Assembly: GCA_964537055.1 (NCBI GenBank)
Contig: CAZHYV010000004.1
Span: 46,172-110,171 of the forward strand
Direction: 5' to 3'
DNA from: an uncultured Myxococcales bacterium
GTDB taxonomy: Bacteria > Myxococcota_A > Polyangia > Palsa-1104 > JAEUJZ01
Length of the DNA: 64,000 bases
The notes below the pieces were generated by a model. That model was not told where the DNA came from. It searched no databases and saw only the letters and a program-made list of their open reading frames with translations. How positions within the stretch are numbered: position 1 is the first letter of the stretch; the number at the start of each line of letters is the position of its first letter. A program made the translations under genes and the position numbers. Positions 1 through 64,000 of this stretch are shown here, one piece after another.

Positions 1-793
1 CTCGAATTCTATCGAGGTCGCTTTTAAGGAAGGCACCTCCTTTGGTGCGAAGTTAATAGCTGTAGACCAGACCCTTGATCTTGCATTACTTCAGCTTATG
101 GACATAAGAGATTTCAGATTAAAACCGGTAGTATGGGGAGACTCCGAAAGTCTGCGAGTTGGAGAGGGGGTCGTTGTCATCGGGCACCCCTTTGGAATGG
201 ATCAAACAGTCACGGTAGGAATTATTAGTGGTACCCACCGTACACTTCGATATCGATCGGGAATAAAAGAGCGCTCTATCATTTATCGAAACTTACTGCA
301 GACTGATTCATCAATTCATGCAGGAAATTCTGGTGGCCCCTGGTTCAATCTTTCAGGAGAAGTCATTGGGATTAGCACATTGCTTATGAACCCAGGTGGA
401 GGCAGCGGCGGGATTGGTTTTGCGATTCCTTCGAATGAAGCACAAACAAGCATACAGAGGATGATAACAGCAAGGAACATCATTTTTAGAGAGCTAGGTA
501 TAGTTATGGAGCCTTATACGCATCAAAGTCGAGAAATGCTAGAGAATAGAATAGGAAAAAAAGATCAAGGAGGAGTTATTGCTGAGATCAAACTTGGCAG
601 TGTAGCAGAGATAGCTGGGCTTCTGCCTAACGATGTTCTTCTTACTATAGAAGATCAATCTTTTTCTAATGAGAGTGAGCTAGCTAGGCTTATTATACAT
701 CGAGCTCAGAAAAACACTTTACGGATTGAGATTTTGCGTAGGGGACAAAGAGACCCCCAGGCTCTATCTGTAAAAATGAAAATGCTTCCTTAA
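1..793 (+). CDS. htrA: HtrA/DegP-family periplasmic serine protease, C-terminal part (trypsin domain end + PDZ); 5' end lies outside the window
   Basis: The reading frame is open from base 2 of the window. GNSGGP catalytic-Ser motif and a PDZ-like C-terminal region are present; ORF track 98..793 extends in frame to the window start. Confidence 0.85.
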   Translation, partial: SNSIEVAFKEGTSFGAKLIAVDQTLDLALLQLMDIRDFRLKPVVWGDSESLRVGEGVVVIGHPFGMDQTVTVGIISGTHRTLRYRSGIKERSIIYRNLLQTDSSIHAGNSGGPWFNLSGEVIGISTLLMNPGGGSGGIGFAIPSNEAQTSIQRMITARNIIFRELGIVMEPYTHQSREMLENRIGKKDQGGVIAEIKLGSVAEIAGLLPNDVLLTIEDQSFSNESELARLIIHRAQKNTLRIEILRRGQRDPQALSVKMKMLP

Positions 794-1185
794 GTTTTCT
801 TCGAAAGCTTTGGCTGTCTTGCTGATTGTGCTTTTAACGAAACATACCGGAACGTTTTTGAAAAAAATGTACTTTTGGAGTCTTTTTTCTTCTCTTCTAC
901 CACTGCAGAAACTTCTGAGAATCGATTAGGTTCCATCGATACGGTACTTACCCCTTCATTTTCTAAGTCTTGTTTAAGTAATTCCAAAAAATTAGAAGGA
1001 ATTCCTTCTGGTGGTTCATCTAAGATAGTTGGAATTTCCTTAATCGGCGTGCTAATGTTATCATTTCCAGAAATTTCATAGATGACTTTCCCCGCAGGTG
1101 TTTCAGACACTGGCGGCTCCGAACCACAGCCTGCAATAAGGAAGATAAAACTCATGCTCATCCAAATGTTGCTTTTCTTCCACAT
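790..1185 (-). CDS. small lipoprotein (signal peptide MWKKSNIWMSMSFIFLIAGC); N-terminal motif shared with the adjacent gene at 1778..2668
   Basis: ORF 790..1227 trimmed to the internal ATG at 1185, which is preceded by an AGGAGG Shine-Dalgarno. Lipobox LIAGC. The ISTPIKEIPTILDEPPEGIPSNFL motif is paralogous to the downstream protein. Confidence 0.6.
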   Translation of the reverse strand: MWKKSNIWMSMSFIFLIAGCGSEPPVSETPAGKVIYEISGNDNISTPIKEIPTILDEPPEGIPSNFLELLKQDLENEGVSTVSMEPNRFSEVSAVVEEKKKDSKSTFFSKTFRYVSLKAQSARQPKLSKKT

Positions 1186-1219
1186 AGTTCCTCCTATTTC
1201 ATGTTTCTCTTTGACAAGT

Positions 1220-1738
1220 TTACACAATGGGTTTCTCTAGCGTCTCACTAAAAGATTGTGCCATTTGCAGGGCTCGCTCCTCATTCCCCGCCTGGACGAG
1301 CAGTTGAGCATCTCGATCTGAACGAATCGCTTCCACCTCCCAAGAGGAAGAACCCCGCAATCGAGCCGTCCTTTGGACTCGTATTCCGGCTATCTTCTCT
1401 ACAGGAATTACTCGTTTCCACGGAAGAAAGAAAAATCGGTCTTGAATCTCAAGCAATCTTTTCTCTTTGTCGTAATAAATCTTTTGATTCATAAACCATA
1501 GGCTCAGAAAGAACAGAGATAATAGCTCTGCAAGTACCCATCCCACAGGCCGAGAAAAATTTCCATCCACTTTGACCTCAAAAAAAGGAAGCTGGACATA
1601 GATTCCATATCGATAAAGGATCTTCAGAATGAGGAGATAAGTTACCAAAATTGCAATCGGAAGAAAGAGGATTGCGATGAACCATGGAAATCGAGCAGAG
1701 TAAAGCAATTGGCGATTTGATTGATCGTGACTCTTCAT
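1220..1738 (-). CDS. membrane protein with two N-terminal TM helices and a bacterial PH-like (YdbS/YdbT-like) cytoplasmic domain
   Basis: Hydrophobic segments FPWFIAILFLPIAILVTYLLIL and VGWVLAELLSLFFLSLWF are followed by a soluble ~90 aa domain. The fold assignment is an inference. Confidence 0.5.
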   Translation of the reverse strand: MKSHDQSNRQLLYSARFPWFIAILFLPIAILVTYLLILKILYRYGIYVQLPFFEVKVDGNFSRPVGWVLAELLSLFFLSLWFMNQKIYYDKEKRLLEIQDRFFFLPWKRVIPVEKIAGIRVQRTARLRGSSSWEVEAIRSDRDAQLLVQAGNEERALQMAQSFSETLEKPIV

Positions 1739-1777
1739 ATGGCTAACACCTTATCTCCTAACCCTCATCTTAATGAC

Positions 1778-2668
1778 CTATGAATTTGGAATCCACCCAA
1801 TTTCGATAAAACCGCCAAAGCACCCTGAGCTTCCTGCATTGACAATCTCACCCTCACTACTTGGGCAGATATCATAGGACACATTCCCTTGTATACCCGC
1901 TTGTACCTTAGCGCCTACCTTATTTGCTAGCTGGTTGAGAGTAGCACCTACAGGAAGACGGCGCAGCAAATCGATAAAAACAATTCCTTCGAGAGACCCT
2001 TTGCATTTACTCGAAAGCCCACATACAAATCCTACGGAAAGTCCATTGATGATATCGAAACTAAACTTTTTGGCAGGAGAAAAGAACGCTACCCCAGCGA
2101 GAGAGAAGTCCTTATACCATTCCACTTGGCATTCTGGTGCGCAGGTGCCGTACTTTCCCCACTTAAGTCTAGAATCAGTCCAAATATGATAGGCATTGTC
2201 TTTAGGCCACTTTTGATACATAGATAGCCCATAAAATGAATCACCTTTATGATAGCCTAACCCTCCCCAGAGCCACCCTGTTAAGTCGATACTTCCTTTC
2301 TCAAAGTCAACACACAATTCAACGGAGGCTACCATTCCAAATTCAATTGGAATCCCCGATAAAGAACTAGCACTCGCTGAGGCCATAGAAACCCCATCTT
2401 TTTGAATGACCTTCTCTAACTGCTGAAGAAAGTCGGAGGGTATTCCGCTTGGAGGCTCATTTAGAATTTTAGGGATCCCCTTGATGGGTGTACTGATCTT
2501 ATTATTCCCTGTAACTTGAAAAACGATCCCTCTCAGAGGATCGGTCAAGGCCTGTTTCCTAAAAGGGTGTTGATTTCGGGGTTTCGAGCTTTCCTGTTGC
2601 CAAGAACACTGTAGAATTAAAAACCCTAAGATGAGAGTAGTAATCTTCACAGAAGAATTTTTGGCCAA
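1778..2668 (-). CDS. secreted/lipoprotein of unknown function (TTG start); paralogous N-terminal motif with 790..1185
   Basis: Signal peptide MAKNSSVKITTLILGFLILQC. The start codon is TTG with an AGGAGGG SD 6 nt upstream. Motif ISTPIKGIPKILNEPPSGIPSDFL. Confidence 0.6.
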   Translation of the reverse strand: MAKNSSVKITTLILGFLILQCSWQQESSKPRNQHPFRKQALTDPLRGIVFQVTGNNKISTPIKGIPKILNEPPSGIPSDFLQQLEKVIQKDGVSMASASASSLSGIPIEFGMVASVELCVDFEKGSIDLTGWLWGGLGYHKGDSFYGLSMYQKWPKDNAYHIWTDSRLKWGKYGTCAPECQVEWYKDFSLAGVAFFSPAKKFSFDIINGLSVGFVCGLSSKCKGSLEGIVFIDLLRRLPVGATLNQLANKVGAKVQAGIQGNVSYDICPSSEGEIVNAGSSGCFGGFIEIGWIPNS

Positions 2669-2927
2669 GGTACCCTCCTACCATTTTCTAAAAATCAATA
2701 ATAATTTAGGACCCTTGTCAAACTTTTATTTTCCTTTTTAGGTCTCGAAGAGTACAAAGAAAACTTGGGATTCGCTGAAATACTGGCTTCTTCTTAAACA
2801 TTTGGAGGGCTGGTACGGCAGAGCTTTGCTTTAAGCCACGAATCGTTCTCAACCACGCTTGCGCATTATGCGGCTCTAGGAGCCTGGGCGCAGCACCACC
2901 AAACAAGATTACTTTCACACCTACAAC

Positions 2928-3076
2928 AAGGAGGTGGGGCGCACTCTTTGCCCAATTGAATCGTTCCGTAAGGATTTTTCGAAGGATGTACCCGATCGGG
3001 CAAACATGCTAAGTGGTTGAAAATACTACCAAAAAAATCGGGGCGAGAGGATTTGAACTTCCGACCCCCAGTCTGG
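2928..3076. repeat. direct repeat copy A (~150 bp) including a 39-nt 3' remnant of tRNA-Pro (3038..3076)
   Basis: About 90% identical to 5656..5821. Contains ...tcggggcgagaggatttgaacttccgacccccagtctgg, the reverse complement of the tRNA acceptor/T-arm. Confidence 0.8.
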
Positions 3077-3298
3077 GGAATTCCGTTGAGAAATCTAAAA
3101 AGATTATTCCGTAGAATCAAGAGATACCTGCCTTTTTCATGACTTATCTACGGATTGATTCATCGGGATTCGGATTAGCTCAATTCATGATTGGAGTAAA
3201 ATTTACGATCTCACTTTTCTCTGTTAGTAAAAAGAAGGTACCTGCCCTATTTCGTTACTCAGGTTCCTTCTCAAGGGTTCTGTGGTATGGAGCAAAGA

Positions 3299-3682
3299 AT
3301 GGAAAAAATTCTCGTGAGTGCTTGCTTGTTAGGAGCGCCTGTTCGTTATAACGGAAAGGATGCTGCCATCGAAAGTCTCTTACTGGCTCGCTGGCAGCAA
3401 GAAGGACGCCTCCTTTCCTTGTGCCCCGAGCAACAAGGAGGCCTTAAAACCCCACGTCCCGCCGCAGAGATTCTGGGAGAAGACGGGAGAGCTGTCTTGC
3501 AGAGAAAAGCCAAGGTGGTCGACCAAGCACTTCAGGAGTATACGGATGCTTTCTTACAAGGAGCTTACGCAGCTCTAAGCGTCTGTCAACGACACCAAAT
3601 CAAAATCGCTATTTTGAAGACGGAACTTCAGGAGGCCGCCCACTGCCTCGATGTCCTTATAGCACAAGGCTCTTCGGGGTGA
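3299..3682 (+). CDS. DUF523 (YbbK-like) family protein
   Basis: N-terminus MEKILVSACLLGAPVRYNGKD is the typical DUF523 signature. The start is chosen at the ATG with a GGAG SD; the ORF could alternatively start at 3287. Confidence 0.6.
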   Translation: MEKILVSACLLGAPVRYNGKDAAIESLLLARWQQEGRLLSLCPEQQGGLKTPRPAAEILGEDGRAVLQRKAKVVDQALQEYTDAFLQGAYAALSVCQRHQIKIAILKTELQEAAHCLDVLIAQGSSG

Positions 3683-3808
3683 TTCCTTACGAGCAAACTG
3701 AAAACTTTTATCCCTAATAGGTAAACAAAGACCAATGAAACGACAACAAAAAGTCTGTTCTAACAAGCTAAAAGGGTCTGTTTCGCAGCTGCCAAATAGG
3801 TTCAAGCC

Positions 3809-4294
3809 ATGACCGCAAGTGAACTGGAGGGTCGAGTCCGTGCAGCCTGGACTAGCATCGCGGCACCTCCTGCAGAAGACATGAAGCTTATGGCGTGGGG
3901 TTGGGGAGAAGAGGCTGCGCGTGCGTTCATCGGAGTTGCTCCCATGGATGTTGATATACAGTCGCACGGATTTCACGCAGCAACACCGCTTTTTGATTTG
4001 CCACCGCGTGCAGCGGCAGCTTATCTTGGGACATATCTTCTATCGTTGATCCAGTCGCTGCAATTTCAAGAAGCGGTTGGCTTGTTCGATGATATCGTTA
4101 CCCGGGCACACATAATCACGTGCATGACGAATCTGCGATTCTGGCATAGGGTCGTACGTGGACAATTACCACTGAATTGTCAACAGGTGGTAGCTCATGT
4201 GGCGCGCTTCTTGGCGGCCCGCCAGGAGGCCCTAGCGCTAAAGCCCGAGCAAGTACAGACATTGCTCGAACTCGCAGATGGTTCCCAGCCATAG
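3809..4294 (+). CDS. hypothetical protein, Ala/Arg-rich, GC-rich ORF (likely horizontally acquired)
   Basis: A 161-aa ORF whose GC is clearly above the flanking genes. It matches no family I recognise. Confidence 0.4.
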   Translation: MTASELEGRVRAAWTSIAAPPAEDMKLMAWGWGEEAARAFIGVAPMDVDIQSHGFHAATPLFDLPPRAAAAYLGTYLLSLIQSLQFQEAVGLFDDIVTRAHIITCMTNLRFWHRVVRGQLPLNCQQVVAHVARFLAARQEALALKPEQVQTLLELADGSQP

Positions 4295-4457
4295 CCCAAA
4301 AAGGTGAATTTCAAAGGCTTCTGGTCCCCTAGCAAAATCGAAGCCGAAGGGAGCGCGTCTTTCTCATAAACCGCCCGACCCGCTTCCATAGGCTATTCAT
4401 CTACCCATTTCTGCTCCTTATTGACATCAATGCCAAAATACCGTACGTTTCCGCATC

Positions 4458-5615
4458 ATGCTGCAAAGATTATGTAAGCTCCCAGAGAAAAGGTCATTTT
4501 TCCTCTTTGGTGCCCGTCAAACCGGAAAAACCACCTTGGTCCGCTCTCTTTTATCCCCACAGGACTGGGCAATCGATCTATTAAAAAATGATACTTACTT
4601 CTCCTATAAAAAAGATCCTTCTCTCTTTCGTAGAGAAGCGGAAAAAAAGATAGCAAATCAGCCCTCTTTACGAATCATGATTGATGAGATTCAGAAAGTC
4701 CCTGAGCTTCTTTCTGAAGTACATTATCTCATTGAGCAATATCCCGGTATCCAATTTATGATGACGGGATCAAACGCTCGGAAGCTAAGAAGAGGCGCAG
4801 CAAACCTACTAGCAGGAAGAGCTTTCAGTAGAATGTTATTTCCGCTCACGTATCAAGAAACTGCCCCACAGTTCCACCTAGAAGACACCCTGCTCTACGG
4901 CTCTTTGCCCGCTGTTTTATCTTTATCTCCAACAGACAAACGAGATTTTTTAAGGGCTTATACTGACACCTATTTAAAAGAAGAAATCCAGGCTGAAGCT
5001 TTGGTTAGAAATCTAGGGGGATTTCATCGCTTCTTAGAAGTCGCCTCTGCTCAATGCGGTGAGACGATTAATTTTGCCTCCATTGCGAGAGAAAGCGGAA
5101 TTGCTTCGCGTACGATCCAAAGTTATTACGAAATTCTAGAAGACACATTGATCGGTTTTCGATTAGAGGCTTGGAGGAAGAGTGCTCGCAAACGACTTTT
5201 GGAACATCCAAAATTCTATCTTTTCGATACAGGGGTTACGAATGCTATCAATCATCGTTTAGAAGGAAGGCTAGACCCTGTCCAAAAAGGAAGGTTATTT
5301 GAACAATTTATTATTTTAGAAACGGTGAGGATGCTTTCTTATCAGCAAAGTGACATACGGGCTTATTATTGGAGAACCAACCATGGGGCTGAGGTAGATT
5401 TGGTCTTAGAAAAAAACAATGATCTGATTGCAGGGATTGAGATCAAATCATCTCGAGAGATTGCTAGAGCTGATCTGACCGGGCTTCGCTCCCTGAAAGA
5501 GGATTATCCCCATGCAAAATCGTTCATTGTTTCGCAGCTTCCGCACAGCTTCGACCTTGATTTTGCGACTGTATTGTCGTTTCAAGATTATTTTCAGTGG
5601 TTATTAACCCAATAG
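4458..5615 (+). CDS. AAA+ ATPase of the AAA_14 + DUF4143 family
   Basis: Walker A GARQTGKTTL near the N-terminus and a ~385 aa architecture typical of this family. Paralogous to 8488..9615. Confidence 0.8.
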   Translation: MLQRLCKLPEKRSFFLFGARQTGKTTLVRSLLSPQDWAIDLLKNDTYFSYKKDPSLFRREAEKKIANQPSLRIMIDEIQKVPELLSEVHYLIEQYPGIQFMMTGSNARKLRRGAANLLAGRAFSRMLFPLTYQETAPQFHLEDTLLYGSLPAVLSLSPTDKRDFLRAYTDTYLKEEIQAEALVRNLGGFHRFLEVASAQCGETINFASIARESGIASRTIQSYYEILEDTLIGFRLEAWRKSARKRLLEHPKFYLFDTGVTNAINHRLEGRLDPVQKGRLFEQFIILETVRMLSYQQSDIRAYYWRTNHGAEVDLVLEKNNDLIAGIEIKSSREIARADLTGLRSLKEDYPHAKSFIVSQLPHSFDLDFATVLSFQDYFQWLLTQ

Positions 5616-5655
5616 GAAATCTCTTGAACTTATACACTCTGTCTTCATTTTCCAA

Positions 5656-5821
5656 AGGAGGTGGGGCGCAATATTTGCCCAATTGAATCGTTCCGTAAAC
5701 GTTCCGTAAGGATTTTTCGAAGGATGTACCCGATCGGGCAAACATGCTAACTGCTTGAAATTGTTACTAAAAAATCGGGGCGAGAGGATTTGAACCTCCG
5801 ACCCCCAGACCCCCAGTCTGG
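5656..5821. repeat. direct repeat copy B (overlaps the 3' half of tRNA-Pro and ~120 bp downstream of it)
   Basis: Aligns with 2928..3076. Contains an internal cgttccgtaa duplication relative to copy A. Confidence 0.8.
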
Positions 5822-5849
5822 TGCGCTAACCAGGCTGCGCCACGCCCCG
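5775..5849 (-). tRNA. tRNA-Pro (anticodon GGG)
   Basis: Cloverleaf read by eye. Acceptor CGGGGCG/CGCCCCG, D-stem GCGC, anticodon stem CCAGA/TCTGG with loop CTGGGGG, T-arm GGAGG-TTCAAAT-CCTCT, discriminator A, no encoded CCA. Confidence 0.85.
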
Positions 5850-6080
5850 AAAAGTAAAGTGGTTTTATCAGCAATACGCTTTGCCGTCAAGGATTGTTCC
5901 ATAAGCCTCCAGAAAATCTAGCGTCCCCTTCCAGATACCCCTGTAGACTACCTCAAGGCCAGAGCATTCGTGAGTCAGCTGTTGCAAAACGCGCTTCCAG
6001 CCAGCGATGGCCCGTCCCCTTCTGGCCCTTTTCTTATAAAATTCATACCTTAGCCGCCAAGAATCTGCTATAACTCACGA

Positions 6081-7361
6081 ATGCGTTCGTCGCGAATTCC
6101 AGGGTTTTTCCAAATGCCGGCCGAGCTTAGGCGGAAAGAGATTGCCACACGCTGCAAGCTATCCCAAGAAGAAGTGGATCATCTTCTCATGACAGGCCTT
6201 GATTTTTCCACCGCAGACCGAATGACCGAAAATGTCGTTGGTCTATTTAAGCTTCCTCTTTCGATTGCTACCAATTTCCAAATCAATGGAAAAGACTACC
6301 TCATTCCTCTTTGCATCGAAGAACCCTCGGTGGTTGCCGCCGCCTCCAGAGCAGCCCTTTTGGTCCGAGAGGGTGGTGGCTTTTCGGCTACTTCCGACCC
6401 ACCTGTTATGATTGGACAGGTTCAACTACTCGAGGTAAAGGATACGAAAGCGGCCAAAGAATCGCTCCTTGCTAGGCAAGATGAACTTATTTCTCTTGGG
6501 AACCAGATGGTGCCTTCCCTGGTTCGTCGTGGGGGCGGCTTGCGAGGAATCGAAGTACGTATTCTCACAGAAAGCCCATCCCCTCCTCGTCAAGCTACAG
6601 AACCACATCTTTCCTTCTCTACGACCTCAACCACGAAAGCCTCATCCTCAGTCATCTCATCCACAAGAGCCCTATCTCCTGGACAAACATCTTCCGGCGA
6701 AATGGTGATCCATCTTCTGGTTGATTGCCAAGATGCGATGGGTGCCAATCTGACCAACCAAGTCGCAGAATCTTTGGCCCCAAGGCTTGCCGAGCTTTCG
6801 ATGGGTCGCGTGGGACTACGCATCCTATCGAATCTTTCAATCTATCGGAAAGTCCAAGCAAAGTGTACCATTCCTGTAAGCACGCTTGCCTATCAATCTT
6901 TCTCAGGCGAAGAAATGCGAGACCGTATCATTTCGGCAAGTGATTTTGCCAAAAAAGATCCCTTTCGAGCAGCCACCCACAACAAAGGAATTATGAACGG
7001 GGTAGATGCGCTAGTGATCGCGACGGGGAATGATTTCCGTGCCGTAGAAGCAGGCGCACATGCCTACGCATCACTCTCGGGGAACTACCAGCCACTCGCC
7101 ATTTGGAGTAAAAGCAAAGAAGGGCACTTACAGGGAGAGCTAGAGATGCCTCTCTCGCTTGGAACCAAAGGAGGAACCCTTGCCGCCAGAAGGGATGTAG
7201 CCTTGGTACTTAAAATTCTCGAAATAGAGTCCGCCCAAGAACTTTCTCAGGTGGCTGGATGTGTAGGCCTTGCCACCAACCTTTCTGCGCTCCGGGCTCT
7301 TTCCAGTGGGGGCATCCAAAAAGCCCATATGCCTCTCCATTACCGATCAATCGCAAAATAG
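6081..7361 (+). CDS. mvaA: class II (NAD(P)H-dependent) HMG-CoA reductase with a Ser/Thr-rich low-complexity insertion
   Basis: ENVVG, DAMGAN and GTKGG-type motifs are present. It is collinear with Pseudomonas mevalonii HMGR except for a ~40 aa S/T-rich insert before the DAMGAN block. Confidence 0.85.
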   Translation: MRSSRIPGFFQMPAELRRKEIATRCKLSQEEVDHLLMTGLDFSTADRMTENVVGLFKLPLSIATNFQINGKDYLIPLCIEEPSVVAAASRAALLVREGGGFSATSDPPVMIGQVQLLEVKDTKAAKESLLARQDELISLGNQMVPSLVRRGGGLRGIEVRILTESPSPPRQATEPHLSFSTTSTTKASSSVISSTRALSPGQTSSGEMVIHLLVDCQDAMGANLTNQVAESLAPRLAELSMGRVGLRILSNLSIYRKVQAKCTIPVSTLAYQSFSGEEMRDRIISASDFAKKDPFRAATHNKGIMNGVDALVIATGNDFRAVEAGAHAYASLSGNYQPLAIWSKSKEGHLQGELEMPLSLGTKGGTLAARRDVALVLKILEIESAQELSQVAGCVGLATNLSALRALSSGGIQKAHMPLHYRSIAK

Positions 7362-7475
7362 ATCTTTGGTCGTAAATTGAACCTATTGTAACCAGGTCAG
7401 CCTAAATAGATAACACAGAGTTAGCCCCTTTATTCTTTCCTCGACCCCAGATATAGGCTGTGATATGATAGACAG

Positions 7476-8480
7476 ATGGAGCTTCTCCCATCCCTGCCCG
7501 AAAGTCTTGTGGACCTACCTTTTCAACATATTCCCCTAGGTACCTTCTCGGGGCATCTGCCGTACTTAAATTTTAAGCACCTATCCTCTCGTCCTTGGCA
7601 GCGCTTCACCCATCAGAAACATTGGATGTTTTTATCACTCACCGCCGATCCCATCTTTATGGGGATCGCTATTGTAGATTTAAGCTATGCTACCAAGGCC
7701 TTTTTGTTTGTATACGACCAGCAGAAAATGTCTTTTCTTGTCCATTTTTCGAAAATGGGTCCTCCTCTGCTTGCAGGTGTGAAAGCAACCCCGACGTTCG
7801 ATCGGATGGCGTGGTTTCGTTTTGGAGGAGTGTTTTTGTGCTTGTACAGCAGTCTTAAAGAGGAACGCTATGAGCTTACAGTCCACGCACCCCATCTTTT
7901 GATCGAAGCAGAGCTTTCCGGTAGGGAAGCACCTGCACCATTGTCAGCGATAGGGACACATGGACCCGGTCTCCTTCATACTACAGAAAAGTCTGTCTTC
8001 CTGAACGCAACTGGACAGCTGAGAGTAAACGGAACGCTTCATTCCCTTAACCACGGTATCGCTGGTCTTGATTATACGCATGGATACCTGCCCCATCGGA
8101 TGGACTGGCGCTGGGCGTTTGCACAAGGCCATGCGAAGACAGGAGAATCCGTGGCTTTTAATATTGCCGACGGCTCCTTGGGTGAATCTGAATGTGCTCT
8201 TTGGATCAATCAGGAGCTTATCCCAATTTCAAAAGGGGAATTCCAATTCTCAAATCATACAAGCAAGACCCCTTGGAGGATTTCTTCTTTGCACAAGACG
8301 GTAGATCTTCTATTTTACCCTGAAGAGTTTCATAAGGAGAAAAACAATTATGTGTTTGTTTCCTCAGACTACATCCAAGGCATAGGTCGCTTTTCTGGAA
8401 GTATCTCTCTTCCAAACCGCCCCACCCTACTTATTGATAAACTCATCGGTGTCACCGAGGCTCAAAAGGTTAGCTGGTAA
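7476..8480 (+). CDS. hypothetical protein (possibly DUF2804-like)
   Basis: A 334-aa ORF with no recognisable catalytic motifs. The family guess is from memory only. Confidence 0.4.
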   Translation: MELLPSLPESLVDLPFQHIPLGTFSGHLPYLNFKHLSSRPWQRFTHQKHWMFLSLTADPIFMGIAIVDLSYATKAFLFVYDQQKMSFLVHFSKMGPPLLAGVKATPTFDRMAWFRFGGVFLCLYSSLKEERYELTVHAPHLLIEAELSGREAPAPLSAIGTHGPGLLHTTEKSVFLNATGQLRVNGTLHSLNHGIAGLDYTHGYLPHRMDWRWAFAQGHAKTGESVAFNIADGSLGESECALWINQELIPISKGEFQFSNHTSKTPWRISSLHKTVDLLFYPEEFHKEKNNYVFVSSDYIQGIGRFSGSISLPNRPTLLIDKLIGVTEAQKVSW

Positions 8481-8487
8481 GACTCCC

Positions 8488-9615
8488 TTACACCAGCTGC
8501 TGCAAAAACTTATATGCAGGACAAACACGAATTCCTTCCTTCGAAAGATAGTCTTTTTGCCCCATAAAAGAAATTTGCCAAGCTTCGCAATTGGGGAAAC
8601 GTGTTTTTAAATACAGAAGTCCTCTTCCAATGTCCGTATCATTCCATTTACAATCGATAAACCAAAGAGGCTTGCGGTTTTCCAGCACGACAAAATCAAC
8701 CTCCCGGCCATCTATATCACGGAAATATCGTAGCTCTACGTCCCTACCTTCTGCATCCTCTCGAAAATGCACCCATTTCAGTAAATGGGAAGCCACCATA
8801 TTCTCAAACCGCAATGAAGGCTCAGGAACTAAAGACCAATCAAAATGATAATGTTTTTGCTCCTTTTGAACAGCTCTTATCTTAGGCTGTAACTTCCCTC
8901 CCTGAAAAGGAAGCAGCCGAAAGATAGCATACAATCTTTCTAAAATACTTACCCATCGTGAAACAGTTTTATGGCTTGTCTGTAGATCTTCACGAAGAGA
9001 GTTAATGGATAAAGGGCTTCCCACCAGCTCAGGCAAACGTAGCGTAAGAAGTTCCATCTGTGATAAATCATTCACCCTCTCTAGGCTAGTAAGGTCTTCA
9101 TGGAGGAGACGATTTCGATACTCACGCGACCATCTCTTTGCTTCCATCTCAGATCCAATTAGAAAAGGCTCTGGAAAGCCTCCCAAAATAAGTAAATCAT
9201 TCAATTCTTTTTGAAGTGTCAGATTTAGCTCTTTAACTGAAAATGGATGCAGACGCAGATAATGATATCTCCCCTGAAGGGAGTCTCCACCAAACCGATA
9301 AAAGTCGAGACGAGCGCTTCCCATTACTAAAATTTGGTGTTTTTTATCATCGAGATCATAAGTACCCTTCAAATAACTTCGCCAGAGGCGATATTTATGA
9401 AGCTCATCAAAAACCCAAAGAGGCGATGGAGGAAATTGATGCTTCAAAATTCTTTCTCGATGGAGAGGAGAATCCCAGTTTAAATAACCCAAAGGCTCCT
9501 GTAAAAGCTGTTTTGCGATGGTCGTTTTCCCTACCTGCCTAGGTCCTCCTACAAACACCATCTTTCGTTTAAGATCAGCCTGAATTTGAGATTGGAGATA
9601 ACGTTCTTTTTTCAC
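8488..9615 (-). CDS. AAA+ ATPase of the AAA_14 + DUF4143 family (second paralogue)
   Basis: Walker A GGPRQVGKTT. Same architecture as 4458..5615. Confidence 0.8.
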   Translation of the reverse strand: MKKERYLQSQIQADLKRKMVFVGGPRQVGKTTIAKQLLQEPLGYLNWDSPLHRERILKHQFPPSPLWVFDELHKYRLWRSYLKGTYDLDDKKHQILVMGSARLDFYRFGGDSLQGRYHYLRLHPFSVKELNLTLQKELNDLLILGGFPEPFLIGSEMEAKRWSREYRNRLLHEDLTSLERVNDLSQMELLTLRLPELVGSPLSINSLREDLQTSHKTVSRWVSILERLYAIFRLLPFQGGKLQPKIRAVQKEQKHYHFDWSLVPEPSLRFENMVASHLLKWVHFREDAEGRDVELRYFRDIDGREVDFVVLENRKPLWFIDCKWNDTDIGRGLLYLKTRFPNCEAWQISFMGQKDYLSKEGIRVCPAYKFLQQLV

Positions 9616-9627
9616 ACAACAATATTA

Positions 9628-9688
9628 CGAGTTTTTTCACCCAGAGTCAAAATTACTCGCGAGTTTTTTCACCCAGAGTCAAAATTAC
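9628..9688. repeat. two perfect 29-bp tandem direct repeats (cgagttttttcacccagagtcaaaattac) separated by 3 bp, immediately upstream of the ATPase gene start at 9615
   Basis: Read directly from 9628..9656 and 9660..9688. Confidence 0.9.
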
Positions 9689-9892
9689 ACACACATCTAT
9701 TTGTTCTCGCTTATTCTTTCAATCGAAGACGTCTTTCTAGAGGCTTCCTTCTTGAATCTAGTAGAGCTGTAAGCTAATCATCTTTACCATAGTAGCCTAC
9801 AAGAACACCTCACAAAATATCTACCAATCCGAAGCACTTCTGGTAAGCTTGCTTGCACTCTGGTAAGCTTCTCTTTTTGTAGAGGTACGGTC

Positions 9893-10951
9893 ATGATACG
9901 TGTTCTTGAACTAAATCGAGCAGTTGAAAATGCTCGTGTTGTGGAGTACCAAGACGCCCAAGCAGCGCTTTTCGCCCAAAGGCCTGATTCCCATATCCTA
10001 CGTTGGGTAGATATTACTGAGCAAACAAGCGAAGATATTGAACTTATTCGGAAAGGGTTTCAATTCCACCCCTTAACGCTTGAGGATTGCCTCCATTTCG
10101 ATCAACGTCCAAAGCTAGAGGAATTTCCCGGGAATCACCCCTATGTATTTATTGTCATTCATAATTTTAAGATATGCATGACAGGAGATACAACCCATTC
10201 TGACGAAGCTTTGACCCTCCCTCAAAGTAGCCATTCTTCTACCAAAGAAAAGTCTTTGCTTCGGATGCAAGAGGTGCATGCCTATTTGGGCCCGAATTAC
10301 CTCGTGACGGTACATCGCCATCCAATTGCTGAAATTGATGGATTATTTCAAAGGTTACGTTCTGATACCGGTCTTTTTCAAAGAGGATGCGATTTCCTTT
10401 ATTATCTTCTTGCCGACCAACTATGCGATAGCAATTTTCCCGTGCTCGAGCATCTTTCGGACGAACTCGATCAAATCGAGGAACTAGTGATCGCTTCTCC
10501 AGAAAAACGAGTGCTTACGTTAATTTACGATACTCGGAAAGTGCTGGTAAGGATGAGAAGAACGTTATCCCCGCAGCGCGATCTGATGGCGCTGTTAGCA
10601 CGTCATGGAGGTGGGACGTACATCCAGCCAAGCACAGCCCCCTATTTTCGCGACGTATATGACCACCTTGTTAGGATCAACGAAGCGATTGAATCAGGTC
10701 GCGACCTTTTAGGAAACTGTGTTGATGCATATATGTCTTCAGTAGGACAGCGCACCAACGATATTGTAAAGCAGCTCACCATTCTTTCGTCAGTGATGCT
10801 GCCATTGACATTTGTGGTAGGCTTTTTCGGCATGAATTTTGACGCACTGCCTTTTCATTCGCTCGGTTGGTTTGTATTTGTTTTACTGGTGATGATTTTG
10901 ATTTTGCCGACAGGCATGGTCTATTGGTTTCATCGGAAGAGATGGATATGA
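9893..10951 (+). CDS. corA: CorA-family Mg2+/Co2+ transporter
   Basis: C-terminal GMNF motif (FFGMNFDALP) followed by two TM helices. Confidence 0.85.
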   Translation: MIRVLELNRAVENARVVEYQDAQAALFAQRPDSHILRWVDITEQTSEDIELIRKGFQFHPLTLEDCLHFDQRPKLEEFPGNHPYVFIVIHNFKICMTGDTTHSDEALTLPQSSHSSTKEKSLLRMQEVHAYLGPNYLVTVHRHPIAEIDGLFQRLRSDTGLFQRGCDFLYYLLADQLCDSNFPVLEHLSDELDQIEELVIASPEKRVLTLIYDTRKVLVRMRRTLSPQRDLMALLARHGGGTYIQPSTAPYFRDVYDHLVRINEAIESGRDLLGNCVDAYMSSVGQRTNDIVKQLTILSSVMLPLTFVVGFFGMNFDALPFHSLGWFVFVLLVMILILPTGMVYWFHRKRWI

Positions 10952-11964
10952 TTTCAAAGGTAGGGGGACTATCCTCCCCACCAAAGACGGCCTTAGAACC
11001 AAAGCGGCCCCCAGAATCGCTTGGGCTTGGGGGCATTTTGGGGCAAGAATTCGTAACATCACTCCTTCGAAAGTCGATTATTCAAAAGCGTTTGCACCAT
11101 GCTTACCTCTTTGATGGGCCTTTTGGAGTAGGTAAGGCAACCTGTGCAAAAGCTCTTTTTGCAGCCCTCAACTGCGAAGCTCCCCCGGTCCCAGGAGATG
11201 CCTGCGGCAGCTGCAGATCATGTAGAAAAGTTATTTTTCAAACTCATCCCGACCTTATCTTTGTCGACATGACCCTTGCAGGGCTTGCCGAAGAAGTCGA
11301 GCGGCTTCTTGGCCGTCTCACCTCTTCTCCCTACGAAGGCAAAGCGGCTTTAGTCATTTTTGACCCAGCTGACGCCTTTGCCGCCCCCACAGCGATCACT
11401 GCAGCCAACCGTCTGCTAAAAACGTTAGAGGAGCCTAGGCAGAATATCTATTTTGTGCTGATTTGCCAAAACGCTCATGTCCTCTTACCCACTCTTCGTT
11501 CACGCATGCAACGAATCCGCTTTTCTCCGTTGCCAGAGGCACTCATCCAAGAAGCCGTCATTTCTCAAGGTTTTGCAAAAGGGCCTCTATCAGAGTCTAT
11601 GTTGCGATTCGCTCAAGGTAGTTTAGGACGAGTCCATGAAATTCTTGCAAACCAAGAGGACTGGGAGCAACGAATGAATTGCGCCCAAAGTCTTCTTGAA
11701 GCGGCTAAAGAAGGTAGTGTAAAACGGATTGTCACAGTCTGTGCCCAAAGTGAGTTCTCTAACCGAGAGCAGGCCCAGCGGATTCTTGAGGGAATTCTCT
11801 TACTTTTATATGAGGATCTTAGCAAGAACCATTCACGCACACTTCTTTTATCCAAGATTCGAGTGGTCCAAGAAACGATGGAGGCCATTCGCAGATTTAT
11901 TACACCTCAATTCGCGCTTGAACGAATGTTGCGGAGAATGAAGCAGAGCATTGAATCTCTGTAG
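10942..11964 (+). CDS. holB: DNA polymerase III delta-prime subunit
   Basis: ILGQE...HAYLFDGPFGVGK P-loop and a Cys-x2-Cys-x-Cys zinc module (CGSCRSC). The start is set at the ATG overlapping the corA stop; the ORF track extends further upstream. Confidence 0.75.
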   Translation: MDMISKVGGLSSPPKTALEPKRPPESLGLGGILGQEFVTSLLRKSIIQKRLHHAYLFDGPFGVGKATCAKALFAALNCEAPPVPGDACGSCRSCRKVIFQTHPDLIFVDMTLAGLAEEVERLLGRLTSSPYEGKAALVIFDPADAFAAPTAITAANRLLKTLEEPRQNIYFVLICQNAHVLLPTLRSRMQRIRFSPLPEALIQEAVISQGFAKGPLSESMLRFAQGSLGRVHEILANQEDWEQRMNCAQSLLEAAKEGSVKRIVTVCAQSEFSNREQAQRILEGILLLLYEDLSKNHSRTLLLSKIRVVQETMEAIRRFITPQFALERMLRRMKQSIESL

Positions 11965-12251
11965 CGAGATACATTCCTTTAGAAGTACCTTCTTTTAAAC
12001 GTGTTCTTACTAAGCGTATTCTTACCGTAACAACAGATTAAGTAGTTAGACTCTCATTGCAGGTCCTTATTCTTGTCGGAGAAAGTAGGAACATGTAGTC
12101 TGAAGTAATTACTTATCTCACGAATTTTCATACGATCTTTTACTTTTTTTCCTAACCAAAAATTTTTGTGTTAGGTTGCGCTCTCGTTAGGGCAGCAGAG
12201 AATACGTTTGCCCTTAATAACCCTGGTTGTAACTACCGTTTTGGAGATTTT

Positions 12252-13772
12252 ATGAAAACATATATTGCGCTTCTAGGAACCCTTCTTTTCCTTGCTTCTT
12301 GTAACTTTAGCATCCCGGCAAAGCCTTTTCCAGATCCAATGGATATGCCTCCCGTTGGAACACAAGATTTTAACGTAGCCAACATTGATACAAAATTCGG
12401 TGATACTAAAGGGGGAACGACCATCACCCTTACGGGCAAGGGGCTCACCCAAGATACCAAAGTGACGGTTGGCGATAAGGTAGCTGTGGTCAAAAGTGCA
12501 TCTGCAGACGGGACTAGCCTTCAATTCACTTTACCAGCAAGTCCAGGAACTGTGGGAAAGAAAACCATTACCCTCATGAACACAAAGGGTATGGTAGTCG
12601 AGTTAAAGGATGTGTTTACTTACTATTTAGGAAATATCTCTTTTACCAGTATGTCTTCAGCAGCAATTCTTAGTAGTACCTCTCCTTTGCATATTGCGGT
12701 AGCGAATCTTGATAATGACGCAAACAACATTCAAGATCTTGCCATTGTCAATATGGACAACCGAAACGTTGATATTCTGGTTGGGGACGGCCAAGGGAAC
12801 TTCAGCCTGAATCCAATCCTCCAGTTTAACTTTGGTGGTACTTACCATAATTTTTCTGCTACTGGAGATTTCAACAACGACGGTCTTACCGATTTAGCCA
12901 TTATCAGCCCAGGCGATAGTTTAATCGCGCTTGCCCAAAAACGTCCGGGAGCAACCAACGGTTTTGTTATTGAGGGAAACATAGGTTCTGGGAATATCCC
13001 AAATGCGATTGTTCTTGTGGATCTGGATGGAGATAACCGTCTTGACATTGCTGCAGCCAACACAGACACCACCAATATGAACCGTCTTAGCGTCTATCGT
13101 AATAATACTCCAGCCATGGGAGTCGTTACCTACCTTCCTCCCCAAAAACTTCCTCTGCCAACTGCCGTTTCCTCCCTCCTAGCAGCGGACCTGAACAAGG
13201 ATGGAAAAGTTGACTTGGTTGCTGCTTCCTCTACCAGCTTCCATGCCCTCCTTAACACAGGGATGGCCGCCACACTCTTTGCAGGCACTCCAGCGGACCA
13301 AGCTTTCTCAGGCTTTACTCCTCAGGCAGGGTTTTTTGCCCCTCTTTCGATGACCTCCTCATCTAACCAGATAGACCTTGCGTTTGTAGGAACGGATGGC
13401 ACCAACAAGACCATGGCTTTCTATGATAACACCTCTCCAGGGACCTCCCTTGCCTTTACCAAAAACACTGCCAGTGTGATGGTAGAGTCAGGCGTGGGAA
13501 ATCCGGCAAGCTCTCTAGCCATGGTTGATTTCAACAAAGATGGCTATAACGATTTTGTTGTCACCTCAGGTTCAACCATTCGGGTCTATCTTAGCAAAGC
13601 CTTAGAAGGAAAAGGCCTAGCTTTCGCAGATGCGATTGTATTCCAGACCGTAACACCTACGGTCCTAAGAGACATGAAATTGGTAGATACCAACGCAGAT
13701 GGATTAATGGATATCGTCACCATTTCTCGAAATGATGCAAAGGTCTACGTATTCCAAAATAGCTCAAACTAG
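12252..13772 (+). CDS. lipoprotein with an IPT/TIG domain followed by FG-GAP (integrin-alpha-like) repeats
   Basis: Start at the ATG with a GGAGA SD; lipobox LASC. DxNxDGxxD repeats: DFNNDGLTD, DLDGDNRLD, DLNKDGKVD, DFNKDGYND, DTNADGLMD. Confidence 0.75.
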   Translation: MKTYIALLGTLLFLASCNFSIPAKPFPDPMDMPPVGTQDFNVANIDTKFGDTKGGTTITLTGKGLTQDTKVTVGDKVAVVKSASADGTSLQFTLPASPGTVGKKTITLMNTKGMVVELKDVFTYYLGNISFTSMSSAAILSSTSPLHIAVANLDNDANNIQDLAIVNMDNRNVDILVGDGQGNFSLNPILQFNFGGTYHNFSATGDFNNDGLTDLAIISPGDSLIALAQKRPGATNGFVIEGNIGSGNIPNAIVLVDLDGDNRLDIAAANTDTTNMNRLSVYRNNTPAMGVVTYLPPQKLPLPTAVSSLLAADLNKDGKVDLVAASSTSFHALLNTGMAATLFAGTPADQAFSGFTPQAGFFAPLSMTSSSNQIDLAFVGTDGTNKTMAFYDNTSPGTSLAFTKNTASVMVESGVGNPASSLAMVDFNKDGYNDFVVTSGSTIRVYLSKALEGKGLAFADAIVFQTVTPTVLRDMKLVDTNADGLMDIVTISRNDAKVYVFQNSSN

Positions 13773-14067
13773 TCTTCCCCTCAAAAGCCGGCCTGATCGA
13801 AGGAAGGCCTGGTTGAGCGTTCTTTGCCTCATCTAGGCCTTCCCTTTTCGCCCTAACAGCCTACTATCTCCTACAAGCAGATTTCGTAATAACCTTTTAA
13901 GAAATTGGTGGCTTAGCTCTTCCTCAAGAAAAAACAAATTAGTCTGTATTTGCGCTTGAACCTGTGCTAAAATGAATAAACGTTTATCTTTCTAAAGCAC
14001 ATAGATAGACATGAAGCAAAAGAACGATCAAATGGTATCGTAGGTAATGAACGTAAAGGAGACAGTG

Positions 14068-15492
14068 ATGGGACAAAAACATTTATCTCAAATCTTTGGG
14101 GTCGTATTTCTGCTCTCTTCTCTAAGCTGTGGAACAAATTCCTCAGATCCAAATGGCGCTATTGATCCATCCCTACCCCCTAAAATTAAGTCCATCACCC
14201 CTGGCTCCGCAAAAACAAGCGGTGGCGAAGTCGTTTCGATCCAAGGAGAAAACTTCATTTCTGGAATTACTGTTTCCTTTGATGAGCAAGCTGCAGAGGA
14301 TATAGACCTGGTCTCTTCTACAGAAATTAAAGTTTTGGTGCCTAAACGGATAGGGATTCAAGGGAACGTTCCCGTAAAACTTACAAACCATACCTCTCAC
14401 GGAGCACTCTCTGATACGGCGACTGAACTATTTGCTTACTATCCCTCGTTGATGCAATTTGGTTCAATTCTCTCCGTCCAAGGAATGGTCCCCACTCTTG
14501 TTGCAACTTCTTTGAATATGACAGGTGATGGAAGGCCATCGCTTATAGCAAGCCAGACGAATAGCCAAACCAATGATACCGAGTTAAGCGTTTTTTTATA
14601 TAACTCTGTGACAAAGCAGTTTGTTGGTACTTCGTTTTACTCGACAAAAGAGGTTCCTACGGTAATGTCTAAAGCATTTTTGAATACCGATAACAAAGAA
14701 GATCTTCTTGTGGGTCTCTCCTCAGGAAAGATTTTACTGTTCTTCAATAATGGGGCAGGAAGCTTTGTTCCACCCATTACGCTAGTGCCCGCTATTACAG
14801 GGGCTGTTAAATTTCTTACCCCTGTAGACTACAATAAAGATGGGAATATGGATATCGGCGTTATGGTGGATAACTACCTTGGCTTTATTCATAATAACGG
14901 GGATGGAACCTTCGCCCTTTTAAAGATGGGATTTGCAGGAAATACTCCCACCTTTCCGGCGATGATTGATTATAACCATGATGGTTGGTTAGACTTTTTA
15001 GTAATCTCCAATGCCAGAACGTACTTACTTCAAGGGAACCCAGACGGAACTTTCCAAACGGCCTCTGGCATGAGTGAGATTGCCTCGCCAAAAGCTTTCG
15101 TGGTGTCTGACTTTAACAACGATAAGAAGGCAGATCTCTTGGTAGTGAAAGACAATGGTGGTGTCATAGAATCCAGCATATGGTTCGAACACGGAGGAGC
15201 TTTTCAGGCAAAAGATTCCCTACCTTTTGTAGAAATCCCTAAGAATATGATAGCAACTGACTTGAATGGAGATTCAATACTCGATCTAATCATTACAGGC
15301 GAAAGTATGATGTTTGCTCATCTTGGCAATGGAGATGGAACTTTCCAAGCGCCTACTTATTTCTCAAGCCCTGCGAAGAGCAGCTTGGTTACGATTGGGG
15401 ACCTCGACTTAGATACAAAGCCCGATATTCTAGTTTACTACCTCGACGGAATGAACCCTACTCTGGGACTTGTCCCGAACACATCCCAGTAA
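14068..15492 (+). CDS. secreted protein with an IPT/TIG domain and FG-GAP repeats (paralogue of 12252..13772)
   Basis: Start at the ATG with an AAGGAGA SD. Repeats DYNKDGNMD, DYNHDGWLD, DFNNDKKAD, DLNGDSILD. Confidence 0.75.
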   Translation: MGQKHLSQIFGVVFLLSSLSCGTNSSDPNGAIDPSLPPKIKSITPGSAKTSGGEVVSIQGENFISGITVSFDEQAAEDIDLVSSTEIKVLVPKRIGIQGNVPVKLTNHTSHGALSDTATELFAYYPSLMQFGSILSVQGMVPTLVATSLNMTGDGRPSLIASQTNSQTNDTELSVFLYNSVTKQFVGTSFYSTKEVPTVMSKAFLNTDNKEDLLVGLSSGKILLFFNNGAGSFVPPITLVPAITGAVKFLTPVDYNKDGNMDIGVMVDNYLGFIHNNGDGTFALLKMGFAGNTPTFPAMIDYNHDGWLDFLVISNARTYLLQGNPDGTFQTASGMSEIASPKAFVVSDFNNDKKADLLVVKDNGGVIESSIWFEHGGAFQAKDSLPFVEIPKNMIATDLNGDSILDLIITGESMMFAHLGNGDGTFQAPTYFSSPAKSSLVTIGDLDLDTKPDILVYYLDGMNPTLGLVPNTSQ

Positions 15493-15555
15493 GCAGGAAT
15501 ATGGGGAGATGCTCCGTTCACCCGCCCCTTTATCAAGTCCTAAGGACCCTCCCCG

Positions 15556-16611
15556 TTAAGAACGAATCAGCTTCAGTATATCCCTAATCGTAATGAGAAG
15601 GATCAATCCAAGCAGAAGCAAGAAGCCAATGGCATGGATCCATTGTTCGGCTTTCTTCGAGACGGATTTTCGGGTAATCATTTCCCAGCCGATAAATAAA
15701 AGCCGGCCGCCATCAAGAGCAGGAATGGGAAGCAGGTTAAAGAATCCTAATGCTGCACTAATGAGGGCAATCGTTTCAAGAGCTTCAATCACCCCAGCAC
15801 GAATCTGGCCCTTCAGCTGCCTTACAATTTGTACAGGCCCGCCTACCTCTTTTAAAGCTTTTCGGTCTGTAAACATCTTCTTAAACCCCTGGATCTGTGT
15901 CCAGGTAAGCGCCACGGGATAGATAAGCGCATTCTTTACAGCAGTCCCTAACCCAAGGTGCTGCCGCTCGATCTTAGGGATAGTGACTACCCCAATCCGC
16001 CAACTGTTCTCTTCAAACACAGGGGTCACCATGACGGTTTGCTTATCATGCCCCCTTTGAATCTCAATCACCATCGGATGACCGGCGGATTTCTGAATGC
16101 GTTCTACAAATTCATCAGGGGTCTTGATAAAAACACCATCCAAGGTGAGGATGGTATCCTTCATTTGGAGCCCTGCTTTTGCAGCTGGATATCCATCCAA
16201 GGCTTGTCCAACCATCACTCCCTCTTCCAAAGGAGTAGGCGTCCCTGCACTTAGGTTCAGACCCAATACCAGAAAGCAGGCAAATAGATAGTTGATCAGG
16301 GGCCCGGCAAGCACTACCAAAAACCGCTGCCAACCAGGCCGATTTGGATAAAGCCTAGGGTCTGCAGGATCGTTTTTCTTTTCTCCTTCTTCTTCAGGGT
16401 TCAGCCCGGCGATCTGTACATAACCTCCTAAGGGAATCGGAGCAATTTGGTAGGTCGTTTCTCCTATCTTCTTTGACCATAAGGCTGGACCAAATCCAAC
16501 CGAGAATTTATCCACCCGCATCCCGCAAGCACGAGCCATAAGCAAATGACCAAATTCATGAATGATCACCAAGAAACATAAAGCCAAAATGGCAAGAAGA
16601 ATAGAAAGCAT
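15556..16611 (-). CDS. rseP: RIP site-2 zinc metalloprotease RseP
   Basis: HEFGH motif in the first TM helix, a PDZ domain, and a C-terminal LDGG motif. Confidence 0.85.
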   Translation of the reverse strand: MLSILLAILALCFLVIIHEFGHLLMARACGMRVDKFSVGFGPALWSKKIGETTYQIAPIPLGGYVQIAGLNPEEEGEKKNDPADPRLYPNRPGWQRFLVVLAGPLINYLFACFLVLGLNLSAGTPTPLEEGVMVGQALDGYPAAKAGLQMKDTILTLDGVFIKTPDEFVERIQKSAGHPMVIEIQRGHDKQTVMVTPVFEENSWRIGVVTIPKIERQHLGLGTAVKNALIYPVALTWTQIQGFKKMFTDRKALKEVGGPVQIVRQLKGQIRAGVIEALETIALISAALGFFNLLPIPALDGGRLLFIGWEMITRKSVSKKAEQWIHAIGFLLLLGLILLITIRDILKLIRS

Positions 16612-16745
16612 AAGCTAAACGTACTCCGGATTTGTAGATTCGGCAATGAAGAATCTTGCAAATTCTTCCTTCTCCATTAATTCTTGCAGGCCCAAAGAGC
16701 TTCTTCTATAATCTGTAAACCCTACACCAAGGCACAAAGAGGATC

Positions 16746-17924
16746 ATGACTATGCATGAAAGTTTTATTTTCAAACAGATTCAACGTGGAAACCGAAATC
16801 TTGTCATTTTCAGCCTTTTCTGGATCTTCTTTGCGGTCGCAGGTCTTATTTACAAGAACAACTTTTTCAAACATCTTTTTACTTCGAAGATAACCCCACC
16901 TAGCGAAGTTTACGAATTGAAAGACGAACAATCCTCAAAAGGGAAATTTGTTCGTTTAGAAGCAAACGAAATTTTCAATTTATTTTATGTAGAATATGAG
17001 CAACAAGAAGGGTCGAAATCGTCACAGACAGATCTTGCCCAATTTTGGGCCGTGATGATTTCGCCCTCTGCAGACAAAAACATCGCCGCTGTAAACACCC
17101 CTGTTGAGAAAAAAATCCTAATCGTAAAATTTGATATCAAAGATCCACGCGTTAAAGATCATTTGGAAAATACGGAATTTTTAGAGCTGGTCGGAAAGGC
17201 CCAGCGCCTTGAGGGAGAGCTACAGCCATTTCCAACCTATCTAAAAAGTTATGCAAATAAAAATTTTAAAGATCTCCCTCTTGTCCCCGTGATGCTTGAT
17301 ACGAGAAATCAACGTCTGGATTCCTACCTAACTCTGGGGATTGGAGTACTTGTTCTCTCTGCAGGATTTTGGGGGCTTTATTTAGCCTACCGACGCTCGA
17401 AAGATCCAAGCCTTCACCCAATTAGCCGAGCAATTGCGAAGGTGGACACATTCGATGTTGTTGTAAATAAAATTGAAGCAGAAATGCAACGGCCGGATGT
17501 TAACCACATTGGACCTTTTACGATTTCAAAATCTTGGTTTTTCCGTAAATACCTTTTTGGAGCTCATGTTCTTTACCTTCCTGATTTGGTTTGGGTCTAT
17601 AAACAGGTGACCCAGCACCGTCATAACGGAATCCCCTCAGGAAAAACTTATGAACTTATTTGTTGGAAAAGAGATGGAAGCAAGCTAGCCCTTCATACCC
17701 GTAAAAAGCAAAGTGATCAGGTATTAGAAGCGTTAATCCAAAAGGTGCCCTATGTAATTTATGGATTTTCGGAAGAGCTAAAAAAGACCTGGGCCTCTAA
17801 CAGAGCCGATATGATCGCTGCAATTGATGCACAACGAAAACCTCCTTCTCCGTCGTTTGCCCCTGAACGCCCTAATCCTGAACCTCCACAGGAAATCAAT
17901 AACTCCGGGTATGCGCTTCCTTAG
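16746..17924 (+). CDS. hypothetical membrane protein with a Pro-rich C-terminus
   Basis: Two predicted TM helices; no known motifs. Confidence 0.45.
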   Translation: MTMHESFIFKQIQRGNRNLVIFSLFWIFFAVAGLIYKNNFFKHLFTSKITPPSEVYELKDEQSSKGKFVRLEANEIFNLFYVEYEQQEGSKSSQTDLAQFWAVMISPSADKNIAAVNTPVEKKILIVKFDIKDPRVKDHLENTEFLELVGKAQRLEGELQPFPTYLKSYANKNFKDLPLVPVMLDTRNQRLDSYLTLGIGVLVLSAGFWGLYLAYRRSKDPSLHPISRAIAKVDTFDVVVNKIEAEMQRPDVNHIGPFTISKSWFFRKYLFGAHVLYLPDLVWVYKQVTQHRHNGIPSGKTYELICWKRDGSKLALHTRKKQSDQVLEALIQKVPYVIYGFSEELKKTWASNRADMIAAIDAQRKPPSPSFAPERPNPEPPQEINNSGYALP

Positions 17925-18087
17925 GCGTCTCTGAAAATACTTGATTCCGAAGGCTCTTAAGAATTGCTATCCCGTTTTTCTGCTGATCCTGTACGGTCCA
18001 TGTACGTTTCTGTCGTTGAGGTACGGCAGAATTACATATTATTTGTTTGTCTTGCATGCACGTTGTCACGCATGTTACGATAAGTAT

Positions 18088-19923
18088 GTGCATACTTTAT
18101 CTGTTTATTTCAAGCAAATCCATAAAGTTCTCCTTACTATTCTGTTTATAGGAATAGCAAGTTGCTCACGTTCTCAAAACCCCTCTTTGGGGAGTTCCAA
18201 CGCTTCCTTTTTATGTCCCCAAGATGATCTATATGAATCTTGCCAAGCACTGCTCCGGCTTCATCAGCATCAGATCGGACAAAACGGAGGGTGGAAATCC
18301 GAATTATTTCAGCGCACCTGGGTAAAATCATCGAATATTTGCGATTGGCAGGGAGTCCGCTGTAGAGATAAGAAAGTCTTCGAACTCGATTTTACTGGGG
18401 CTGGAATTACCTCACTGCCTGAGCAACCTTTTGCAGGAATGGATGATCTGTCCGAAGTCATGTTAGGCTCTAACTTCATCCGCGTTCTTCCTCAGAAAAC
18501 ATTTGCTAGCCTCCCTTCTTTAACAAAGGTTTTTTTGAACAACACCTTAATTGAAGAAATTCAAGAGAATAGTTTCTCAGGCACATCAAATCTACAAGTA
18601 CTAGAATTAAAACAATCCCCTATTGTCAATGTGCATCCAAATGCATTTGCCGATTTGAAGAAGTTACAGGCACTATCGATTTCTCTTAAGAATCCTCAAG
18701 CTCTTCAAGCAATTCGCCGACTCTCCTCTCTAGAGAGGCTCGACATTCATCTTGATTTTCCAGACCTGCCGGCGAATGCATTTTTGGGTCTTTCGAGTTT
18801 GAAAAAGCTGCTTATCGAAAATTCTAGTCAACTTCATTCTATTTCTGCCGATGCCTTTCAATCATTATCAAATGTAGAAGAGTTCGTCTTTAACACGACA
18901 AATATTGGAGAATTTCCAGCTTTCTTATTTACCCCTCTAAAAAATGTAAGAACTTTATTCTTAGTAGGGCACCCAAGCCTAACCCAAATATCTCCTTTCG
19001 CATTTTCGGCTCTTATGAAGCTTGAATTTCTTGTAATGAGAAATTTCTCTCAGATCCAAGTTTTCCCTCCTTTTCTATTAAGCGATCTAAGTGCGTTAAA
19101 AGTTCTTCAAATGTCTGGGCATCCGTTGTGGAAGTCTATACCCGCTAACTTTTTTGAACATCTTCACACTTTAGAAACCCTACGATTGGAAGATAATGGG
19201 CTGGTAGAATTATCCAGCAAAACCTTTTCTGGCTTAATTAATCTGAAAGAGCTTGAGTGTAACAATAATCAGATCGTGAGTCTTTATTCTCAAACTTTTT
19301 CTACAATATCAGCAGTCAGGGTCATTAGCCTTAGGAACAATAAGATCTCAGTGCTTCCTAGCAATGTATTTTCTGTTATGACGAGTTTAGAAAGTTTAGA
19401 TCTTTCTTCTAATGAAATTTCTGTACTAGATAGGCAATCTTTTTTCGGTCTGCTTCAATTAAAACTACTTAAGTTATCATATAATAGAATTTTTGATCTA
19501 AGTGGAAACGTATTCGAATTTATACCAGCTCTGAGAAGTTTACACCTCTCTTCAAATCCCTTAGCTACCGTTCCGCAGGATCTGCTTTTACCTCTTTCGC
19601 AATTAAGCAATCTTTATTTGTCAGATACATCTTTAAAATCGATTCCAGAAAATTTCTTCAGAAGACAATTGAGATTGATGTGGCTTGATTTATCAAGCAA
19701 TCGTTTAGAAAACTTGTCTACTTCTTTTTTTGAAGAGCTAAAAAATGTGAGACAGCTGTATTTACAAGGAAATCCACTTCAAACAGTCGATGAAAGAAAT
19801 TTCGATTTACTCGAGTCTTTAGTCCATCTCGACTTAACAAATACTCCCGTCTCTACTTCACTCAACCTTAGCTCGATTACATGTTCACGAGCTACTGTAT
19901 TGCCGAACCGAATGTGTTTTTGA
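18088..19923 (+). CDS. eukaryote-like leucine-rich repeat protein with an LRRNT_2-like Cys/Trp N-terminal cap
   Basis: More than 20 LxxLxxLxLxxN repeats. Cap CDWQGVRC. A GTG start at 18088 gives a signal peptide ending LLTILFIGIASCS. The true start is uncertain; the ORF track opens at 17941. Confidence 0.7.
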   Translation: MHTLSVYFKQIHKVLLTILFIGIASCSRSQNPSLGSSNASFLCPQDDLYESCQALLRLHQHQIGQNGGWKSELFQRTWVKSSNICDWQGVRCRDKKVFELDFTGAGITSLPEQPFAGMDDLSEVMLGSNFIRVLPQKTFASLPSLTKVFLNNTLIEEIQENSFSGTSNLQVLELKQSPIVNVHPNAFADLKKLQALSISLKNPQALQAIRRLSSLERLDIHLDFPDLPANAFLGLSSLKKLLIENSSQLHSISADAFQSLSNVEEFVFNTTNIGEFPAFLFTPLKNVRTLFLVGHPSLTQISPFAFSALMKLEFLVMRNFSQIQVFPPFLLSDLSALKVLQMSGHPLWKSIPANFFEHLHTLETLRLEDNGLVELSSKTFSGLINLKELECNNNQIVSLYSQTFSTISAVRVISLRNNKISVLPSNVFSVMTSLESLDLSSNEISVLDRQSFFGLLQLKLLKLSYNRIFDLSGNVFEFIPALRSLHLSSNPLATVPQDLLLPLSQLSNLYLSDTSLKSIPENFFRRQLRLMWLDLSSNRLENLSTSFFEELKNVRQLYLQGNPLQTVDERNFDLLESLVHLDLTNTPVSTSLNLSSITCSRATVLPNRMCF

Positions 19924-19958
19924 AAGATAATTAATTAGTGATCACAGGAGAATTTTCC

Positions 19959-21260
19959 ATGGTGTTTGGATCTATACTTCAAAATCTCCGGAACTTCGGA
20001 TGGCTGCTTGTGACTGTCATAGTTCTTAGCGAATGCTCGAAAACAAGACCACCTTCTGCGGTACAAGAGCAACCTCCTGTTCCCCCAGATCAACAATGTG
20101 CACAGGGACCTCTTTACGATGCCTGTAAATCTCTAATCGCTATTCACGAACTGATGCCAGCCTCCTCTTGGAATATAGGGCATAATAAAACTTGGTTAAG
20201 AAAAAACAATTTGTGTGAATGGGAAGGCGTTTTATGCAATCAAACCTCGGAACGTGTTGTTGGTTTATCGCTGATAGGATATAGTAACGCAATAAATGTA
20301 GTTACATTTCCTCCGTCTGTATTCCTAGGCCTTCGAGATTTAGAAGCGTTAGAAATTTCCCAATTCCACCTTAAACTTCAATCTCAGCAATTTGCTTCTC
20401 TTACCAAATTAAAACGCTTGGTCATTGCCGAGAATTTGATCGATGAAGAGATTCCAGAAACGACCTTTCAAAATCTACGAAGTCTTGAAATTCTAGAGCT
20501 CTCAAAAAATAAGTATAATCGACCTTGGCTTTTACCCACTGATCTATTTCAAGATTTGATCTCTCTTACGCAACTTCATCTTGAGAGAAACGGGTTTCTC
20601 CAAGTTCCTCAAGGGTGGTTTAAATCATTGAAGCAACTAACTTACTTAGATATCTCTGGTAACCAAATTACGGCCTTGTCGCGGGGTATTCTACAGGGGT
20701 TAGAAAATGTGTCGATTTTAGAGGCTGCAGAAAATCAGATTGGAAGCCTTCCTGTAGACACATTCTTTGATATGGCACTGCTAGCACGCTTAAATCTAAG
20801 TAACAACTCTCTTACGGTTCTCCCAGAGCGCTTGCTAGAATCAAATTTATTTCTGCGCTCTATCAATCTATCGGAGAACCAGTTTCATAGTCTGCCTGAG
20901 CTTCTCTTCCGAAATCAAGAATTCCTCCTCAGCCTCGACCTGTCAGGAAATTATTTCCAAAGACCGTTGCCCAACGGTCTCTTTGCAAACTTGTCAAACC
21001 TAGAAGATTTGGACCTAAGCAGAACAGGACTTCAGAAGCTCTCCTCTACTTGGTTTGCACTACCCCGTTTACGAAATCTTCAATTAAGTGAGAATCTTAT
21101 TGTTCTTGACTCTGCTGTGGTATTTGACCAGCTTCGCAACATCCTTTTTATCAATTTGGGAGAAAACAACCTACCAAACACTGCGAGAGTATCTGCAACC
21201 ACTTGTACCCAGCTAAAACTGAACCAGGGATTGATCTATCCTCAATTTCTGTGCCCCTAG
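19959..21260 (+). CDS. eukaryote-like leucine-rich repeat protein (tandem paralogue) with an LRRNT_2-like cap
   Basis: ATG at 19959 with an AGGAG SD. Cap NLCEWEGVLC, followed by ~15 LRRs. Confidence 0.75.
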   Translation: MVFGSILQNLRNFGWLLVTVIVLSECSKTRPPSAVQEQPPVPPDQQCAQGPLYDACKSLIAIHELMPASSWNIGHNKTWLRKNNLCEWEGVLCNQTSERVVGLSLIGYSNAINVVTFPPSVFLGLRDLEALEISQFHLKLQSQQFASLTKLKRLVIAENLIDEEIPETTFQNLRSLEILELSKNKYNRPWLLPTDLFQDLISLTQLHLERNGFLQVPQGWFKSLKQLTYLDISGNQITALSRGILQGLENVSILEAAENQIGSLPVDTFFDMALLARLNLSNNSLTVLPERLLESNLFLRSINLSENQFHSLPELLFRNQEFLLSLDLSGNYFQRPLPNGLFANLSNLEDLDLSRTGLQKLSSTWFALPRLRNLQLSENLIVLDSAVVFDQLRNILFINLGENNLPNTARVSATTCTQLKLNQGLIYPQFLCP

Positions 21261-21276
21261 CTATCTTCAATAAGTT

Positions 21277-22233
21277 TTACAGCGTTCGTATTGGGGAACC
21301 CTCAAGAAATGCTTTAATATCTTCGACCGTCTCTGTAAAATAGGTCCTATAATTAGCCTGCGATACATACCCTAAATGAGGTGTGGCAAGAACGTTTGGC
21401 AATGCCCGAAAGGGGTGATCCTTCGGTAAAGGCTCCATCTCAAATACGTCAAGTCCTGCGCCTGCAATGGATCCCTGTCTTAGCACCTCGATAAGGGCAG
21501 CCTGGTCCACGATTTGGGCTCGCGATGTATTGACCAAAAATGCAGACGGCTTCATCTGTCGAAGCTCTTTTATTCCTAAAAAATTTTGGGTTCGTTCGCT
21601 TAAGATGAGATGAATCGAGACAATATCACTTCGCCGAAGAAGGTCTTCTTTTGAGGGTGAAAGCTCTACACCAGCCGCCTCTGTTTTTTCTTTCGTTAAA
21701 TTTTGGCTATAGGCCAGAACCTTCATCCCAAAGGCACGACCCACCTGAGCAACTTTGGTACCAATCTTCCCAAGCCCAAGCAAGCCTAGTTGCTTTTGAT
21801 AGAGATCTATCCCGATAGAGCTCTGCCAGGAGCCCCCAGTCCTTAATGATTGATTCTCTTTTACCAAATGGCGAGTCAGTCCTAAAATGAGCGCCCAGGT
21901 AAGCTCCACGGGAGGCTCGGAGAAACTACCCGTTCCACAGATCACAATCCCCTGCGCCTTTGCAGCTTCTAGATCGATGGAAGCATTCCGCATACCCGAA
22001 GTGATAAGGAGGCGTAAATTGGGTAATCTTGCAAGAAGAGAGGCACGGATAGGGGTACGCTCGCGCATGATCACAAGAATATGGCAGTGCGAAATTGCCT
22101 TCACTAATTCGTCTTCCTCATCGAAGTGCTGCTGAAAAGAACGAACCTCTACCTGGTTAAAAAGACTCGACCAATCTGCCATCGATAGAGCTGCGTTTTG
22201 GTAGTCATCCAGAATTGCGCAGGAAAGTTTCAT
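21277..22233 (-). CDS. D-isomer-specific 2-hydroxyacid dehydrogenase family (NAD-binding)
   Basis: GLLGLGKIGTKVA Rossmann motif. The start is trimmed to MKLSCAILDD; the ORF track is extended upstream. Confidence 0.75.
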   Translation of the reverse strand: MKLSCAILDDYQNAALSMADWSSLFNQVEVRSFQQHFDEEDELVKAISHCHILVIMRERTPIRASLLARLPNLRLLITSGMRNASIDLEAAKAQGIVICGTGSFSEPPVELTWALILGLTRHLVKENQSLRTGGSWQSSIGIDLYQKQLGLLGLGKIGTKVAQVGRAFGMKVLAYSQNLTKEKTEAAGVELSPSKEDLLRRSDIVSIHLILSERTQNFLGIKELRQMKPSAFLVNTSRAQIVDQAALIEVLRQGSIAGAGLDVFEMEPLPKDHPFRALPNVLATPHLGYVSQANYRTYFTETVEDIKAFLEGSPIRTL

Positions 22234-22493
22234 GATCTGGATCTTGACATTCGATTTCAGAGTCTGGCAAGCTATTTTCGTTTTAGTAACTTGTAGTGAC
22301 AAAAGCAATCGGCCGAATCGTGAATGAGCACCCTCTATTATGATCCTTTCTTTACACTTCTTGAGAAGGCAACTGTTTGCCCCAGCCCACCTTCTTACCT
22401 CACCCATACAGTGTACAATGCAAATGGACATTCCCCTCAGCGTCTTACGACAGCGCAGATGGCTGCGCGTTCGGCCAAGATAAGGAAAAACTA

Positions 22494-25001
22494 ATGTTTG
22501 ATTCTCTGCATACCAAAGATGTAAAAGAACCCTCTCCAGAATCTGAAGACCTACTTACGAAAGAACTCTCTCTAGAACCTCCTATTTCTTCGGTGTTAGA
22601 AGAATCCGCACATATTAAAGTGCCCCCGAAGTCTACACACGATCCCTTAGCAAAAGATTTTAAAGAGCTAGGTGTTCGCTCGGAGATCTTAGAAGCACTC
22701 CAGACGATGGGATTTACCAAGGCGTTCCCCGTACAAAGTCAGACCTTCCATCCAGCCATGATGGGACAAGATCTGATCATACAGGCACGCACAGGCTCTG
22801 GAAAGACGGCGGCCTTTGTGATTCCTCTTGTCCAGGGCCTTCTAGAGCGCCAAGGAACGGCTCAAGCGGGCAGGCCGTACATCCTCGTCCTGGTTCCCAC
22901 GCGGGAACTCGCACTCCAAGTGACAAAAGAATTTCAAAAAATTGCGGCGCATACCTCCATCTCTTCCACTGCTATTTACGGTGGAGCCCCGATGGGAGCA
23001 CAGGTAGATCTTCTTTCTAAAGGCGTGCATGTTGTGGTAGGTACGCCAGGGAGAGTTTTAGATCATCTTCGGCGAGGCACGCTAGATTTTACATCTGTGC
23101 GCACTTTGGTTCTTGATGAAGCAGATGAGATGTTTTCCCGAGGATTTTATGAAGACATCCACGAGCTAATAAAACAGTGTCCCTCTGATAAACAAACTCT
23201 CCTGTTCTCGGCCACCATGCCGGCAGATGTCGAGCGGTTGTGTCAGAAAGTGATGCGTCATCCAACCAAGATTCAGCTCTCAAGCGATTTTGTAAGTGCG
23301 CTTGAGATCGAGCACTCGTACTATATGGTATCGGGGATGGCAAGATGCCGAGATCTTTTGCGGGTTTTAGACATAGAATCGCCCGAATCTGCCATCATTT
23401 TCTGCAATACCCGAGAGGAAACCGCAGAAGTGGCCGAATTTCTACGAGCTCAAGGGCTTTCTGCAGGTTCTATCTCTGGAAGCCTCACACAGAAACAGCG
23501 TGAGCGGGTTATATCCCTGATGCGTGCTGGAAAGATTAGATATTTGGTAGCGACGGACATTGCTGCGCGTGGGATTGATATTAGTCACATTACCCATGTG
23601 TTTAATTACATGTTTCCCGAGTCGTCCGAAGTTTATATTCACCGAACAGGACGTACGGGCCGTGCAGGTCGTGCAGGCAAAGCAATTTCTTTAATTGGGC
23701 CAAGGGAATTAGGAAACTTTTATACCTTCAAGCTCACCTACAAACTTCGTCCAAGCGAAAAAACATTTCCAAAAACAGAGGAGCTCGATGCTCTTCGAGA
23801 AAAGCAATACCTGGCTCGTCTTAAGCAAGAGATTCTACGAGATCCAAGCCCTCTCTTTTATTCCCTGGTACGAAAGCTGAGCCAAACAAAAGAAGGGGAG
23901 CGGTTGCTCGCCGTGCTGGTAGAGAAATTCGTCACGGCCCCGATGGTTACAGAGGAGCTCGATTTCTCCTCAGGCCTCGAAGAGCAAGAGAATCCGCCAC
24001 AGGAAGACACGGCCCTACCCTCAAACGAACGCTCCAAACCGCAAGATCACCCCGCCAGAGAATCGCGACGAGGAAACAGGGAGCCCCGCAATTCTTTTTC
24101 AAAGGAACGCACTGGGAGAGAACAAACTGGGAGAGAACGAACCAGTAGGGAGCAGACCAGCAGAGAACAAATGGGTGATGCAGAGGAACATCATCGATCC
24201 TCTCGAGGTTCTTCTGAACATCGTAGGAAAACTAAAGAATCCCCCTCTCAGGAACGAGGATTCTCTTCTGCTACGGAGAGACCAAGAAGATCTCGTGACA
24301 AACGCAAACAAGAGCAACCCGTTTCGTCCTCGTCTGCAAGCGGTTCTCACACCTCTTTAGATAGAGAGCCAAATTCTTCTAAGGAAAGCTCTTCAAGAGA
24401 AAATGTATCCAAAGAAACCGATTCTTATCAGGTTATACATGAGCCCATCCAGCTAACTGAAGGGCGAGAATACTGGGAAGCCTGGATTGACTCTCGTCAA
24501 CCTGGGCCTTCTCTGTCCGAAGAAATGCAATCTTCAAACGGGCAGGAATCCAACTCCACAAGCGCTACTACACCCAAACCTTCCGCCGAGGAAACATCGT
24601 CCTTTACAGACACTCCCTCGACAAAAGCTTCTCATGCTAAATCCTTACGGAAATCTCGGAATCGGCGGAAACCAACAGGCACCTCGACACAAGAGAATTC
24701 CCAAGCATCCGAACAGCATGCCAAGCAAACTGAAGACATGAAAGACGTCCACTCAAATGCAGATGCTAAAGCAGCTTCCCCACCAAAGGTCTATATTAAT
24801 CTGGGCAAGCGCCACGGATTTACCCAAGAGCGCCTGCAGGAGCTTTTGTCAGCTCAGAACTTACCTCAATTCCCCACGCAGGTCCGCCTCACCCATAGTT
24901 ATCTCTTCCCCACAGAAGAATCCTTAGCCCAAGTGGTAAGTGCTCTTAATGGGCAGGTGGTAGACAATCGTACGATCCTGTGCGAACGGGCTCGGAAGTG
25001 A
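22494..25001 (+). CDS. deaD: DEAD-box ATP-dependent RNA helicase (DeaD/CsdA-like) with a long R/S/E-rich low-complexity linker and a C-terminal DbpA RNA-binding domain
   Basis: Q-motif, AQTGSGKT, DEAD, SAT and HRTGRTGRAG motifs are present. The start is at the ATG with an AAGGA SD. Confidence 0.85.
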   Translation: MFDSLHTKDVKEPSPESEDLLTKELSLEPPISSVLEESAHIKVPPKSTHDPLAKDFKELGVRSEILEALQTMGFTKAFPVQSQTFHPAMMGQDLIIQARTGSGKTAAFVIPLVQGLLERQGTAQAGRPYILVLVPTRELALQVTKEFQKIAAHTSISSTAIYGGAPMGAQVDLLSKGVHVVVGTPGRVLDHLRRGTLDFTSVRTLVLDEADEMFSRGFYEDIHELIKQCPSDKQTLLFSATMPADVERLCQKVMRHPTKIQLSSDFVSALEIEHSYYMVSGMARCRDLLRVLDIESPESAIIFCNTREETAEVAEFLRAQGLSAGSISGSLTQKQRERVISLMRAGKIRYLVATDIAARGIDISHITHVFNYMFPESSEVYIHRTGRTGRAGRAGKAISLIGPRELGNFYTFKLTYKLRPSEKTFPKTEELDALREKQYLARLKQEILRDPSPLFYSLVRKLSQTKEGERLLAVLVEKFVTAPMVTEELDFSSGLEEQENPPQEDTALPSNERSKPQDHPARESRRGNREPRNSFSKERTGREQTGRERTSREQTSREQMGDAEEHHRSSRGSSEHRRKTKESPSQERGFSSATERPRRSRDKRKQEQPVSSSSASGSHTSLDREPNSSKESSSRENVSKETDSYQVIHEPIQLTEGREYWEAWIDSRQPGPSLSEEMQSSNGQESNSTSATTPKPSAEETSSFTDTPSTKASHAKSLRKSRNRRKPTGTSTQENSQASEQHAKQTEDMKDVHSNADAKAASPPKVYINLGKRHGFTQERLQELLSAQNLPQFPTQVRLTHSYLFPTEESLAQVVSALNGQVVDNRTILCERARK

Positions 25002-25064
25002 TTTCGGAATTCACCAGTGCTTGTCTGAGTTGCATCAGTTCTATCTTGGCTGAAAGCTAGGTTC

Positions 25065-25087
25065 ACGTATGCTGACTCAGCATACGT
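25065..25087. terminator. 23-bp hairpin-forming palindrome (acgtatgctga c tcagcatacgt) between the convergent deaD and mutS2 genes
   Basis: Perfect 11-bp arms. No U-tract follows, so a terminator function is uncertain. Confidence 0.3.
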
Positions 25088-25090
25088 AGG

Positions 25091-27634
25091 CTAACGCAAG
25101 TAAAGAATCGTCACCCCTTCTCCCCCCTCTTGAACAGAAGCAGAAGATAGCTCTTTGACTTGGGCATGACGCAAGAAATGAGACCGAATCGCCTCACGCA
25201 AGGCTCCGGTCCCGTGCCCATGGATCACGTAAATGGCAGCTTCTCGGTTTAACAAAGCCTCGTCGAGAAAATCTTCCGTCTTTTGGATGGCATCATCCAC
25301 TCGTTCTCCTCGGAGGTCGAGAGTATTCCCCGAAGTTCTCACCACGACGGGGGCAACGCTAACCTCCTGTATCGGTGAGGAGAAAGCATTAGGGGAATTG
25401 AGAGAGCCCCTGGTTGTTCCAGAAGGGCTCTTCGTGGAAGGAGCACCTTTTGCACCTGCTCCTAAAATATTGGAGTTCGATTCATAGAGATCGTCAAGGC
25501 CTACCTGCAGCTTTAATCCACCTGCCATGATCCAAACCTTCCCACGTTCAGGAGTAGTCAAAAGCGTCCCTTTCTTGTTGAGACTTGCAATGTAAACCTC
25601 TTGTCCCTTAGTAAGTGCAGAGGTTGAAATCTTCTTCTCCAAAGGGATGTCTTTCCTTGGAGTCAGCTCATAGATTTGAGACGACAGATTCTCTAGAGTT
25701 TTCTTTGCAAGCGAGAGTTCCTCTGGATTGGTTTCTGATGTCATTTTCTTCCGCTTCATCTCGCTCCGGACTTCCTCCAGCTGCCTCCGCGCCTCTTGTA
25801 AGGTGCTTACCGCCTGATCGTGCGCCTTTTTCCTTTGTTTTTTCACCTCAAGCTGGGCCTCCTGCACCAAGGCGTTAAACAATGCCGTTTTCTCTTCTGC
25901 CTGCCGCTTTAGATTCTCTACATGATGGCTTGCCTCCTTGAGCTGCTCTTTTTGTGCGGTCAGCTCACGAAGCAAAAACTCAACCCCAATCCGCTCGGAT
26001 TGAACCAGCTGGTAAGTCCTCTGAATGATTTCTTCGGGAAGGCCTAATTTTTTTGCAACTGGAAGTGTTTCAGAAGGTCCCGGAAGCCCCAAATGGAGAC
26101 GGTACGTAGGTTGCAGACGTTCTAAATCGTACCCCACACTCGCATTCACAAACTTATCATTTTCTGAAGCCAGGAGTTTCAAACTAGGGTAGTGGGTCGT
26201 CACCAGCAAGGTCGCCTCCTTGGCCACAAATGCCTCGATGATCGACTGTGCTAAGGCTGCCCCTTGCTCGGGGTCTGTCCCCACTGCAATCTCATCAAGC
26301 AGGATCAGGGTCTCTGGACCAGCGCTTTGTAGGAACCAACATAAATTTCTGATATGAGCAGAAAAGGTAGAGACGTTCTTTTCCAAACTTTGGTCATCTC
26401 CAATATCAGTAAACACTTTCTCAAACCATGGCATGGTTGAGTCCTCATCGACCGGGCAGTGAAGCCCTGCCCGAGCCATGAGCAAGAAGAGTCCTGTAAT
26501 CTTTAGAGCGACCGTTTTTCCTCCAGCATTGGGCCCCGAAAGGATAAGCGCCTGTCCCTGGTCCAAAAAGATATCGTTTGCCACCACTTCAGTGCCCCCC
26601 AGAAGCAGCAGGGGATGTCTAGCGTTTTTTAAGGCAAGTCCTTTTTCAGAGGAATCTTGATGGGCAAAGGAACCTTTTTCATGAAAAGAACCGGATGGAA
26701 GGATCTCCTTATGCGATGAAATAGGCAGAAGCACCAGCGGAGCCGCATCAAGCTGACTCGAAAACTTTGCCGCTGCATGGATCACATCAAGCTCTGCCAG
26801 AATCTGTAAATTTTTGGTAAGCTCAGGCACGTCCTTCGATAAACGATGGGACAATTCTTGTAAAATTCGATGGGTTTCCGCAGCCAGCTCAAGCTGGGCT
26901 AGACGAAGTTGGTTGTTGAGCTCAATCAAGGCCTCGGGCTCCATAAACACTGTGGCCCCTGAAGCACTGGTGTCCTGCACAATGCCTCGCAAGCCCACCC
27001 GCGCCTCTGCCCGCACGGGAAGAACGTAGCGCCCCTCCCGTTGGGTGATATACTGCTCTTGCCATACTGAAGAGAGGGAGGGTTGTTCTAAAAGATGATG
27101 AGCCTTTTTTGTAATATCTTGTTGGGTGCTTTGAAGTTTTTTACGTAGACCTTGCAGCTTCGGTGAGGCGGAATCTTTCACCTCTCCCCGCTCATCGAAG
27201 GTCCTTTCGATCATCGCCACAAGATCGGCACGGTCTACGTACGCTTCAATGACCGAAGACAGCCTTGGAAGTTTCTCTGCATTCGTACGAATAAATTGAT
27301 GAAGCCGTGAGCCCTGCCGAAGGGTTTGAGCAATGACAACAAATTCAGGCCCCTCAAGAATATCACCCTCAGACACACGCAAAAGCCATGGATCGAGGTT
27401 GACGATTCCACCCAATGAAAGAGGCTCACCTTGGATAAGGAGTTCTTTTGCTTCAGAGATAGCCTCTGCCCTCCCCTGTGCTTCTAAAAGCGTAGCAAAA
27501 GGCATGAGTGCCCTTGTCAGCATCTGGCCCTTTTCCGTAGAGCAGTGTTTCTCTAAATAGGCAAGGAGACTCTCCCAACCAAGGTCATCTAACGTTTTCT
27601 GAGAAAAATGAGTCTGTTTTATATGGTGTTCCAT
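25091..27634 (-). CDS. mutS2: endonuclease MutS2 (MutS domains + C-terminal Smr)
   Basis: Walker A GPNAGGKT and an Smr domain with the HGHGTG motif at the C-terminus. Confidence 0.85.
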   Translation of the reverse strand: MEHHIKQTHFSQKTLDDLGWESLLAYLEKHCSTEKGQMLTRALMPFATLLEAQGRAEAISEAKELLIQGEPLSLGGIVNLDPWLLRVSEGDILEGPEFVVIAQTLRQGSRLHQFIRTNAEKLPRLSSVIEAYVDRADLVAMIERTFDERGEVKDSASPKLQGLRKKLQSTQQDITKKAHHLLEQPSLSSVWQEQYITQREGRYVLPVRAEARVGLRGIVQDTSASGATVFMEPEALIELNNQLRLAQLELAAETHRILQELSHRLSKDVPELTKNLQILAELDVIHAAAKFSSQLDAAPLVLLPISSHKEILPSGSFHEKGSFAHQDSSEKGLALKNARHPLLLLGGTEVVANDIFLDQGQALILSGPNAGGKTVALKITGLFLLMARAGLHCPVDEDSTMPWFEKVFTDIGDDQSLEKNVSTFSAHIRNLCWFLQSAGPETLILLDEIAVGTDPEQGAALAQSIIEAFVAKEATLLVTTHYPSLKLLASENDKFVNASVGYDLERLQPTYRLHLGLPGPSETLPVAKKLGLPEEIIQRTYQLVQSERIGVEFLLRELTAQKEQLKEASHHVENLKRQAEEKTALFNALVQEAQLEVKKQRKKAHDQAVSTLQEARRQLEEVRSEMKRKKMTSETNPEELSLAKKTLENLSSQIYELTPRKDIPLEKKISTSALTKGQEVYIASLNKKGTLLTTPERGKVWIMAGGLKLQVGLDDLYESNSNILGAGAKGAPSTKSPSGTTRGSLNSPNAFSSPIQEVSVAPVVVRTSGNTLDLRGERVDDAIQKTEDFLDEALLNREAAIYVIHGHGTGALREAIRSHFLRHAQVKELSSASVQEGGEGVTILYLR

Positions 27635-27890
27635 GATGCTTTAAGAAATTGCTACAACCGTGGCTGGTTGGTCTTTAGTTAAACATGAGGTTTTCTAAGG
27701 ACAAAATTTTCGATGAGGTCGAAAAACTTACCTTGATGCTTATCCTAGCATAAATGGAAGTAGAGGGGCTAACGAGATTTCATTTCAAAAGAAGCGATTT
27801 TTATTTTTATGCAACTAGCTTCTTAAGGGCTCTTACGTTTCCATTACTTTCTCATTGCCGAACCCTTCGTTCCTGTGGTACCGTAATAAA

Positions 27891-28397
27891 ATGCGTCTTT
27901 CTCTCTCTGAACAAATTTTTTCGAAAAAGTTACTTACCCAAATCACATTTGCAGGAATGATGTCTTTGGGCATCATCTCTTCGGCATTTGCGATTACTTC
28001 TTCTGATTTTAGCAATCTTTGCCCTTACGTTGCGGGAATTTCTCCTCCCACTGGGGGTAACAACCCACCTGGAAGCAACAATCCGTCTGGAGGCAACAAT
28101 CCTCCTGGAAGCAACACCCCCTCCTGTACCGGAGTTGATTCTGATGCAGACGGATTCCCCGATGCTTGCGATAATTGCCCTACTATCCCAAATGCTGATC
28201 AAACAGATACAGGAAACCTCAAAATCGGCGATGCCTGTCGGCCTGGGGTTTCGGGAGGGGTTGGATGCACAATCGGGACAAATGGTTCTGCTGGACAAGG
28301 ATTTCCTCGATGGTATGCATTCGCCCTGCTTCTGGGAGTGATATCGATGCTCTTCCTGCGCAAGCGGTTTTCTCAAAGCACACATGCAGCTCGATAA
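27891..28397 (+). CDS. small secreted protein with Gly/Pro/Asn repeats, a thrombospondin type-3 (Ca-binding) repeat and a MYXO-CTERM-like Cys...TM...RKR tail
   Basis: DSDADGFPDACDNCPTIPNADQTD. C-terminal GVGCTIG...WYAFALLLGVISMLFLRKR. Confidence 0.55.
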   Translation: MRLSLSEQIFSKKLLTQITFAGMMSLGIISSAFAITSSDFSNLCPYVAGISPPTGGNNPPGSNNPSGGNNPPGSNTPSCTGVDSDADGFPDACDNCPTIPNADQTDTGNLKIGDACRPGVSGGVGCTIGTNGSAGQGFPRWYAFALLLGVISMLFLRKRFSQSTHAAR

Positions 28398-28574
28398 ACC
28401 CGACGGATAGATTTCGGTAGCTATTCTTCATACTAAATCTTATTGCGCTCGACAGGTTCAAGGACGTATGTTTTCTCGATATGAATAAGCCCATCAAACT
28501 TTTCCTCTAAGACCAAATCAGCTTCTAGGGCAGTTGACAAACTGCTCTTCTTTCGTCATCCTGAGGATTCACTT

Positions 28575-29315
28575 ATGATCACTGAGTATCTACGCGCCTT
28601 ATTTGAACCCTTATCCATCCTATTCTGGGTCGTAGATCCTCTGGTTGCTGTACCTATTTTTATTACAATCACAAAGGGCGATTCTATCGAGAAAAAGAAG
28701 GGAACGGCACTAAGGGCAGCGCTGGCTACCTGGATTGCGCTTTCCCTGTTTGCCTGGATCGGCAACTGGATCTTTGAACGTTGGTTTCATATTTCAAGTG
28801 CCGAGTTCCGCATTGCAGGTGGCCTGATTTTGCTTCTCACCGCGATCGACATGGTAAGAGCACAACCCTCTCCTGCTCGATTTACGAAAGAAGAACAAAA
28901 AGAAAGCACCCAGAAGGAGGATGTCTCAATTGTTCCTCTGGCCATTCCCATGCTAGCCGGCCCAGGTGCCATGAGTACGGTGGTTGTGCTTATGCAGAGA
29001 AGTGAGGGAATTTCTAGCCCATTCATTCACAAAATTGGGTTGTTCTTGGCTATTTTTCTTACCTGTCTCATTAGCTGGCTCCTGTTACGCTCCGCTGCCC
29101 GTGCTGAGCATTTCTTAAGCCAAGGGGTTATTCGCGTCTTCGAACGCATTATGGGGCTCTTTTTAGCAGCAGTGGCGATTAACTTTATCATCGCAGGGTT
29201 ACGTGATGAAAACATCTTCCCTAAGCGGGAGGACAATAAACCTATGGCTTCTGCAAAAGAATCAGCTCCTCAGCAAAATCCGTCTTTGCCACCCCCTCAG
29301 GATGTACCAAAATGA
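28575..29315 (+). CDS. marC: MarC-family (UPF0056) integral membrane protein
   Basis: N-terminal region and TM topology typical of MarC. Confidence 0.7.
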   Translation: MITEYLRALFEPLSILFWVVDPLVAVPIFITITKGDSIEKKKGTALRAALATWIALSLFAWIGNWIFERWFHISSAEFRIAGGLILLLTAIDMVRAQPSPARFTKEEQKESTQKEDVSIVPLAIPMLAGPGAMSTVVVLMQRSEGISSPFIHKIGLFLAIFLTCLISWLLLRSAARAEHFLSQGVIRVFERIMGLFLAAVAINFIIAGLRDENIFPKREDNKPMASAKESAPQQNPSLPPPQDVPK

Positions 29316-29321
29316 TAACAT

Positions 29322-30215
29322 TTATCCTTCTCGGGAGGGGAGTTCTGGCTTTTTTCCTTCAAGAGCGGGATTCTTCTCCTCTTGTTTGACTTTTTGCCAA
29401 TACTTATCAAACTCTTCTAGTCTCATCTGCTTCATCTCGCGTCCATCCTCCGCCACCAAGGCTTCTACTCCCTCGAACCGACGGATAAATCGAGCATTTG
29501 CCGTTCGAAGGGCATCCTCTGCTGAAAGACCTAGCTTTCCTGCAAGCCGCGTCAGTGTAAACAGGACGTCGCCTAATTCATGGGCAATTTCCTTTTTGTT
29601 ACCTAGCGCAATTGCTTCGTCAAGCTCTGCCATCTCTTCGGCAACCTTCACACGGACTCCCGCTACATCGGGCCAATCAAAGCCAACCTGTGCGGCTTTT
29701 TCACCAAGCTGATGGGCATAGAGCAGTGCGGGCAATTGCTTCGGGATCCCGTGCAGAACATGTTTTGGTGTCTTCGACTGTTTTCGTTCGGCCTCTTTCA
29801 GCTGTCCCCATAGCACTTTTACCTCTTCTGCATCTTTGACTTTCTGGTCGCCAAAAATATGTGGATGGCGCCGTTCCATCTTTTCAACAATTCGATGGCA
29901 AACATCATCAATGGTAAATTCATGTTTTTGGCTCCTAAGTGCCGATTGAAACACAATCTGGAAGAGCACATCCCCAAGTTCCTCGCAGTGCCCCTGCGTG
30001 TCACTCTGCTCAATGGCTTCAAGCACCTCGTAAGACTCCTCGATCAAAAAGGGTTTTAGGCTGTCGATCGTCTGCTTACGGTCCCACGGGCAGCCGTCTT
30101 TGGAGAGTAATCGCTCCACTAGAGCCACTACTTTTGCAAAAGCACTTCCTGGTTTTGTTTCATTAGATGCATCCATAACCCGGCTTATACAACGGATTGG
30201 AAAAAGAAGAGACAA
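29322..30215 (-). CDS. mazG: MazG nucleoside triphosphate pyrophosphohydrolase
   Basis: Two MazG EExxE motif repeats (EESYEVLEAIE; AEEMAELDEAI). The start may be the internal Met at 30176. Confidence 0.8.
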   Translation of the reverse strand: MSLLFPIRCISRVMDASNETKPGSAFAKVVALVERLLSKDGCPWDRKQTIDSLKPFLIEESYEVLEAIEQSDTQGHCEELGDVLFQIVFQSALRSQKHEFTIDDVCHRIVEKMERRHPHIFGDQKVKDAEEVKVLWGQLKEAERKQSKTPKHVLHGIPKQLPALLYAHQLGEKAAQVGFDWPDVAGVRVKVAEEMAELDEAIALGNKKEIAHELGDVLFTLTRLAGKLGLSAEDALRTANARFIRRFEGVEALVAEDGREMKQMRLEEFDKYWQKVKQEEKNPALEGKKPELPSREG

Positions 30216-30269
30216 ATTTGTTCCTGTAAAGAAGTAGACGTCGTTCCTAGAACTCGGTAGCCTAACAGA

Positions 30270-31436
30270 ATGACGACGTCTTCTTTTTATCTATTTCCAG
30301 ATGATCAGTTTTCAAAAAAGTTTTGGTTGGCATGTGGATCTTTGATTCTTCTTTGTACCTTGGCTTGTAAAGAAAACCAACCTACCAATACAAAAGACAC
30401 CAAAGCTTCTGTCCCCTCGGAGAATGAATTTATTGACGATCTTAGTCTTTTGGCACCAAACCTTAGAAGCATCGCTTATATCAATGTTGCTCAATTAAGT
30501 CATCAAAGCTTCTTTAAACAAATTCTGGAGACATCGAAGAATCTACTCAAAGAATCGAAACACCCCTCTCCAAAAAAACCCACTTCTGAATTGGCTGAAT
30601 CCGCCGACGATTCCGAACAAAAAACCCAACAGAAACAGGATCAGAATGAGAAGAAGCCTTCCTTTGATATTGAGAAACTCTGGACTGTCTGCCATCTGGA
30701 TCCCTTAAAACAAGTTCGTTCGGTTCTGATCGGTTATCAGGATACCGAAACATTTGAGGGTCTTTTCATTATTCGTTCTGAGGTGACCGAGCAGAAGATG
30801 ATCTCTTGCATGACTCAAATGGCCCCCGAGGATGCAAAACGCATGAAAACCACCAAAATCGGAAATGGAACGATGTATCAATTTGAAGGAGAACCAGGTG
30901 CCTTTGGATTTCCCGCAGGGCAACATCGATTCTTCCTAGGGAGTGTGACCGAGGTCAGTCGAGTGCTCAAGCTTTCCTCCTCCTCTCCCCCTTCCGAGAT
31001 TTTATCGATGGCTCAGTCCGCTCGAACTGCACAAGCCCCGGTATGGGTGATCGGGACGCCTAGGGAACAGGGCAAACTTCGTAGCTGGCTCAAAACCGAG
31101 TTCCATTTCGAATCCCCTCTCAAAAGCTTCTTCTTTGCTGTGGATTTTCAAAATCGTTTGCATGTGACGCTAAAGCTGACAACCGCGAGTGAAGGGGAAG
31201 CTCAAAAGCTCCAAAAAGAAGTAACCCAGAAGATGCAGGAGCTTCGGGAGAACCTCATCATTACCCTGATGGGATTAAAACATTATTTCCGTCGTCTGAA
31301 GGTAGAGGTTCAAAAACAGGAGGTTTTCATCGATTTTCAGCTGACCCCTTGCCAACTTGAGGTTCTTATAGAACAGTTAGACTCCATGGATAAGAGCAAC
31401 CCAAAAGCAAACTCAACCGGAGCTTCTACCTCATAG
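30270..31436 (+). CDS. hypothetical secreted/lipoprotein
   Basis: An N-terminal hydrophobic segment with Cys; no known motifs. Confidence 0.45.
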   Translation: MTTSSFYLFPDDQFSKKFWLACGSLILLCTLACKENQPTNTKDTKASVPSENEFIDDLSLLAPNLRSIAYINVAQLSHQSFFKQILETSKNLLKESKHPSPKKPTSELAESADDSEQKTQQKQDQNEKKPSFDIEKLWTVCHLDPLKQVRSVLIGYQDTETFEGLFIIRSEVTEQKMISCMTQMAPEDAKRMKTTKIGNGTMYQFEGEPGAFGFPAGQHRFFLGSVTEVSRVLKLSSSSPPSEILSMAQSARTAQAPVWVIGTPREQGKLRSWLKTEFHFESPLKSFFFAVDFQNRLHVTLKLTTASEGEAQKLQKEVTQKMQELRENLIITLMGLKHYFRRLKVEVQKQEVFIDFQLTPCQLEVLIEQLDSMDKSNPKANSTGASTS

Positions 31437-31502
31437 CCACTTCTCCCCTCGAGAGTACGACTTCCTAGGATATGATTTCTTAAGGGTAATAACTTAAGAT
31501 TC

Positions 31503-33263
31503 TTAAGAAGAAATACGACTCATGGCTTCCTTCAGAAGAAGCTCTATCTCTTTTCCATCGTCAAGCTGCAAAGCTTGTTCAGCCAAAGCCGTAGCCTCTT
31601 TGAAAGTAACCTGATTAATAATATGTTTTGCCTGAGGGATTGAAGCCGGATTCATCGAAAGCTCATCCAAGCCCAAACCTAAAAGCAGTGGCACAAACAT
31701 AGGATTTCCAGCCATTTCTCCACACAGCGAGACCTTTCTCTTATACTTATGGCCCTGCTCTACCGTCATCCGGATCATTCGGATGATTGCTGGATGCAGT
31801 GGATCGTATAATGCCTCTACGTGCTCGTTGGCTCGATCTAAAGCCAAAGTGTATTGAACCAAGTCGTTCGTACCGATGGAGAAAAAGTCTACCTCCTTGG
31901 CCAAATGATCTGCCACTATGACTGCAGAGGGCATCTCGATCATAATCCCCAAAGAAAGATTCTTGCGATAGGGAATTCCCTGCTTCTCTAGTTCTTCCTT
32001 ACATTCTTCAAGCATCGCCTTTGCTTCTCGAACATCATTCAATCCTGATACCATCGGAAGCATCAGCCTCATGTCTCCATACACTGATGCCCGCAATAGT
32101 CCCCGAAGCTGCGTTTTAAATAAAGTTTTTTCCCGTAAGCAAAGGCGTAGAGAGCGTAGTCCTAGGGCAGGATTGAGCTCAGAGGAGAAAGGTATCATTC
32201 CTAGACGGCCCGTCAAAAAAGGCGGCAGCTTATCTGTCCCTAGATCAAAGGTACGAAATGTAGCAGGCCGGTTTCCCAATTGGAGAAGCACCTCTTTCGT
32301 ATAAAGAAAATGCTCTTCTTCCGTAGGATCTGTGGTTCGGTCTAAGAACAAAAATTCTGTTCGGTAAAGACCGATCCCTTGGGCCCCAAATTGCAAAGCG
32401 AGCGAGACCTCTTCGTGAAATTCAATATTGGCAACAAGCTGAAGACGATGATGATCTAGGGTTTCAGCCTGTTTGTCTTTGTTCTTCTTTAGCATTTCAA
32501 ATTGGGCGTGCTGATTATCAATCTGGGTTTGATACATTTGAACCAATTCAGGGGACGGAGCACAAAGAATTTTTCCTGTAGAACCATCGACGATCAGTAA
32601 ATCCCCGGTTCCTAACTGATCGATGGTCTCCCCAATTCCTACAACGACAGGGATTTGGAATGCTCTTGCTAAGATCACCATATGAGATGTCCGTCCACCG
32701 GTCGCAGTAATTACAGCTAAAACCTGCTGCTGGTGCAGGGAAACCAAATCAGAGGGCGATAACTCATAAGCAACAACGATTGATTGGGGGGGAGGTTGAA
32801 CCGGTTTGTCTGGCTCTTTTCCTAAGAGGTTGTGCAAAACCTGTTCACCGACAAACCCAATATCACTTCTGCGTTCTCTTAGGTGCTCAATCCCAATGGC
32901 ATCAAATCTACGCTTTAGATCCTCCATGGTCTTTTGGAGTGCCCACTCTGCATTCAATAGCTCTTTTTGAATCCGTTCATACGTGGGCAAAAGAACATGC
33001 TCATCATGTAAGATGAGTCGATAAGCTTCTAAAATTCCTATGTGGGTGAGATTCGAGCCTTTTGGGTCAAACTTGGTCTTTAGTTGTTCAAACTGATTAT
33101 CTGCAAGAAGAATGGCCTGTTTGAGGCGAAGAATTTCCTCCTCAATCTGTTCCAAGGCAATGTGATACTTAGGAATTTGTAGCCGTCTGCGATCCACAAA
33201 AAAAGCGGTTCCCACCGCAAGACCTGGGGATGCACCAATGCCCTGAATTTGATCTGGCTTCAT
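31503..33263 (-). CDS. ptsI: phosphoenolpyruvate-protein phosphotransferase (PTS enzyme I)
   Basis: Full-length EI architecture with a conserved His in GGRTSHMVILAR. Confidence 0.9.
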   Translation of the reverse strand: MKPDQIQGIGASPGLAVGTAFFVDRRRLQIPKYHIALEQIEEEILRLKQAILLADNQFEQLKTKFDPKGSNLTHIGILEAYRLILHDEHVLLPTYERIQKELLNAEWALQKTMEDLKRRFDAIGIEHLRERRSDIGFVGEQVLHNLLGKEPDKPVQPPPQSIVVAYELSPSDLVSLHQQQVLAVITATGGRTSHMVILARAFQIPVVVGIGETIDQLGTGDLLIVDGSTGKILCAPSPELVQMYQTQIDNQHAQFEMLKKNKDKQAETLDHHRLQLVANIEFHEEVSLALQFGAQGIGLYRTEFLFLDRTTDPTEEEHFLYTKEVLLQLGNRPATFRTFDLGTDKLPPFLTGRLGMIPFSSELNPALGLRSLRLCLREKTLFKTQLRGLLRASVYGDMRLMLPMVSGLNDVREAKAMLEECKEELEKQGIPYRKNLSLGIMIEMPSAVIVADHLAKEVDFFSIGTNDLVQYTLALDRANEHVEALYDPLHPAIIRMIRMTVEQGHKYKRKVSLCGEMAGNPMFVPLLLGLGLDELSMNPASIPQAKHIINQVTFKEATALAEQALQLDDGKEIELLLKEAMSRISS

Positions 33264-33532
33264 TCGTCCTCTCCAAATCGGTTTTGGATCAGTTCCGTGA
33301 GTGCTTGTAGACAGGTTTCTGCCTGAGGCCCCTCACATTGAATCCGAATCTGGCTTCCCAAGCTTGCCACCAAAAGCAATACACCCATGATGCTTTTTCC
33401 ATTCACTCGTTGCCCATCTTTTTCAATCCAAACTTCGCATGGATAACGATTTGCCGTCTGCACAAACTTGGATGCTGCCCGTGCATGAAGACCAGCACGA
33501 TTAATAATCTTAAGCTGTGCCTCAACTAGCAT
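33260..33532 (-). CDS. ptsH: phosphocarrier protein HPr
   Basis: His15 context GLHARAA and Ser46 context KSIMGV. Overlaps the ptsI start. Confidence 0.9.
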   Translation of the reverse strand: MLVEAQLKIINRAGLHARAASKFVQTANRYPCEVWIEKDGQRVNGKSIMGVLLLVASLGSQIRIQCEGPQAETCLQALTELIQNRFGEDE

Positions 33533-33613
33533 AAATTTATTCCTTCTTTTATAAAAAGCGCAACTTTTCTAGAAATATCCATACATATAGCTTGGACACA
33601 AAGGAAGCTAGGT

Positions 33614-34009
33614 TTATTCATGATGGATGCTTTTAGTTCCCGTCGCCACAAGATCATCACCAAGCGCAACAGGCCCTCTTTGTCTATCCACGGTGGCCAG
33701 CTTGATCAGCATAGGCATATTTACGCCGGTGACCACATGCCCCTGTTCAGAGCACTTATGGCAGCACAAACGCGCAGGAGTCGAACCTACCAAATCAACG
33801 AGAAAAAGAACATCTTCGCGGTCCGAGACCAAAAGGCTCTTTAATGCTTCATCAATCTTTTTATCAATCGCCTCGCTGGTATCTTGTGGTTCTACACCAA
33901 CGGTCGCAAGGCCTGGTATTTTCATGTGCAAAAATGATTGGGCGGCTTCTACCATATCAGCCCCAGCTTTTCCATGAGTGACAAGCACAACTGCAGTTAA
34001 AGACACCAT
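33614..34009 (-). CDS. PTS EIIA component, mannose/fructose family
   Basis: VTHG active-site His; LVDLVGSTP and VTGVNMPML blocks. Confidence 0.75.
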   Translation of the reverse strand: MVSLTAVVLVTHGKAGADMVEAAQSFLHMKIPGLATVGVEPQDTSEAIDKKIDEALKSLLVSDREDVLFLVDLVGSTPARLCCHKCSEQGHVVTGVNMPMLIKLATVDRQRGPVALGDDLVATGTKSIHHE

Positions 34010-34037
34010 AACCTATATAATAAATCCTTTCCTCTAT

Positions 34038-34997
34038 TTACTCAACGGCCCCGGAAAAATCACCGGCGCTCCCTTGCATCAACACCTGGTTGAGACGCTC
34101 CTGAAATTCACGGGCAGAAAATGTTCCCTGACGTTTTAACAGCTGGTTTCGGGCAGCCACCTCAACAAGTGAGCTAATGTTTCTACCCGGCCTTACAGGT
34201 ATGCGAACTAAGGGCAAAGCTACATCTAAAATGGCATACCTTCGTTCCTCTGTTCCTAAACGATCATACTCTTCCTCAGGATCCCATTCGACAAGCTCGA
34301 TCACAAGTTCAACCCGCTTTGCGTCGCGTACTGCGGCAACCCCGAATAAATCTTTAATGTTCAAGATCCCCAAACCCCGAATCTCGATATGATGCTTGAT
34401 GAGGGTAGAACCCATTCCGTATAATTGATCAGGAAGGTTTTTCCAAATACGGATGACATCATCGGCGACCAACCGATGCCCTTGTAATACCAGGTCTAAG
34501 GCTGTTTCACTTTTTCCAATCCCTGATTTTCCTAACAGAAGAATTCCTACTCCAAAGACGTCGGTGAGCACACCATGAATCGAAACTGAGGGGGCCAATG
34601 TATTTTCTAGGAATTTTGTTACCCGGTTAATAAATACAGATGACATGAGGGGGGTGGTCAGGAGGGGCACCCGGTATTCCTCCGCCATCTTTACAAAGTC
34701 AGAAGGAACCTCTAAGTCTCGAGTGATCACGACTGCACAAGGACGAAGGCTGACAAGCGCTCGGATTCCTGCGATTTGTTGCTCTTTCGGAAGACTGAGT
34801 AGGTAGGCATGTTCGGTTTGTCCTAAAACCTGTAACCGTTCTGGGTGGACGTGTTTTACAAACCCAGTCAAAGCCAAACCAGGTTTTTGGATGCGAGAGT
34901 TTTTAATCAACCCATCAAGCCCCTGCTGACCAGCAATTAGACTCAGTGCAAGGTCTGCATCCTTCCCAAGAAGGCGTGTCACGGAAATTCCTATCAT
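34038..34997 (-). CDS. hprK: HPr kinase/phosphorylase
   Basis: Walker A GKSGIGKSE plus LVADD. Confidence 0.9.
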   Translation of the reverse strand: MIGISVTRLLGKDADLALSLIAGQQGLDGLIKNSRIQKPGLALTGFVKHVHPERLQVLGQTEHAYLLSLPKEQQIAGIRALVSLRPCAVVITRDLEVPSDFVKMAEEYRVPLLTTPLMSSVFINRVTKFLENTLAPSVSIHGVLTDVFGVGILLLGKSGIGKSETALDLVLQGHRLVADDVIRIWKNLPDQLYGMGSTLIKHHIEIRGLGILNIKDLFGVAAVRDAKRVELVIELVEWDPEEEYDRLGTEERRYAILDVALPLVRIPVRPGRNISSLVEVAARNQLLKRQGTFSAREFQERLNQVLMQGSAGDFSGAVE

Positions 34998-35151
34998 GTT
35001 CTCAGCCTCTTTTTTGAGCTACCTTGTAGAGAATGATCTTCCATTGCGCTCTTTCGAGAAGGTCATCCCCTTAAGGGAATCAAAATTTGTTCTAACAACC
35101 AGGTCTAAGGGATTGCTGAAGCATTTTGTGTCTTGCATGCGAACCTGTAGA

Positions 35152-35742
35152 CTACGTCGCTCGAGAAGATTCCTCATGGGTGGTTTCAATCAGCCCATAC
35201 GAACCATCTTGGCGATGATAGACAACATTAACCTCATGTGTATTTGCATTGTTGAAGCAAAGAAACTGCTCATGCGTCAGGTTCATATGCATGATGGCTT
35301 CTTCAACCGTCATGGGTCTTGCGATATACTTTTCTTCTTTAATAATCTTTGGCGTTTTTGCAGAGTTGGAAACAGGTACATCCTGGACTTGTTGGGATTC
35401 TAGAGTAACAACTTGGTGTCGGATAATTCTCTCAGGGCCGCTTCTAGGACGATGATCTCGGATACGTTCTTTATACTTCCGTACTTGTCGTTCTATTTTT
35501 GCAACAACAAGGTCTATCGAAGAATACATATCTTCAGTGGTTTCTACAGCCTTCAATAAAATCCCGTTGTGAAGAGTAATTTGTACATCAGCAACATGGG
35601 AATGGCTATTCTCAAACGAGAGCACTGCATGTGCTGAGATAGGGTCGGGAAAATACTTACGAATTTTCTCCAATTTTTCTTGGGTATAAACCTTCACTGC
35701 CTCGCTAGGTTCAAGATGACGGAAGGTCACAGCGACCTGCAT
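35152..35742 (-). CDS. hpf: ribosome hibernation promoting factor (long form)
   Basis: Conserved N-terminal RaiA/HPF domain; ~196 aa with a C-terminal dimerisation extension. Confidence 0.85.
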   Translation of the reverse strand: MQVAVTFRHLEPSEAVKVYTQEKLEKIRKYFPDPISAHAVLSFENSHSHVADVQITLHNGILLKAVETTEDMYSSIDLVVAKIERQVRKYKERIRDHRPRSGPERIIRHQVVTLESQQVQDVPVSNSAKTPKIIKEEKYIARPMTVEEAIMHMNLTHEQFLCFNNANTHEVNVVYHRQDGSYGLIETTHEESSRAT

Positions 35743-35966
35743 TGAATCCTCCTTGTTCTTTCATAGTTAACTTCTCTTCTAACTACACCTATCGAGAGGT
35801 TTCGTCAATGAAAGACATGAGGTTTTCGTAAGAAGCTTACTCTTTTGTCATTCCAAAAGTTTTCTTAACCAGGGCTTTGTCAAAAAGTGGCAGAGTAACA
35901 AAGGGATAGATAGCCTGAACGGATGAAAACGACCCGACAATTGTATGGCCAGTATCTCTTGTCGAT

Positions 35967-36971
35967 TTACTGGGACCATAAGCTCAGGGCAAAACCATAG
36001 GCATGTAGAAGGAACTCATTGCCCGGAGAAAGTGTGATCATACTTGGTTTCGATATGGGACCGAGATTCAGAGACTCATCGCCTGTATTAACGTTGTAAA
36101 AGCGCACGGTCCGCCCAGCAACTGCTACAGACTCTTCAGAAGAGGATAGGGCTACGGAAAGAACATCTCCATCTGTTTCAATCTGCTGCACCAAATGGCT
36201 GTCTTTGACCCGCCATAGGGTCAAAAAACTTCCGCTGCCACTAAATAGAAACTCGCCGTGTTTAGAGAATTTGAGGTCCCCTATCGCCTGGGATTTTGTC
36301 TGCTTGATCCGCATCCGTTTCCAGGTCTTGGTATTCCAAATGTCGATGATGCCATTCCTTCTCCCGGCTGCTGCCCATGTTCCCTGATCCGAAAGCACTA
36401 CTTTGGTCACACACGACCCACCCGCAGATAAAACCCGCAAGCGTTTCCCACGGTCTGCATCCCAAAGATAGACAGTCCCTCTATCTCCTCCAGATAAAAG
36501 CAACCGGCCGGACCCATCGAACGATAGAGTGGAAACAAAATCATTCGCTCGATGACCTGTCCATACTTTAAGTTCCTTCTGGGTATTCAGGTCCCAAATG
36601 TGAATGTCACGCCAGTCGTAATCATCTGCACGCCGAGAGAAGGCAACACGCAAACCATGGGAAAGAGCAATGGCTGTGGAATAAAAGCCAACCCTGATCG
36701 ATTTTCCGATCTCTTTTCGCGTATGAGAATCAAAGGTCCGCACAGCTCCTTTGGACCCGGCAGAGATAAATTTTGTTCCATCGGTGGAGAACGCAATGGC
36801 TAAAATTTCCCCATCGTCCGGTAAGTGAAGAGTCCACGTCCACGGAAGTTGAGGTCCTTCCTTACTAGACTCAGCTGAGGCGGCTCCGATAAGAGGCCCG
36901 AGAAAAGCAAAGACAAAGAAGAGGAAAAATGGGAGCATGCGGAATCGGGTTAATTTCATGATTAAGGCCAT
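35967..36971 (-). CDS. secreted WD40-repeat beta-propeller protein
   Basis: Signal peptide and at least five WD-like repeats (for example IHIWDLNTQKE, VYLWDADRGK, IDIWNTKTWK). Confidence 0.7.
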   Translation of the reverse strand: MALIMKLTRFRMLPFFLFFVFAFLGPLIGAASAESSKEGPQLPWTWTLHLPDDGEILAIAFSTDGTKFISAGSKGAVRTFDSHTRKEIGKSIRVGFYSTAIALSHGLRVAFSRRADDYDWRDIHIWDLNTQKELKVWTGHRANDFVSTLSFDGSGRLLLSGGDRGTVYLWDADRGKRLRVLSAGGSCVTKVVLSDQGTWAAAGRRNGIIDIWNTKTWKRMRIKQTKSQAIGDLKFSKHGEFLFSGSGSFLTLWRVKDSHLVQQIETDGDVLSVALSSSEESVAVAGRTVRFYNVNTGDESLNLGPISKPSMITLSPGNEFLLHAYGFALSLWSQ

Positions 36972-37087
36972 ATTCGTGCCGGAAATCTTATGCTACTGGA
37001 AGGGCTCTGTCAAAAAGAACGAAGGACAAAGTGATGTTAACATTGATTCTGTTGGCTCCGGATAAATTTTGGTATAAGTTATCCACC

Positions 37088-38344
37088 ATGCAAGCAGCCT
37101 TCTCTGCCGATTCATCATCAAAAAAGCCCTCATCCTTTAAGTTGAACCTTACCTTTTGGATTTTTGTTGCCCTCTTCATTGGAATTCTGCTGGGCCGTTT
37201 TTTCCCAAGCTTCTCCTCGTACTATCAAATGGGGAGTAAGTTGTTCGTCCGCCTGATCAAGATGATTGTGGCCCCTCTGGTCTTCTCATCGCTTGTCGTC
37301 GGCCTTTGTGGAGCGGGAAGTAAGCACGTAGGAAGGTTATTAGGAAAATCACTTCTTTGGTTCTGGGTTGCTACTGCCGTGGCCCTTGCCATTGGGTTAG
37401 GCACTGCCAACCTGCTTAAACCAGGGCAAGGAGCCGTCAAGGACCCGAAAGCCACCTATGAGGCCCCTAAAGAGCCCCCGAGGCCCTTTATTGAGCAAGT
37501 GGTTCCAGAGAGTATTGTAAATGCCCTTGCGAATAACTCTCTTTTGCAAATTGTCTTTTTCTCTCTCCTTTTTGGACTGGCCCTTGCTGCCATTGGAGAA
37601 AAAGGGAAGCCTGTGGTGGATGTCTTGCAAAGCGTAAGCGAAACCATGTTTAAGGTGACCGAGTATGTGATGTACGTGGTACCAATCGGGGTCGGAGGGG
37701 CTATGGCCTATACCGTAAGTCGTTATGGGCTTACGGTGCTTGTCAATTTAGCCAAACTGGTAGGCTCTTTGTACCTGGCTCTGTTTGTTTTTGTTCTTCT
37801 GCTCCTCATCATTGTAAAGGTCACCACTCGAGTGAGGATCATAAATATTTTGAAAGAGATCCGTGATTCTCTGCTTGTCGCATTTTCGACGGCTTCTTCG
37901 GAATCAGTACTGCCCAAAGTCATGCAATCGATGGAAAAGTTGGGCGTACCTTCTCGCATTGTCCGTCTGGTCATTCCTACTGGATATAGTTTCAACCTAG
38001 ACGGAACCACACTTTATTTATCACTGGCAGCAATCTTTATCGCCCAAGCCTCAGGAAAATCGTTCAGCCCCTGGCAGCAGATCGTGATGATGGTAAGCCT
38101 GCTCATTACGTCAAAAGGTGTAGCTGCTGTACCAAGGGCAAGCTTGGTGGTTTTGGCCTCAACCTGCTCGGACTTTGGTCTGCCGGTTGAGTGGATCGGA
38201 ACCATTCTGGGGGTAGATGCACTGATGGATATGGCGAGAACCAGCGTCAATGTGATGGGGAACTGTATGGCATCGGTAGTCGTAGGACACTGGGAAAATG
38301 CTCTGCCCAAGCACTCGCCACTTTATCAGAAAGAGGCTGCGTAA
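37088..38344 (+). CDS. sodium/proton:dicarboxylate (DctA/GltP) symporter family transporter
   Basis: Multi-TM protein with a conserved DAxMDMxRTxxNV-like block near the C-terminus. The start is trimmed to an internal Met. Confidence 0.75.
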   Translation: MQAAFSADSSSKKPSSFKLNLTFWIFVALFIGILLGRFFPSFSSYYQMGSKLFVRLIKMIVAPLVFSSLVVGLCGAGSKHVGRLLGKSLLWFWVATAVALAIGLGTANLLKPGQGAVKDPKATYEAPKEPPRPFIEQVVPESIVNALANNSLLQIVFFSLLFGLALAAIGEKGKPVVDVLQSVSETMFKVTEYVMYVVPIGVGGAMAYTVSRYGLTVLVNLAKLVGSLYLALFVFVLLLLIIVKVTTRVRIINILKEIRDSLLVAFSTASSESVLPKVMQSMEKLGVPSRIVRLVIPTGYSFNLDGTTLYLSLAAIFIAQASGKSFSPWQQIVMMVSLLITSKGVAAVPRASLVVLASTCSDFGLPVEWIGTILGVDALMDMARTSVNVMGNCMASVVVGHWENALPKHSPLYQKEAA

Positions 38345-38369
38345 GCTGAGCCTCCAAGGTAAGCTAAGG

Positions 38370-40442
38370 CTACCAAGTGTACGTCGGGCTCTTTGCGCTA
38401 TCGTTGAAAAAAACAAAGAGGCGGTTTTGTTCTCTAAAGCCTATCCACCCATGAACCAAAACGTCCTTCTGCCCATCTCCATCAAAATCACCTACCAGCG
38501 GCGGAAGACACCCTGCCTCTTCAGAAAAGCTGACTCGGCTTGTTCCCTCATCGTACCCATCGTCCTCCAAGCTAGCAAAAACGACGAGGCCGTTGCATGC
38601 GGGAACATTTTCAAGCTCCAATATATCTGGATATCCATCCTCTGTGATGTCATCGATGGCAGTCGTCCTCAGATTTTCCAACCGTACTTTGGCAGACCTT
38701 AAGGTTCGGAGATTTTTCTGCTCATCAAGGGCAAGAATATTGGCCCGATAAGATAATAGTGTAGAAGAAAAGCCACTTTTTTCCCAGGAAAGTTGGTTTA
38801 AATCGATCGCAAAAAGGGCGGGTTTCGCCTGATGCATATAGGATTTCACAACAAACCCGTCGAATACACCTCCTGCGTCCTTAGGCTGATAGTCCACAGT
38901 CGAGAATTGAAACCCTCCACGCTCTTGCCCTAAGACGAGTTTTACAGCTGCCCGCGATTGAAAGATCAGATCTTCCTGCCCATCTTGGTTGATGTCTAAT
39001 ACATCCACGAATTCGCTATCTTTCAGGAAGCCGCTTTTATCATCCCCTAGCAGGGTGAGAGGACTAAACTCTCCAGGTGTCTTGGTACCCCACATGACGC
39101 CCCATTGTGGACGTGAAAGAAAACCTGAAAGAACAAAGAATAGATCCCTTTGACCGTCATGGTTAATATCCAATACTTTGGTAGCAGAAACAGGCTGTGG
39201 AAAGGGATAATTCGGAATTTTTATTTTGGTAACTCCCATCAAGCTACTCGTTAACAGAAGAATGTACATCTCCTCTTTATCATCACTTTTCGTGCGCACG
39301 AGCAGATCAAGATAACGATCACTGTTGGCATTCATTGGAACCAGTTCAACAATAGGATCTGCCATCGAAAGAATAGCGCTTTTCTTAAGCTTCCGATCTG
39401 CATCTCCCCAAAAGATCTGAAGTTGCTTCTCTCCAACAACAATAGCATCACTTTTTCCATCTTGGTCGATATCCTTCACAAGTACTTGGGAAATCCGTTG
39501 AAAGTCGGGGGTTAAAGTGAGTGGTTCTTTTGCGAGAGTGACTGTCTTTCTTAGGAGGGGATAGCTTAGATTTTCAATTGATGGGAAATGTTTCAAATAA
39601 TAAGAAGGATATTCACGATCCTCTTTCATCTTCGAGAGAAGAGGTGGAAGGGAATAGATTGAGTAAAATTTACTCTCCATTGCTCCAGCAATAGATGCTA
39701 CTTCATCTCTTTTAAAATACGTTTGGTTTTCGCGACGGTTCCCCTGCATAAAGCCCCATAGGAGTCCAATTTCCCAACCACAAGGACCATCCATACCGAC
39801 ATCTGCCCTTGGAAGGAAGGGAGTGAACTCTGGTAAATAGACCTGGTGCTGACCTGTCTCACTATGTCTGGCTTCATGAAGCAGAAGCGTAGCCATCTCA
39901 ACCGCATCCCCTCGCTCCTCTCTTAACCTCATCTCCTCATTCTTATTGAGAATTTCCGCTGGAATAAGCTCCTCTCGGTTCTCACAAATATGGATCGCCT
40001 CCGGGGTATAGTAAGACGTATTGGTAAGAGAGTTGCATCCGTACCGTATCTCTAATGATGCGTTCAGAATATAATTGAACATTTCTTGGTTCAGATTCTT
40101 ATCTGGGTCCCGAACAAATCGTTCATAAAAATCAAACATCCCGGCTTCTTTTATGGTACCAAGCCCAAACATTTTTTTATCTTTGGGAAAAGCAAGGGGG
40201 CTCGTGAGTAAAAGGTGAAGCGCTCTGATTATATCTTGCTTCTCTTTTGGATGAGCTTCAAAAGAAGCTACATCGATCGGCGCCATCCGTGTGATTACCT
40301 CATCGCAACCGTGAGTCAACTCCCCCTGACAAGTCCCAGTTGCGGTAATTTCACTATAAAAATCCTTCTGGCAGGCCACAAACAGGAAACTGCTGAATAT
40401 TGAAAAAATCCACAAATCGTATTTGTTCAATAACATGATCAT
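38370..40442 (-). CDS. lipoprotein with an N-terminal Cys-rich domain bearing HEARHSETGQH (HExxHxxxxxH, metzincin-like spacing) and C-terminal FG-GAP repeats
   Basis: ATG at 40442 (the ORF-track start is TTG). Lipobox FVAC. FG-GAP-like DIDQDGKSD, DINHDGQRD, DINQDGQED, DITEDGYPD, DFDGDGQKD. C-terminus SPTYTW. Confidence 0.7.
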   Translation of the reverse strand: MIMLLNKYDLWIFSIFSSFLFVACQKDFYSEITATGTCQGELTHGCDEVITRMAPIDVASFEAHPKEKQDIIRALHLLLTSPLAFPKDKKMFGLGTIKEAGMFDFYERFVRDPDKNLNQEMFNYILNASLEIRYGCNSLTNTSYYTPEAIHICENREELIPAEILNKNEEMRLREERGDAVEMATLLLHEARHSETGQHQVYLPEFTPFLPRADVGMDGPCGWEIGLLWGFMQGNRRENQTYFKRDEVASIAGAMESKFYSIYSLPPLLSKMKEDREYPSYYLKHFPSIENLSYPLLRKTVTLAKEPLTLTPDFQRISQVLVKDIDQDGKSDAIVVGEKQLQIFWGDADRKLKKSAILSMADPIVELVPMNANSDRYLDLLVRTKSDDKEEMYILLLTSSLMGVTKIKIPNYPFPQPVSATKVLDINHDGQRDLFFVLSGFLSRPQWGVMWGTKTPGEFSPLTLLGDDKSGFLKDSEFVDVLDINQDGQEDLIFQSRAAVKLVLGQERGGFQFSTVDYQPKDAGGVFDGFVVKSYMHQAKPALFAIDLNQLSWEKSGFSSTLLSYRANILALDEQKNLRTLRSAKVRLENLRTTAIDDITEDGYPDILELENVPACNGLVVFASLEDDGYDEGTSRVSFSEEAGCLPPLVGDFDGDGQKDVLVHGWIGFREQNRLFVFFNDSAKSPTYTW

Positions 40443-40480
40443 AAAATCCCCCACAGGCTTGCTCGCCTCCAAAGGGATCT

Positions 40481-41329
40481 TTAAAATAAAAATCCCGTTG
40501 TCAATCCTACAAAAATTCCTTCAAGCAATGTCTTGTTCCCTGTATTGTAAAGAATGTGATACCGAGCATCACCTTGCAAATAGAAAAACATAGGTTTACT
40601 TACGGGTAATTTTGGAGCAAACCTTAGTCCAAATTCAAACCAAGACTCAGAAAGAAGACTCCCAAAACTCCCCGGCGCATCCGGTCTTCCATCTCCACTT
40701 TTGCCAACGGATACATCTGATGACAGCTCTGCAAAAAGGCTGAAGGATATTTTTTGATTTCCCATCTTGACGTCGCATCCAGGCGCGAGACCAAGCAGAT
40801 GGATTCCTGTAAAGGGCTCAGACGTCCCAAATGCCCTCCAGCTTTTTACCCCTACTGCTTGTCCCCGAATGCCACAGCCTCCCTCTGCCCATTGATTCTT
40901 GCGGCGGAATTCTACCTTGCCATGACCTAGAGACACAACGACCAGAGATTCTGTGTCCATCCGCTTTGGGTTCCGGAAATAACGAATCACTCCCCCTCCC
41001 CAGGATAGCCACTCTTTCGCCTGAAATCGAACTATCGTGGTTTCAACACTTGCGTAAGGGATGTAGTGTTCATAATCGTTTGGACCAAACGCCAGTCGAA
41101 CCTTTGTTTCGGCAGCATGGCACTGAAACTTGCCACATAGCTTGGGAAAATCAAACGCCGCCCCAAACTGGGCATCCAGCAAAAATCCTAACTGGGTTCG
41201 TTGAGGAATCACCAAGAGCCCTACCCCTACCTTGGTTTGCTCCCAGGTAGCTGCGTGTGTAGGAGAAGACTGCATACACATTATGATCACTAAGCAGGTT
41301 GAAAATAGGCAGACAGAAATTTTCCTCAC
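40481..41329 (-). CDS. predicted outer-membrane beta-barrel protein
   Basis: Signal peptide ending AHA-A. C-terminus ...GLTTGFLF with a terminal Phe and alternating hydrophobics. Confidence 0.5.
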   Translation of the reverse strand: MRKISVCLFSTCLVIIMCMQSSPTHAATWEQTKVGVGLLVIPQRTQLGFLLDAQFGAAFDFPKLCGKFQCHAAETKVRLAFGPNDYEHYIPYASVETTIVRFQAKEWLSWGGGVIRYFRNPKRMDTESLVVVSLGHGKVEFRRKNQWAEGGCGIRGQAVGVKSWRAFGTSEPFTGIHLLGLAPGCDVKMGNQKISFSLFAELSSDVSVGKSGDGRPDAPGSFGSLLSESWFEFGLRFAPKLPVSKPMFFYLQGDARYHILYNTGNKTLLEGIFVGLTTGFLF

Positions 41330-41428
41330 AGGTCTTTTATAGCATGATTCCCGTCTTTGATTAAAAGAAAATTTTTCAAGGCTACAGCATACCTACGTGG
41401 CTGATCCTTCTCACAGCTTGGCTGTTGC

Positions 41429-43462
41429 TCACCAAGTATACGAAGGGCTCTCTTTCCCCTCATGGAAAAAAATAAAGACCTGCTTCTTACTGGTGAGAAC
41501 GGCAATATCTTTATACCCATCCCCATTAAAATCTCCCACGATAGGAGAAGCCGAAAGGAAGGTGTTCTCCGAGCTTTCTGCATTAAGCAGAGGAATATTT
41601 TTATCAAGATACCCCTCTCCATTCATGCTTGTAAAAATTTTTATTTGAACTCCATTATACGTCCTCTGAGAAGATAAAATCTCGGGATACCCATCTCCTG
41701 TAAAGTCGTCAACGGCAAAGTTTATATTTTTGCCAGGATTCTCGCCTGATGTCTGTGAATACAAGGTGGATTTTTTCATAGGCTCCTGGGAGATAGGAAC
41801 CGGAAGCGCGTTCATGGTTTGGATGAAAAAGGGCCCCTTCTTACCTGCTAGTTCTGTTACTGCACTTTCGTTGATAGAGATAAGAGGATATTTTTGGCCT
41901 TGGCCTAAGTAGAAAAGAAAGAACGCTCTTGCCTCTGTGGAGTCTTGAGAGAAGGGATCTATCTTCTGGAAGTGAAATTTCTGCCCCGAGGCACCGAGCC
42001 CTAGGATCACACTGGTTTGTGAGCAAAAAATAAGATCCTCATAACCATCTTGGTTGATATCACTTAGGGTATGAAGCACACTGTCCTGAAGTAGATCCTC
42101 TGCATCCCACCCCCATAAAGTGAGAGGATGAAATTCTCGAGGGTTTTGAGATCCTAAACGCACACCCCAGCTCCGATCCGAAAAGTAATAGAACAGATCT
42201 TTCTGTCCGTCTCTATTAAGGTCGGCAATCTTTACAGAGAGGATAGACGGCCGCTCCACGTCAGCGGCAACTTCTATAAGGTCTGCCGATGATTCTTTCC
42301 CCGCGATCGGAAGAAAGTACGTTTTCTCGATTGAGGTAATTACAAGACCTCGATACTGAGGATCAGCATGGTCGAGGAAGTCGACGTTTGTAATCTCTTC
42401 TTCCATTTCAATCTTCTGCCCCCCTTCCAAGGTACGATTCGTGCTGCCAAAGAGAACCTGGATTTCCTTCTCACCTACCACGACGAGATCAAGCGTTCCG
42501 TTATGATCGATGTCTTTCCCAAAGCCTTTCTCAGTTACTTTTTCTACTTCGCTTGTAAAAGATTGTGCTTTATCTGGGAATACAACCATTGATATCATTG
42601 AGGGATAATGCAGACTTTCCACAAGCGGAAAATTCCTACGGTAGTCCTGGAAGAATGTCTTTTGCGAAACAGGCGGTAGAAATACCTCGGGAGGCGCAAA
42701 AATATAACCAAATCTGGTTTGCAATCGGTCAATCAGTTTCTTCAGGGTATCCCGGTCAAAATAGGGCACCTTGGCCTGATCATTTCCATGAAAAAATCCC
42801 CATAATAGCGCAGCTTCCCAGCCAAAGGGACCATCAAGTCCCACATCTCCTCGGGGTACAAGCGGAGTCGAGGAGGGCACGTAAACTTGGTGCTGCCCTG
42901 TCTCGCTATGTCTCGCTTCATGGAAGAGCAAAGTTACTGTCATAATAAGATTTTTCTCCTGGGTCTCGTCAGAGATATTCTTTGTTTGTTGCTCGGTAAA
43001 ACAAACATGGATCGCCTCGGGCGTGTAGAAAGAAACCCCTGTCACCGAGTTACATTCATACCGAATTTCTTGGGCTGCATTAAAAATATAATTGAGGATG
43101 GCTTGGTTGATGGAAGGAGTGGGCTCTTTTACAAAGCGCTGATAAAAATCATTCATGCCTGCCTCCTGCCATGTGCCTAATCCAAAGATTTTTTTATCCT
43201 CTGGAAATGCAATCGGTGCGGTCAGAAGCAGATGAATCGCTTTCACCACTCTTTGTTCAGCCCCAGGATGGTCTACAAAGGATTCCAGATCAAGAGGTGC
43301 ATTCGAAACAATCGCCTGGTAACAATCCTCGGTAAGTTCTCGTCCACAAGTCCCCGCTTCAACAATGTTTGTATAATAGTCTTTCTTACAAGAACTGAGG
43401 CCATAGCTCATAGAAAAAAGTCCTAGAGACAAGAGAATCTTGATGGGGAAAGATTTTATCAT
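41429..43462 (-). CDS. lipoprotein paralogue of 38370..40442 (HEARHSETGQH motif + FG-GAP repeats)
   Basis: Lipobox LSSC. The same conserved blocks are present (GTCxxELTxxC, RYxCNS, TLLxHEARHSETGQHQVY), and the C-terminus is SPSYTW. Confidence 0.7.
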   Translation of the reverse strand: MIKSFPIKILLSLGLFSMSYGLSSCKKDYYTNIVEAGTCGRELTEDCYQAIVSNAPLDLESFVDHPGAEQRVVKAIHLLLTAPIAFPEDKKIFGLGTWQEAGMNDFYQRFVKEPTPSINQAILNYIFNAAQEIRYECNSVTGVSFYTPEAIHVCFTEQQTKNISDETQEKNLIMTVTLLFHEARHSETGQHQVYVPSSTPLVPRGDVGLDGPFGWEAALLWGFFHGNDQAKVPYFDRDTLKKLIDRLQTRFGYIFAPPEVFLPPVSQKTFFQDYRRNFPLVESLHYPSMISMVVFPDKAQSFTSEVEKVTEKGFGKDIDHNGTLDLVVVGEKEIQVLFGSTNRTLEGGQKIEMEEEITNVDFLDHADPQYRGLVITSIEKTYFLPIAGKESSADLIEVAADVERPSILSVKIADLNRDGQKDLFYYFSDRSWGVRLGSQNPREFHPLTLWGWDAEDLLQDSVLHTLSDINQDGYEDLIFCSQTSVILGLGASGQKFHFQKIDPFSQDSTEARAFFLFYLGQGQKYPLISINESAVTELAGKKGPFFIQTMNALPVPISQEPMKKSTLYSQTSGENPGKNINFAVDDFTGDGYPEILSSQRTYNGVQIKIFTSMNGEGYLDKNIPLLNAESSENTFLSASPIVGDFNGDGYKDIAVLTSKKQVFIFFHEGKESPSYTW

Positions 43463-43636
43463 AGGTCCTCACACAGCGATGTAGTCTTAGATAGAAGGCA
43501 GCGGCTTTATTGTACACCAAATCGCTTAGAATTTTCTATGAAAAGAAGGTTTTCCGGGGAAAGGATGGGCGGGAAACAAAGCACTCCCAAAATTCGATTG
43601 AATTCTCCCACGAATCCGCTATTCTCTTAGCCACGT

Positions 43637-45442
43637 ATGTCCTCGGATTCCCGTTTTATCCGCAACTTTTCGATTATTGCGCACATCGATCATGGCAAAT
43701 CCACCTTGGCAGATCGTCTTTTAGAGGCGACAGGAGCCATCACTGCACGTGAAAAACAAGACCAATTCCTTGATAAAATGGATTTAGAACGAGAACGAGG
43801 GATTACTATCAAGGCTCAAACGGTCCGTCTGAACTATCAGGCGAAGGATGGCCATACCTATATCTTAAATCTTATTGATACCCCAGGGCACGTAGATTTC
43901 AACTATGAGGTCAGCCGCTCCCTTGCCGCTTGTGAGGGTGCTCTGCTCGTCGTGGATGCTGCCCAAGGCGTTCAAGCACAAACGCTAGCAAACGTGTACT
44001 TGGCCCTGGATAACAACTTAGAAATTGTCCCCGTGCTGAATAAGATCGATCTGCCCACCGCAGAACCTGACCGCATCCGAAAACAGATTGAGGATGTGAT
44101 TGGACTCGATGCTTCGGATGCCATCCTAGCAAGTGCGAAAGACGGACTTGGTGTTCCAGAGACCCTAGAAGCCATTGTAAAAAGAATTCCTCCACCCAAG
44201 GGAGATCCCAATGCTCCTCTTCAGGCGCTTATTTTTGATAGCTGGTACGATACCTACCGAGGGGTCATTGTCTTAATTCGTATTAAACAAGGAACCCTCC
44301 GCAAGGGAGATAAGATTCTCTTATGGTCCACGGAAAAAACTTTTGAGGTATTAGCACTGGGTGCTTTTACTCCCCATCCCAAAGAATTAGAGCAACTCTC
44401 GATTGGTGAAGTCGGCTTTGTGGTGGCCAATATTAAAGCTGTCGCTGATACGAAGATTGGTGATACGCTTACCCATGCGGACAGACCATGTGCTGAAGCG
44501 TTGCCTGGTTTTAAAATGGTAAAGCCAATGGTTTTTGCCGGGATCTTTCCGACGGACACGGCTAAATATACTGACCTTAGAGAAGCACTTCACAAACTTC
44601 ACTTAAACGATGCATCCATTACGTTTGAACCTGAAACCTCGATGGCATTGGGGTTTGGATTCCGCTGCGGATTCTTGGGATTGCTCCATATGGAAATTAT
44701 CCAAGAACGTCTTGAACGTGAATATCACTTAGAACTCATCACCACGGCACCCACGGTAGAATACCGGGCCATTGATCGTGAAGGAAACGTGACAACCATC
44801 GATAACCCTGCCGCTTTACCTGAAGAAGGAAAAGTAGTCACGATTGAAGAGCCTGTGGTCTTGGCAACCATCCATACACCGACGGAATATGTTGGAAATT
44901 TGATCACCCTCTGTCAAGAACGCCGTGGGGTTCAGGTAGGAATGAATTATTATGGGGACAACCGGGTTGCGCTCAAGTATGAGCTTCCTTTGGCCGAAAT
45001 TGTCTTTGGTTTCTACGACAAGTTAAAATCGCTCTCGAGAGGCTATGGCTCGCTGGACTACGAGCTCCTCACCTACCGCGAGGCCGATCTGGTTCGGCTT
45101 GACCTTTTGGTCAATGGCGACCGGGTCGATACGCTCTCTTGCATCACCCATCGAGAGAAAGCCTTCTACCAAGGACGAGAGCTTTGTAATAAAATGAAGG
45201 ACCTCATTCCCCAGCAACAGTTTGAGGTGGCGATTCAAGCCGCCATTGGGAGCCGAATTATTGCAAGAAGTACGGTGAAAGCACTTCGCAAGAACGTAAC
45301 GGCCAAATGCTATGGGGGGGATATCACCCGGAAACGCAAACTGCTCGAGCGCCAGAAAGAAGGAAAGAAGCGGATGAAACAGGTAGGCAGCGTCGAAATT
45401 CCTCAAGAGGCATTCCTAGCGATCCTGAAGGTCGAAGGCTAA
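43637..45442 (+). CDS. lepA: elongation factor 4 (LepA)
   Basis: G-domain [18 protein letters not shown]. Full length of 601 aa. Confidence 0.9.
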
Positions 45443-45497
45443 GTTCCTCTTCTCTCAAGGAGCTTTCATACAGATATTTCTTCTCAGGGAGGTACTT

Positions 45498-46481
45498 ATG
45501 TTGGTAGAACCAAGCGTCCCCTACCCCGGTCAGCACTGCGAGACCACTGCGACAGGAACTCTTTTGCTTCAGCATGGCATTTGTCTGTCAGAACCTATGC
45601 TGTTTGGCCTTGGGGAAGGCTTAAGCTTTATCTTCTGGAACATGAAGTCAATGGAATTTCCCTTTATTGGAGGTCGAACTAAACCAGATCTCCTCACCCA
45701 GAATATAGCAGCTCGTTTGGAGTTTTCTTTAGAAGTGCACGAGACTGCCTCTACAAGGAAGGCATGGGAACATGTGAAAGCAAACCTAGACCAAAACCGT
45801 TTGGTTGGCCTTAAGCTAGACAGTTTTTATCTTGAGTATTTCACAAAGCCTTTTCATTTTGCGGGACACTACGTTACGATGTATGGTTATGATGAATCGT
45901 TTGCTTATTTGGTCGATACAAAGCAGCAAGGAGGCAAGGTCACAACGTCTTTACAAAGTTTAGAACATGCCCGAAACGCAAAAGGGCCCATGTCTTCAAA
46001 GAATCTTTCGTATACTCTCACCCCTACAGGAAAACCATGGGATCTTGCACAGGCCGTTCGGACAGCCCTTCGTAACAATGCAAACACCTATCTGTCACCA
46101 CCGATCACCAATATAAGTTATCTAGGGATCGCGAAGATTGCGGCCTACCTTCCCACGTGGTTTGCAAAGAGTCCAAATCGATCAAAGGAATTTTGCACAA
46201 CGGCCATGCTGATGGAAAAAGCTGGAACAGGCGGTGCCTTGTTTCGCAACCTTTACCGAGACTTTCTTGAAGAAAGCCAAACGCTGCTTGGAGGAGCCTC
46301 TTTAAAGCAAGCTCATGCTTTATTTAGCGAAGCTGCTACGCAATGGACCGAGGTAGCGCACCTTTTGGAACAAGCAGGAAAAACGGAGCAGGTTCGGCAC
46401 GTGCAAAAAGCTGCAGGACTCCTTATCTCTATTTCGAAAACTGAGCACACCGCTATGAAGCTTGTCCAAGAAGCTTCTTGA
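45498..46481 (+). CDS. BtrH-N/DUF4872-like protein (papain-like Cys fold, HCE motif)
   Basis: YPGQHCETTATGTLL near the N-terminus, typical of BtrH_N family members. Confidence 0.5.
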   Translation: MLVEPSVPYPGQHCETTATGTLLLQHGICLSEPMLFGLGEGLSFIFWNMKSMEFPFIGGRTKPDLLTQNIAARLEFSLEVHETASTRKAWEHVKANLDQNRLVGLKLDSFYLEYFTKPFHFAGHYVTMYGYDESFAYLVDTKQQGGKVTTSLQSLEHARNAKGPMSSKNLSYTLTPTGKPWDLAQAVRTALRNNANTYLSPPITNISYLGIAKIAAYLPTWFAKSPNRSKEFCTTAMLMEKAGTGGALFRNLYRDFLEESQTLLGGASLKQAHALFSEAATQWTEVAHLLEQAGKTEQVRHVQKAAGLLISISKTEHTAMKLVQEAS

Positions 46482-46510
46482 ACCTTGTTTCTTTTTATAG
46501 TAGGCAAGTA

Positions 46511-46885
46511 ATGATGAAGACTTTTGGCAAAGCTCTCTTGTTTGGATTCCTTCTTTGGTTATGTATTTTCATGACTGCGTTTCTTATGTACTCAGTCCGT
46601 AAAAGCGATCCCATCTTCTTTGAAACCCTAATGACTCTCACCATTACGTTCTTTTCCGTGACAGCTTCCGTACTTTTCTTTCGGAAGACTCCTGTTTCCG
46701 TAGCGTATGGACTTTTGCTCGGCTTGCTCTGGGCTCTCATGAACGTACTCATCGACCTCCCTGCGTTTCTCTGGGGCCCCATGAAAATGCCCGTTCTGCG
46801 TTACATGCAAGACATTGGACTAACCTATCTCGCAATTCCAATGATTACCACTGGGTTTGGTTTTTTCACCTCCCCCAAAAAGTAA
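46511..46885 (+). CDS. small integral membrane protein (4 TM), unknown function
   Basis: Hydrophobic profile. ATG-ATG start at 46511. Confidence 0.45.
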   Translation: MMKTFGKALLFGFLLWLCIFMTAFLMYSVRKSDPIFFETLMTLTITFFSVTASVLFFRKTPVSVAYGLLLGLLWALMNVLIDLPAFLWGPMKMPVLRYMQDIGLTYLAIPMITTGFGFFTSPKK

Positions 46886-46961
46886 ACCGTTTCTTTCCTA
46901 AAGCTGCTTCTGCTTGGTTCTTCTTGAATTTTGCCCTGATTCATGAAATAAAAGAACCCAC

Positions 46962-48239
46962 ATGAAACCTCCGCAGGCAAAAAAGGCAAACTCTTTCACT
47001 TCTTCTAGTGTCATTGAGGATTCTTTCTCTTCACACCGAATCCTACGAGGGCTGTACGAAAACATTTGGCTCGTCTCAATTCCCGTCTTTATCGGAGTCT
47101 ATCTAGCCATCGTTTCCGCGACCAATTCGTATGATTTCGGGAAAGTTCCTTTTTTACGATGGATCCAAGCGGCAGTGGCTGTGTTCATTTTACTTGGGCT
47201 CTTTTCGCTTCTTAATAAAATATTCTATGTCGCCTTCCAGAAGGTGCGGAAAGATATTGATCAACTGTATCGGCTTAAATCACTTCGACAAAACGCCAAA
47301 ACGTATGCAACCAAACTTTCTCCTGAGAAAAAGGCCAAGCTCCTTTCAGCTATAGAGAACCTAAAGCAAGCGTTTCGAAAAAACACAGGACTGAAAAAAG
47401 CCTCTAGCGAAATACTTGAACAATTGCCACAAAATGGTGAGTACGAAAAACCAAGAGCAATGGATTACTTCTCCTCTCTGTTTATCGCTTTGCTTGTAGC
47501 TTTATTCTTACGAGGATTCTTGGTAGGTAACTTTGTCATTCCTTCGGGCTCCATGATTCCCACCCTTCAAGTGGGCGATCATATTTTTGTGAATCAGGCC
47601 ATTTATGGAATCGGGATTCCATTTACCACAAAGAAATTTGGTACTCACCTTCGGACGCCACAGCCAGGTGAGATTATTGTTTTTATGGGTCTTGATGCTG
47701 ACGATGATCGCGATCTTATTAAACGAGTTATTGCCATTCCTAACGACAAGATTACCTTCTGTCGAGGGAGTGATACCATCCGGATTAATGGCCAAGAGCT
47801 CGTTCAAAAGATCCAACCGGGCCCTTGCTCCTATGTGGACAAAGATCACCCTGAGACAAACGAGCTTGCTGACTGGAAGCAGATGAGCGAATGTACTCTC
47901 CTTCTTGAGTCTAACCGCACTGCGGCTTACATCATCCAAAAGACAGAGCTCCCCGGGACACTTCCTTCGTATGGTCCTCTCCCTTCGTTTGTTGAGGAGC
48001 GCTTCAAACCTGAGCAAGAAGACCCAAGCTGTTATACCTACGAGGTTCCCTCGGATCATGTGTTCGTTATGGGTGATAACCGTGACCACAGCCGCGACAG
48101 CCGTTATTTTGGACCGGTCCCCTACAATAGAATTAAGGGGAAGGCGATGATCATTTGGTGGTCTGATGGCGTCCAATTTGTGAAGGACAAAGCCCAGCCT
48201 TTTGCGAGACTTGAACGAATCCTGAAAAAAATTCAGTAA
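46962..48239 (+). CDS. lepB: signal peptidase I with a long N-terminal extension
   Basis: SGSMIPTL (box B) and GDNRDHSRDSRYFG (box D/E). Confidence 0.85.
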   Translation: MKPPQAKKANSFTSSSVIEDSFSSHRILRGLYENIWLVSIPVFIGVYLAIVSATNSYDFGKVPFLRWIQAAVAVFILLGLFSLLNKIFYVAFQKVRKDIDQLYRLKSLRQNAKTYATKLSPEKKAKLLSAIENLKQAFRKNTGLKKASSEILEQLPQNGEYEKPRAMDYFSSLFIALLVALFLRGFLVGNFVIPSGSMIPTLQVGDHIFVNQAIYGIGIPFTTKKFGTHLRTPQPGEIIVFMGLDADDDRDLIKRVIAIPNDKITFCRGSDTIRINGQELVQKIQPGPCSYVDKDHPETNELADWKQMSECTLLLESNRTAAYIIQKTELPGTLPSYGPLPSFVEERFKPEQEDPSCYTYEVPSDHVFVMGDNRDHSRDSRYFGPVPYNRIKGKAMIIWWSDGVQFVKDKAQPFARLERILKKIQ

Positions 48240-48255
48240 GAATTCCTCTATCAAG

Positions 48256-48765
48256 ATGCCTGGAAGGAACATTCACCAAAATTCATTCTCTATCCATTTA
48301 GGGAGCCCAAGTGAAACCCAGAGGTGGGCCATCGCGTTAGGAGCGCTTGTAGAACCAGGGGATGTTCTGATCCTTTCTGGAGAGATGGGGTCGGGGAAAA
48401 CATTTTTTGTCAAAGGACTTGCCCAGGGGATGAACATACCCGGTGCTGCTTCTGTAAGCAGCCCCAGCTTTACCCTCATCAACGAATATCCTGGAAGAAT
48501 TTCTCTTTACCATGCTGACCTCTACCGTCTTGAGCGAGAAGAAGAGCTGACCGAGCTGGGGCTTTTTGAGAGAGCCGAAGCAAATGCTGTTATGGCTGTC
48601 GAATGGCTGGATCGGTTCCCAAGGTGGATCCCCAAAGAGCACCTAAGGATTCATCTTTCCTTTACCCAAAAGGATCAGGAGAGGCTTCTTTCTGTAGAGG
48701 CAAAGGGGTCGTCCCATGTTCGGCGAATACAGCAGTGGTTCAGCCTTATGAGATCTGCGAGCTAA
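48256..48765 (+). CDS. tsaE: tRNA threonylcarbamoyladenosine biosynthesis ATPase TsaE
   Basis: GEMGSGKT P-loop; ~165 aa. Confidence 0.85.
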   Translation: MPGRNIHQNSFSIHLGSPSETQRWAIALGALVEPGDVLILSGEMGSGKTFFVKGLAQGMNIPGAASVSSPSFTLINEYPGRISLYHADLYRLEREEELTELGLFERAEANAVMAVEWLDRFPRWIPKEHLRIHLSFTQKDQERLLSVEAKGSSHVRRIQQWFSLMRSAS

Positions 48766-48826
48766 CATCGTGGGGCGTCTCTAGCAAAATGGCACGAAGA
48801 AGTACAACAAGGCAAGAGACCGAGCT

Positions 48827-51256
48827 TTACGTCTCTACGGGGGTGGGTTGCGGTAGGCTGAGGCGATTGCTAAATCGTGAAAGCTCTTTATCAAGCTCTG
48901 CCTTGTCTTGAACAGAAAGCTTCGCCTTATGCTTTTCGATCACTTTTCGGCATAGCTCATCGAATTGCTCATCGATAGAGTGATTGCCCTCTTTGGATCG
49001 GGGCAAGGTCCCTATACTTTTCCAATCTGCACGGATTCTTTTTATTTCAGTATAGATAGAGGGTACAGGATCGTCCGTTTTTAGAATCGCCTCAAGGGTT
49101 TCGTACAGAGCCTGCTTTCGAGAAGATTGCTCTTTGATCTCTGCCTCTCGCTCTTTTAAATAAGAATCTCGACGCTCGAAGAAGTGGTTCCATGCTTTGC
49201 GAAAGCGGTTATTGATTTCCTTGGCAGCTGCCTTTGGAACCGCACCTATCTCTTTCCACTCTGCGCTCAATTTTCGAAATTGGTTCGCTGTGTACCGAAA
49301 GTCGCTTGACTCAGAAAGAGCCTCTGCTTGGGTACATAGCGATTCTTTCCGCTTCAGGTTTTGTTCCCACACAAGTTTCTGCTTTTTGAGGTATTCACGG
49401 TAACGAACAAAAAACTGTTGGTAGGCCTCCCGGAATCGCTTGGTCAAAGCCTGAGCCTGCTCTTTAGGGAGAGGCCCTACTTGGTTCCACTTTGCCCGAA
49501 GCTCATTCATTTGGGGCACAGATTCTTTCCACTCCGTGGAGGCAACAAGGGCCTCAGCCTTTTGGCAAAGCTCCTCCTTCATAGGAACATTTGCCAGCCG
49601 TTCAGCCAAAAGAGCCTCTTTGAACGTTTCTGCTTTGGTTTTTGCTTCAGACAGAGCTTCGAGAAACCGTGTTTTTCTCTCTTGAAACTCGTTGTCTTTC
49701 TTAAGCGCGTGCGCAAAAGATTTGGAGGCTTCGCGAATCGCCCGTACCTCTTCCAGATACTTTCTGCCATCCGTCTCTTCTTTCAATTTGTTAAGACGTA
49801 GCTCAAGCTGATCGAGTTGAGACCGCAAGGACCACTGTTTCCAATCGCTCGCCTCTTTTAATTCCACAAGTCGCTTCGATAATGCCTCTTTGAGCTTGGT
49901 GAAGCGCGCTCGAATTTCGAGCTGCTTTCGTTTAGGAAGGGCATCCAGATTTTCAATAGTTTCCTGCCATGTCTTTAGACGCTGATCGATTTCTTTTCTC
50001 GAGGCCTGATCAAGGTCGCGCTCAAGCTCATCGCAAACCTTCTCAAGAAGCGACAACTGAGTTTGATAGGCATGTTCAAGATTGGATGAGGTATGTTCTG
50101 GATTGGATGGCCGCTTTTCTGATCGTGGCTTGTCTGACTTCGAATTTTCGGACCAAGAAGGAGATTGGTCCTTGTTCACAGAAGCAGCCACAGCACCAAT
50201 CCTTCGTTTTGCTTGCTGATACATTTGCAAGAAGCGTGTTTCTAGCGGCTTCAAATCTGCTTTCGGAGAACCCAAAGCGGACGCTTTTGCACGGATTCCC
50301 TCGAGCTCTTCCACAGAGGTAAATTCTCCCCCATGCTGAAGCTCTTCGCACAAGGCAAGCCATTTCTGTCTCTGACTCTCTCTTTCTTGTTCCTCCCGAA
50401 AGCGATCCAAAAAGCTTTGTTTTCTGATAGAGTGTTGCTGCAACAGACGCTGAAATCGTTCGATAAGCACCTGTTCTTTCGGCTCCTCACTATTATCACC
50501 AAGAACAGCCCAGGATTGCTTGATGTCATTTACTTTTAAGAAGACGGCATCCCAATCATTGCTTTGGGAAAGGCTTTCCAAAAGCTTACACAATTTTTCT
50601 CGCTTTTCCATCCTCTTTTCTAAAGAAAGCGAGGATATAGACGGAGATTCTCCCGCTTGCCCATTCGATTGTGTAGAGGTTTTAGACGCCGCAGGACCTT
50701 GCATCTTCTCTAGCTTTTTTACGACTTCTTTCACGAGGTCCTTCGGAAGAGAAGCAGAGGACAATTCTTTGAGAAGAGTACGCTCCTCGATCCGCTGTAA
50801 CGCAAGGGTTTGGATGTTACGGTCCTTAGTCTTTCTGATAACCTCAACAAGCGATTTGGGACGCGTGATTGCTTGTAACGCCGCGTTCCTTACTGCTTCT
50901 AAGGGAGCTCGGGTGGCGAGCTCGATAAGCTCTTTTTCGCCGACAAGAAAAGTGACCGCTTCAACCGCTTTTTGCTGCTCGTTTCCACTTAGGGCCACAG
51001 CAAAATAAATCGCAGATAGTTTTTCTGTCGCCAGCTTTCGGACTTCCTCGGCAGTATCCTCTTTGGCCACTCTCCGCAGAGTCTCTGGATGAGAGAGTTT
51101 CCGAATGGCGACCTTGCGAATGTTTGCCTCAGGATCTGTAAGCGCAACTTCTGCCAAAGCCTTTGTCTGTGATTCCTCCAAATCCCGAACGGCGGAAAGA
51201 CGAAGTTCTTTGTCACTATGTTTCCAATTTGGACGAAATAGATCAAAAAATCCCAT
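48827..51256 (-). CDS. DUF349 repeat protein with an N-terminal HEAT-like region (coiled-coil rich)
   Basis: At least six tandem ~75-aa DUF349 units with the W-x-x-G-x-x-P / RF-x-x-A-x-x-F pattern. The N-terminal RPNWKHSD is typical of the family. Confidence 0.7.
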   Translation of the reverse strand: MGFFDLFRPNWKHSDKELRLSAVRDLEESQTKALAEVALTDPEANIRKVAIRKLSHPETLRRVAKEDTAEEVRKLATEKLSAIYFAVALSGNEQQKAVEAVTFLVGEKELIELATRAPLEAVRNAALQAITRPKSLVEVIRKTKDRNIQTLALQRIEERTLLKELSSASLPKDLVKEVVKKLEKMQGPAASKTSTQSNGQAGESPSISSLSLEKRMEKREKLCKLLESLSQSNDWDAVFLKVNDIKQSWAVLGDNSEEPKEQVLIERFQRLLQQHSIRKQSFLDRFREEQERESQRQKWLALCEELQHGGEFTSVEELEGIRAKASALGSPKADLKPLETRFLQMYQQAKRRIGAVAASVNKDQSPSWSENSKSDKPRSEKRPSNPEHTSSNLEHAYQTQLSLLEKVCDELERDLDQASRKEIDQRLKTWQETIENLDALPKRKQLEIRARFTKLKEALSKRLVELKEASDWKQWSLRSQLDQLELRLNKLKEETDGRKYLEEVRAIREASKSFAHALKKDNEFQERKTRFLEALSEAKTKAETFKEALLAERLANVPMKEELCQKAEALVASTEWKESVPQMNELRAKWNQVGPLPKEQAQALTKRFREAYQQFFVRYREYLKKQKLVWEQNLKRKESLCTQAEALSESSDFRYTANQFRKLSAEWKEIGAVPKAAAKEINNRFRKAWNHFFERRDSYLKEREAEIKEQSSRKQALYETLEAILKTDDPVPSIYTEIKRIRADWKSIGTLPRSKEGNHSIDEQFDELCRKVIEKHKAKLSVQDKAELDKELSRFSNRLSLPQPTPVET

Positions 51257-51669
51257 GGGTATCCTAACATCTGATCATCGAGAGAAGCACTCAAACGTTG
51301 TTCTAATCACTTCTTAAAGACTGTTGATGGGTGCGATCGCTCTTCTTGATTAACTGAGTGTTACTTAACACAACGATCTATTTCAAACAAGAGGTGATCC
51401 CTGCGCAGATAGGAGCCGGGGTCGGGGAGGGGTGAACCGCTAAAGCCTGTAGAAGGTGGAGCAGGGTCTCTCTCTGAAAGAGAATGCGGGCCTGTTTCGG
51501 ATCCCCTCTTTAAACATCCATGGGCTGATAATTTCTCGGCAAGCCTGGCACACCTTTTCTATCTGTTGAGTACAATTTTCTGCATCTACCAAAGAGAAGG
51601 AAGGGGTTACTCTATTCGATAAATGAAGAGAAAAGAGAGTACATGCAGAATCTTGTTGTTCTAGGAAGT

Positions 51670-54600
51670 TTACGCAGAGGCTTTCGCTTTTTCTTCTGCG
51701 CTCTTTTGATTGCGAAGGCGTCTTTTTTGCGAATCAATCACATCCGCAATCACGGAGATAATCTCATTCGGCTCGATGGGCTTTGCGACAAACATCTGAA
51801 ATCCTGCTGCTAAGGCCCTTACTCGATCCTCGACACGCACATGGGCTGTCAGTGCAATGGCAGGAATTCTCGATTGTTTGTCGCTGAACAAAGACCGCAC
51901 CTTCCGAATAAAGGTATAGCCATCCTCTTCGGGCATTGCCAAATCGGATACGATCACATCAAAGGGAACATGCTTAAGATGTTCATAGGCTTCCTTCGCA
52001 CTTGTAGCCGCCTGGACAGTCGCACCACAACTTTTCAAAAGGGCTTGCAGCATAGACAAAATGTCTGGCGCGTCATCAACAATCAGAATGGAACTTCCAT
52101 CTAAACGCACAGAGGGATCTATGGATGATTCTACCATCATGGAGATGTGCTTTTCGGGGAGCGCTGTACGAGATATCGACTTTTTAGACTTTTCACTTTT
52201 TGGTAGGGTGACAATAAACGTGGCGCCTTTGCCCTTCCCTTCACTCTCTGCAACGATCTTTCCCCCGTGCAGTTCAACCAAATGCCTTACGATAGAGAGT
52301 CCTAACCCAAGACCGCTATGCTTCCGAGTAATTGTTCCATCCGCTTGACGGAATCGATCAAAGACATAGGGTAAAAAGTCAGAGGGAATTCCTTCTCCTG
52401 TATCCTTCACTTGGATGCAGACCTGTTTTTTCTCTTCTTTGACCTCAACAAAAACATCTCCTCCTCTGGGAGTAAACTTAACCGCATTTGATAGGAGATT
52501 CCACACGATCTGTTGAAGCCTACCAGCATCGGCATCAATGGGATCAATCTCTGAGTCGATTCTACCGTGAACCGTGATCTCTTTTGATTGCAAAGCTGGT
52601 TTAAGTGCATCAAGAGCTGCTTGAACCACTTCATCGCATTTTACCTTAGATATTTTCAGCCTCAGTTTTCCAGTGATGATCCTAGAAACATCTAAAATAT
52701 CCTCGATCAGCTGAGCTTGCGATCTTGCATTTCTCTCGATAGTCTCCACCGCTGTAGAGAAGGTTGTGGGGTCGCCACTATCCGTCCTTAGCATATGGAC
52801 CCAGCCCATGATTGCCGTAAGTGGGGTTCTGAGCTCGTGGGAAACCGTAGCCAGAAACTCATCCTTCATCCGATTGGTTCTCTCTGCTTCGGCCCGCGCC
52901 TTTTGTTCTTGTTCTAGTAGAGCAAGCCGCTCCTCTTCTACTCTCTTTATCTCATGCATATCCGTGATGGTACCTACCCATTCGCGAACGTATCCGTCCC
53001 CCGAAAGCAAAGGCACTGCTCGAATAAACACGTAACGATATTGGGAGTCTTTTGCCCGAAAGAGACGACCTTCGATTTCATAGAGGCTACGTTCTTCCAT
53101 GGCTTGATCGAACCTTGCCTTGATCTTTGCTTGATCCTCCTCTAAAAACATAGAGAGCCACCCAAGATTTTGTTGCTCTTTAAAGTTCTGTCCCGTAAAC
53201 ATTTCCCATGAAAGTTGAGGAGTCACAAAATTGCCTTTTGCATCTGCAGTCCAGACTACGGCTGCGGTGGCAGCGACCAAGGATCGAAATCGCTCTTCGC
53301 TCAGACGTAAGGCTTGCTCAGCCAAAAGTTTCTCGGTACTGTCGACAAAAATACCCACAGCCCCTTGTTGTATCCCTTCACTATTAAAAATGGGGGTTAC
53401 GTTTCCAAACAACCGATGGCATCTTCCATCATCAAAGACTACATCCATTTCAAAACCACGAATCTCTATCCCCTCCGCCGCAGCTTTTTGTAGCGGAAGC
53501 TCTTTGCAGGGAATCTCTTTTCCATCCCTCATGACCCGGAAATGGGGAGGGCATTCTCCGGCAGGTGCACTCTTCGATTGATTGGTTCCAGGTTCCATTC
53601 GCAAAAGCTCGTACGCTGCTGAGTTCCCAGTGATACGTCTGCTTTCCTTATCATGAGAAATCCAGACGCACGCAGGAACAGAATTCATAAGAATCTCCAG
53701 CTCCTGTGCACGAGCCCGCTCTCGTTCTTCACTTCGTTTTAAGGCTTCGTTTGATTTTTTATGTTCGGTAATGTCTTGAATGATCCCTAGAATCTGCTCA
53801 GGTTTACCATCGCTTGCTCGAGAAAAAACCACGGCTCGATTGCGAAGCCAGATGTAGTTCCCTTCTGCATTCCGCATACGGTACTCTATCTCTACAACCT
53901 CAAAATCCTCCAGGGCCTCAAAACGTTTGTAGCTCTCCGCCATTCTTTCAACATCATCCGGATGGATCAATGAATAATCTGCGCTCCCTTCTATCGTATC
54001 CATTGTGATTGGATCACCAAGGATGTGTTGACCCGCTCGATTTACATATAAATTCCTTCGCTTGCATAAGTCGTACACATAAATAATATCTGGCGTAGCT
54101 TCGGCAATCCTTTGAAATAGCAAACGGTTTCTTGCTGATTCTTCTTGGGCTTGTTTTCTCTCTGTAAGATCAACAACAAAACCAATTGAACCCTGCTTTG
54201 CACTACGTAACTTTGAGATTTCAATTCTCACAGGAATTCGTCGGCCGTCTTTACGGAAATACTCCTTTTCGTAAATAATTTCCTCAGGTTGTGCTTGGCT
54301 ACCCATATATATTTCAGAAGACGTTAAGAGCATTGCAGCATTCTCATTGGCGTGCAAGTGATGCCAGTTTACTCTTCCTGTACGCAGGTCTTCCTTGGTA
54401 TATCCAAATAGATGTAAAAATGCCTCATTGGCGATTTTGATGTTTCCTTCTGCATCATTAAGGACAATTCCTACCGGGTTTTCTTCCAGAAGAGAGTACA
54501 ACTGGGCTTCTCGCTCTCTAAGCATCTCTTCGATATACTTCTTATCAGTAATATCGGCGCCAACCCCTGTTAATCTGATAGGCTTTCCCTGCTCATCGAA

Positions 54601-55800
54601 GAAGGCCTGTCCTCTTGCAGAAATCCAGTGGATGCTCCCATCTAACCAGATTGTACGAAACTCTACTTGGAAATCTCCACCATTTTCAAAGGCAACCCGC
54701 TGTGCATTTCTAACAACCTCGACATCCTGGGGAACAAGGCATTCTGCAAACTCCTCGAACGTACCCTGAAACATTCCCTCGGGACGACCAAAGATGGTAG
54801 TTGCTGTTCCTTCGGGCCAAAAAATTTTTCCAGGAATATCTTGATCCCAACAGCCCATTTTTCCAGCCCTTAAGGCAAGTTTTAGTCTTTCTGCACTTTC
54901 GGAAAGCGCTTTTTCTATCTTTTTCTGGGCGCGTAGATCACTGCAGCAGTAGGCAATCATCGGTGTTGTAGACAAAAGAGGCTCAATGGAAAAAACTCGG
55001 CTTTGAACCTCAAACCACTCTCCGGTTTTCATATGTTTCAGTTGACCCTCCAAAGAAGTGGGCATTTTTTGTAAAGAGCCCCGCTCTTTTACAGTAGGTT
55101 CCGAGACTGAGGGAGGAGAAAAACATGCATGGATGCTTAATTCTGAAAAAGATTCTCGCCCAGAAAGTCCTATCATCTTTTTCCCGGTCTCATTCAGGTA
55201 AAGGATCTGCCCCTCCAGACTAGTTAAGGCGATAAAATCATTACTTTTTTCTAGAAGAGAGTAAAATGCATGCCTCTCGCTTTCTAACTTTTTGATCGGT
55301 GTAATTTCTCTAACGATGCCGATCATCTTTTGTGCATAACCTTGAGGATTGTAAACGACCATCCCTTGATCCTCGAGCCACCGAACAGAACCATCTTCTT
55401 CCAAAACTCGGTACTGGAGGTGAAACGAACCGGTTTGCCCAATCGCATAGCTTTGCTTATGGTTCACAAGCAAACGATCGTCTTTGTGAATCTTGGACAA
55501 GTAGGTTTGATAATTCCTTGGTTCTCCCTGACCGATGCTTAGTAATTTTTCTGCCTCTGATAGGAATCTCATCTCTCCTGAATGCAGATCCCGCTCCCAT
55601 ATCCCAACACCCGCGTGATTTAAGGCTTTTTCAAGAAAAGAGTTATCCCACCCAAATTGCCTAAGCTTTTTACGATTCTGTTCTACTGAGAAAGCCATAC
55701 GAATCAGGAAATAAGCAGAGACCGTAGTTACAATGGTTACAAGAAGAACCAACCACTCGCCTGCAATTCCTTGGCCAAAAGAAGTTACGAATAAACTCAT
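51670..55800 (-). CDS. hybrid sensor histidine kinase: N-terminal TM, multiple PAS/PAC domains, HisKA + HATPase_c, C-terminal receiver domain
   Basis: H-box ATVSHELRTPL. N, G1 and G2 boxes (NAVKFT, DTGEGI, GLGLGLSI). Receiver ILIVDD...D...K. Confidence 0.85.
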   Translation of the reverse strand: MSLFVTSFGQGIAGEWLVLLVTIVTTVSAYFLIRMAFSVEQNRKKLRQFGWDNSFLEKALNHAGVGIWERDLHSGEMRFLSEAEKLLSIGQGEPRNYQTYLSKIHKDDRLLVNHKQSYAIGQTGSFHLQYRVLEEDGSVRWLEDQGMVVYNPQGYAQKMIGIVREITPIKKLESERHAFYSLLEKSNDFIALTSLEGQILYLNETGKKMIGLSGRESFSELSIHACFSPPSVSEPTVKERGSLQKMPTSLEGQLKHMKTGEWFEVQSRVFSIEPLLSTTPMIAYCCSDLRAQKKIEKALSESAERLKLALRAGKMGCWDQDIPGKIFWPEGTATTIFGRPEGMFQGTFEEFAECLVPQDVEVVRNAQRVAFENGGDFQVEFRTIWLDGSIHWISARGQAFFDEQGKPIRLTGVGADITDKKYIEEMLREREAQLYSLLEENPVGIVLNDAEGNIKIANEAFLHLFGYTKEDLRTGRVNWHHLHANENAAMLLTSSEIYMGSQAQPEEIIYEKEYFRKDGRRIPVRIEISKLRSAKQGSIGFVVDLTERKQAQEESARNRLLFQRIAEATPDIIYVYDLCKRRNLYVNRAGQHILGDPITMDTIEGSADYSLIHPDDVERMAESYKRFEALEDFEVVEIEYRMRNAEGNYIWLRNRAVVFSRASDGKPEQILGIIQDITEHKKSNEALKRSEERERARAQELEILMNSVPACVWISHDKESRRITGNSAAYELLRMEPGTNQSKSAPAGECPPHFRVMRDGKEIPCKELPLQKAAAEGIEIRGFEMDVVFDDGRCHRLFGNVTPIFNSEGIQQGAVGIFVDSTEKLLAEQALRLSEERFRSLVAATAAVVWTADAKGNFVTPQLSWEMFTGQNFKEQQNLGWLSMFLEEDQAKIKARFDQAMEERSLYEIEGRLFRAKDSQYRYVFIRAVPLLSGDGYVREWVGTITDMHEIKRVEEERLALLEQEQKARAEAERTNRMKDEFLATVSHELRTPLTAIMGWVHMLRTDSGDPTTFSTAVETIERNARSQAQLIEDILDVSRIITGKLRLKISKVKCDEVVQAALDALKPALQSKEITVHGRIDSEIDPIDADAGRLQQIVWNLLSNAVKFTPRGGDVFVEVKEEKKQVCIQVKDTGEGIPSDFLPYVFDRFRQADGTITRKHSGLGLGLSIVRHLVELHGGKIVAESEGKGKGATFIVTLPKSEKSKKSISRTALPEKHISMMVESSIDPSVRLDGSSILIVDDAPDILSMLQALLKSCGATVQAATSAKEAYEHLKHVPFDVIVSDLAMPEEDGYTFIRKVRSLFSDKQSRIPAIALTAHVRVEDRVRALAAGFQMFVAKPIEPNEIISVIADVIDSQKRRLRNQKSAEEKAKASA

Positions 55801-56176
55801 GGAGTCTCCTTGATTTACGCCTATCTGCCTCAGAGGCTTTCTGTCTGCTGAATCTTGTACCTGTGGGGTAAAAGCCTGAGACTACAGATTTTCTCGACGC
55901 ATGTAAGATTGCAACTTACTTATATAACGACCTTCATAAAAATGTAAGGAATATCTTTGGTCTTTCTTACCTTACCAATCGAAATGCTTTCTTAGAACAC
56001 TTTTCAAAATACTGTGATCCCTGTGATTATGGCAACTACTTTTGAAGTATCGACCAAACCTTATGATAGCTCTCTGTAAGTGCTACAGAACCTAACGATT
56101 ACATTTGCCTTCATACATTCTTTCTGTGCGATGGAGAATTGACGGCAGCCCTAAAAATTAGGTAGATTCTCGCTCT

Positions 56177-57658
56177 ATGCATCCATCTGACCCTACTGTT
56201 CGAGTTCGAATTGCTCCTTCTCCTACGGGCGATCCCCATGTAGGAACCGCTTACATTGCCCTGTTTAATTATGTATTTGCCAAAAAGAATCAGGGACAAT
56301 TTATCCTGCGGATTGAAGATACCGATCAAACGCGATCAACCAAAGAGAGTGAAACCGCTATTTTACGAGCCCTACATTGGGTAGGACTCGCCTGGGACGA
56401 GGGACCTGATGTGGGTGGACCTTACGGGCCTTACCGGCAATCAGAACGGACATCTATCTACCAAGAACATGCCGATAGTCTGGTCAAAAAGGGAGCAGCC
56501 TACCCCTGTTTTTGTACTGCAGAAAGGCTTGAGGCCTTGCGCCGCACACAGCGAGCGGAGGGAAAACCCCCAGGGTATGATCGTCTGTGCCGCTTCCTTC
56601 CCAAAGAAGAAGTAAGCGCTCGTCTCAAGCAAGGGGAGACCCACGTGATTCGGCTTGCTATGCCTACTCAGGGGCAAACCTCCTTTAAAGATGGGTTGAG
56701 GGGCGAGATCATCATTGAGAATGAAACTATTGACGATCAGGTTTTGTTAAAATCCGATGGATTTCCCACGTACCATTTGGCCAATGTGGTTGATGATCAC
56801 TTGATGAAAATTACCCATGTGATTCGTGCAGAGGAATGGATCGTCTCCACACCAAAGCATGTGCAGCTTTACAAGGCTTTTGGTTGGCAAGCACCCTTGT
56901 TCTTCCATATGCCGCTATTGCGCAATCCAGACCGTTCGAAGATTTCCAAGCGAAAAAACCCTGTTTCTCTTGATTATTACCGGGACGCAGGATTTTTTCC
57001 TGAGGCCTTGCTCAATTTTCTCGCTTTGATGGGATTTTCGTTTGGTGAGAACCGTGAAAAGTTTTCGTTACAAGAAATGATTGGGGTCTTTGATTTTAGC
57101 AAGCTCCACACGGGTGAGCCTGTCTTCGATTTGAAAAAACTCACTTGGCTCAACAGCCTTTACTTACGGGAAATGCCCCCCAAAGAACTTCTTCGCCGGC
57201 TTCGTGAGTGGAGACTTTCGGACGAATACTTGCTTCGGCTATTACCTTTAGAACAAGAGCGTATCGAGGTCCTTAGCGAATTCATCCCAGCGGTTAGCTT
57301 CTTTTTGTCGGGAGATTTGGATTTCTCTTCTGTGGCTCGTCAGATGGTTCCAAAAGGAAAAGATGCACAAACCACAGCGCAAGTTCTCTCAGAGCTGGTT
57401 GAGCATTTAGAAGAACAAACCAAAACCGGATTTACCCATGCAAACCTAGAGCCAGCTTGTCGAAGCTTTGCCGAAAAAGCCGGCTGGAAGACGAAAGAGC
57501 TTTTTATGGCGATACGCCTGGGCATCACCGGCCGCACCGCCGCACCTCCCCTGTTTGATACCATGGAAGTGCTGGGCAAGGACCTTACCCGGCGACGTCT
57601 TCGTCTTGCCGCCCAAGCCTTGCTTGCACTACCTTTGGAAACGAATCCAGTCGGGTAA
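56177..57658 (+). CDS. gltX: glutamyl-tRNA synthetase
   Basis: HIGH-like [12 protein letters not shown] and KMSKS-like KISKR. Confidence 0.9.
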
Positions 57659-57802
57659 GTCCCAAGCGAATATTGAACATTTCAGTGAGGAAGAACTAAA
57701 ACAGATTGCGTATTGGAACGCAGAATTTTTGGCCTTTCTTTTAAACCTTTCTAAAGAAGAGCTAGGAATTTCCTCATCTTCCTAATTGGTCAATCCCTTG
57801 AA

Positions 57803-58750
57803 CTATCCCTTCCTTAGATGACGAACCTCTTGCTGAAAATTCTCAGGAGGATCTTGCGAGAACTGCATCGTTTCCCCCGTGCTAGGATGGGGAAACCCTA
57901 ACGTCTGCGCATGCAGAAGCAATCGCGAGCTTTCGATGGGCTCATTCCCGTGGTTTAGATAATCGCGAATATACACGGTCTCGCCCACCAATGGGTAGCC
58001 GCGCTCTGCCATGTGAATTCGGATTTGATGGGTCTTTCCGGTTTCCAGGCGCACTTCGCAAAGGGTGGCGCCGTGCAAGTATTCAAGGGCCTTGACCATA
58101 GTTACTGCTCGCCTAGCATCCGGGCGTCCCTCGGGATTCTTTACCGATCCTCTTAGGCCGTCCCCTCGATCTTTGATCAGGTAGGTCTCGATCTTTTGGT
58201 CAATCACCTTACCATGCGCCACGCAAATGTACTTTCGATCGATCTCGTGTTTCCGCAGCAGTTGCTGAAGGAAGATTTCAGCCGACTTGGTCTTGGCGAA
58301 CATCAAAAGCCCCGATGTGTCTTTATCAATGCGGTGAACTACATAGAGAGGAGTGCTTGTCGCAGGTCGGTTCTGTGCTCGCCAAGCCTCTCGAATTAGA
58401 TCCATGGCGGTTCCTGTTTCCCCTCGCTCGTAGGGCACACTAGAAATGCCCGAGGGTTTATTCACCACAATGAGTTGAGCATCTTCGTACATAATGGCGC
58501 CTACGGCTTTTGTAGCTTCCTTTGACAGAGGAGCTTTCGCGTTCATCCGGACCTCAACAACGCCGCCTACTTTCAATCTCTTCGCGGGATCTAAAATACG
58601 GTCTTTCCCCACAAACACTTTTCCCGTCTCACACAGGTTTTTTGCTTCGCTCCAGCTGATCTGCAATCGCTTTCGCAAAACGGCAGCAATGGTCAGTCCT
58701 TGGTCAGCTTCTTCTAAAACAAATAGGCTTGTATTGGCGGGGGAACTCAT
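57803..58750 (-). CDS. rluD: RluA/RluD-family 23S rRNA pseudouridine synthase (S4 domain + catalytic HRIDKDTSG)
   Basis: S4-like N-terminus and an HRLDxxTSG-type motif. Confidence 0.75.
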   Translation of the reverse strand: MSSPANTSLFVLEEADQGLTIAAVLRKRLQISWSEAKNLCETGKVFVGKDRILDPAKRLKVGGVVEVRMNAKAPLSKEATKAVGAIMYEDAQLIVVNKPSGISSVPYERGETGTAMDLIREAWRAQNRPATSTPLYVVHRIDKDTSGLLMFAKTKSAEIFLQQLLRKHEIDRKYICVAHGKVIDQKIETYLIKDRGDGLRGSVKNPEGRPDARRAVTMVKALEYLHGATLCEVRLETGKTHQIRIHMAERGYPLVGETVYIRDYLNHGNEPIESSRLLLHAQTLGFPHPSTGETMQFSQDPPENFQQEVRHLRKG

Positions 58751-58801
58751 ATTTGTGGGCTCATGTTCATGTCTGGGCTTATTTTCGTAGGGAAACTCAT
58801 A

Positions 58802-61300
58802 TTAGCGAGGCTCAATCGAAATGTGCTGCTTAAGGTGCGCAACACAGGCATCATGCGCTGCTTGTACTTCCTCATCGCGAAGTGTCTTTTCCTTCGATTG
58901 GTAAGTCAAGCTGAGGAGTAATCCCTTTTTTCCCTTGGGCACTCGGCCGGGTTCACGATAGTCCTCTAGGATGGTGACATGCGTAAGCAAAGGCTGCTTG
59001 GCACCGTAAAGGAAGCTTACCACGTCCCCTGCGGGAATATGCTCCTCCACGAAAAAGGAGAGATCCCGCTCGACTGCTGGAAACCGGGCCCAAGGTTCAA
59101 ACGCAGGCTGTTTTGGCAGAGTTTCTGGTACTCTCAGCTCAAATGCAAACGCGGGGACTTCAATGCCAAGGGCTTTACGAACATCGGGGTGAATCTCTCC
59201 AAATTCACCATAGATCATTGAAGGCTGCTCTCGAGAAAAGAGTTTTGCGGAAACCCCAGGATGAAACCACGGGGCTTCTTGTTCGGTCGTTGGCGCTGTT
59301 GCCACAGGAACACCATATAAAGTCGAGACTAAGATTTCTACCATCCCCTTAAGCTCATAGAAATCAGCCTCCTTCTGTGTTTTCATCCAGTCTTCTTTGG
59401 TGCCTACAAGAACTCCTGCAACGTGCTGTTCTTCTAGAGGCATGTCTTTGGTTCCCGTTAAAAACACCTCGGCCACCTCAAACAAACGAACCCGCTTTTG
59501 TCCATGGCTTAGGTTGTAGGACACGGCCTCAAGCAAACCTAACAAAAGCTGCGTGCGAAGAACCGAGGCTTCTTCCCTGAGTGGATTTTGTATAAGAATT
59601 GGATTTGCTTGGGGATGATCCTTAGGAAGCTGAAGCACGTCAAGCCGTTTTACTGAGCTAAAGGGGAGGGTTTGAATCTCGGTTAACCCCAAACTAACGC
59701 ATACATCTTGTGTCTTCTCAACAGCAACCTTTTTTGCTTGGGCTTTCTGTATCGAAGCAAAATTCACTGGCATGCTCATTTTGGGAAGCGTTCCTTCGAT
59801 ATGCTCATACCCCCAAAGACGACCAATTTCCTCGACAAGATCAATAGGTTTTGAAATATCAGGTCGATACGTCGGAACCTGTACAGCGAACACAACCTCA
59901 CCGGATGGAGAGTTACCTAACTTTTTCTCCTGGGAAAAGCGTTTGGTTACCTTCATTCCCAGGAGAGTAAGTATCTGCTCCTGTTCTTGTTCTGAAATTG
60001 TAGTACCTAGCAAAGCCTGGGTTTTGCTGGGCAGCAATTCTACTTCGACCGGAGGAATTGGAACCTGGTAAAGGTCCAAGGGGTCTTTGGCCAATTGGCC
60101 ACCCGCACTGTGCAAGATCATTTTCGCGCAATCGTTTCCTGCCCATACTAGACCTTCGTTGGGATCCACCCCTCGCTCGAAGCGATAACTCGCATCCGTT
60201 TGCAGTTTCTGCGATTTTGCTGTCTTCCGGATCACATCTGGAGAAAAATACGCCGTCTCCAAAAGCACCTGTTTTGTGTGCTCATCAACCTGGCTATTCT
60301 TCCCCCCCATAATCCCTGCAAGCGCGATGGGATCTGCCCCTGCAGCAATCACAACATCCTCTTTACTAAGTTCACGCACAGAACCATCTAGCAATTCTAT
60401 ATGCGTCGTTGATGCTTTCTTAGTAACAATCACCGAAGAGCCTAGGCTCTTCACCTTCTCTAGATCAAAAGCATGTAACGGATTCCCCCATTTCAGCATC
60501 GCCAATTGGGTCGCATCCACAATATTATTGATCGGACGAAGCCCAAGTCTTGTGAGTAGTATTTGCGTCTGAAACGGACTTGGTTTTACCTGGACATCCT
60601 GAAGGACAAAGGCTCGGTAGCGTGGGCAGGCTATCGTATCCTCGATATGTACGGTTACCAAGTCTTTTGTAATAGCCAAGCCTGTAGGAGGTAGCCCAAC
60701 GGCCAAAGAATTCAGCGTAGCCCCTTGATGATAAAACAGAGCTGCCACTTCGCGAGCAACACCTACGTGACCCAAGCAGTCTGCACGGTTGGGGGTGATG
60801 TTTATTTCAAAAATGATATCAGGAAGACCCGCTTTTTTGGCAAAATCATCGCCAGGCTGCAGTCCCTCCTCTTTATCCAGAAGCAGAAGTCCCTCGGCTT
60901 GCTCTGAAAGCCCAAGTTCTGTCGCCGAGCACAACATCCCGGGAGAAGCAATGCCCCGAACCTCTTTGGTAGAGAGCGTAATCCCCGACGGGAGCATTGC
61001 CCCTGGCTTCGCCCAAAGGACATACTTGTTTGAGCCTGGAGCTGGAACATTCCTTGCTCCACAGACAACTTGCGTTACGCTGTGCCCATCGAACACATCG
61101 ACCAGACTAAGTTTTTCCGCATGAGGATGGGGACGTTTTCCTAGGACCTCCGCAAGAATGACAGAAGATAAACTTTTCCCTACATGGGTCATCCCCTCCA
61201 CCTCAAGCCCGGCCATCGTAAGCTTTTCCGCAATCGCTGCAAACTTAATCGTTTCAGGGAGACTCACCAGCTCTTTTAACCATGATAAAGATACCTTCAT
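58802..61300 (-). CDS. pheT: phenylalanine-tRNA ligase beta subunit
   Basis: N-terminal MKVSLSWLKE, B3/4 and B5 domains, 832 aa. Confidence 0.9.
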   Translation of the reverse strand: MKVSLSWLKELVSLPETIKFAAIAEKLTMAGLEVEGMTHVGKSLSSVILAEVLGKRPHPHAEKLSLVDVFDGHSVTQVVCGARNVPAPGSNKYVLWAKPGAMLPSGITLSTKEVRGIASPGMLCSATELGLSEQAEGLLLLDKEEGLQPGDDFAKKAGLPDIIFEINITPNRADCLGHVGVAREVAALFYHQGATLNSLAVGLPPTGLAITKDLVTVHIEDTIACPRYRAFVLQDVQVKPSPFQTQILLTRLGLRPINNIVDATQLAMLKWGNPLHAFDLEKVKSLGSSVIVTKKASTTHIELLDGSVRELSKEDVVIAAGADPIALAGIMGGKNSQVDEHTKQVLLETAYFSPDVIRKTAKSQKLQTDASYRFERGVDPNEGLVWAGNDCAKMILHSAGGQLAKDPLDLYQVPIPPVEVELLPSKTQALLGTTISEQEQEQILTLLGMKVTKRFSQEKKLGNSPSGEVVFAVQVPTYRPDISKPIDLVEEIGRLWGYEHIEGTLPKMSMPVNFASIQKAQAKKVAVEKTQDVCVSLGLTEIQTLPFSSVKRLDVLQLPKDHPQANPILIQNPLREEASVLRTQLLLGLLEAVSYNLSHGQKRVRLFEVAEVFLTGTKDMPLEEQHVAGVLVGTKEDWMKTQKEADFYELKGMVEILVSTLYGVPVATAPTTEQEAPWFHPGVSAKLFSREQPSMIYGEFGEIHPDVRKALGIEVPAFAFELRVPETLPKQPAFEPWARFPAVERDLSFFVEEHIPAGDVVSFLYGAKQPLLTHVTILEDYREPGRVPKGKKGLLLSLTYQSKEKTLRDEEVQAAHDACVAHLKQHISIEPR

Positions 61301-61309
61301 TTTATCCCC

Positions 61310-62419
61310 TTACCTAAACTGTTCGGACAGTCTGAGATCTCCTGAAAAGAACAGCTTCAAATCGTTCACACCATACTTCAGCATGGCAAGTCGATCCAAC
61401 CCCATCCCAAAGGCAAACCCTGTATACCTGTCTGGATCGTAGGTTTTCTTTCCTAGCTTCCGATTTACCTCTTCAAAAACTACGGGATTGACCAAACCGC
61501 AACCGAGCACCTCGATAAAGCCTGTGCCTTTGCAGGTCCGACACTCCCCTCCCTTGCCTTGGCAAAAGTAACAAATAATATCAAGCTCAGCTCCAGGTTC
61601 AACAAAGGGGAAGAACGAAGCGCGAAGACGAATCTTTGTGTTTTCTCCAAAGAGGCGTTTGACAAAATAAAGAAGTGTGCCCTTCAGATCTCCAAAAGTA
61701 ATACGCTGATCGATCACTAACCCTTCAAGCTGGGTAAACATCGGAGAATGCGTAGGGTCGTCCTCTTTTCGGTAGACCTTCCCAGGGGCAATCATTCGTA
61801 AAGGCGGAGGCTCTGCTAGCATCTTTCGAATCTGAACCGAGGAGGTATGGGTCCGTAAAAGCTTGGTTTCTTCTTCGATTTTTCCGGATTTGCTAGAAGG
61901 TTCATGCTTGATGTAAAATGTATCCTGTGCACTCCGAGCAGGGTGGTTGGCAGGCATTCCCAGCGCTTGAAAATTGTAAAAATCCGTCTCGATTTGGTTT
62001 CCCATAGCAATCGTAAATCCAAGCTCTGAGAAGATTCCTTCGATGGTCCTACGAATTTGCGTCATTGGGTGCAAAGCACCTAGGCAGAGAGGCCTTCCCG
62101 GAAGTGTTACATCGATACGTCGGGCCAAATCAGAGAGCCGCTCCTTTTCAGCGAGCTTCTTAACCTCTTCCGCAAGCAGCAAATCCATTTGGACAAAAAT
62201 CCCATTCCCTATCTGTCCAATAGCCTTCTTGTCAGGCCCTATTGCACTTCGCAGAGCGTTCGCAACGGCGAGACGAATCCTTCCTTCTTTTCCGCCATAC
62301 CGTGCATACACTGTGCGTAACAAAGGTTCTGTATTCGCCTCGGATATCTCCTTTTGGTATTGGGCCAGGAGCAATTCGAGAGTAGATTTAAGCTGGAGAT
62401 GTTGTGTAGAAAGTTCCAT
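61310..62419 (-). CDS. pheS: phenylalanine-tRNA ligase alpha subunit
   Basis: Class II motifs, FFPFVEP. Confidence 0.9.
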   Translation of the reverse strand: MELSTQHLQLKSTLELLLAQYQKEISEANTEPLLRTVYARYGGKEGRIRLAVANALRSAIGPDKKAIGQIGNGIFVQMDLLLAEEVKKLAEKERLSDLARRIDVTLPGRPLCLGALHPMTQIRRTIEGIFSELGFTIAMGNQIETDFYNFQALGMPANHPARSAQDTFYIKHEPSSKSGKIEEETKLLRTHTSSVQIRKMLAEPPPLRMIAPGKVYRKEDDPTHSPMFTQLEGLVIDQRITFGDLKGTLLYFVKRLFGENTKIRLRASFFPFVEPGAELDIICYFCQGKGGECRTCKGTGFIEVLGCGLVNPVVFEEVNRKLGKKTYDPDRYTGFAFGMGLDRLAMLKYGVNDLKLFFSGDLRLSEQFR

Positions 62420-62510
62420 AGAGGCTCGCTGAGATGCAAAAAGTATGTCAACTTACAGAAGCTACCGACTTGCAGCCAGCACCCCTCGGTGCTTCGTGAT
62501 ACGGATTTAT

Positions 62511-62873
62511 CTAAGCTAGCTGAGGAAGAAGCCCTGTTTGCTGAACCACCTGCCGAAAGGCAGCAGGATCATGAACAGCTAAATCAGCGAGGACCTTCCG
62601 ATCCATTTGGATGTTCGCCCGAAGTAAGCCATTGATAAAGGCTGAGTAGGTAACGCCCAACTCACGCACAGCCGCATTGATGCGGACAATCCACAGTCGA
62701 CGAAATTCCCGTTTGCGCACTTTTCGGTCGCGGGTTGCAAACCGCCATGCATGTCGGACGGTTTCCGACATGACCTTCCAAAGTTTTGAGCGACCTCCCC
62801 GGTATCCACTTGCTTCTTTTTTCATCCGGTTGCGGCGTTGACGCGCCTTAAAACCACGTTTTACTCGAGACAT
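62511..62873 (-). CDS. rplT: 50S ribosomal protein L20
   Basis: [14 protein letters not shown]...RINAA. 120 aa. AAGAGGA SD. Confidence 0.9.
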
Positions 62874-63077
62874 GTTTCCTCTTTATCAGTGTAGCGACTG
62901 GTATCGGGGCTGGAGTTAGCAGCTTTGAACCCTAAACCAAGTCTAGGTTAAAATTTGAAAATTGTAGATAGCACATTCTGGGACGAAAAGGAAGAAATAC
63001 TTACTAGAGTAACAAATATCTTTCATATAAAGTTGATTTAAGAACTAAGTTTTCTGCTTTATCCTTTTGAGGCTCAG

Positions 63078-63105
63078 CCTTTGAAAGAGCTAGCTCTTTC
63101 AAAGG
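63078..63105. promoter_or_regulatory. perfect 28-bp palindrome cctttgaaagagct|agctctttcaaagg in the rplT/glsB divergent intergenic region
   Basis: Read directly from the sequence. 58 nt upstream of the glsB ATG and ~205 nt upstream of rplT. Confidence 0.5.
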
Positions 63106-63162
63106 CGGCTCGCTTGCATTTTTGGGATTCGTTCTTACATTCTGTTGCCAAGGAGGTGTGTT

Positions 63163-63423
63163 ATGGGAATTTTAGGTTTTGTGTGGATGCTCTTAATTGG
63201 ACTTGTGATCGGAGGATTGGCAAAATTTTTGATGCCCGGCAAAGACCCTGGGGGGATCATCATTACCATGATCCTTGGGATTGCAGGCTCCATGGTGGCC
63301 GGGTTTGTGGGGAAAGCCTTAGGTTGGTACCAATACCCAGGTCAAGGACCAGGCCTGATTGCTTCCGTGTTAGGAGCTGTACTGATTCTATTCATCTATC
63401 GACTCATTATCGGAAGAGGTTAA
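63163..63423 (+). CDS. GlsB/YeaQ/YmgE-family small membrane stress protein (transglycosylase-associated)
   Basis: MGILGFVWMLLIGLVIGGLAKFLMPG...LFIYRLI. AAGGAGG SD. Confidence 0.7.
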   Translation: MGILGFVWMLLIGLVIGGLAKFLMPGKDPGGIIITMILGIAGSMVAGFVGKALGWYQYPGQGPGLIASVLGAVLILFIYRLIIGRG

Positions 63424-63526
63424 CGTAAGCATCAGACGAATTTAAGGAAGGCGTAGCCTCAATTACAAAACTCTGCGTTAAATAGTCATCCACTGCGATG
63501 AAACAGCTTAGTTATCATGCTAGAGC

Positions 63527-64000
63527 TTAGCTATCATGCTGTGCTAGAAAATGCTCCGCTTGAAGTGCCGCCATGCATCCAGTCCCGGCCGCAGTCACAG
63601 CCTGACGCCACCTTGGATCCTGCACATCCCCAGCGGCAAAGACGCCATTCACTGAGGTTTCGGTGGTTCCTGGCTTAGTAACAACATAACCAGATTCGTC
63701 TAGTTGAAGTTGTCCCTTCAAAAATTCAGTGTTGGGGATGTGGCCGATGGCGTAAAAAAGGCCACGGCATGGCAAAATTTCTGTCTGGCCAGTCTTTACA
63801 TTTTTAATCTGTACGCCCTCCAGTCCTTCTTCTCCTAACGCTTCTTCCACGGTATGGCTCCATCGAATTTCTATCTTCGGGTGTGCAAAAAGACGTTTCT
63901 GCATTGCCTTTGAGGCTCGAAGTTCATCCCGGCGGTGGATAAGAATCACCTTAGACCCAAACTTGGCTAGATGGGTCGCCTCTTCAACTGCGGTATCACC
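63527..64000 (-). CDS. trxB: thioredoxin-disulfide reductase, C-terminal part (5' end beyond the window)
   Basis: [18 protein letters not shown] and C-terminal GVFAAGDV motifs. The frame continues open to the window end. Confidence 0.85.

What the first reader, a model, noticed from the sequence alone, without database searches (positions are those of the whole stretch)
18088..21260. Tandem pair of eukaryote-like LRR proteins with a plant-type LRRNT_2-like N-terminal cap
Two adjacent secreted proteins consist almost entirely of 24-residue LxxLxxLxLxxNxL repeats. Each is preceded by a Cys/Trp cap (ESCQALL...W...NICDWQGVRC and DACKSLIAI...W...NLCEWEGVLC) matching the ...C.W.GV.C pattern of the LRRNT_2 cap of plant receptor-like kinases. 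Such proteins in bacteria are typically host-interaction or effector-like and are often horizontally acquired. The true 5' end of the first gene is ambiguous: GTG at 18088 versus upstream.
Basis: partly seen in the sequence, partly recalled or inferred. Interest (0 to 1): 0.6.

Follow-up and report, generated by a model that had tools for sequence, protein, structure and literature searches.

The report
Tandem capped LRR lipoproteins, Myxococcota-like bacterium
Two neighbouring genes of an uncultured Myxococcota-like bacterium encode exported leucine-rich-repeat proteins that start with a cysteine/tryptophan cap. The cap belongs to the family named after plant receptors, but it is closest to a version found in many bacteria, so this is a real but fairly ordinary new member of a known kind, not evidence of a gene taken from a plant.

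Summary
p1 (18088-19923, 611 aa) and p2 (best start 19959, to 21260, 433 aa) are adjacent same-strand paralogues. Each has a signal peptide ending in Cys, a short disordered linker, a 4-Cys/2-Trp cap ending in C-x-W-x-G-V-x-C, about 21 or 13 LRRs, and a C-terminal Cys pair.

The cap scores below Pfam's LRRNT_2 cut-off (14.7 and 14.0 bits against 20.7). Four other results place it in that superfamily:
- An exhaustive profile search returned 86 other proteins, almost all LRR proteins; 41 of 56 scanned carry LRRNT_2.
- hhalign against plant caps gives 94.8 % probability.
- The weak PDB sequence matches are mostly plant N-caps.

- The cap subtype matches modules in Chloroflexota, Anaerolineales, Beggiatoa and Pseudomonadota rather than the plant form.
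- The repeats are the 24-residue 'typical' class, not the plant-specific class.
- The proteins look like Sec/Lol-exported lipoproteins, not injected effectors.
- No donor or orthologue was found; low GC3 is only a weak hint of foreign origin.

Most likely they are disulfide-stabilised, outer-membrane-anchored ligand-binding scaffolds (adhesins or receptors). Interest is low to moderate.

The parts
18088..19923 (+). p1 coding sequence (611 aa, GTG start, stop included)
   Evidence: ORF. The same 611-aa gene call is on the independent Logan contig L002, which is 100 % identical. LRR_8 E 1.4e-68.
18088..18165 (+). p1 lipoprotein signal peptide: n-region MHTLSVYFKQIHK, h-region VLLTILFIGIA, lipobox I-A-S-C with Cys26
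   Evidence: Sequence and hydropathy. The lipobox matches [LVI][ASTVI][GAS]C (established rule, my own knowledge).
18166..18204 (+). p1 Ser/Asn-rich linker after the lipidated Cys (SRSQNPSLGSSNA)
   Evidence: Sequence. The equivalent stretch of the p2 model has low pLDDT.
18205..18369 (+). p1 N-terminal cap (residues 40-94): C43, helix with C52, W69, W78, C85-x-W-x-G-V-x-C92
18376..19881 (+). p1 LRR solenoid, about 21 repeats of the 'typical' class
   Evidence: Repeat parse. Pfam. Class consensus from PMC2946307.
19882..19920 (+). p1 C-terminal tail with Cys pair (C599-x10-C610)
   Evidence: Cys positions. A parallel pair is present in p2.
19946..19950 (+). AGGAG ribosome-binding site, 8 nt before the p2 ATG
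   Evidence: Sequence.
19959..21260 (+). p2 coding sequence (433 aa, ATG start, stop included). The GTG at 19938 given in the finding is an in-frame upstream alternative.
   Evidence: RBS. P0127 is the 433-aa form in NCBI. LRR_8 E 1.5e-41.
19959..20036 (+). p2 signal peptide (MVFGSILQNLRNFG / WLLVTVIVL / L-S-E-C). The Cys is at the same place as in p1, but the lipobox is not canonical because of Glu at -1.
   Evidence: aligned with the p1 signal peptide.
20037..20087 (+). p2 Pro-rich linker (SKTRPPSAVQEQPPVPP)
   Evidence: Sequence. pLDDT 53-72 in the model.
20088..20243 (+). p2 N-terminal cap (residues 44-95 of the 433-aa form): four Cys, two Trp, NLCEWEGVLC
   Evidence: Pfam LRRNT_2 E 0.061, 14.0 bits.
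20250..21203 (+). p2 LRR solenoid, about 13 repeats of the 'typical' class
   Evidence: AF2 mean pLDDT 89.6, pTM 0.89. Foldseek matches to Toll, LGR4/5, Nogo receptor, LRRTM2 and Leptospira LRR proteins.
21204..21257 (+). p2 C-terminal tail with Cys pair (C416-x15-C432 of the 433-aa form)
   Evidence: The last 10 residues have low model confidence.

Best explanation
p1 and p2 are old tandem paralogues, 27 % identical overall and 37-39 % in the cap. They encode envelope LRR proteins of an uncultured Myxococcota-like bacterium.

Proposed mechanism:
1. Each protein is exported by Sec.
2. The Cys that ends the signal peptide is lipid-modified. This is nearly certain for p1 (canonical lipobox) and likely but unproven for p2.
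3. A 13-17-residue disordered tether follows the Cys. There is no Lys at +2 and no Ala at +7, so the default destination is the outer membrane.
4. The folded part is a curved LRR solenoid of the 24-residue 'typical' class. Its hydrophobic core is sealed at the N-terminus by a disulfide-stabilised helix-plus-hairpin cap of the LRRNT_2 superfamily, in the bacterial 4-Cys/2-Trp subtype. At the C-terminus it is sealed by a short tail with a Cys pair.
5. As in other LRR ectodomains, the concave beta-sheet is the ligand-binding face.

The most likely role is binding of a protein or glycan ligand at the cell surface or in the periplasm. That could be adhesion to prey, substrate or matrix, or receptor-like sensing. 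Two other families of integrin-like FG-GAP/TIG lipoproteins are encoded nearby.

Shown: gene structure, signal peptides, LRR class, cap homology and predicted fold.
Inferred: lipidation, disulfides, outer-membrane location and ligand binding.
Unknown: the ligand.
For: Genes and starts.
LRR identity and class: (PMC2946307).

Cap homology:
- The cap profile searched against 1.84 billion representatives gave 87 hits at E<=1e-3: p2 itself and 86 others.
- 44 of 46 scanned in one batch are LRR proteins.
- 41 of 56 scanned carry Pfam LRRNT_2 at E<=1e-3.
- hhalign against five plant caps that were found independently through the LRR body gives 94.8 % probability, E 5.4e-8.
- The cap profile against PDB gives weak matches (E 0.04-1.5). 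18 of the 24 listed are N-caps of plant LRR receptor ectodomains or the carrot antifreeze protein, aligned at their caps.

Structure:
- p2 model: pLDDT 89.6, pTM 0.89.
- p1 cap plus four LRRs: pLDDT 90.0.

Bacterial subtype: alignment and HMM scores. Sources are Beggiatoa, Chloroflexota, Anaerolineales and Pseudomonadota MAGs. T9SS sorting domains and Big domains occur in further hits.

Sorting rule: M. xanthus inner-membrane lipoproteins have Lys at +2 and matrix lipoproteins Ala at +7 (PMC3222651). p1 is CSRSQNPS and p2 is CSKTRPPS.

Taxon: the best named LepA relatives, at 73-80 % identity, are mostly Myxococcales/Polyangia MAGs, plus one labelled Pseudomonadota.

Context: FG-GAP/TIG lipoproteins, RseP and DUF6709 lie upstream.
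Against: - The Pfam LRRNT_2 score is below the gathering threshold in both proteins, and only the C-terminal half of the model matches.
- hhalign aligns only 19 columns.
- The p1 cap model was built with an alignment that contained five plant sequences, so its agreement with plant structures is partly circular.
- The bacterial comparison set was retrieved with the p1/p2 cap profile itself. That favours it in the score comparison.
- The p2 lipobox (LSEC) is not canonical.
- There is no direct evidence for location, disulfides or a ligand.
- The M. xanthus sorting rules come from a distant relative.
Confidence: 0.6

Rival explanations
1. The genes are eukaryote-derived, taken from a plant, alga or animal by horizontal transfer, and act as secreted effectors or mimics in an interaction with a eukaryotic host.
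For: - The best full-length matches are animal LRR proteins such as artichoke, chaoptin, TLR13 and LGR5/6.
- Nogo receptor is 35-36 % identical over about 92 residues.
- The cap motif NLCEWEG also occurs in a eukaryotic metatranscriptome protein (L004) and in diatom proteins.
- p1 has the lowest GC3 of 40 genes (z -2.65) and p2 has z -1.69.
- No orthologue appears in 1.84 billion representatives.
Against: - Identity to animal proteins is 24-30 % overall and confined to the repeat consensus. No animal LRRNT or LRRCT cap is detected.
- The cap carries the extra helix Cys and second Trp of the bacterial modules and scores higher against them than against plants.
- Both genes have bacterial signal peptides ending in Cys, an AGGAG site and tight operon-like spacing, and they sit among housekeeping genes.
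- T3SS effector models score far below their cut-offs.
- Three other genes in the window have similarly low GC3.
- The closest LepA relative that can be traced to a sample comes from a bioreactor metagenome, not a host.
Confidence: 0.12
2. The two proteins work inside the envelope rather than on outside targets. They could be periplasm-facing partners of the adjacent DUF6709 membrane protein or of the RseP regulated-proteolysis pathway, for example as a sensor or scaffold.
For: - DUF6709 (16746-17924), p1 and p2 lie on the same strand with gaps of 163 and 35 nt, and RseP is immediately upstream on the other strand.
- DUF6709 also has low GC3 (z -1.73), so the three genes may share a history.
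- Outer-membrane lipoproteins of Gram-negative bacteria face the periplasm by default (general knowledge).
Against: - The adjacency is seen in one genome only, so conservation of the neighbourhood could not be tested.
- No known functional link between DUF6709 and LRR proteins was found.
- No promoter or terminator signal exceeds what shuffled sequence gives.
Confidence: 0.2
3. The feature is an assembly artefact or contamination: eukaryotic LRR sequence joined by error to a bacterial contig.
For: The proteins resemble eukaryotic LRR proteins, and GC falls to 0.38 over the two genes against 0.44-0.47 in the adjacent 2-kb windows.
Against: - An independent Logan assembly of run SRR11567520 reproduces the junction RseP-DUF6709-p1-p2 at 100 % identity over 7,356 bases. 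A second run, SRR11567529, yielded a 1,877-base contig identical to window 15220-17096, which shows the same organism there but does not reach p1.
- The genes have no introns and carry bacterial signal peptides and an RBS.
Confidence: 0.02

Closest known systems
Plant LRR receptor-kinase and receptor-like-protein ectodomains with the LRRNT_2 cap (PF08263), e.g. PGIP 1OGQ, PEPR1 5GR8, GSO1 6S6Q, LRX2 6QXP, SERK1/BAK1
   Same: - An N-terminal helix is followed by W...C-x-W-x-G-V-x-C directly before the first LRR strand. The first Cys (LCPxD) is at the same column as in plant RLPs and PGIP.
- Cys pairs flank the LRR domain at both ends.
   Different: - Pfam scores are below threshold.
- The second Cys lies in the helix instead of forming the plant CC doublet, and there is an extra Trp.
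- The repeats are the 'typical' class with no LxGxIP motif.
- The anchor is a lipid, not a transmembrane helix with a kinase.
Bacterial and diatom multi-module proteins with repeated 4-Cys LRRNT_2-like caps, e.g. Beggiatoa OQY56073.1, Chloroflexota MEM7532851.1 and MEM7536290.1, Anaerolineales MDM8527199.1, Pseudomonadota S8 peptidase MEN8217501.1, and Attheya and Cylindrotheca proteins
   Same: - In the bacterial modules the cap pattern is C ... (E)C-x-AL-x-x-L ... W ... W(L) ... C-x-W-x-G-V-x-C, with the same four Cys and two Trp. The diatom modules shown keep the two Trp but lack one or both of the first two Cys.
- The bacterial modules give the best profile scores for the p1 and p2 caps.
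- Some of these proteins also follow the cap with LRRs that are not the plant-specific class (P0201, P0204, P0207, P0151).
   Different: - Those proteins are 500-7,800 aa long with 2-10 caps. 62 of 69 have plant-specific-class repeats after the caps.
- p1 and p2 have one cap, a C-x8-C rather than C-x11-C spacing, 24-residue typical repeats and a lipoprotein signal.
- Per-module similarity is at most 35 bits, so none is an orthologue.
Animal 'typical'-class LRR ectodomains: Nogo receptor 1OZN/5O0R, LRRTM2 5A5C, Toll 4LXR, LGR4/5, IGF-binding-protein acid-labile subunit 7WRQ
   Same: - Repeat length and consensus are the same, LxxLxLxxNxLxxLPxxxFxxL.
- These are the best sequence and Foldseek matches of the solenoid body.
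   Different: - No animal LRRNT or LRRCT cap (PF01462/PF01463) is detected in p1 or p2.
- Alignments stop at the cap.
Leptospira LRR lipoproteins (LIC10831 4U06, LIC11098 4U08, LIC12759 4U09; NCBIfam NF047464 LIC_11051 fibronectin-binding family)
   Same: They are bacterial proteins that consist almost only of LRRs, and they are good structural matches. That they are lipoproteins acting as adhesins is from my own knowledge.
   Different: - The NF047464 score is 71 and 61 bits against a cut-off of 1000, so p1 and p2 are not members.
- From my own knowledge, Leptospira repeats are 23 residues long and lack an LRRNT_2-like cap.
Type III secreted LRR effectors (XopAC, XopAE, XopL, SlrP/IpaH)
   Same: They contain LRRs.
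   Different: - Scores are 27-66 bits against cut-offs of 450-1113.
- p1 and p2 have Sec signal peptides and no enzymatic effector domain.

Membership tests
Leucine-rich repeat superfamily, 'typical' class | Tandem 20-30-residue repeats with LxxLxLxxNxL | tested here: met
   LRR_8 E 1.4e-68 and 1.5e-41. About 21 and 13 repeats parsed.
Leucine-rich repeat superfamily, 'typical' class | Variable segment xxLPxxoFxxLxx with a 24-residue period (PMC2946307) | tested here: met
   Consensus LxxLxLxxNxIxxLPxxxFxxLxx. 15 of the p1 units and 6 of the p2 units are exactly 24 residues.
Leucine-rich repeat superfamily, 'typical' class | Curved solenoid fold | tested here: met
   AF2 pLDDT 89.6, pTM 0.89. 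748 PDB matches at E<=1e-3; all 50 listed are LRR proteins. This rests on a prediction, not a solved structure.
LRRNT_2 (Pfam PF08263) | Score at or above Pfam's gathering threshold (20.7 bits) | tested here: not met
   14.7 bits (E 0.038) and 14.0 bits (E 0.061), matching model positions about 20-41 only.
LRRNT_2 (Pfam PF08263) | W...C-x-W-x-G-V-x-C with a Cys pair directly before the first LRR strand | tested here: met
   NICDWQGVRC and NLCEWEGVLC. These are the only two matches in the six-frame translation of the window.
LRRNT_2 (Pfam PF08263) | Preceding amphipathic helix (ALLxxK-like) | tested here: met
   QALLRLHQ and KSLIAIHE align with plant ALLxFK, with one Leu invariant across all seven sequences. 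Helices are predicted at that place in both models. The profile comparisons do not align this half.
LRRNT_2 (Pfam PF08263) | Profile-level homology to accepted members | tested here: met
   The cap profile retrieves 86 other proteins. 41 of 56 scanned have LRRNT_2 at E<=1e-3. hhalign gives 94.8 % against independently obtained plant caps.
LRRNT_2 (Pfam PF08263) | Same three-dimensional cap as in solved plant ectodomains | tested here: inconclusive
Plant-type LRR ectodomain architecture (LRRNT_2 plus plant-specific LRRs) | Repeats of the plant-specific class, LxxLxLxxNxLxGxIPxxLxxL | tested here: not met
   The LxLxxNxLxGxIP motif has no match in the 200 residues after either cap, whereas 62 of 69 cap-bearing hits have it. 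The consensus of all parsed repeats is the typical class.
Bacterial lipoproteins (Lgt/LspA substrates) | Signal peptide ending in the lipobox [LVI][ASTVI][GAS]C | tested here: met
   p1: I-A-S-C after a 25-residue n/h-region. This is sequence only; lipidation was not tested.
Bacterial lipoproteins (Lgt/LspA substrates) | The same lipobox, in p2 | tested here: inconclusive
   p2: L-S-E-C. The Cys is at the homologous position, but Glu at -1 is outside the consensus.
Type III secreted LRR effectors (XopAC, XopAE, XopL, SlrP) | NCBIfam model score above the curated cut-off | tested here: not met
   27-66 bits against cut-offs of 450-1113.
LIC_11051 fibronectin-binding family and internalins | NCBIfam model score above the curated cut-off | tested here: not met
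   71 and 61 bits against 1000. Internalin models score 16-40 bits against 1050-1600.
Known anti-phage defence proteins (PADLOC) | Match to any PADLOC model | tested here: not met
   No match for DUF6709, p1 or p2.

The most novel reading that the evidence does not exclude
p1 and p2 could be the first seen members of a lineage-restricted bacterial 'receptor-like protein' design: the LRRNT_2-type cap known from plant immune and developmental receptors, fused to an animal-like typical-class LRR body and tethered to the outer membrane by a lipid. Under this reading they recognise molecules of prey or of a eukaryotic partner. Together with the many bacterial cap-bearing proteins found here, this would suggest that the 'plant' ectodomain cap is an old bacterial invention that reached eukaryotes, rather than the reverse.
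Probability: 0.12. Interest if true: 0.5.

Novelty: new member of a known kind. Interest (0 to 1): 0.27.

Why it matters
- It shows that the cap named 'plant-type' by Pfam is not a marker of plant origin. A 4-Cys/2-Trp version is common in Chloroflexota, Beggiatoa, Pseudomonadota and T9SS-bearing bacteria, and a two-Trp version occurs in diatoms. Such matches in bacterial genomes should not be read as plant-to-bacterium transfer.
- For this organism, it identifies two probable surface or envelope ligand-binding lipoproteins that have no close relatives in public data. They are candidates for adhesion or recognition in an uncultured Myxococcota-like lineage.
- The practical yield is modest: corrected gene starts and a clearer classification, not a new mechanism.

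Tried and rejected
- Full-length search with p1: only repeat-level matches at 24-30 % identity, and the only hits with the cap motif were plants.
- Word-seeded search with the cap alignment: one call failed on a parameter, the other found nothing.
- Genome-contig scans with p2 and with MutS2: no relative of p2, and only a 33 % MutS2 match in a Nitrospirales MAG. Synteny in related genomes therefore could not be examined.
- Metagenome scan with the cap: two short eukaryotic contigs with plant-specific LRRs and a Hint-like C-terminus. They are not relatives.
- Exact look-ups: neighbours are singletons at 90 % identity. p1 is not in the collection. No NCBI record name could be obtained.
- Literature searches for the run accession and for LRRNT_2 in bacteria, diatoms or Myxococcota: nothing directly relevant.
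- Promoter and terminator scan: no more sites than in shuffled sequence.
- tblastn of the cap against plasmids: no significant match.
- PADLOC: no defence family for p1, p2 or DUF6709.
- The contig of the closest traceable LepA relative (86 %): only LepA-LepB-TsaE are syntenic, there is no LRR gene within 10 kb, and the LRR locus could not be reached.
- The afdb50 fold library was unavailable.
- Rejected ideas: assembly artefact, T3SS effector, animal-type LRRNT/LRRCT caps, and membership in the internalin or LIC_11051 families.


Full report
**What is there**

Window 18088-21260 holds two adjacent ORFs on the + strand. p1 runs from GTG 18088 to 19923 (611 aa). p2 ends at 21260. The finding starts p2 at GTG 19938, but ATG 19959 has AGGAG 8 nt upstream, and its 433-aa product is the form on record from NCBI (P0127).

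For p1, GTG 18088 gives a textbook lipoprotein signal peptide: n-region MHTLSVYFKQIHK, h-region VLLTILFIGIA, lipobox IAS|C. The same 611-aa gene was called on an independent Logan contig that is 100 % identical to window 13694-21049. Upstream TTG starts would add a Cys/His-rich stretch of 15-49 residues with no signal-peptide character.

p2 has the same layout, with Cys at the homologous place, but its lipobox (LSEC) is not canonical. Lipidation of p2 is therefore less certain.

**The repeats**

Pfam LRR_8 matches at E 1.4e-68 and 1.5e-41. A repeat parse gives about 21 LRRs in p1 and about 13 in p2, with consensus LxxLxLxxNxIxxLPxxxFxxLxx. That is the 24-residue 'typical' class as defined in PMC2946307. 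It is not the plant-specific class: the LxLxxNxLxGxIP motif has no match in the 200 residues after either cap.

Accordingly, the best sequence and fold matches of the body are animal ectodomains: artichoke, chaoptin, TLR13, LGR4/5/6, Toll, Nogo receptor, LRRTM2 and IGFALS. Leptospira LRR proteins also match. Identities are 24-30 % over the full length and reach 35-36 % over about 92 residues for Nogo receptor. This is similarity at the level of the repeat consensus. The AlphaFold model of mature p2 is confident (pLDDT 89.6, pTM 0.89).

**The cap**

Both proteins carry a region of about 55 residues between a short low-complexity linker and the first LRR. It has four Cys and two Trp and ends in NICDWQGVRC or NLCEWEGVLC. 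The pattern C.W.G[VIL].C occurs only at these two places in the six-frame translation of the window.

Pfam LRRNT_2 matches both proteins, but below its threshold (14.7 and 14.0 bits against 20.7) and only over the second half of the model. Four further tests support homology.

1. A profile of the two caps was searched exhaustively against 1.84 billion representative proteins. It gave 87 hits at E<=1e-3: p2 itself and 86 others. Of 46 scanned in one batch, 44 are LRR proteins. Of 56 scanned with Pfam, 41 carry LRRNT_2 at E<=1e-3.
2. hhalign of the two caps against five plant caps gives 94.8 % probability (E 5.4e-8), over 19 columns. Those plant proteins had been retrieved through the LRR body, not the cap.
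3. Against PDB sequences the cap profile gives only weak matches (E 0.04-1.5). 18 of the 24 listed are N-caps of plant LRR receptor ectodomains or the carrot antifreeze protein, including ERL1/2, GSO1, BRI1, TDR and TMK3, aligned at their caps.

The fourth test is partly circular, because the alignment used for that model contained five plant sequences.

**Which kind of cap**

The hits of the exhaustive search are not mainly plants. Named sources are:
- diatoms (Cylindrotheca, Attheya);
- one Brassica protein;
- bacteria: Beggiatoa/Parabeggiatoa, two Chloroflexota MAGs, an Anaerolineales genome and a Pseudomonadota MAG in which the modules sit in an S8 peptidase.

Further hits carry T9SS sorting domains and bacterial Ig-like domains.

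In the bacterial proteins the cap reads C-x11-(E)C-x-AL-x-x-LY-x-x-T-x-G-x-x-W-x5-WL-x5-C-x-W-x-G-V-x-C. p1 and p2 share the second Cys at the start of the helix and the additional Trp. Plant caps instead have a CC doublet and a single Trp. A small HMM of seven bacterial modules scores p1 and p2 at 45.7 and 39.7 bits; one of four plant caps scores 28.2 and 30.4 bits. The bacterial set had been selected with the p1/p2 profile, which favours it.

After the cap, 62 of 69 hits have plant-specific-class repeats. Several bacterial proteins follow it with other LRR classes (P0201, P0204, P0207, P0151). The combination seen in p1 and p2 is therefore unusual but not without precedent.

**Organism and context**

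The window is ordinary bacterial chromosome. It encodes tRNA-Pro, CorA, DNA polymerase III delta', RseP, MutS2, a DEAD-box helicase, LepA, PheT, GltX and a large PAS histidine kinase. LepA is 73-80 % identical to proteins named mostly from Myxococcales and Polyangia MAGs (one is labelled Pseudomonadota), and 86-87 % identical to unnamed metagenome proteins. All proteins looked up are singletons at 90 % identity, on a 251,739-base NCBI contig.

The local gene order is: two FG-GAP/TIG predicted lipoproteins, RseP (-), DUF6709 (+), p1, p2, and a 2-hydroxyacid dehydrogenase (-). No other LRR gene or cap is present in the window.

**Origin**

p1 has the lowest GC3 of the 40 genes in the window (0.329, z -2.65) and p2 is also low (0.372, z -1.69). 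Three other genes, including DUF6709, are similarly low. No orthologue of either cap exists among representatives of about 15 billion proteins, although relatives of the organism are in those data. The pair is therefore lineage-restricted and not broadly vertical.

No donor can be named, and the cap points to bacteria rather than to plants. Synteny in relatives could not be checked. Both genome scans failed, and the contig of the closest traceable relative, from a bioreactor metagenome, shares only LepA-LepB-TsaE.

**Mechanism**

The best-supported reading has five steps.
1. Sec export.
2. Lipidation at the Cys that ends the signal peptide.
3. A disordered tether after that Cys.
4. Transfer to the outer membrane. 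Neither protein has the +2 Lys that marks inner-membrane lipoproteins of Myxococcus xanthus, nor the +7 Ala that marks its matrix lipoproteins (PMC3222651; sequences).
5. A solenoid closed by disulfide-stabilised caps at both ends, which binds a ligand on its concave face.

Only steps 1 and 5 (as a fold) rest on direct sequence or model evidence. Lipidation, disulfides, location and ligand are inferences.

Models for T3SS effectors, internalins and the Leptospira LIC_11051 family all score far below their cut-offs, and no defence-system model matches. An assembly artefact is excluded by the independent identical contig.

**Verdict**

It overreaches on 'plant-type', 'effector-like' and horizontal acquisition from eukaryotes. 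This is a new, divergent member of a known kind: bacterial LRR lipoproteins with an LRRNT_2-superfamily cap. Interest is low to moderate.

Noticed in passing
window 8488-9615 (-): An AAA_14/DUF4143 ATPase matches the PADLOC candidate defence family PDC-S01 (E 1.4e-42). It has unusually low GC3 (z -2.19), so it may be a mobile or defence-related gene.
   Followed up: partly
window 12168-13772 and 14047-15492 (+); 38370-40472 and 41429-43462 (-): Two pairs of FG-GAP proteins are present. The first pair also has an IPT/TIG domain and a lipoprotein-like signal peptide. The genome seems rich in integrin-like surface modules, which fits a surface-recognition role for the LRR pair.
   Followed up: partly
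window 22377-25001 (+): The DEAD-box helicase ORF carries a low-complexity C-terminal tail of about 430 residues, rich in Ser, Arg, Glu and Lys. Its longest-ORF start overlaps the 5' end of the divergent 2-hydroxyacid dehydrogenase ORF, so both real starts are probably further in.
   Followed up: no
window 16746-17924 (+): A DUF6709 membrane protein lies directly upstream of p1 on the same strand and also has low GC3 (z -1.73). It may belong to the same unit as the LRR pair.
   Followed up: partly
window 6081-7361 (+): An HMG-CoA reductase gene, indicating a mevalonate pathway in this bacterium.
   Followed up: no
proteins P0128-P0213 (hits): In other bacteria and in diatoms the same cap recurs 2-10 times inside proteins of 500-7,800 aa, with periods of about 250 or 370 residues. 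Each cap precedes a short block of mostly plant-specific-class LRRs. Some of these proteins carry T9SS sorting domains or an S8 peptidase. This repeated cap-plus-LRR cassette architecture seems little described.
   Followed up: partly
p1, window 18088-19923: p1 is missing from the protein collections that hold p2 and all tested neighbours, although a gene call for it exists on the Logan contig. The reason is unknown; it is probably a gap in the collection.
   Followed up: partly
L004 16-1929 (+) (metagenome contig Ga0314686_10017218): A eukaryotic-looking protein combines an ESNLCEWEGITC cap, plant-specific-class LRRs, a Pro/Ser-rich spacer and a C-terminal region that looks Hint/Hedgehog-like by eye.
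   Followed up: no

Follow-up and report, generated by a model that had tools for sequence, protein, structure and literature searches.

Gene and protein layout

The 64-kb stretch of DNA that was analysed (the window) carries a coding sequence (27891..28397, +) whose product is small and secreted, contains a thrombospondin type-3 (TSP3) repeat and ends in a tripartite tail. From the open reading frame (ORF) list and the sequence, translation begins at the ATG at 27891 and ends at the stop codon at 28395-28397, giving a product of 168 aa; a TTG at 27855 is a possible alternative start, from which the product would be longer. The identical protein was recorded in two independent assemblies, an NCBI contig of 251,739 bp and Logan SRR11567520. 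Around the gene, neither promoter nor terminator signals exceeded those in shuffled sequences.

The first half of the protein consists of MRLSLSEQIFSKKLLTQITFAGMMSLGIISSAFA (up to the cleavage mark) followed by ITSSDFSNLCPYVAGISPPT-GGNNPPGSNNPSGGNNPPGSN-TPSCTGV-DSDADGFPDACDNCPTIPNADQTDTGNLKIGDAC, and the second half, after DSDADGFPDACDNCPTIPNADQTDTGNLKIGDAC, of RPGVSGGVGC-TIGTNGSAGQGFPR-WYAFALLLGVISMLFL-RKR-FSQSTHAAR. Residues 1-34 (27891..27992, +) were assigned to a Sec-type signal peptide on the basis of sequence, hydropathy and an AlphaFold2 helix. Read from the sequence, its parts are an n-region, MRLSLSEQIFSKK, containing KK, a hydrophobic core, and AFA|ITSS, which marks the putative cleavage site. 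Hydropathy identified hydrophobic segments at the N-terminus (scanning window at residue 18) and from about residue 138 onward. AlphaFold2, run on the single sequence, returned a mean pLDDT of 51 and predicted two helices alone, at residues 5-41 and 140-162; block-mean pLDDT was about 80 for the second helix, and residues 37-137 were of low confidence.

The signal peptide is followed by a Pro/Asn/Gly-rich linker, the NNPPGS tandem repeat (28059..28120, +). The repetition in GGNNPPGSNNPSGGNNPPGSN is present in the DNA itself, with a period of 18 nt, 3.4 copies and 79% matches (TRF score 75), and the linker had pLDDT <50 in the AlphaFold2 model, which is compatible with disorder. A single TSP3 repeat of the Asp-rich, Ca2+-binding type, DSDADGFPDACDNCPTIPNADQTDTGNLKIGDAC, occupies residues 82-117 (28134..28241, +; Pfam, NCBIfam). 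The segment DSDADGFPDACDNCPTIPNADQTD scored 24.0 bits against Pfam TSP_3 (PF02412; E 3e-5), 1 bit short of the gathering score of 25, and the TSP3 consensus DxDxDGxxDxCDNCP...NxxQxD is complete in the sequence. The same region matched positions 190-229 of the NCBIfam model NF047638 (MtsC) at E 1e-7, and identity to the TSP3 proteins P0002-P0006 from the database was 51-65%.

The repeat runs into the junction CRPGVSGGVGC (residues 115-126; 28233..28268, +), whose motif is invariant in the alignment with P0002 and which ends in Cys126, the candidate modified residue, within GVGC. It is followed by a Gly/Ser/Thr-rich spacer of 14 residues, TIGTNGSAGQGFPR (127-140; 28269..28310, +), and by a hydrophobic transmembrane (TM) helix, WYAFALLLGVISMLFL (141-156; 28311..28358, +; hydropathy, AlphaFold2), in which there is no charged residue and no Pro. 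The predicted cytoplasmic end (28359..28394, +) comprises the basic cluster RKR (157-159) and a 9-residue extension, FSQSTHAAR. An earlier note, made from the letters of the DNA, had described a small secreted protein here with repeats, then one TSP3 repeat, then GVGC, a Gly-rich stretch, a hydrophobic segment and RKR. The ORF, the order of its parts and each of these elements were confirmed (sequence, hydropathy, AlphaFold2; TRF, Pfam and NCBIfam for the repeats).

Relatives of the protein

Among 5.8 billion protein clusters, searched with a word index, the protein itself was found together with P0002 (E 6e-17) and a small number of generic TSP3 proteins. P0002, the single informative relative other than self, contains TSP3 repeats and ends in ...GDACRPGVQGSPGCSSTGERGDRTNPLANGMALLSAAAVLALLGRRRRLNSRA; in its alignment with the target, GDACRPGV.G..GC is in register. 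A scan of GTDB genomes with the TSP3-plus-tail alignment, in which generic TSP3 proteins dominated among the matches listed (80 loci kept), gave the loci L002 and L005 and the calibration set used below. The ORF at 9461-10465 of L002 (Polyangia MAG JBGANQ010000018) has the same junction and the same tail. Both P0002 and L002 have GDACRPGVxGxxGC, then a spacer, a helix and RRRR.

When JGI metagenomes were scanned at the DNA level for the pattern GDACRPGVxGxxGC, five stretches were returned, four of which encode members of the same TSP3 family, and the motif was therefore taken to mark one family. The four JGI proteins lie on contigs of 65-69% GC, have 5 to about 40 TSP3 repeats and a conserved N-terminal Cys-rich domain, and end in an Ala/Leu-rich helix and RRRR. 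The members of this family, referred to as the Polyangia-type TSP3 family, with the GDACRPGVxGxxGC junction before the tail are P0002, L002:9461-10465, L090:1140-2144, L091:444-3239, L092:33-2018 and L093:1286-2290. Alignment A2 was built from artificially collapsed family sequences and is illustrative only.

The target shares with the family the GDACRPGVxGxxGC motif, a TSP3 repeat directly upstream of it, and the succession of Cys, spacer, helix and basic tail. An element before the first repeat, C..YVA.G, is also shared, in that C-DD-YVAPG of the family resembles C-P-YVAG of the target by eye. Unlike the target, the family has 5 to about 40 repeats, the N-terminal Cys-rich domain VNCNGI...GLQCVDYV, a GC content of 65-69% and tails rich in Ala, Leu and Arg, whereas the target has one repeat, the NNPPGS linker, no such N-terminal domain and a GC content of 46%. 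From these comparisons the target looks like a minimal member of the Polyangia-type TSP3 family with an inserted NNPPGS linker. The surroundings of MutS2 and LepA in relatives were searched for an ortholog: none was found beside MutS2, no tail-bearing ORF was found in loci L082-L088, and gene order at MutS2 was not conserved in the relatives fetched.

Comparison of the tail with sorting signals

MYXO-CTERM signals are defined by an invariant-Cys signature (often GCGC), a TM helix without charged residues or Pro, and an Arg cluster (Haft 2023, bioRxiv 10.1101/2023.06.07.544157; Guo, Haft and Wall 2025, PMC11980579). They are found near the C-terminus of signal-peptide proteins, with 3-73 per proteome, in Myxococcia, Polyangia and Bradymonadales. 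At the level of the genome, the criteria are a tail borne on unrelated N-terminal domains, a CPBP-family myxosortase (NF040914 core; MrtX, MrtC or MrtP) and type II secretion; every genus of Myxococcota examined is reported to have both MYXO-CTERM proteins and mrtX orthologs.

The target has the tripartite architecture, with a Cys signature, an uncharged and Pro-free helix and a basic cluster near the C-terminus, and it has a signal peptide on the same protein (sequence, hydropathy, AlphaFold2). An attached adhesin-type domain is a further point in common with MYXO-CTERM proteins, as is the Gly-rich setting of the Cys; the host, if it is a member of Myxococcota as is probable, would be another. 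The Cys-to-helix spacer is 14 aa in the target vs. 13 aa in TraA, whose MYXO-CTERM tail is experimentally validated. Unlike MYXO-CTERM tails, that of the target has one Cys where GCGC would be usual, and its helix is rich in Phe, Ile, Ser and Met where theirs are rich in Ala, Leu and Gly; its basic cluster is short and mixed Arg/Lys (RKR) in place of an Arg run, with 9 further residues after it.

The earlier note had read the tail as a MYXO-CTERM-type signal and named as checks an HMM search with TIGR03901, a search for other proteins with the same tail, and a search for a cognate CPBP/rhombosortase-like or archaeosortase-like protease. TIGR03901.2 gave no match at E<=10 to the whole protein, its last 61 aa or its last 39 aa, and the target thus does not reach the curated cut-off of 20 bits. 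All other NCBIfam C-terminal sorting models likewise gave no match at E<=10, either to the full-length protein or to its isolated tail. Processing by exosortase, rhombosortase or sortase A was rejected, as PEP, LPXTG and helix-adjacent GlyGly motifs and HMM matches were absent. Membership of the JDVT-, Synerg- and CGP-CTERM classes was rejected too (no NCBIfam match at E<=10; no DP-before-helix or CGP motif).

For calibration, TIGR03901.2 was run on TraA (20.6 bits) and on 8 tails from Myxococcota-labelled MAG loci (10.6-25.9 bits). Four of these nine comparison tails reached the 20-bit cut-off and all nine reached at least 10 bits; as the model was blank on the target, the target is further from the model than all nine. 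Within the Polyangia-type TSP3 family, the tails of P0002 (15.5 bits) and L002 (10.6 bits) were below the cut-off, so that the curated model would miss at least part of the family. An ad hoc HMM built from 12 gathered tails scored the target at -0.1 bits with composition correction. Without correction the same HMM gave 12.6 bits and placed the target first of 359 window ORF C-termini, in an alignment that was out of register on the Cys and dominated by composition. An exhaustive phmmer search of 1.84 billion representative proteins with the 56-aa tail returned the protein itself only.

The helix of the target makes use of Phe, Ile, Ser, Met and Lys, and high-GC myxobacterial tails of Ala, Leu, Gly and Arg; this difference in composition is the likely reason why the models failed on the target tail. 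A single HMM cannot serve all lineages, and lineage-specific models are needed (Haft 2023, bioRxiv 10.1101/2023.06.07.544157). Judged on its sequence, the tail is 'MYXO-CTERM-like' by architecture and by descent, not by profile. The reading given in the earlier note is the best available one but is only partly supported: architecture, homology to the Polyangia-type TSP3 family and probable host agree with it, and the TIGR03901.2 match failed.

A combination of TSP3 repeats with a MYXO-CTERM tail is known from Myxococcus xanthus MtsC (MXAN_1334; NCBIfam NF047638, 'cell-cell cohesion MYXO-CTERM protein'). The target and MtsC share TSP3 repeat(s) and a Cys-containing C-terminal sorting tail, and NF047638 was the best NCBIfam match of the target. 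The match was 31.3 bits vs. a cut-off of 350, covered residues 77-117 only, and set a protein of 168 aa against a model of 428 positions. The target is not an ortholog of MtsC.

Host lineage and the tail within the window

Window GC was 45.9%. For LepA encoded in the window, identity was 86-87% to metagenomic proteins without a name, 80% to the protein of a 'Myxococcales bacterium' MAG and 75-76% to those of several Polyangia MAGs. MutS2 was at most 45% identical to anything in the 5.8 billion clusters; its named matches were from Polyangia, Myxococcales/Myxococcota and Kofleriaceae, and others carried generic Pseudomonadota/Proteobacteria or Deltaproteobacteria labels. The lineage labels of the matches to these two markers are the submitters' own. 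The relatives fetched had 49-68% GC, and the named relatives 61-69%. The host is probably a deep-branching, low-GC and poorly sampled member of Myxococcota near Polyangia.

Rfam identified one tRNA in the window and nothing else. Among the approximately 30 ORFs scanned with Pfam or NCBIfam were MutS2 (Pfam record), MarC, MazG, a PTS/HPr-kinase cluster, a PAS hybrid kinase, an RseP-type M50 protease, an S26 signal peptidase, and secreted FG-GAP/TIG, LRR and WD40 proteins. No CPBP protease, type II secretion component, or exo-, archaeo- or rhombosortase was found among them, so the search for the cognate protease named in the earlier note came back empty for these ORFs. A regular-expression search for CPBP catalytic motifs in the window and all fetched loci was also negative, the expression being crude and its result no proof of absence.

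In a pattern scan of the 64 kb (six frames, stop-to-stop ORFs >=60 aa), four C-termini had a hydrophobic stretch with a basic cluster. Of the other three, one is the end of a 60-codon ORF, and two are those of polytopic membrane proteins encoded at 9893..10951 (CorA-like) and 46478..46885 (small, 3 TM). Of the four, the target alone also has a signal peptide and a Gly-Cys motif upstream of the tail, and a tail of this kind is not something that commonly arises by chance. The scan found no further ORF with such a tail in the 64-kb window, and with phmmer returning self only from its 1.84 billion representatives, neither search yielded the other proteins with the same tail that the earlier note had looked to. 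As the whole genome of M. xanthus has only about 35 MYXO-CTERM proteins, the lack of partners in 64 kb, with about 48 neighbouring genes, weighs little.

Proposed sorting and alternative readings

The explanation favoured here, with confidence a little above even, is that the target is a minimal, compositionally divergent surface protein of the Polyangia-type TSP3 family with a MYXO-CTERM-type sorting signal. The protein would be exported by Sec and cleaved by signal peptidase I after AFA34. Helix 141-156 would then retain the precursor in the inner membrane, with RKR on the cytoplasmic side. By analogy with the described system (Guo, Haft and Wall 2025, PMC11980579), Cys126 would be lipidated and a CPBP-family myxosortase of the MrtX, MrtC or MrtP type would cut just after it. 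Residues 35-126, a lipid-anchored polypeptide of about 92 residues, would again by analogy reach the cell surface by type II secretion and there display the one Ca2+-binding TSP3 repeat on its flexible Pro/Asn/Gly linker. A small adhesin or a Ca2+-dependent matrix-binding protein would be a plausible role (cf. M. xanthus MtsC in cell-cell cohesion). Every processing step of this pathway would be taken over by analogy, onto an anatomy and a homology that were observed.

The number of cysteines was considered with respect to lipidation. After putative signal-peptide cleavage, the mature Cys count was odd in P0002 (15) and L090 (21), which would leave the last Cys unpaired and fits a free terminal Cys. 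The mature target has six Cys, an even number, so that Cys44 would have no partner if Cys126 were lipidated; the two may instead form a Cys44-Cys126 disulfide.

This even count, which lets Cys126 be structural, is one of the observations that agree with a plain C-terminal anchor, in which helix 141-156 tethers the protein in the inner membrane with the TSP3 repeat in the periplasm, and there is no lipidation, cleavage or surface sorting. The tail was recognised by no sorting-signal HMM and had no relatives detectable by phmmer, and neither paralogous tails in the window nor a sorting protease among the approximately 30 ORFs scanned were found. However, Cys126 occupies the position of the tail Cys in a family having MYXO-CTERM-like tails, and a Cys, a Gly/Ser spacer, an uncharged helix, a basic cluster, a signal peptide and a probable Myxococcota host together match a known signal, and partners missing from 64 kb count for little given the genome-wide number in M. 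xanthus. A plain anchor was accordingly rated as rather unlikely, although it is the main rival.

The blank result with TIGR03901.2, when all 9 comparison tails were at least weakly seen, could also be accounted for by a lineage-specific Cys-containing sorting signal, distinct from MYXO-CTERM (cf. JDVT-, Synerg- and CGP-CTERM), for which a deep-branching, low-GC lineage would have a Mrt-type CPBP protease of its own. A tail that favours Phe, Ile, Ser, Met and Lys over Ala, Leu and Arg would fit such a signal, as would the distance of the host from sampled relatives (MutS2 <=45% identity; GC 46% vs. 61-69%). Yet the shared GDACRPGVxGxxGC junction shows descent from a MYXO-CTERM-type tail, a drop in GC would give such a shift in composition, one HMM cannot cover all lineages (Haft 2023, bioRxiv 10.1101/2023.06.07.544157), and this tail is the sole example. 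A separate signal was considered unlikely; if it did exist, this tail would be its first example seen, the Cys-CTERM/myxosortase system would extend to an unsampled lineage and a new model would be called for.

It is quite improbable that the gene is a decaying remnant, i.e., a truncated paralog of the multi-repeat TSP3 family that lost the N-terminal Cys-rich domain, gained the slippage-prone NNPPGS insertion and retains a non-functional tail. Such an origin would be in keeping with an orphan that has no ortholog in 5.8 billion clusters, lacks the N-terminal domain of the family and all but one of its repeats, and has in C44 a residue deprived of its likely partner, but the frame, the canonical signal peptide, the perfect TSP3 consensus and the tripartite tail are intact, and the sequence is identical in two independent assemblies. 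Processing by another sortase system (exosortase/PEP-CTERM, rhombosortase/GlyGly-CTERM or LPXTG sortase) has the generic tripartite layout in its favour and nothing more, and is very improbable, as TIGR02595, TIGR03501, TIGR01167 and related models gave no match at E<=10 and such enzymes were not found among the approximately 30 window ORFs scanned.

Joint occurrence of TSP3 and MYXO-CTERM already has a catalogue entry (MtsC, NF047638), the sorting mechanism and the enzyme family have been described, and the system has been characterised by experiment. If the favoured reading, a MYXO-CTERM-type signal on a divergent TSP3 surface protein, is true, one small and unusually minimal substrate is added to MYXO-CTERM/myxosortase surface sorting; TIGR03901.2 would then miss tails in low-GC myxobacterial relatives, as well as under-scoring the Polyangia TSP3 family (10.6-15.5 bits vs. 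20). The value of the result is in annotation, and no new question is opened by it.

Other observations

Secreted or lipoprotein-like adhesin-type proteins are abundant in the window as paralog pairs (FG-GAP plus TIG, FG-GAP, tandem LRR_8, and WD40 beta-propeller with signal peptide). Their ORFs are at 12168..13772, 14047..15492, 17941..19923 and 19938..21260 (+) and at 38370..40472, 41429..43462 and 35967..36971 (-); a Cys tail was found on none of these adhesin-type ORFs. The S26 signal peptidase (46962..48239, +) is unusually long at 425 aa, with an N-terminal multi-TM extension, and both its length and its position (LepA ... S26 peptidase - TsaE) are kept in a relative from a bioreactor metagenome (L087:11928-13205). 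A DUF6709 two-TM protein (16746..17924, +; 93 bits) lies divergently beside the RseP-type M50 protease (15556..16611, -).

Tails of a similar kind were also observed in genomes with other labels. At L005:6095-10261, in a MAG labelled UBA10199-1, a 1388-aa Asp-rich/TSP3-like protein ends in ...EGAGCSLNQLGATGLQGLLPFGLMLIPGAIFGYVRRKAKK. This tail comprises a Cys, a spacer, a helix and a basic cluster, was matched by no NCBIfam sorting model, and belongs to a genome whose label is not Myxococcota. Ends of the type P-C-G...(Ala/Leu helix)...RRRR, e.g., PPCGMGSAFGAALTLVGFAAARARSRRRR, were found on large proteins of MAGs labelled Planctomycetaceae, Planctomycetales or Phycisphaeraceae, and proteins with ends of this type are encoded at L028:4247-11467, L074:16373-19222, L074:11597-13042 (-) and L079:2-1771. 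These P-C-G...RRRR-type ends may represent a Cys-containing sorting signal outside Myxococcota.

What the first reader, a model, noticed from the sequence alone, without database searches (positions are those of the whole stretch)
38370..43462. Three-gene envelope module: two paralogous metzincin-motif + FG-GAP lipoproteins flanking an outer-membrane beta-barrel
Both large lipoproteins, at 38370..40442 and 41429..43462, share an N-terminal ~300 aa Cys-rich domain with conserved blocks: GTCxxELTxxC, LHLLLTxPxAFPxDKKxFGLGT, EIRYxCNS, YTPEAIHxC. Both also carry an invariant TLLxHEARHSETGQHQVY block, in which HExxH plus a third His at +6 reproduces metzincin spacing (HExxHxxGxxH) with the Gly shifted. 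This domain is followed by about five FG-GAP Ca-binding repeats and an identical SP(T/S)YTW C-terminus. Between the two lies a signal-peptide protein ending GLTTGFLF, a typical beta-barrel C-terminal signature. I do not recognise the N-terminal domain as a named peptidase family. Together this could be a surface protease/adhesin pair with a dedicated outer-membrane partner.
Basis: partly seen in the sequence, partly recalled or inferred. Interest (0 to 1): 0.8.

Follow-up and report, generated by a model that had tools for sequence, protein, structure and literature searches.

The report
Putative metalloprotease lipoproteins with barrel partner
Three co-oriented genes encode two related envelope lipoproteins, each joining an unclassified zinc-protease-like domain to a calcium-binding propeller, plus a small secreted protein that is probably an outer-membrane barrel; the protease-like gene and the barrel-like gene sit together at other loci too, but no function has been tested.

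Summary
Three intact minus-strand genes lie at 43462..38370. The two large proteins are paralogues (36% identity overall, 48% in the N-terminal domain). Each has a lipobox, a ~275-aa Cys-containing domain with HEARHSETGQH, five DxDxDG FG-GAP loops and an SP(T/S)YTW end.

No Met-turn is conserved, so this is a new zincin-like family, not a demonstrable metzincin.

The middle protein has a signal peptide, strong beta-type amphipathic periodicity and a conserved GΦxF-COOH end. I could not model it. Clear homologues (E 1e-40, 1e-30) lie directly beside stand-alone HExxH-domain genes on two other contigs, and a remote one on a third. The "dedicated partner" idea therefore gains support.

Named-genome relatives are mainly Bdellovibrionota. 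Function is inferred, not shown.

The parts
41429..43462 (-). Gene B: 677-aa lipoprotein made of a zincin-like N-domain and an FG-GAP propeller
   Evidence: ORF. GAGGA lies 3 nt before the ATG. The public gene call of 660 aa starts at Met18 and would remove the signal peptide.
43388..43462 (-). B signal peptide with lipobox LSSC (Cys25)
   Evidence: Read from the translation: basic n-region (K3, K8), hydrophobic core, L-S-S-C.
42563..43387 (-). B N-terminal HExxH (zincin-like) domain, residues 26-300
42890..42922 (-). B motif HEARHSETGQH (H181, E182, H185, H191)
   Evidence: Coordinates. The four residues are invariant in 49/49 sequences. They sit at the C-terminal end of helix 140-163 of the model, with the third His just after it.
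41432..42517 (-). B FG-GAP region with five DxDxDGxxD loops
   Evidence: Pfam FG-GAP_3 at 67.0 bits and FG-GAP at 39.1 bits. Loops at residues 317, 414, 468, 586 and 644.
40481..41329 (-). Middle gene: 282-aa secreted beta-rich protein, probable outer-membrane beta-barrel of an unnamed family
   Evidence: ORF. No Pfam, NCBIfam or PDB hit. Homologues lie next to HExxH genes in L060, L061 and L058. Beta-type amphipathic periodicity: 0 of 500 shuffles reach the observed value.
41252..41329 (-). Middle-protein signal peptide (residues 1-26, ...PTHA|AT)
   Evidence: Read from the sequence. Homologues also have basic plus hydrophobic N-termini. The public 266-aa call from Met17 lacks it.
40484..40513 (-). 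Middle-protein C-terminal strand FVGLTTGFLF, a beta-signal-like G-Phi-x-F-COOH
   Evidence: G279 and F282 are invariant in the five-member alignment A7. The ends are GFLF, GLAF, GIEF, GVLF(+tail) and GFKF(+NQ).
38370..40454 (-). Gene A: 690-694-aa lipoprotein paralogue of B
   Evidence: ORF. BLASTP against B gives E 5e-150. GGAGG and candidate starts GTG 40454 and ATG 40442.
40371..40454 (-). A signal peptide with lipobox FVAC (Cys24, counted from ATG 40442)
   Evidence: Read from the translation.
39519..40370 (-). A N-terminal HExxH (zincin-like) domain
   Evidence: 48% identical to the B domain. Matches the A3 HMM with E 1.5e-74.
39846..39878 (-). A motif HEARHSETGQH (H189, E190, H193, H199)
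38373..39485 (-). A FG-GAP region with five DxDxDGxxD loops
   Evidence: Pfam FG-GAP_3 at 78.8 bits and FG-GAP at 42 bits. Loops at residues 324, 425, 483, 598 and 652.
43509..43538 (-). Weak sigma-70-like promoter match upstream of B, in the divergent intergenic region shared with lepA
   Evidence: 9 of 12 matches, and no more such sites than in shuffles, so only suggestive. Gaps of 99 nt (B to middle) and about 26 nt (middle to A), with no convincing terminator between the genes, fit one operon.

Best explanation
This is a three-gene operon for an extracytoplasmic enzyme system. A and B are paralogous lipoproteins. In each, a previously unclassified zincin-like metallohydrolase domain is fused to a Ca2+-binding FG-GAP beta-propeller. 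The predicted metal ligands are the two His of HExxH plus the invariant His six residues later, and the Glu is the likely general base. The propeller most likely binds the substrate or a surface ligand. The gene between them encodes a signal-peptide protein of about 256 mature residues from an unnamed family. It is most likely a 10-12-stranded outer-membrane beta-barrel that works physically with the HExxH lipoproteins as an anchor, surface-exposure device or substrate conduit. The most probable activity is zinc-dependent peptide-bond hydrolysis in the periplasm or on the cell surface of a Bdellovibrionota-like bacterium.

Shown: the gene structure, the paralogy, the motif invariance, a confident helix-borne HExxH, the FG-GAP repeats, and the recurrence of the HExxH-gene plus middle-family-gene pairing.

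Inferred: metal binding, hydrolase activity, the barrel fold, outer-membrane location, physical partnership and taxon.
For: The family has 49 representatives, with H156, E157, H160 and H166 the only invariant columns. Most members carry the canonical HEARHGDGxxH.

The AF2 model has pLDDT 93.1 and pTM 0.90, with HExxH at the end of helix 140-163 and the third His three residues after it.

Lipoboxes, and conserved Cys pairs in a protein with an export signal, fit an extracytoplasmic location.

For the middle protein: a signal peptide and a conserved G-Phi-x-F-COOH end. Alternating hydrophobicity occurs in 16.9% of windows against 4.3 +/- 2.2% in column shuffles, with 0 of 500 shuffles reaching the observed value.

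For the pairing: middle-family homologues lie immediately downstream of the HExxH gene P0008 in L060 (E 5.5e-40), immediately upstream of P0011 in L061 (E 1.5e-29), and divergently beside P0010 in L058 (pairwise E 7e-5).
Against: No catalytic or metal-binding data exist.

The middle family hits no OMP family in Pfam, NCBIfam or the PDB, and the mature protein has four Cys.

Three of the four loci that show the pairing come from one sample (SRR11567520). They may be paralogous copies in a single genome, so the independent evolutionary support is thinner than four loci suggests. A pair of FG-GAP paralogues in L005 lacks the middle gene. None of the ~300-aa relatives in named genomes has a middle-family neighbour.
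Confidence: 0.55

Rival explanations
1. The HExxH domain is a metal enzyme but not a peptidase. It could be an oxygenase like the alpha-ketoglutarate/Fe HExxH hydroxylases (ChlH, SjiH), or a hydrolase acting on a non-protein envelope substrate such as peptidoglycan, lipid or polysaccharide.
Against: The NCBIfam library, which to my knowledge includes the alpha-KG-HExxH model TIGR04267, gave no hit. The proteins carry lipoprotein export signals and conserved Cys pairs, so they sit outside the cytoplasm, where alpha-ketoglutarate and Fe(II) are not expected (inference). No RiPP precursor, radical-SAM or other biosynthetic gene is nearby. The remaining weak matches, structural and sequence, are all peptidases.
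Confidence: 0.15
2. A and B are mainly adhesins or structural surface proteins. The HExxH domain would then be a metal-binding or binding module without turnover, and the operon a surface-display unit rather than an enzyme system.
Against: The catalytic Glu is invariant in all 49 first-copy domains, together with the three His, across sequences down to about 20% identity. That pattern is typical of active enzymes. Both paralogues keep the full motif after long divergence (48% identity in the domain).
Confidence: 0.12
3. The middle protein is not an outer-membrane barrel or not a dedicated partner. It could be a soluble periplasmic beta-rich protein such as an inhibitor, chaperone or substrate of the HExxH enzymes, or a co-located gene with an independent role.
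For: No structure was obtained. There is no match to any OMP family. The mature part has four Cys. In two homologues the G-Phi-x-F motif is followed by extra residues. Protease-inhibitor gene pairs are common (own knowledge).
Against: The C-terminal G-Phi-x-F, with Phe as the last residue in three of five members, matches OmpX-type beta-signals (own knowledge of OMP C-termini). There is significant strand-like alternation of hydrophobicity across about 10-12 segments. The size suits a 10-12-stranded barrel. Adjacency to HExxH genes at several loci argues against an independent role.
Confidence: 0.3

Closest known systems
Metzincin metallopeptidases (e.g. the astacin-family enzyme myroilysin, M12A)
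   Same: Most family members have the exact HExxHxxGxxH spacing, and A and B keep His at +6. The motif helix ends at a Gly followed by the third His. A helix-then-strand element (NQxxFNYxLN...I.Y) precedes the motif and aligns weakly with myroilysin (E 0.14).
   Different: No conserved Met-turn: at most 9 of 49 sequences have Met in any column after the third His. The Gly is shifted by one residue in A and B. Only two short strands precede the active-site helix in the model, with a hairpin after it. There is no significant sequence or Foldseek similarity. A large N-terminal helical subdomain is unlike metzincins.
Minimal zincins of the WLM/Wss1 type (HExxHx5H)
   Different: Wss1 proteins are intracellular eukaryotic proteases that repair DNA-protein crosslinks. 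They share no detectable sequence similarity, have no lipoprotein signal, no Cys pairs and no propeller.
Alpha-ketoglutarate-dependent HExxH hydroxylases of RiPP pathways (ChlH, SjiH; IPR026337)
   Different: They are cytoplasmic, often fused to radical-SAM domains and encoded in RiPP clusters. The window proteins are exported lipoproteins in a housekeeping neighbourhood and do not match the family model.
Aspzincins (M35: deuterolysin, peptidyl-Lys metalloendopeptidase)
   Different: The aspzincin third ligand is the Asp of GTxDxxYG, nine residues after the second His. Here an invariant His sits at +6 and the conserved Asp at +21. No hit is significant.
Lipoprotein plus beta-barrel envelope pairs (e.g. 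LptE-LptD, RcsF-OmpA/C/F, Slam-dependent surface lipoproteins); analogy from own knowledge
   Same: A lipoprotein gene and a barrel-like gene are genetically coupled, and the coupling recurs.
   Different: There is no sequence relationship to any of these. The middle protein, at about 256 mature residues, is much smaller than LptD or Slam. No interaction has been shown.

Membership tests
Zincin-fold HExxH metallohydrolases (broad sense) | HExxH on an alpha-helix, conserved across homologues | tested here: met
   H, E and H are invariant in 49/49 sequences. The motif lies in helix 140-163 of a model with pLDDT 93.
Zincin-fold HExxH metallohydrolases (broad sense) | A third metal ligand positioned to complete the site | tested here: inconclusive
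   The His at +6 is invariant and follows the end of the helix.
Zincin-fold HExxH metallohydrolases (broad sense) | Overall fold similarity to solved zincins | tested here: inconclusive
Zincin-fold HExxH metallohydrolases (broad sense) | Metal-dependent hydrolytic activity | not testable with these tools
   Requires biochemistry.
Metzincin clan | Extended motif HExxHxxGxxH | tested here: inconclusive
   A and B have HEARHSETGQH: His at +6 is kept but the Gly sits one residue late. Most distant relatives have the exact HEARHGDGxxH.
Metzincin clan | Conserved Met-turn downstream of the third His | tested here: not met
   No column after H166 has Met in more than 9 of 49 sequences.
Metzincin clan | Five-stranded sheet in the N-terminal subdomain | tested here: not met
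   DSSP of the model shows only short strands at 107-110 and 125-128 before the helix and a hairpin at 168-181 after it.
Alpha-KG-dependent HExxH hydroxylases (IPR026337/TIGR04267) | Match to the family model, and a cytoplasmic RiPP-cluster context | tested here: not met
FG-GAP / VCBS beta-propeller repeats | Pfam FG-GAP_3/FG-GAP above gathering score, and DxDxDGxxD Ca-binding loops | tested here: met
   78.8 and 67.0 bits against a cut-off of 26.9. Five loops in each protein. Ca2+ binding itself was not tested.
Bacterial lipoproteins | Signal peptide ending in a lipobox [LVIF]-x-[GAS]-C | tested here: met
   LSSC (B, Cys25) and FVAC (A, Cys24) follow hydrophobic cores. Many relatives also have a Cys after the h-region. 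No dedicated predictor was run.
Outer-membrane beta-barrel proteins | N-terminal signal peptide and a C-terminal beta-signal ending in an aromatic residue | tested here: met
   Signal peptides are present in the full-length members. G279 and F282 are invariant, and Phe is the last residue in three of five members.
Outer-membrane beta-barrel proteins | An even number of amphipathic transmembrane strands forming a closed barrel | tested here: inconclusive
   Alternating hydrophobicity is significantly enriched (0 of 500 shuffles; z 2.7 for the single sequence), but no 3D model could be made.
Outer-membrane beta-barrel proteins | Homology to a known OMP family | tested here: not met
   No Pfam, NCBIfam or PDB hit for the single sequence or the profile.

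The most novel reading that the evidence does not exclude
The N-domain founds a new family of active zinc peptidases (a new MEROPS-level family), found mainly in Bdellovibrionota and their relatives. In one clade it has co-evolved with a new family of small outer-membrane barrels. The result would be a lipoprotein-barrel surface protease machine, here doubled and armed with Ca2+-binding propellers, possibly used to attack or remodel cell envelopes, including those of prey.
Probability: 0.3. Interest if true: 0.6.

Novelty: new variant of a known kind. Interest (0 to 1): 0.42.

Why it matters
If the domain is an active metallopeptidase, it adds an uncurated peptidase family. Its named-genome relatives are mostly Bdellovibrionota (Bdellovibrio, Bacteriovorax, Oligoflexus and related lineages), with a more distant version in Leptospira. 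These groups live by degrading other cells or host tissue. The repeated genetic coupling to an equally uncharacterised barrel-like protein would define a new lipoprotein-barrel envelope module. It also offers a concrete pair for testing how such bacteria display hydrolases on their surface. It does not bear on a long-standing open question, and nothing here departs from the known logic of exported zincins.

Tried and rejected
- AF2 on the two paralogues alone gave pLDDT 35 and was useless, costing one of the two structure jobs.
- The word-indexed protein search found nothing for the N-domain or its 49-sequence profile, not even the query itself. For the middle protein it found only the query.
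- A genome-contig scan with the FG-GAP-clade alignment found nothing, and the 49-sequence alignment was too divergent to make patterns.
- Viral-contig scans with both families found nothing.
- Foldseek against the PDB and BFVD gave no significant hits. afdb50 was not available.
- PDB sequence and profile searches returned nothing for the middle family and the propeller, and only non-significant hits for the N-domain.
- Exact look-ups for P0005, P0007 and P0009 were not on record.
- Cluster look-up gave no names or accessions.
- Literature searches found no description of this family or of sample SRR11567520.
- Rfam found only one tRNA elsewhere in the window.
- I considered and rejected mobile-element or horizontally acquired origin: base composition is flat and the flanking genes are housekeeping (lepA, signal peptidase, a dicarboxylate symporter).
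- I rejected strict metzincin membership and alpha-KG-HExxH membership.


Full report
**What is there**

The region holds three intact ORFs on the minus strand:
- B, 43462..41429, 677 aa.
- A middle gene, 41329..40481, 282 aa from a GTG start.
- A, 40442 (or GTG 40454)..38370, 690-694 aa.

The gaps are 99 nt and about 26 nt. No convincing terminator lies between the genes, and a GAGGA or GGAGG precedes B and A. The cluster is transcribed divergently from lepA and converges on a dicarboxylate-symporter gene. Base composition is flat across the window, so nothing suggests a mobile element.

The public gene calls for the same DNA start B at Met18 (660 aa) and the middle gene at Met17 (266 aa). 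Both calls would delete the signal peptides. The longer starts are supported by the RBS of B and by hydrophobic N-termini in homologues of the middle protein.

**Checking the observation**

A and B align over their full length: 36% identity, E 5e-150, and 47-48% identity in the first ~300 residues.

HEARHSETGQH is at 42922..42890 in B and 39878..39846 in A. Both proteins have lipoboxes (LSSC, FVAC). Both have five DxDxDGxxD loops and FG-GAP_3/FG-GAP Pfam hits well above threshold. Both end in SP(S/T)YTW.

**The N-terminal domain**

It matches nothing in Pfam, NCBIfam or PDB sequences.

An exhaustive HMMER search of 1.84 billion cluster representatives, using a profile of the two domains, found 49 proteins with E<=1e-3 and 21 with E<=1e-10. 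They fall into three groups:
- FG-GAP fusions like A and B.
- Stand-alone proteins of about 300 aa, mostly with lipobox-like N-termini.
- Proteins of about 500 aa with a second, degenerate copy of the domain.

None of ten sampled members hits a Pfam family. The only traces are motif-level, sub-threshold hits to the putative metallopeptidase DUF6782.

In the 49-sequence alignment the only invariant columns are H156, E157, H160 and H166, which are H181, E182, H185 and H191 of B. Near-invariant positions are C22, P58, G69, N94, C180, D181, G189 and G201. Most distant members read HEARHGDGxxH, the exact metzincin spacing. The Cys170-Cys180 pair, present in 43-45 of 49 sequences, is replaced in A, B and their two nearest relatives.

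**Structure**

With the 49-sequence alignment, AlphaFold2 gave a confident model: mean pLDDT 93.1, pTM 0.90. With two sequences it had failed.

HExxH lies at the C-terminal end of a long helix (residues 140-163), and the third His comes three residues after the helix ends. Two short strands precede the helix, a hairpin follows it, and helical subdomains flank both sides.

ChlH-type enzymes are alpha-ketoglutarate/Fe hydroxylases. The literature describes them as having a fold reminiscent of zincin proteases (PMC12636437).

A profile search of PDB sequences gave only non-significant hits, again all metallopeptidases: myroilysin at E 0.14 and peptidyl-Lys metalloendopeptidase at E 0.34.

I could not read the model coordinates, so convergence of the three His is inferred from the secondary structure and not measured. 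No Met is conserved after the third His.

My reading is that this is a new zincin-like family with an HExxHx5H site. It resembles metzincins and WLM proteases in its ligand pattern. It is not a demonstrable metzincin, and it is not a member of the alpha-KG-HExxH family: there is no model hit, the proteins are exported lipoproteins, and no RiPP genes lie nearby.

**Distribution**

Patterns from the ~300-aa subfamily found 52 loci among GTDB species representatives. Most titles name Bdellovibrionota: Bdellovibrio, Bacteriovoracaceae, Halobacteriovoraceae, Oligoflexus, Peredibacter and an isolate "Bdellovibrionota bacterium FG-1". Some are Leptospira or other Spirochaetota.

Only three loci (L006-L008) match most of the domain. 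The rest share the catalytic core only (profile positions ~140-240). They represent a wider HEARHxDG superfamily of 350-400-aa proteins in Bdellovibrionota and ~230-aa proteins in Leptospira. This wider group also lacks any Pfam or NCBIfam family.

The FG-GAP-fused clade was found only in metagenomes. The window's own taxon is not given anywhere. A Bdellovibrionota-like origin is an inference from this distribution.

**The middle protein**

Alone, it has no family or PDB match and no relatives in the word-indexed search.

Exact look-ups of the HExxH relatives then supplied homologues:
- On contig L060, a 290-aa ORF (phmmer E 5.5e-40) lies immediately downstream of the stand-alone HExxH gene P0008. 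A partial second copy (E 9e-19) is at the contig start.
- On L061, a 288-aa ORF (E 1.5e-29) lies immediately upstream of the stand-alone HExxH gene P0011.
- On L058, from a different sample with 39% GC, a more remote, collinear relative (pairwise BLASTP E 7e-5) lies divergently beside the FG-GAP fusion P0010.

The five-member alignment shows N-terminal signal peptides and the conserved motifs YxPY, RNP[KR]xLDT, PFxG and SVGxSGxGxPDxPGxFGSLL. The C-terminal G-Phi-x-F is invariant, and Phe is the last residue in three members. From my own knowledge, this resembles OMP beta-signals such as the ...GYRF end of OmpX.

Column-averaged hydrophobicity alternates with period 2 in 16.9% of 8-residue windows, against 4.3 +/- 2.2% after shuffling columns; 0 of 500 shuffles reach the observed value. 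The single sequence has the highest beta-minus-alpha amphipathic moment of the 38 long ORFs in the window. By eye there are about 12 candidate strands in 256 mature residues.

I put the barrel at about 0.7.

**Synteny verdict**

The exact B-middle-A arrangement was seen only in the window and in its identical Logan copy L001. The core pair, an HExxH-domain gene next to a middle-family gene, recurs in both orders: HExxH then middle in L060, and middle then HExxH in L061. The window looks like the two orders joined together.

Two caveats apply. L060, L061 and L005 come from the same sample as the window copy and have similar GC, so they may be paralogous loci of one genome. The FG-GAP pair in L005 is convergent with no middle-family gene, and no ~300-aa relative in a named genome has such a neighbour.

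**Mechanism**

The most likely reading, at about 0.55, has three parts:
- A and B are membrane-anchored, exported zinc hydrolases, probably peptidases. The three His would bind the metal and E182/E190 would activate water.
- The Ca2+-binding propellers recruit the substrate or a surface ligand.
- The middle protein is an outer-membrane barrel that works with them.

Rivals:
- A non-peptidase metal enzyme, including an oxygenase like the best structural match (0.15).
- A mainly adhesive or non-catalytic role (0.12).
- A middle protein that is soluble, for example an inhibitor or chaperone, or that is functionally independent (0.3 for that component).

**Novelty and score**

Both families are uncurated and apparently undescribed, and their coupling is new. 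The logic is familiar, though: an exported HExxH hydrolase, a binding propeller and an envelope partner. No function is shown. I rate it a new variant of a known kind, with interest 0.42.

Noticed in passing
window 43411..43462 and 41282..41329; L001 7871-9853 and 10001-10801: Public gene calls for this DNA start B at Met18 (660 aa) and the middle gene at Met17 (266 aa). Both calls cut off the predicted signal peptides, so the proteins would look cytoplasmic in automated annotation.
   Followed up: partly
L009-L057 (e.g. L012 4783-5433 next to 5437-6585; L011 4718-5317 next to 5317-6609): A wider HEARHxDG superfamily shares only the catalytic core: 350-400 aa in Bdellovibrionota and ~230 aa in Leptospira. 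In 31 of the 47 loci that carry this wider family, a conserved gene of about 200-240 aa lies beside the HExxH gene. That neighbour has an N-terminal membrane anchor, a low-complexity linker and a C-terminal domain with two Cys. It was not scanned against any family library, and its function is unknown.
   Followed up: partly
P0012-P0017, P0027 (metagenomic relatives, about 485-615 aa): Several relatives carry two tandem copies of the domain. Only the first copy keeps HExxH; the second has lost it (for example IEKARSSEV in place of LHESRHSEY). This looks like an enzyme plus pseudo-enzyme pair within one polypeptide.
   Followed up: partly
window 38373..38390 and 41432..41449; C-termini of P0005, P0006, P0007 and the second gene of L005: Two clades of the FG-GAP fusions end in a conserved [FW]N.G...[YFV][TVI]W-COOH tail with Trp as the last residue. 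This could be the closing strand of the propeller or a recognition or docking signal. It is unexplained.
   Followed up: no
window 43370..43387 and 40353..40370; alignment A3 columns 1-12: A D-[YFP]-Y-[ST] motif lies 2-6 residues after the lipid-modified Cys and is conserved across much of the family. It is modelled as the first helix of the domain, so there is essentially no flexible tether between the lipid anchor and the fold.
   Followed up: no
L005 5854-7875 (+) and 7945-9969 (-): The same sample as the window copy holds another pair of HExxH/FG-GAP paralogues (48% identical to each other). They are convergently arranged, have no middle-family gene, and sit beside a WYL-domain regulator and a glyoxalase gene.
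   Followed up: partly
L060 799-1614 (-) and 1800-2384 (+): Two more unannotated secreted proteins lie between a partial middle-family paralogue and the HExxH gene P0008: a 194-aa Cys-rich putative lipoprotein, and a 271-aa protein with a signal peptide and a Gly-rich C-terminal hydrophobic segment. They may be further module components.
   Followed up: no
L004 392-1405 and 1327-1917; L016, L051, L052, L056, L013, L025: Genes for the HExxH domain often occur as tandem paralogues, two or three in a row, in groundwater and Bdellovibrionota genomes.
   Followed up: no
window 35967..36971 (-): Just beyond the symporter gene lies a 334-aa protein with a signal peptide and WD40-like repeats (my reading of the sequence; not scanned). 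Further along is an hpf - hprK - PTS EIIA - HPr - EI cluster at 31503..35742.
   Followed up: no
alignment A3 positions 170 and 180 (B residues 195 and 205): A Cys pair flanking the hairpin after the third His is present in 43-45 of 49 family members. In A, B, P0004 and P0005 it is replaced by Val/Leu and Gly/Ala, which suggests this clade lost a disulfide.
   Followed up: partly
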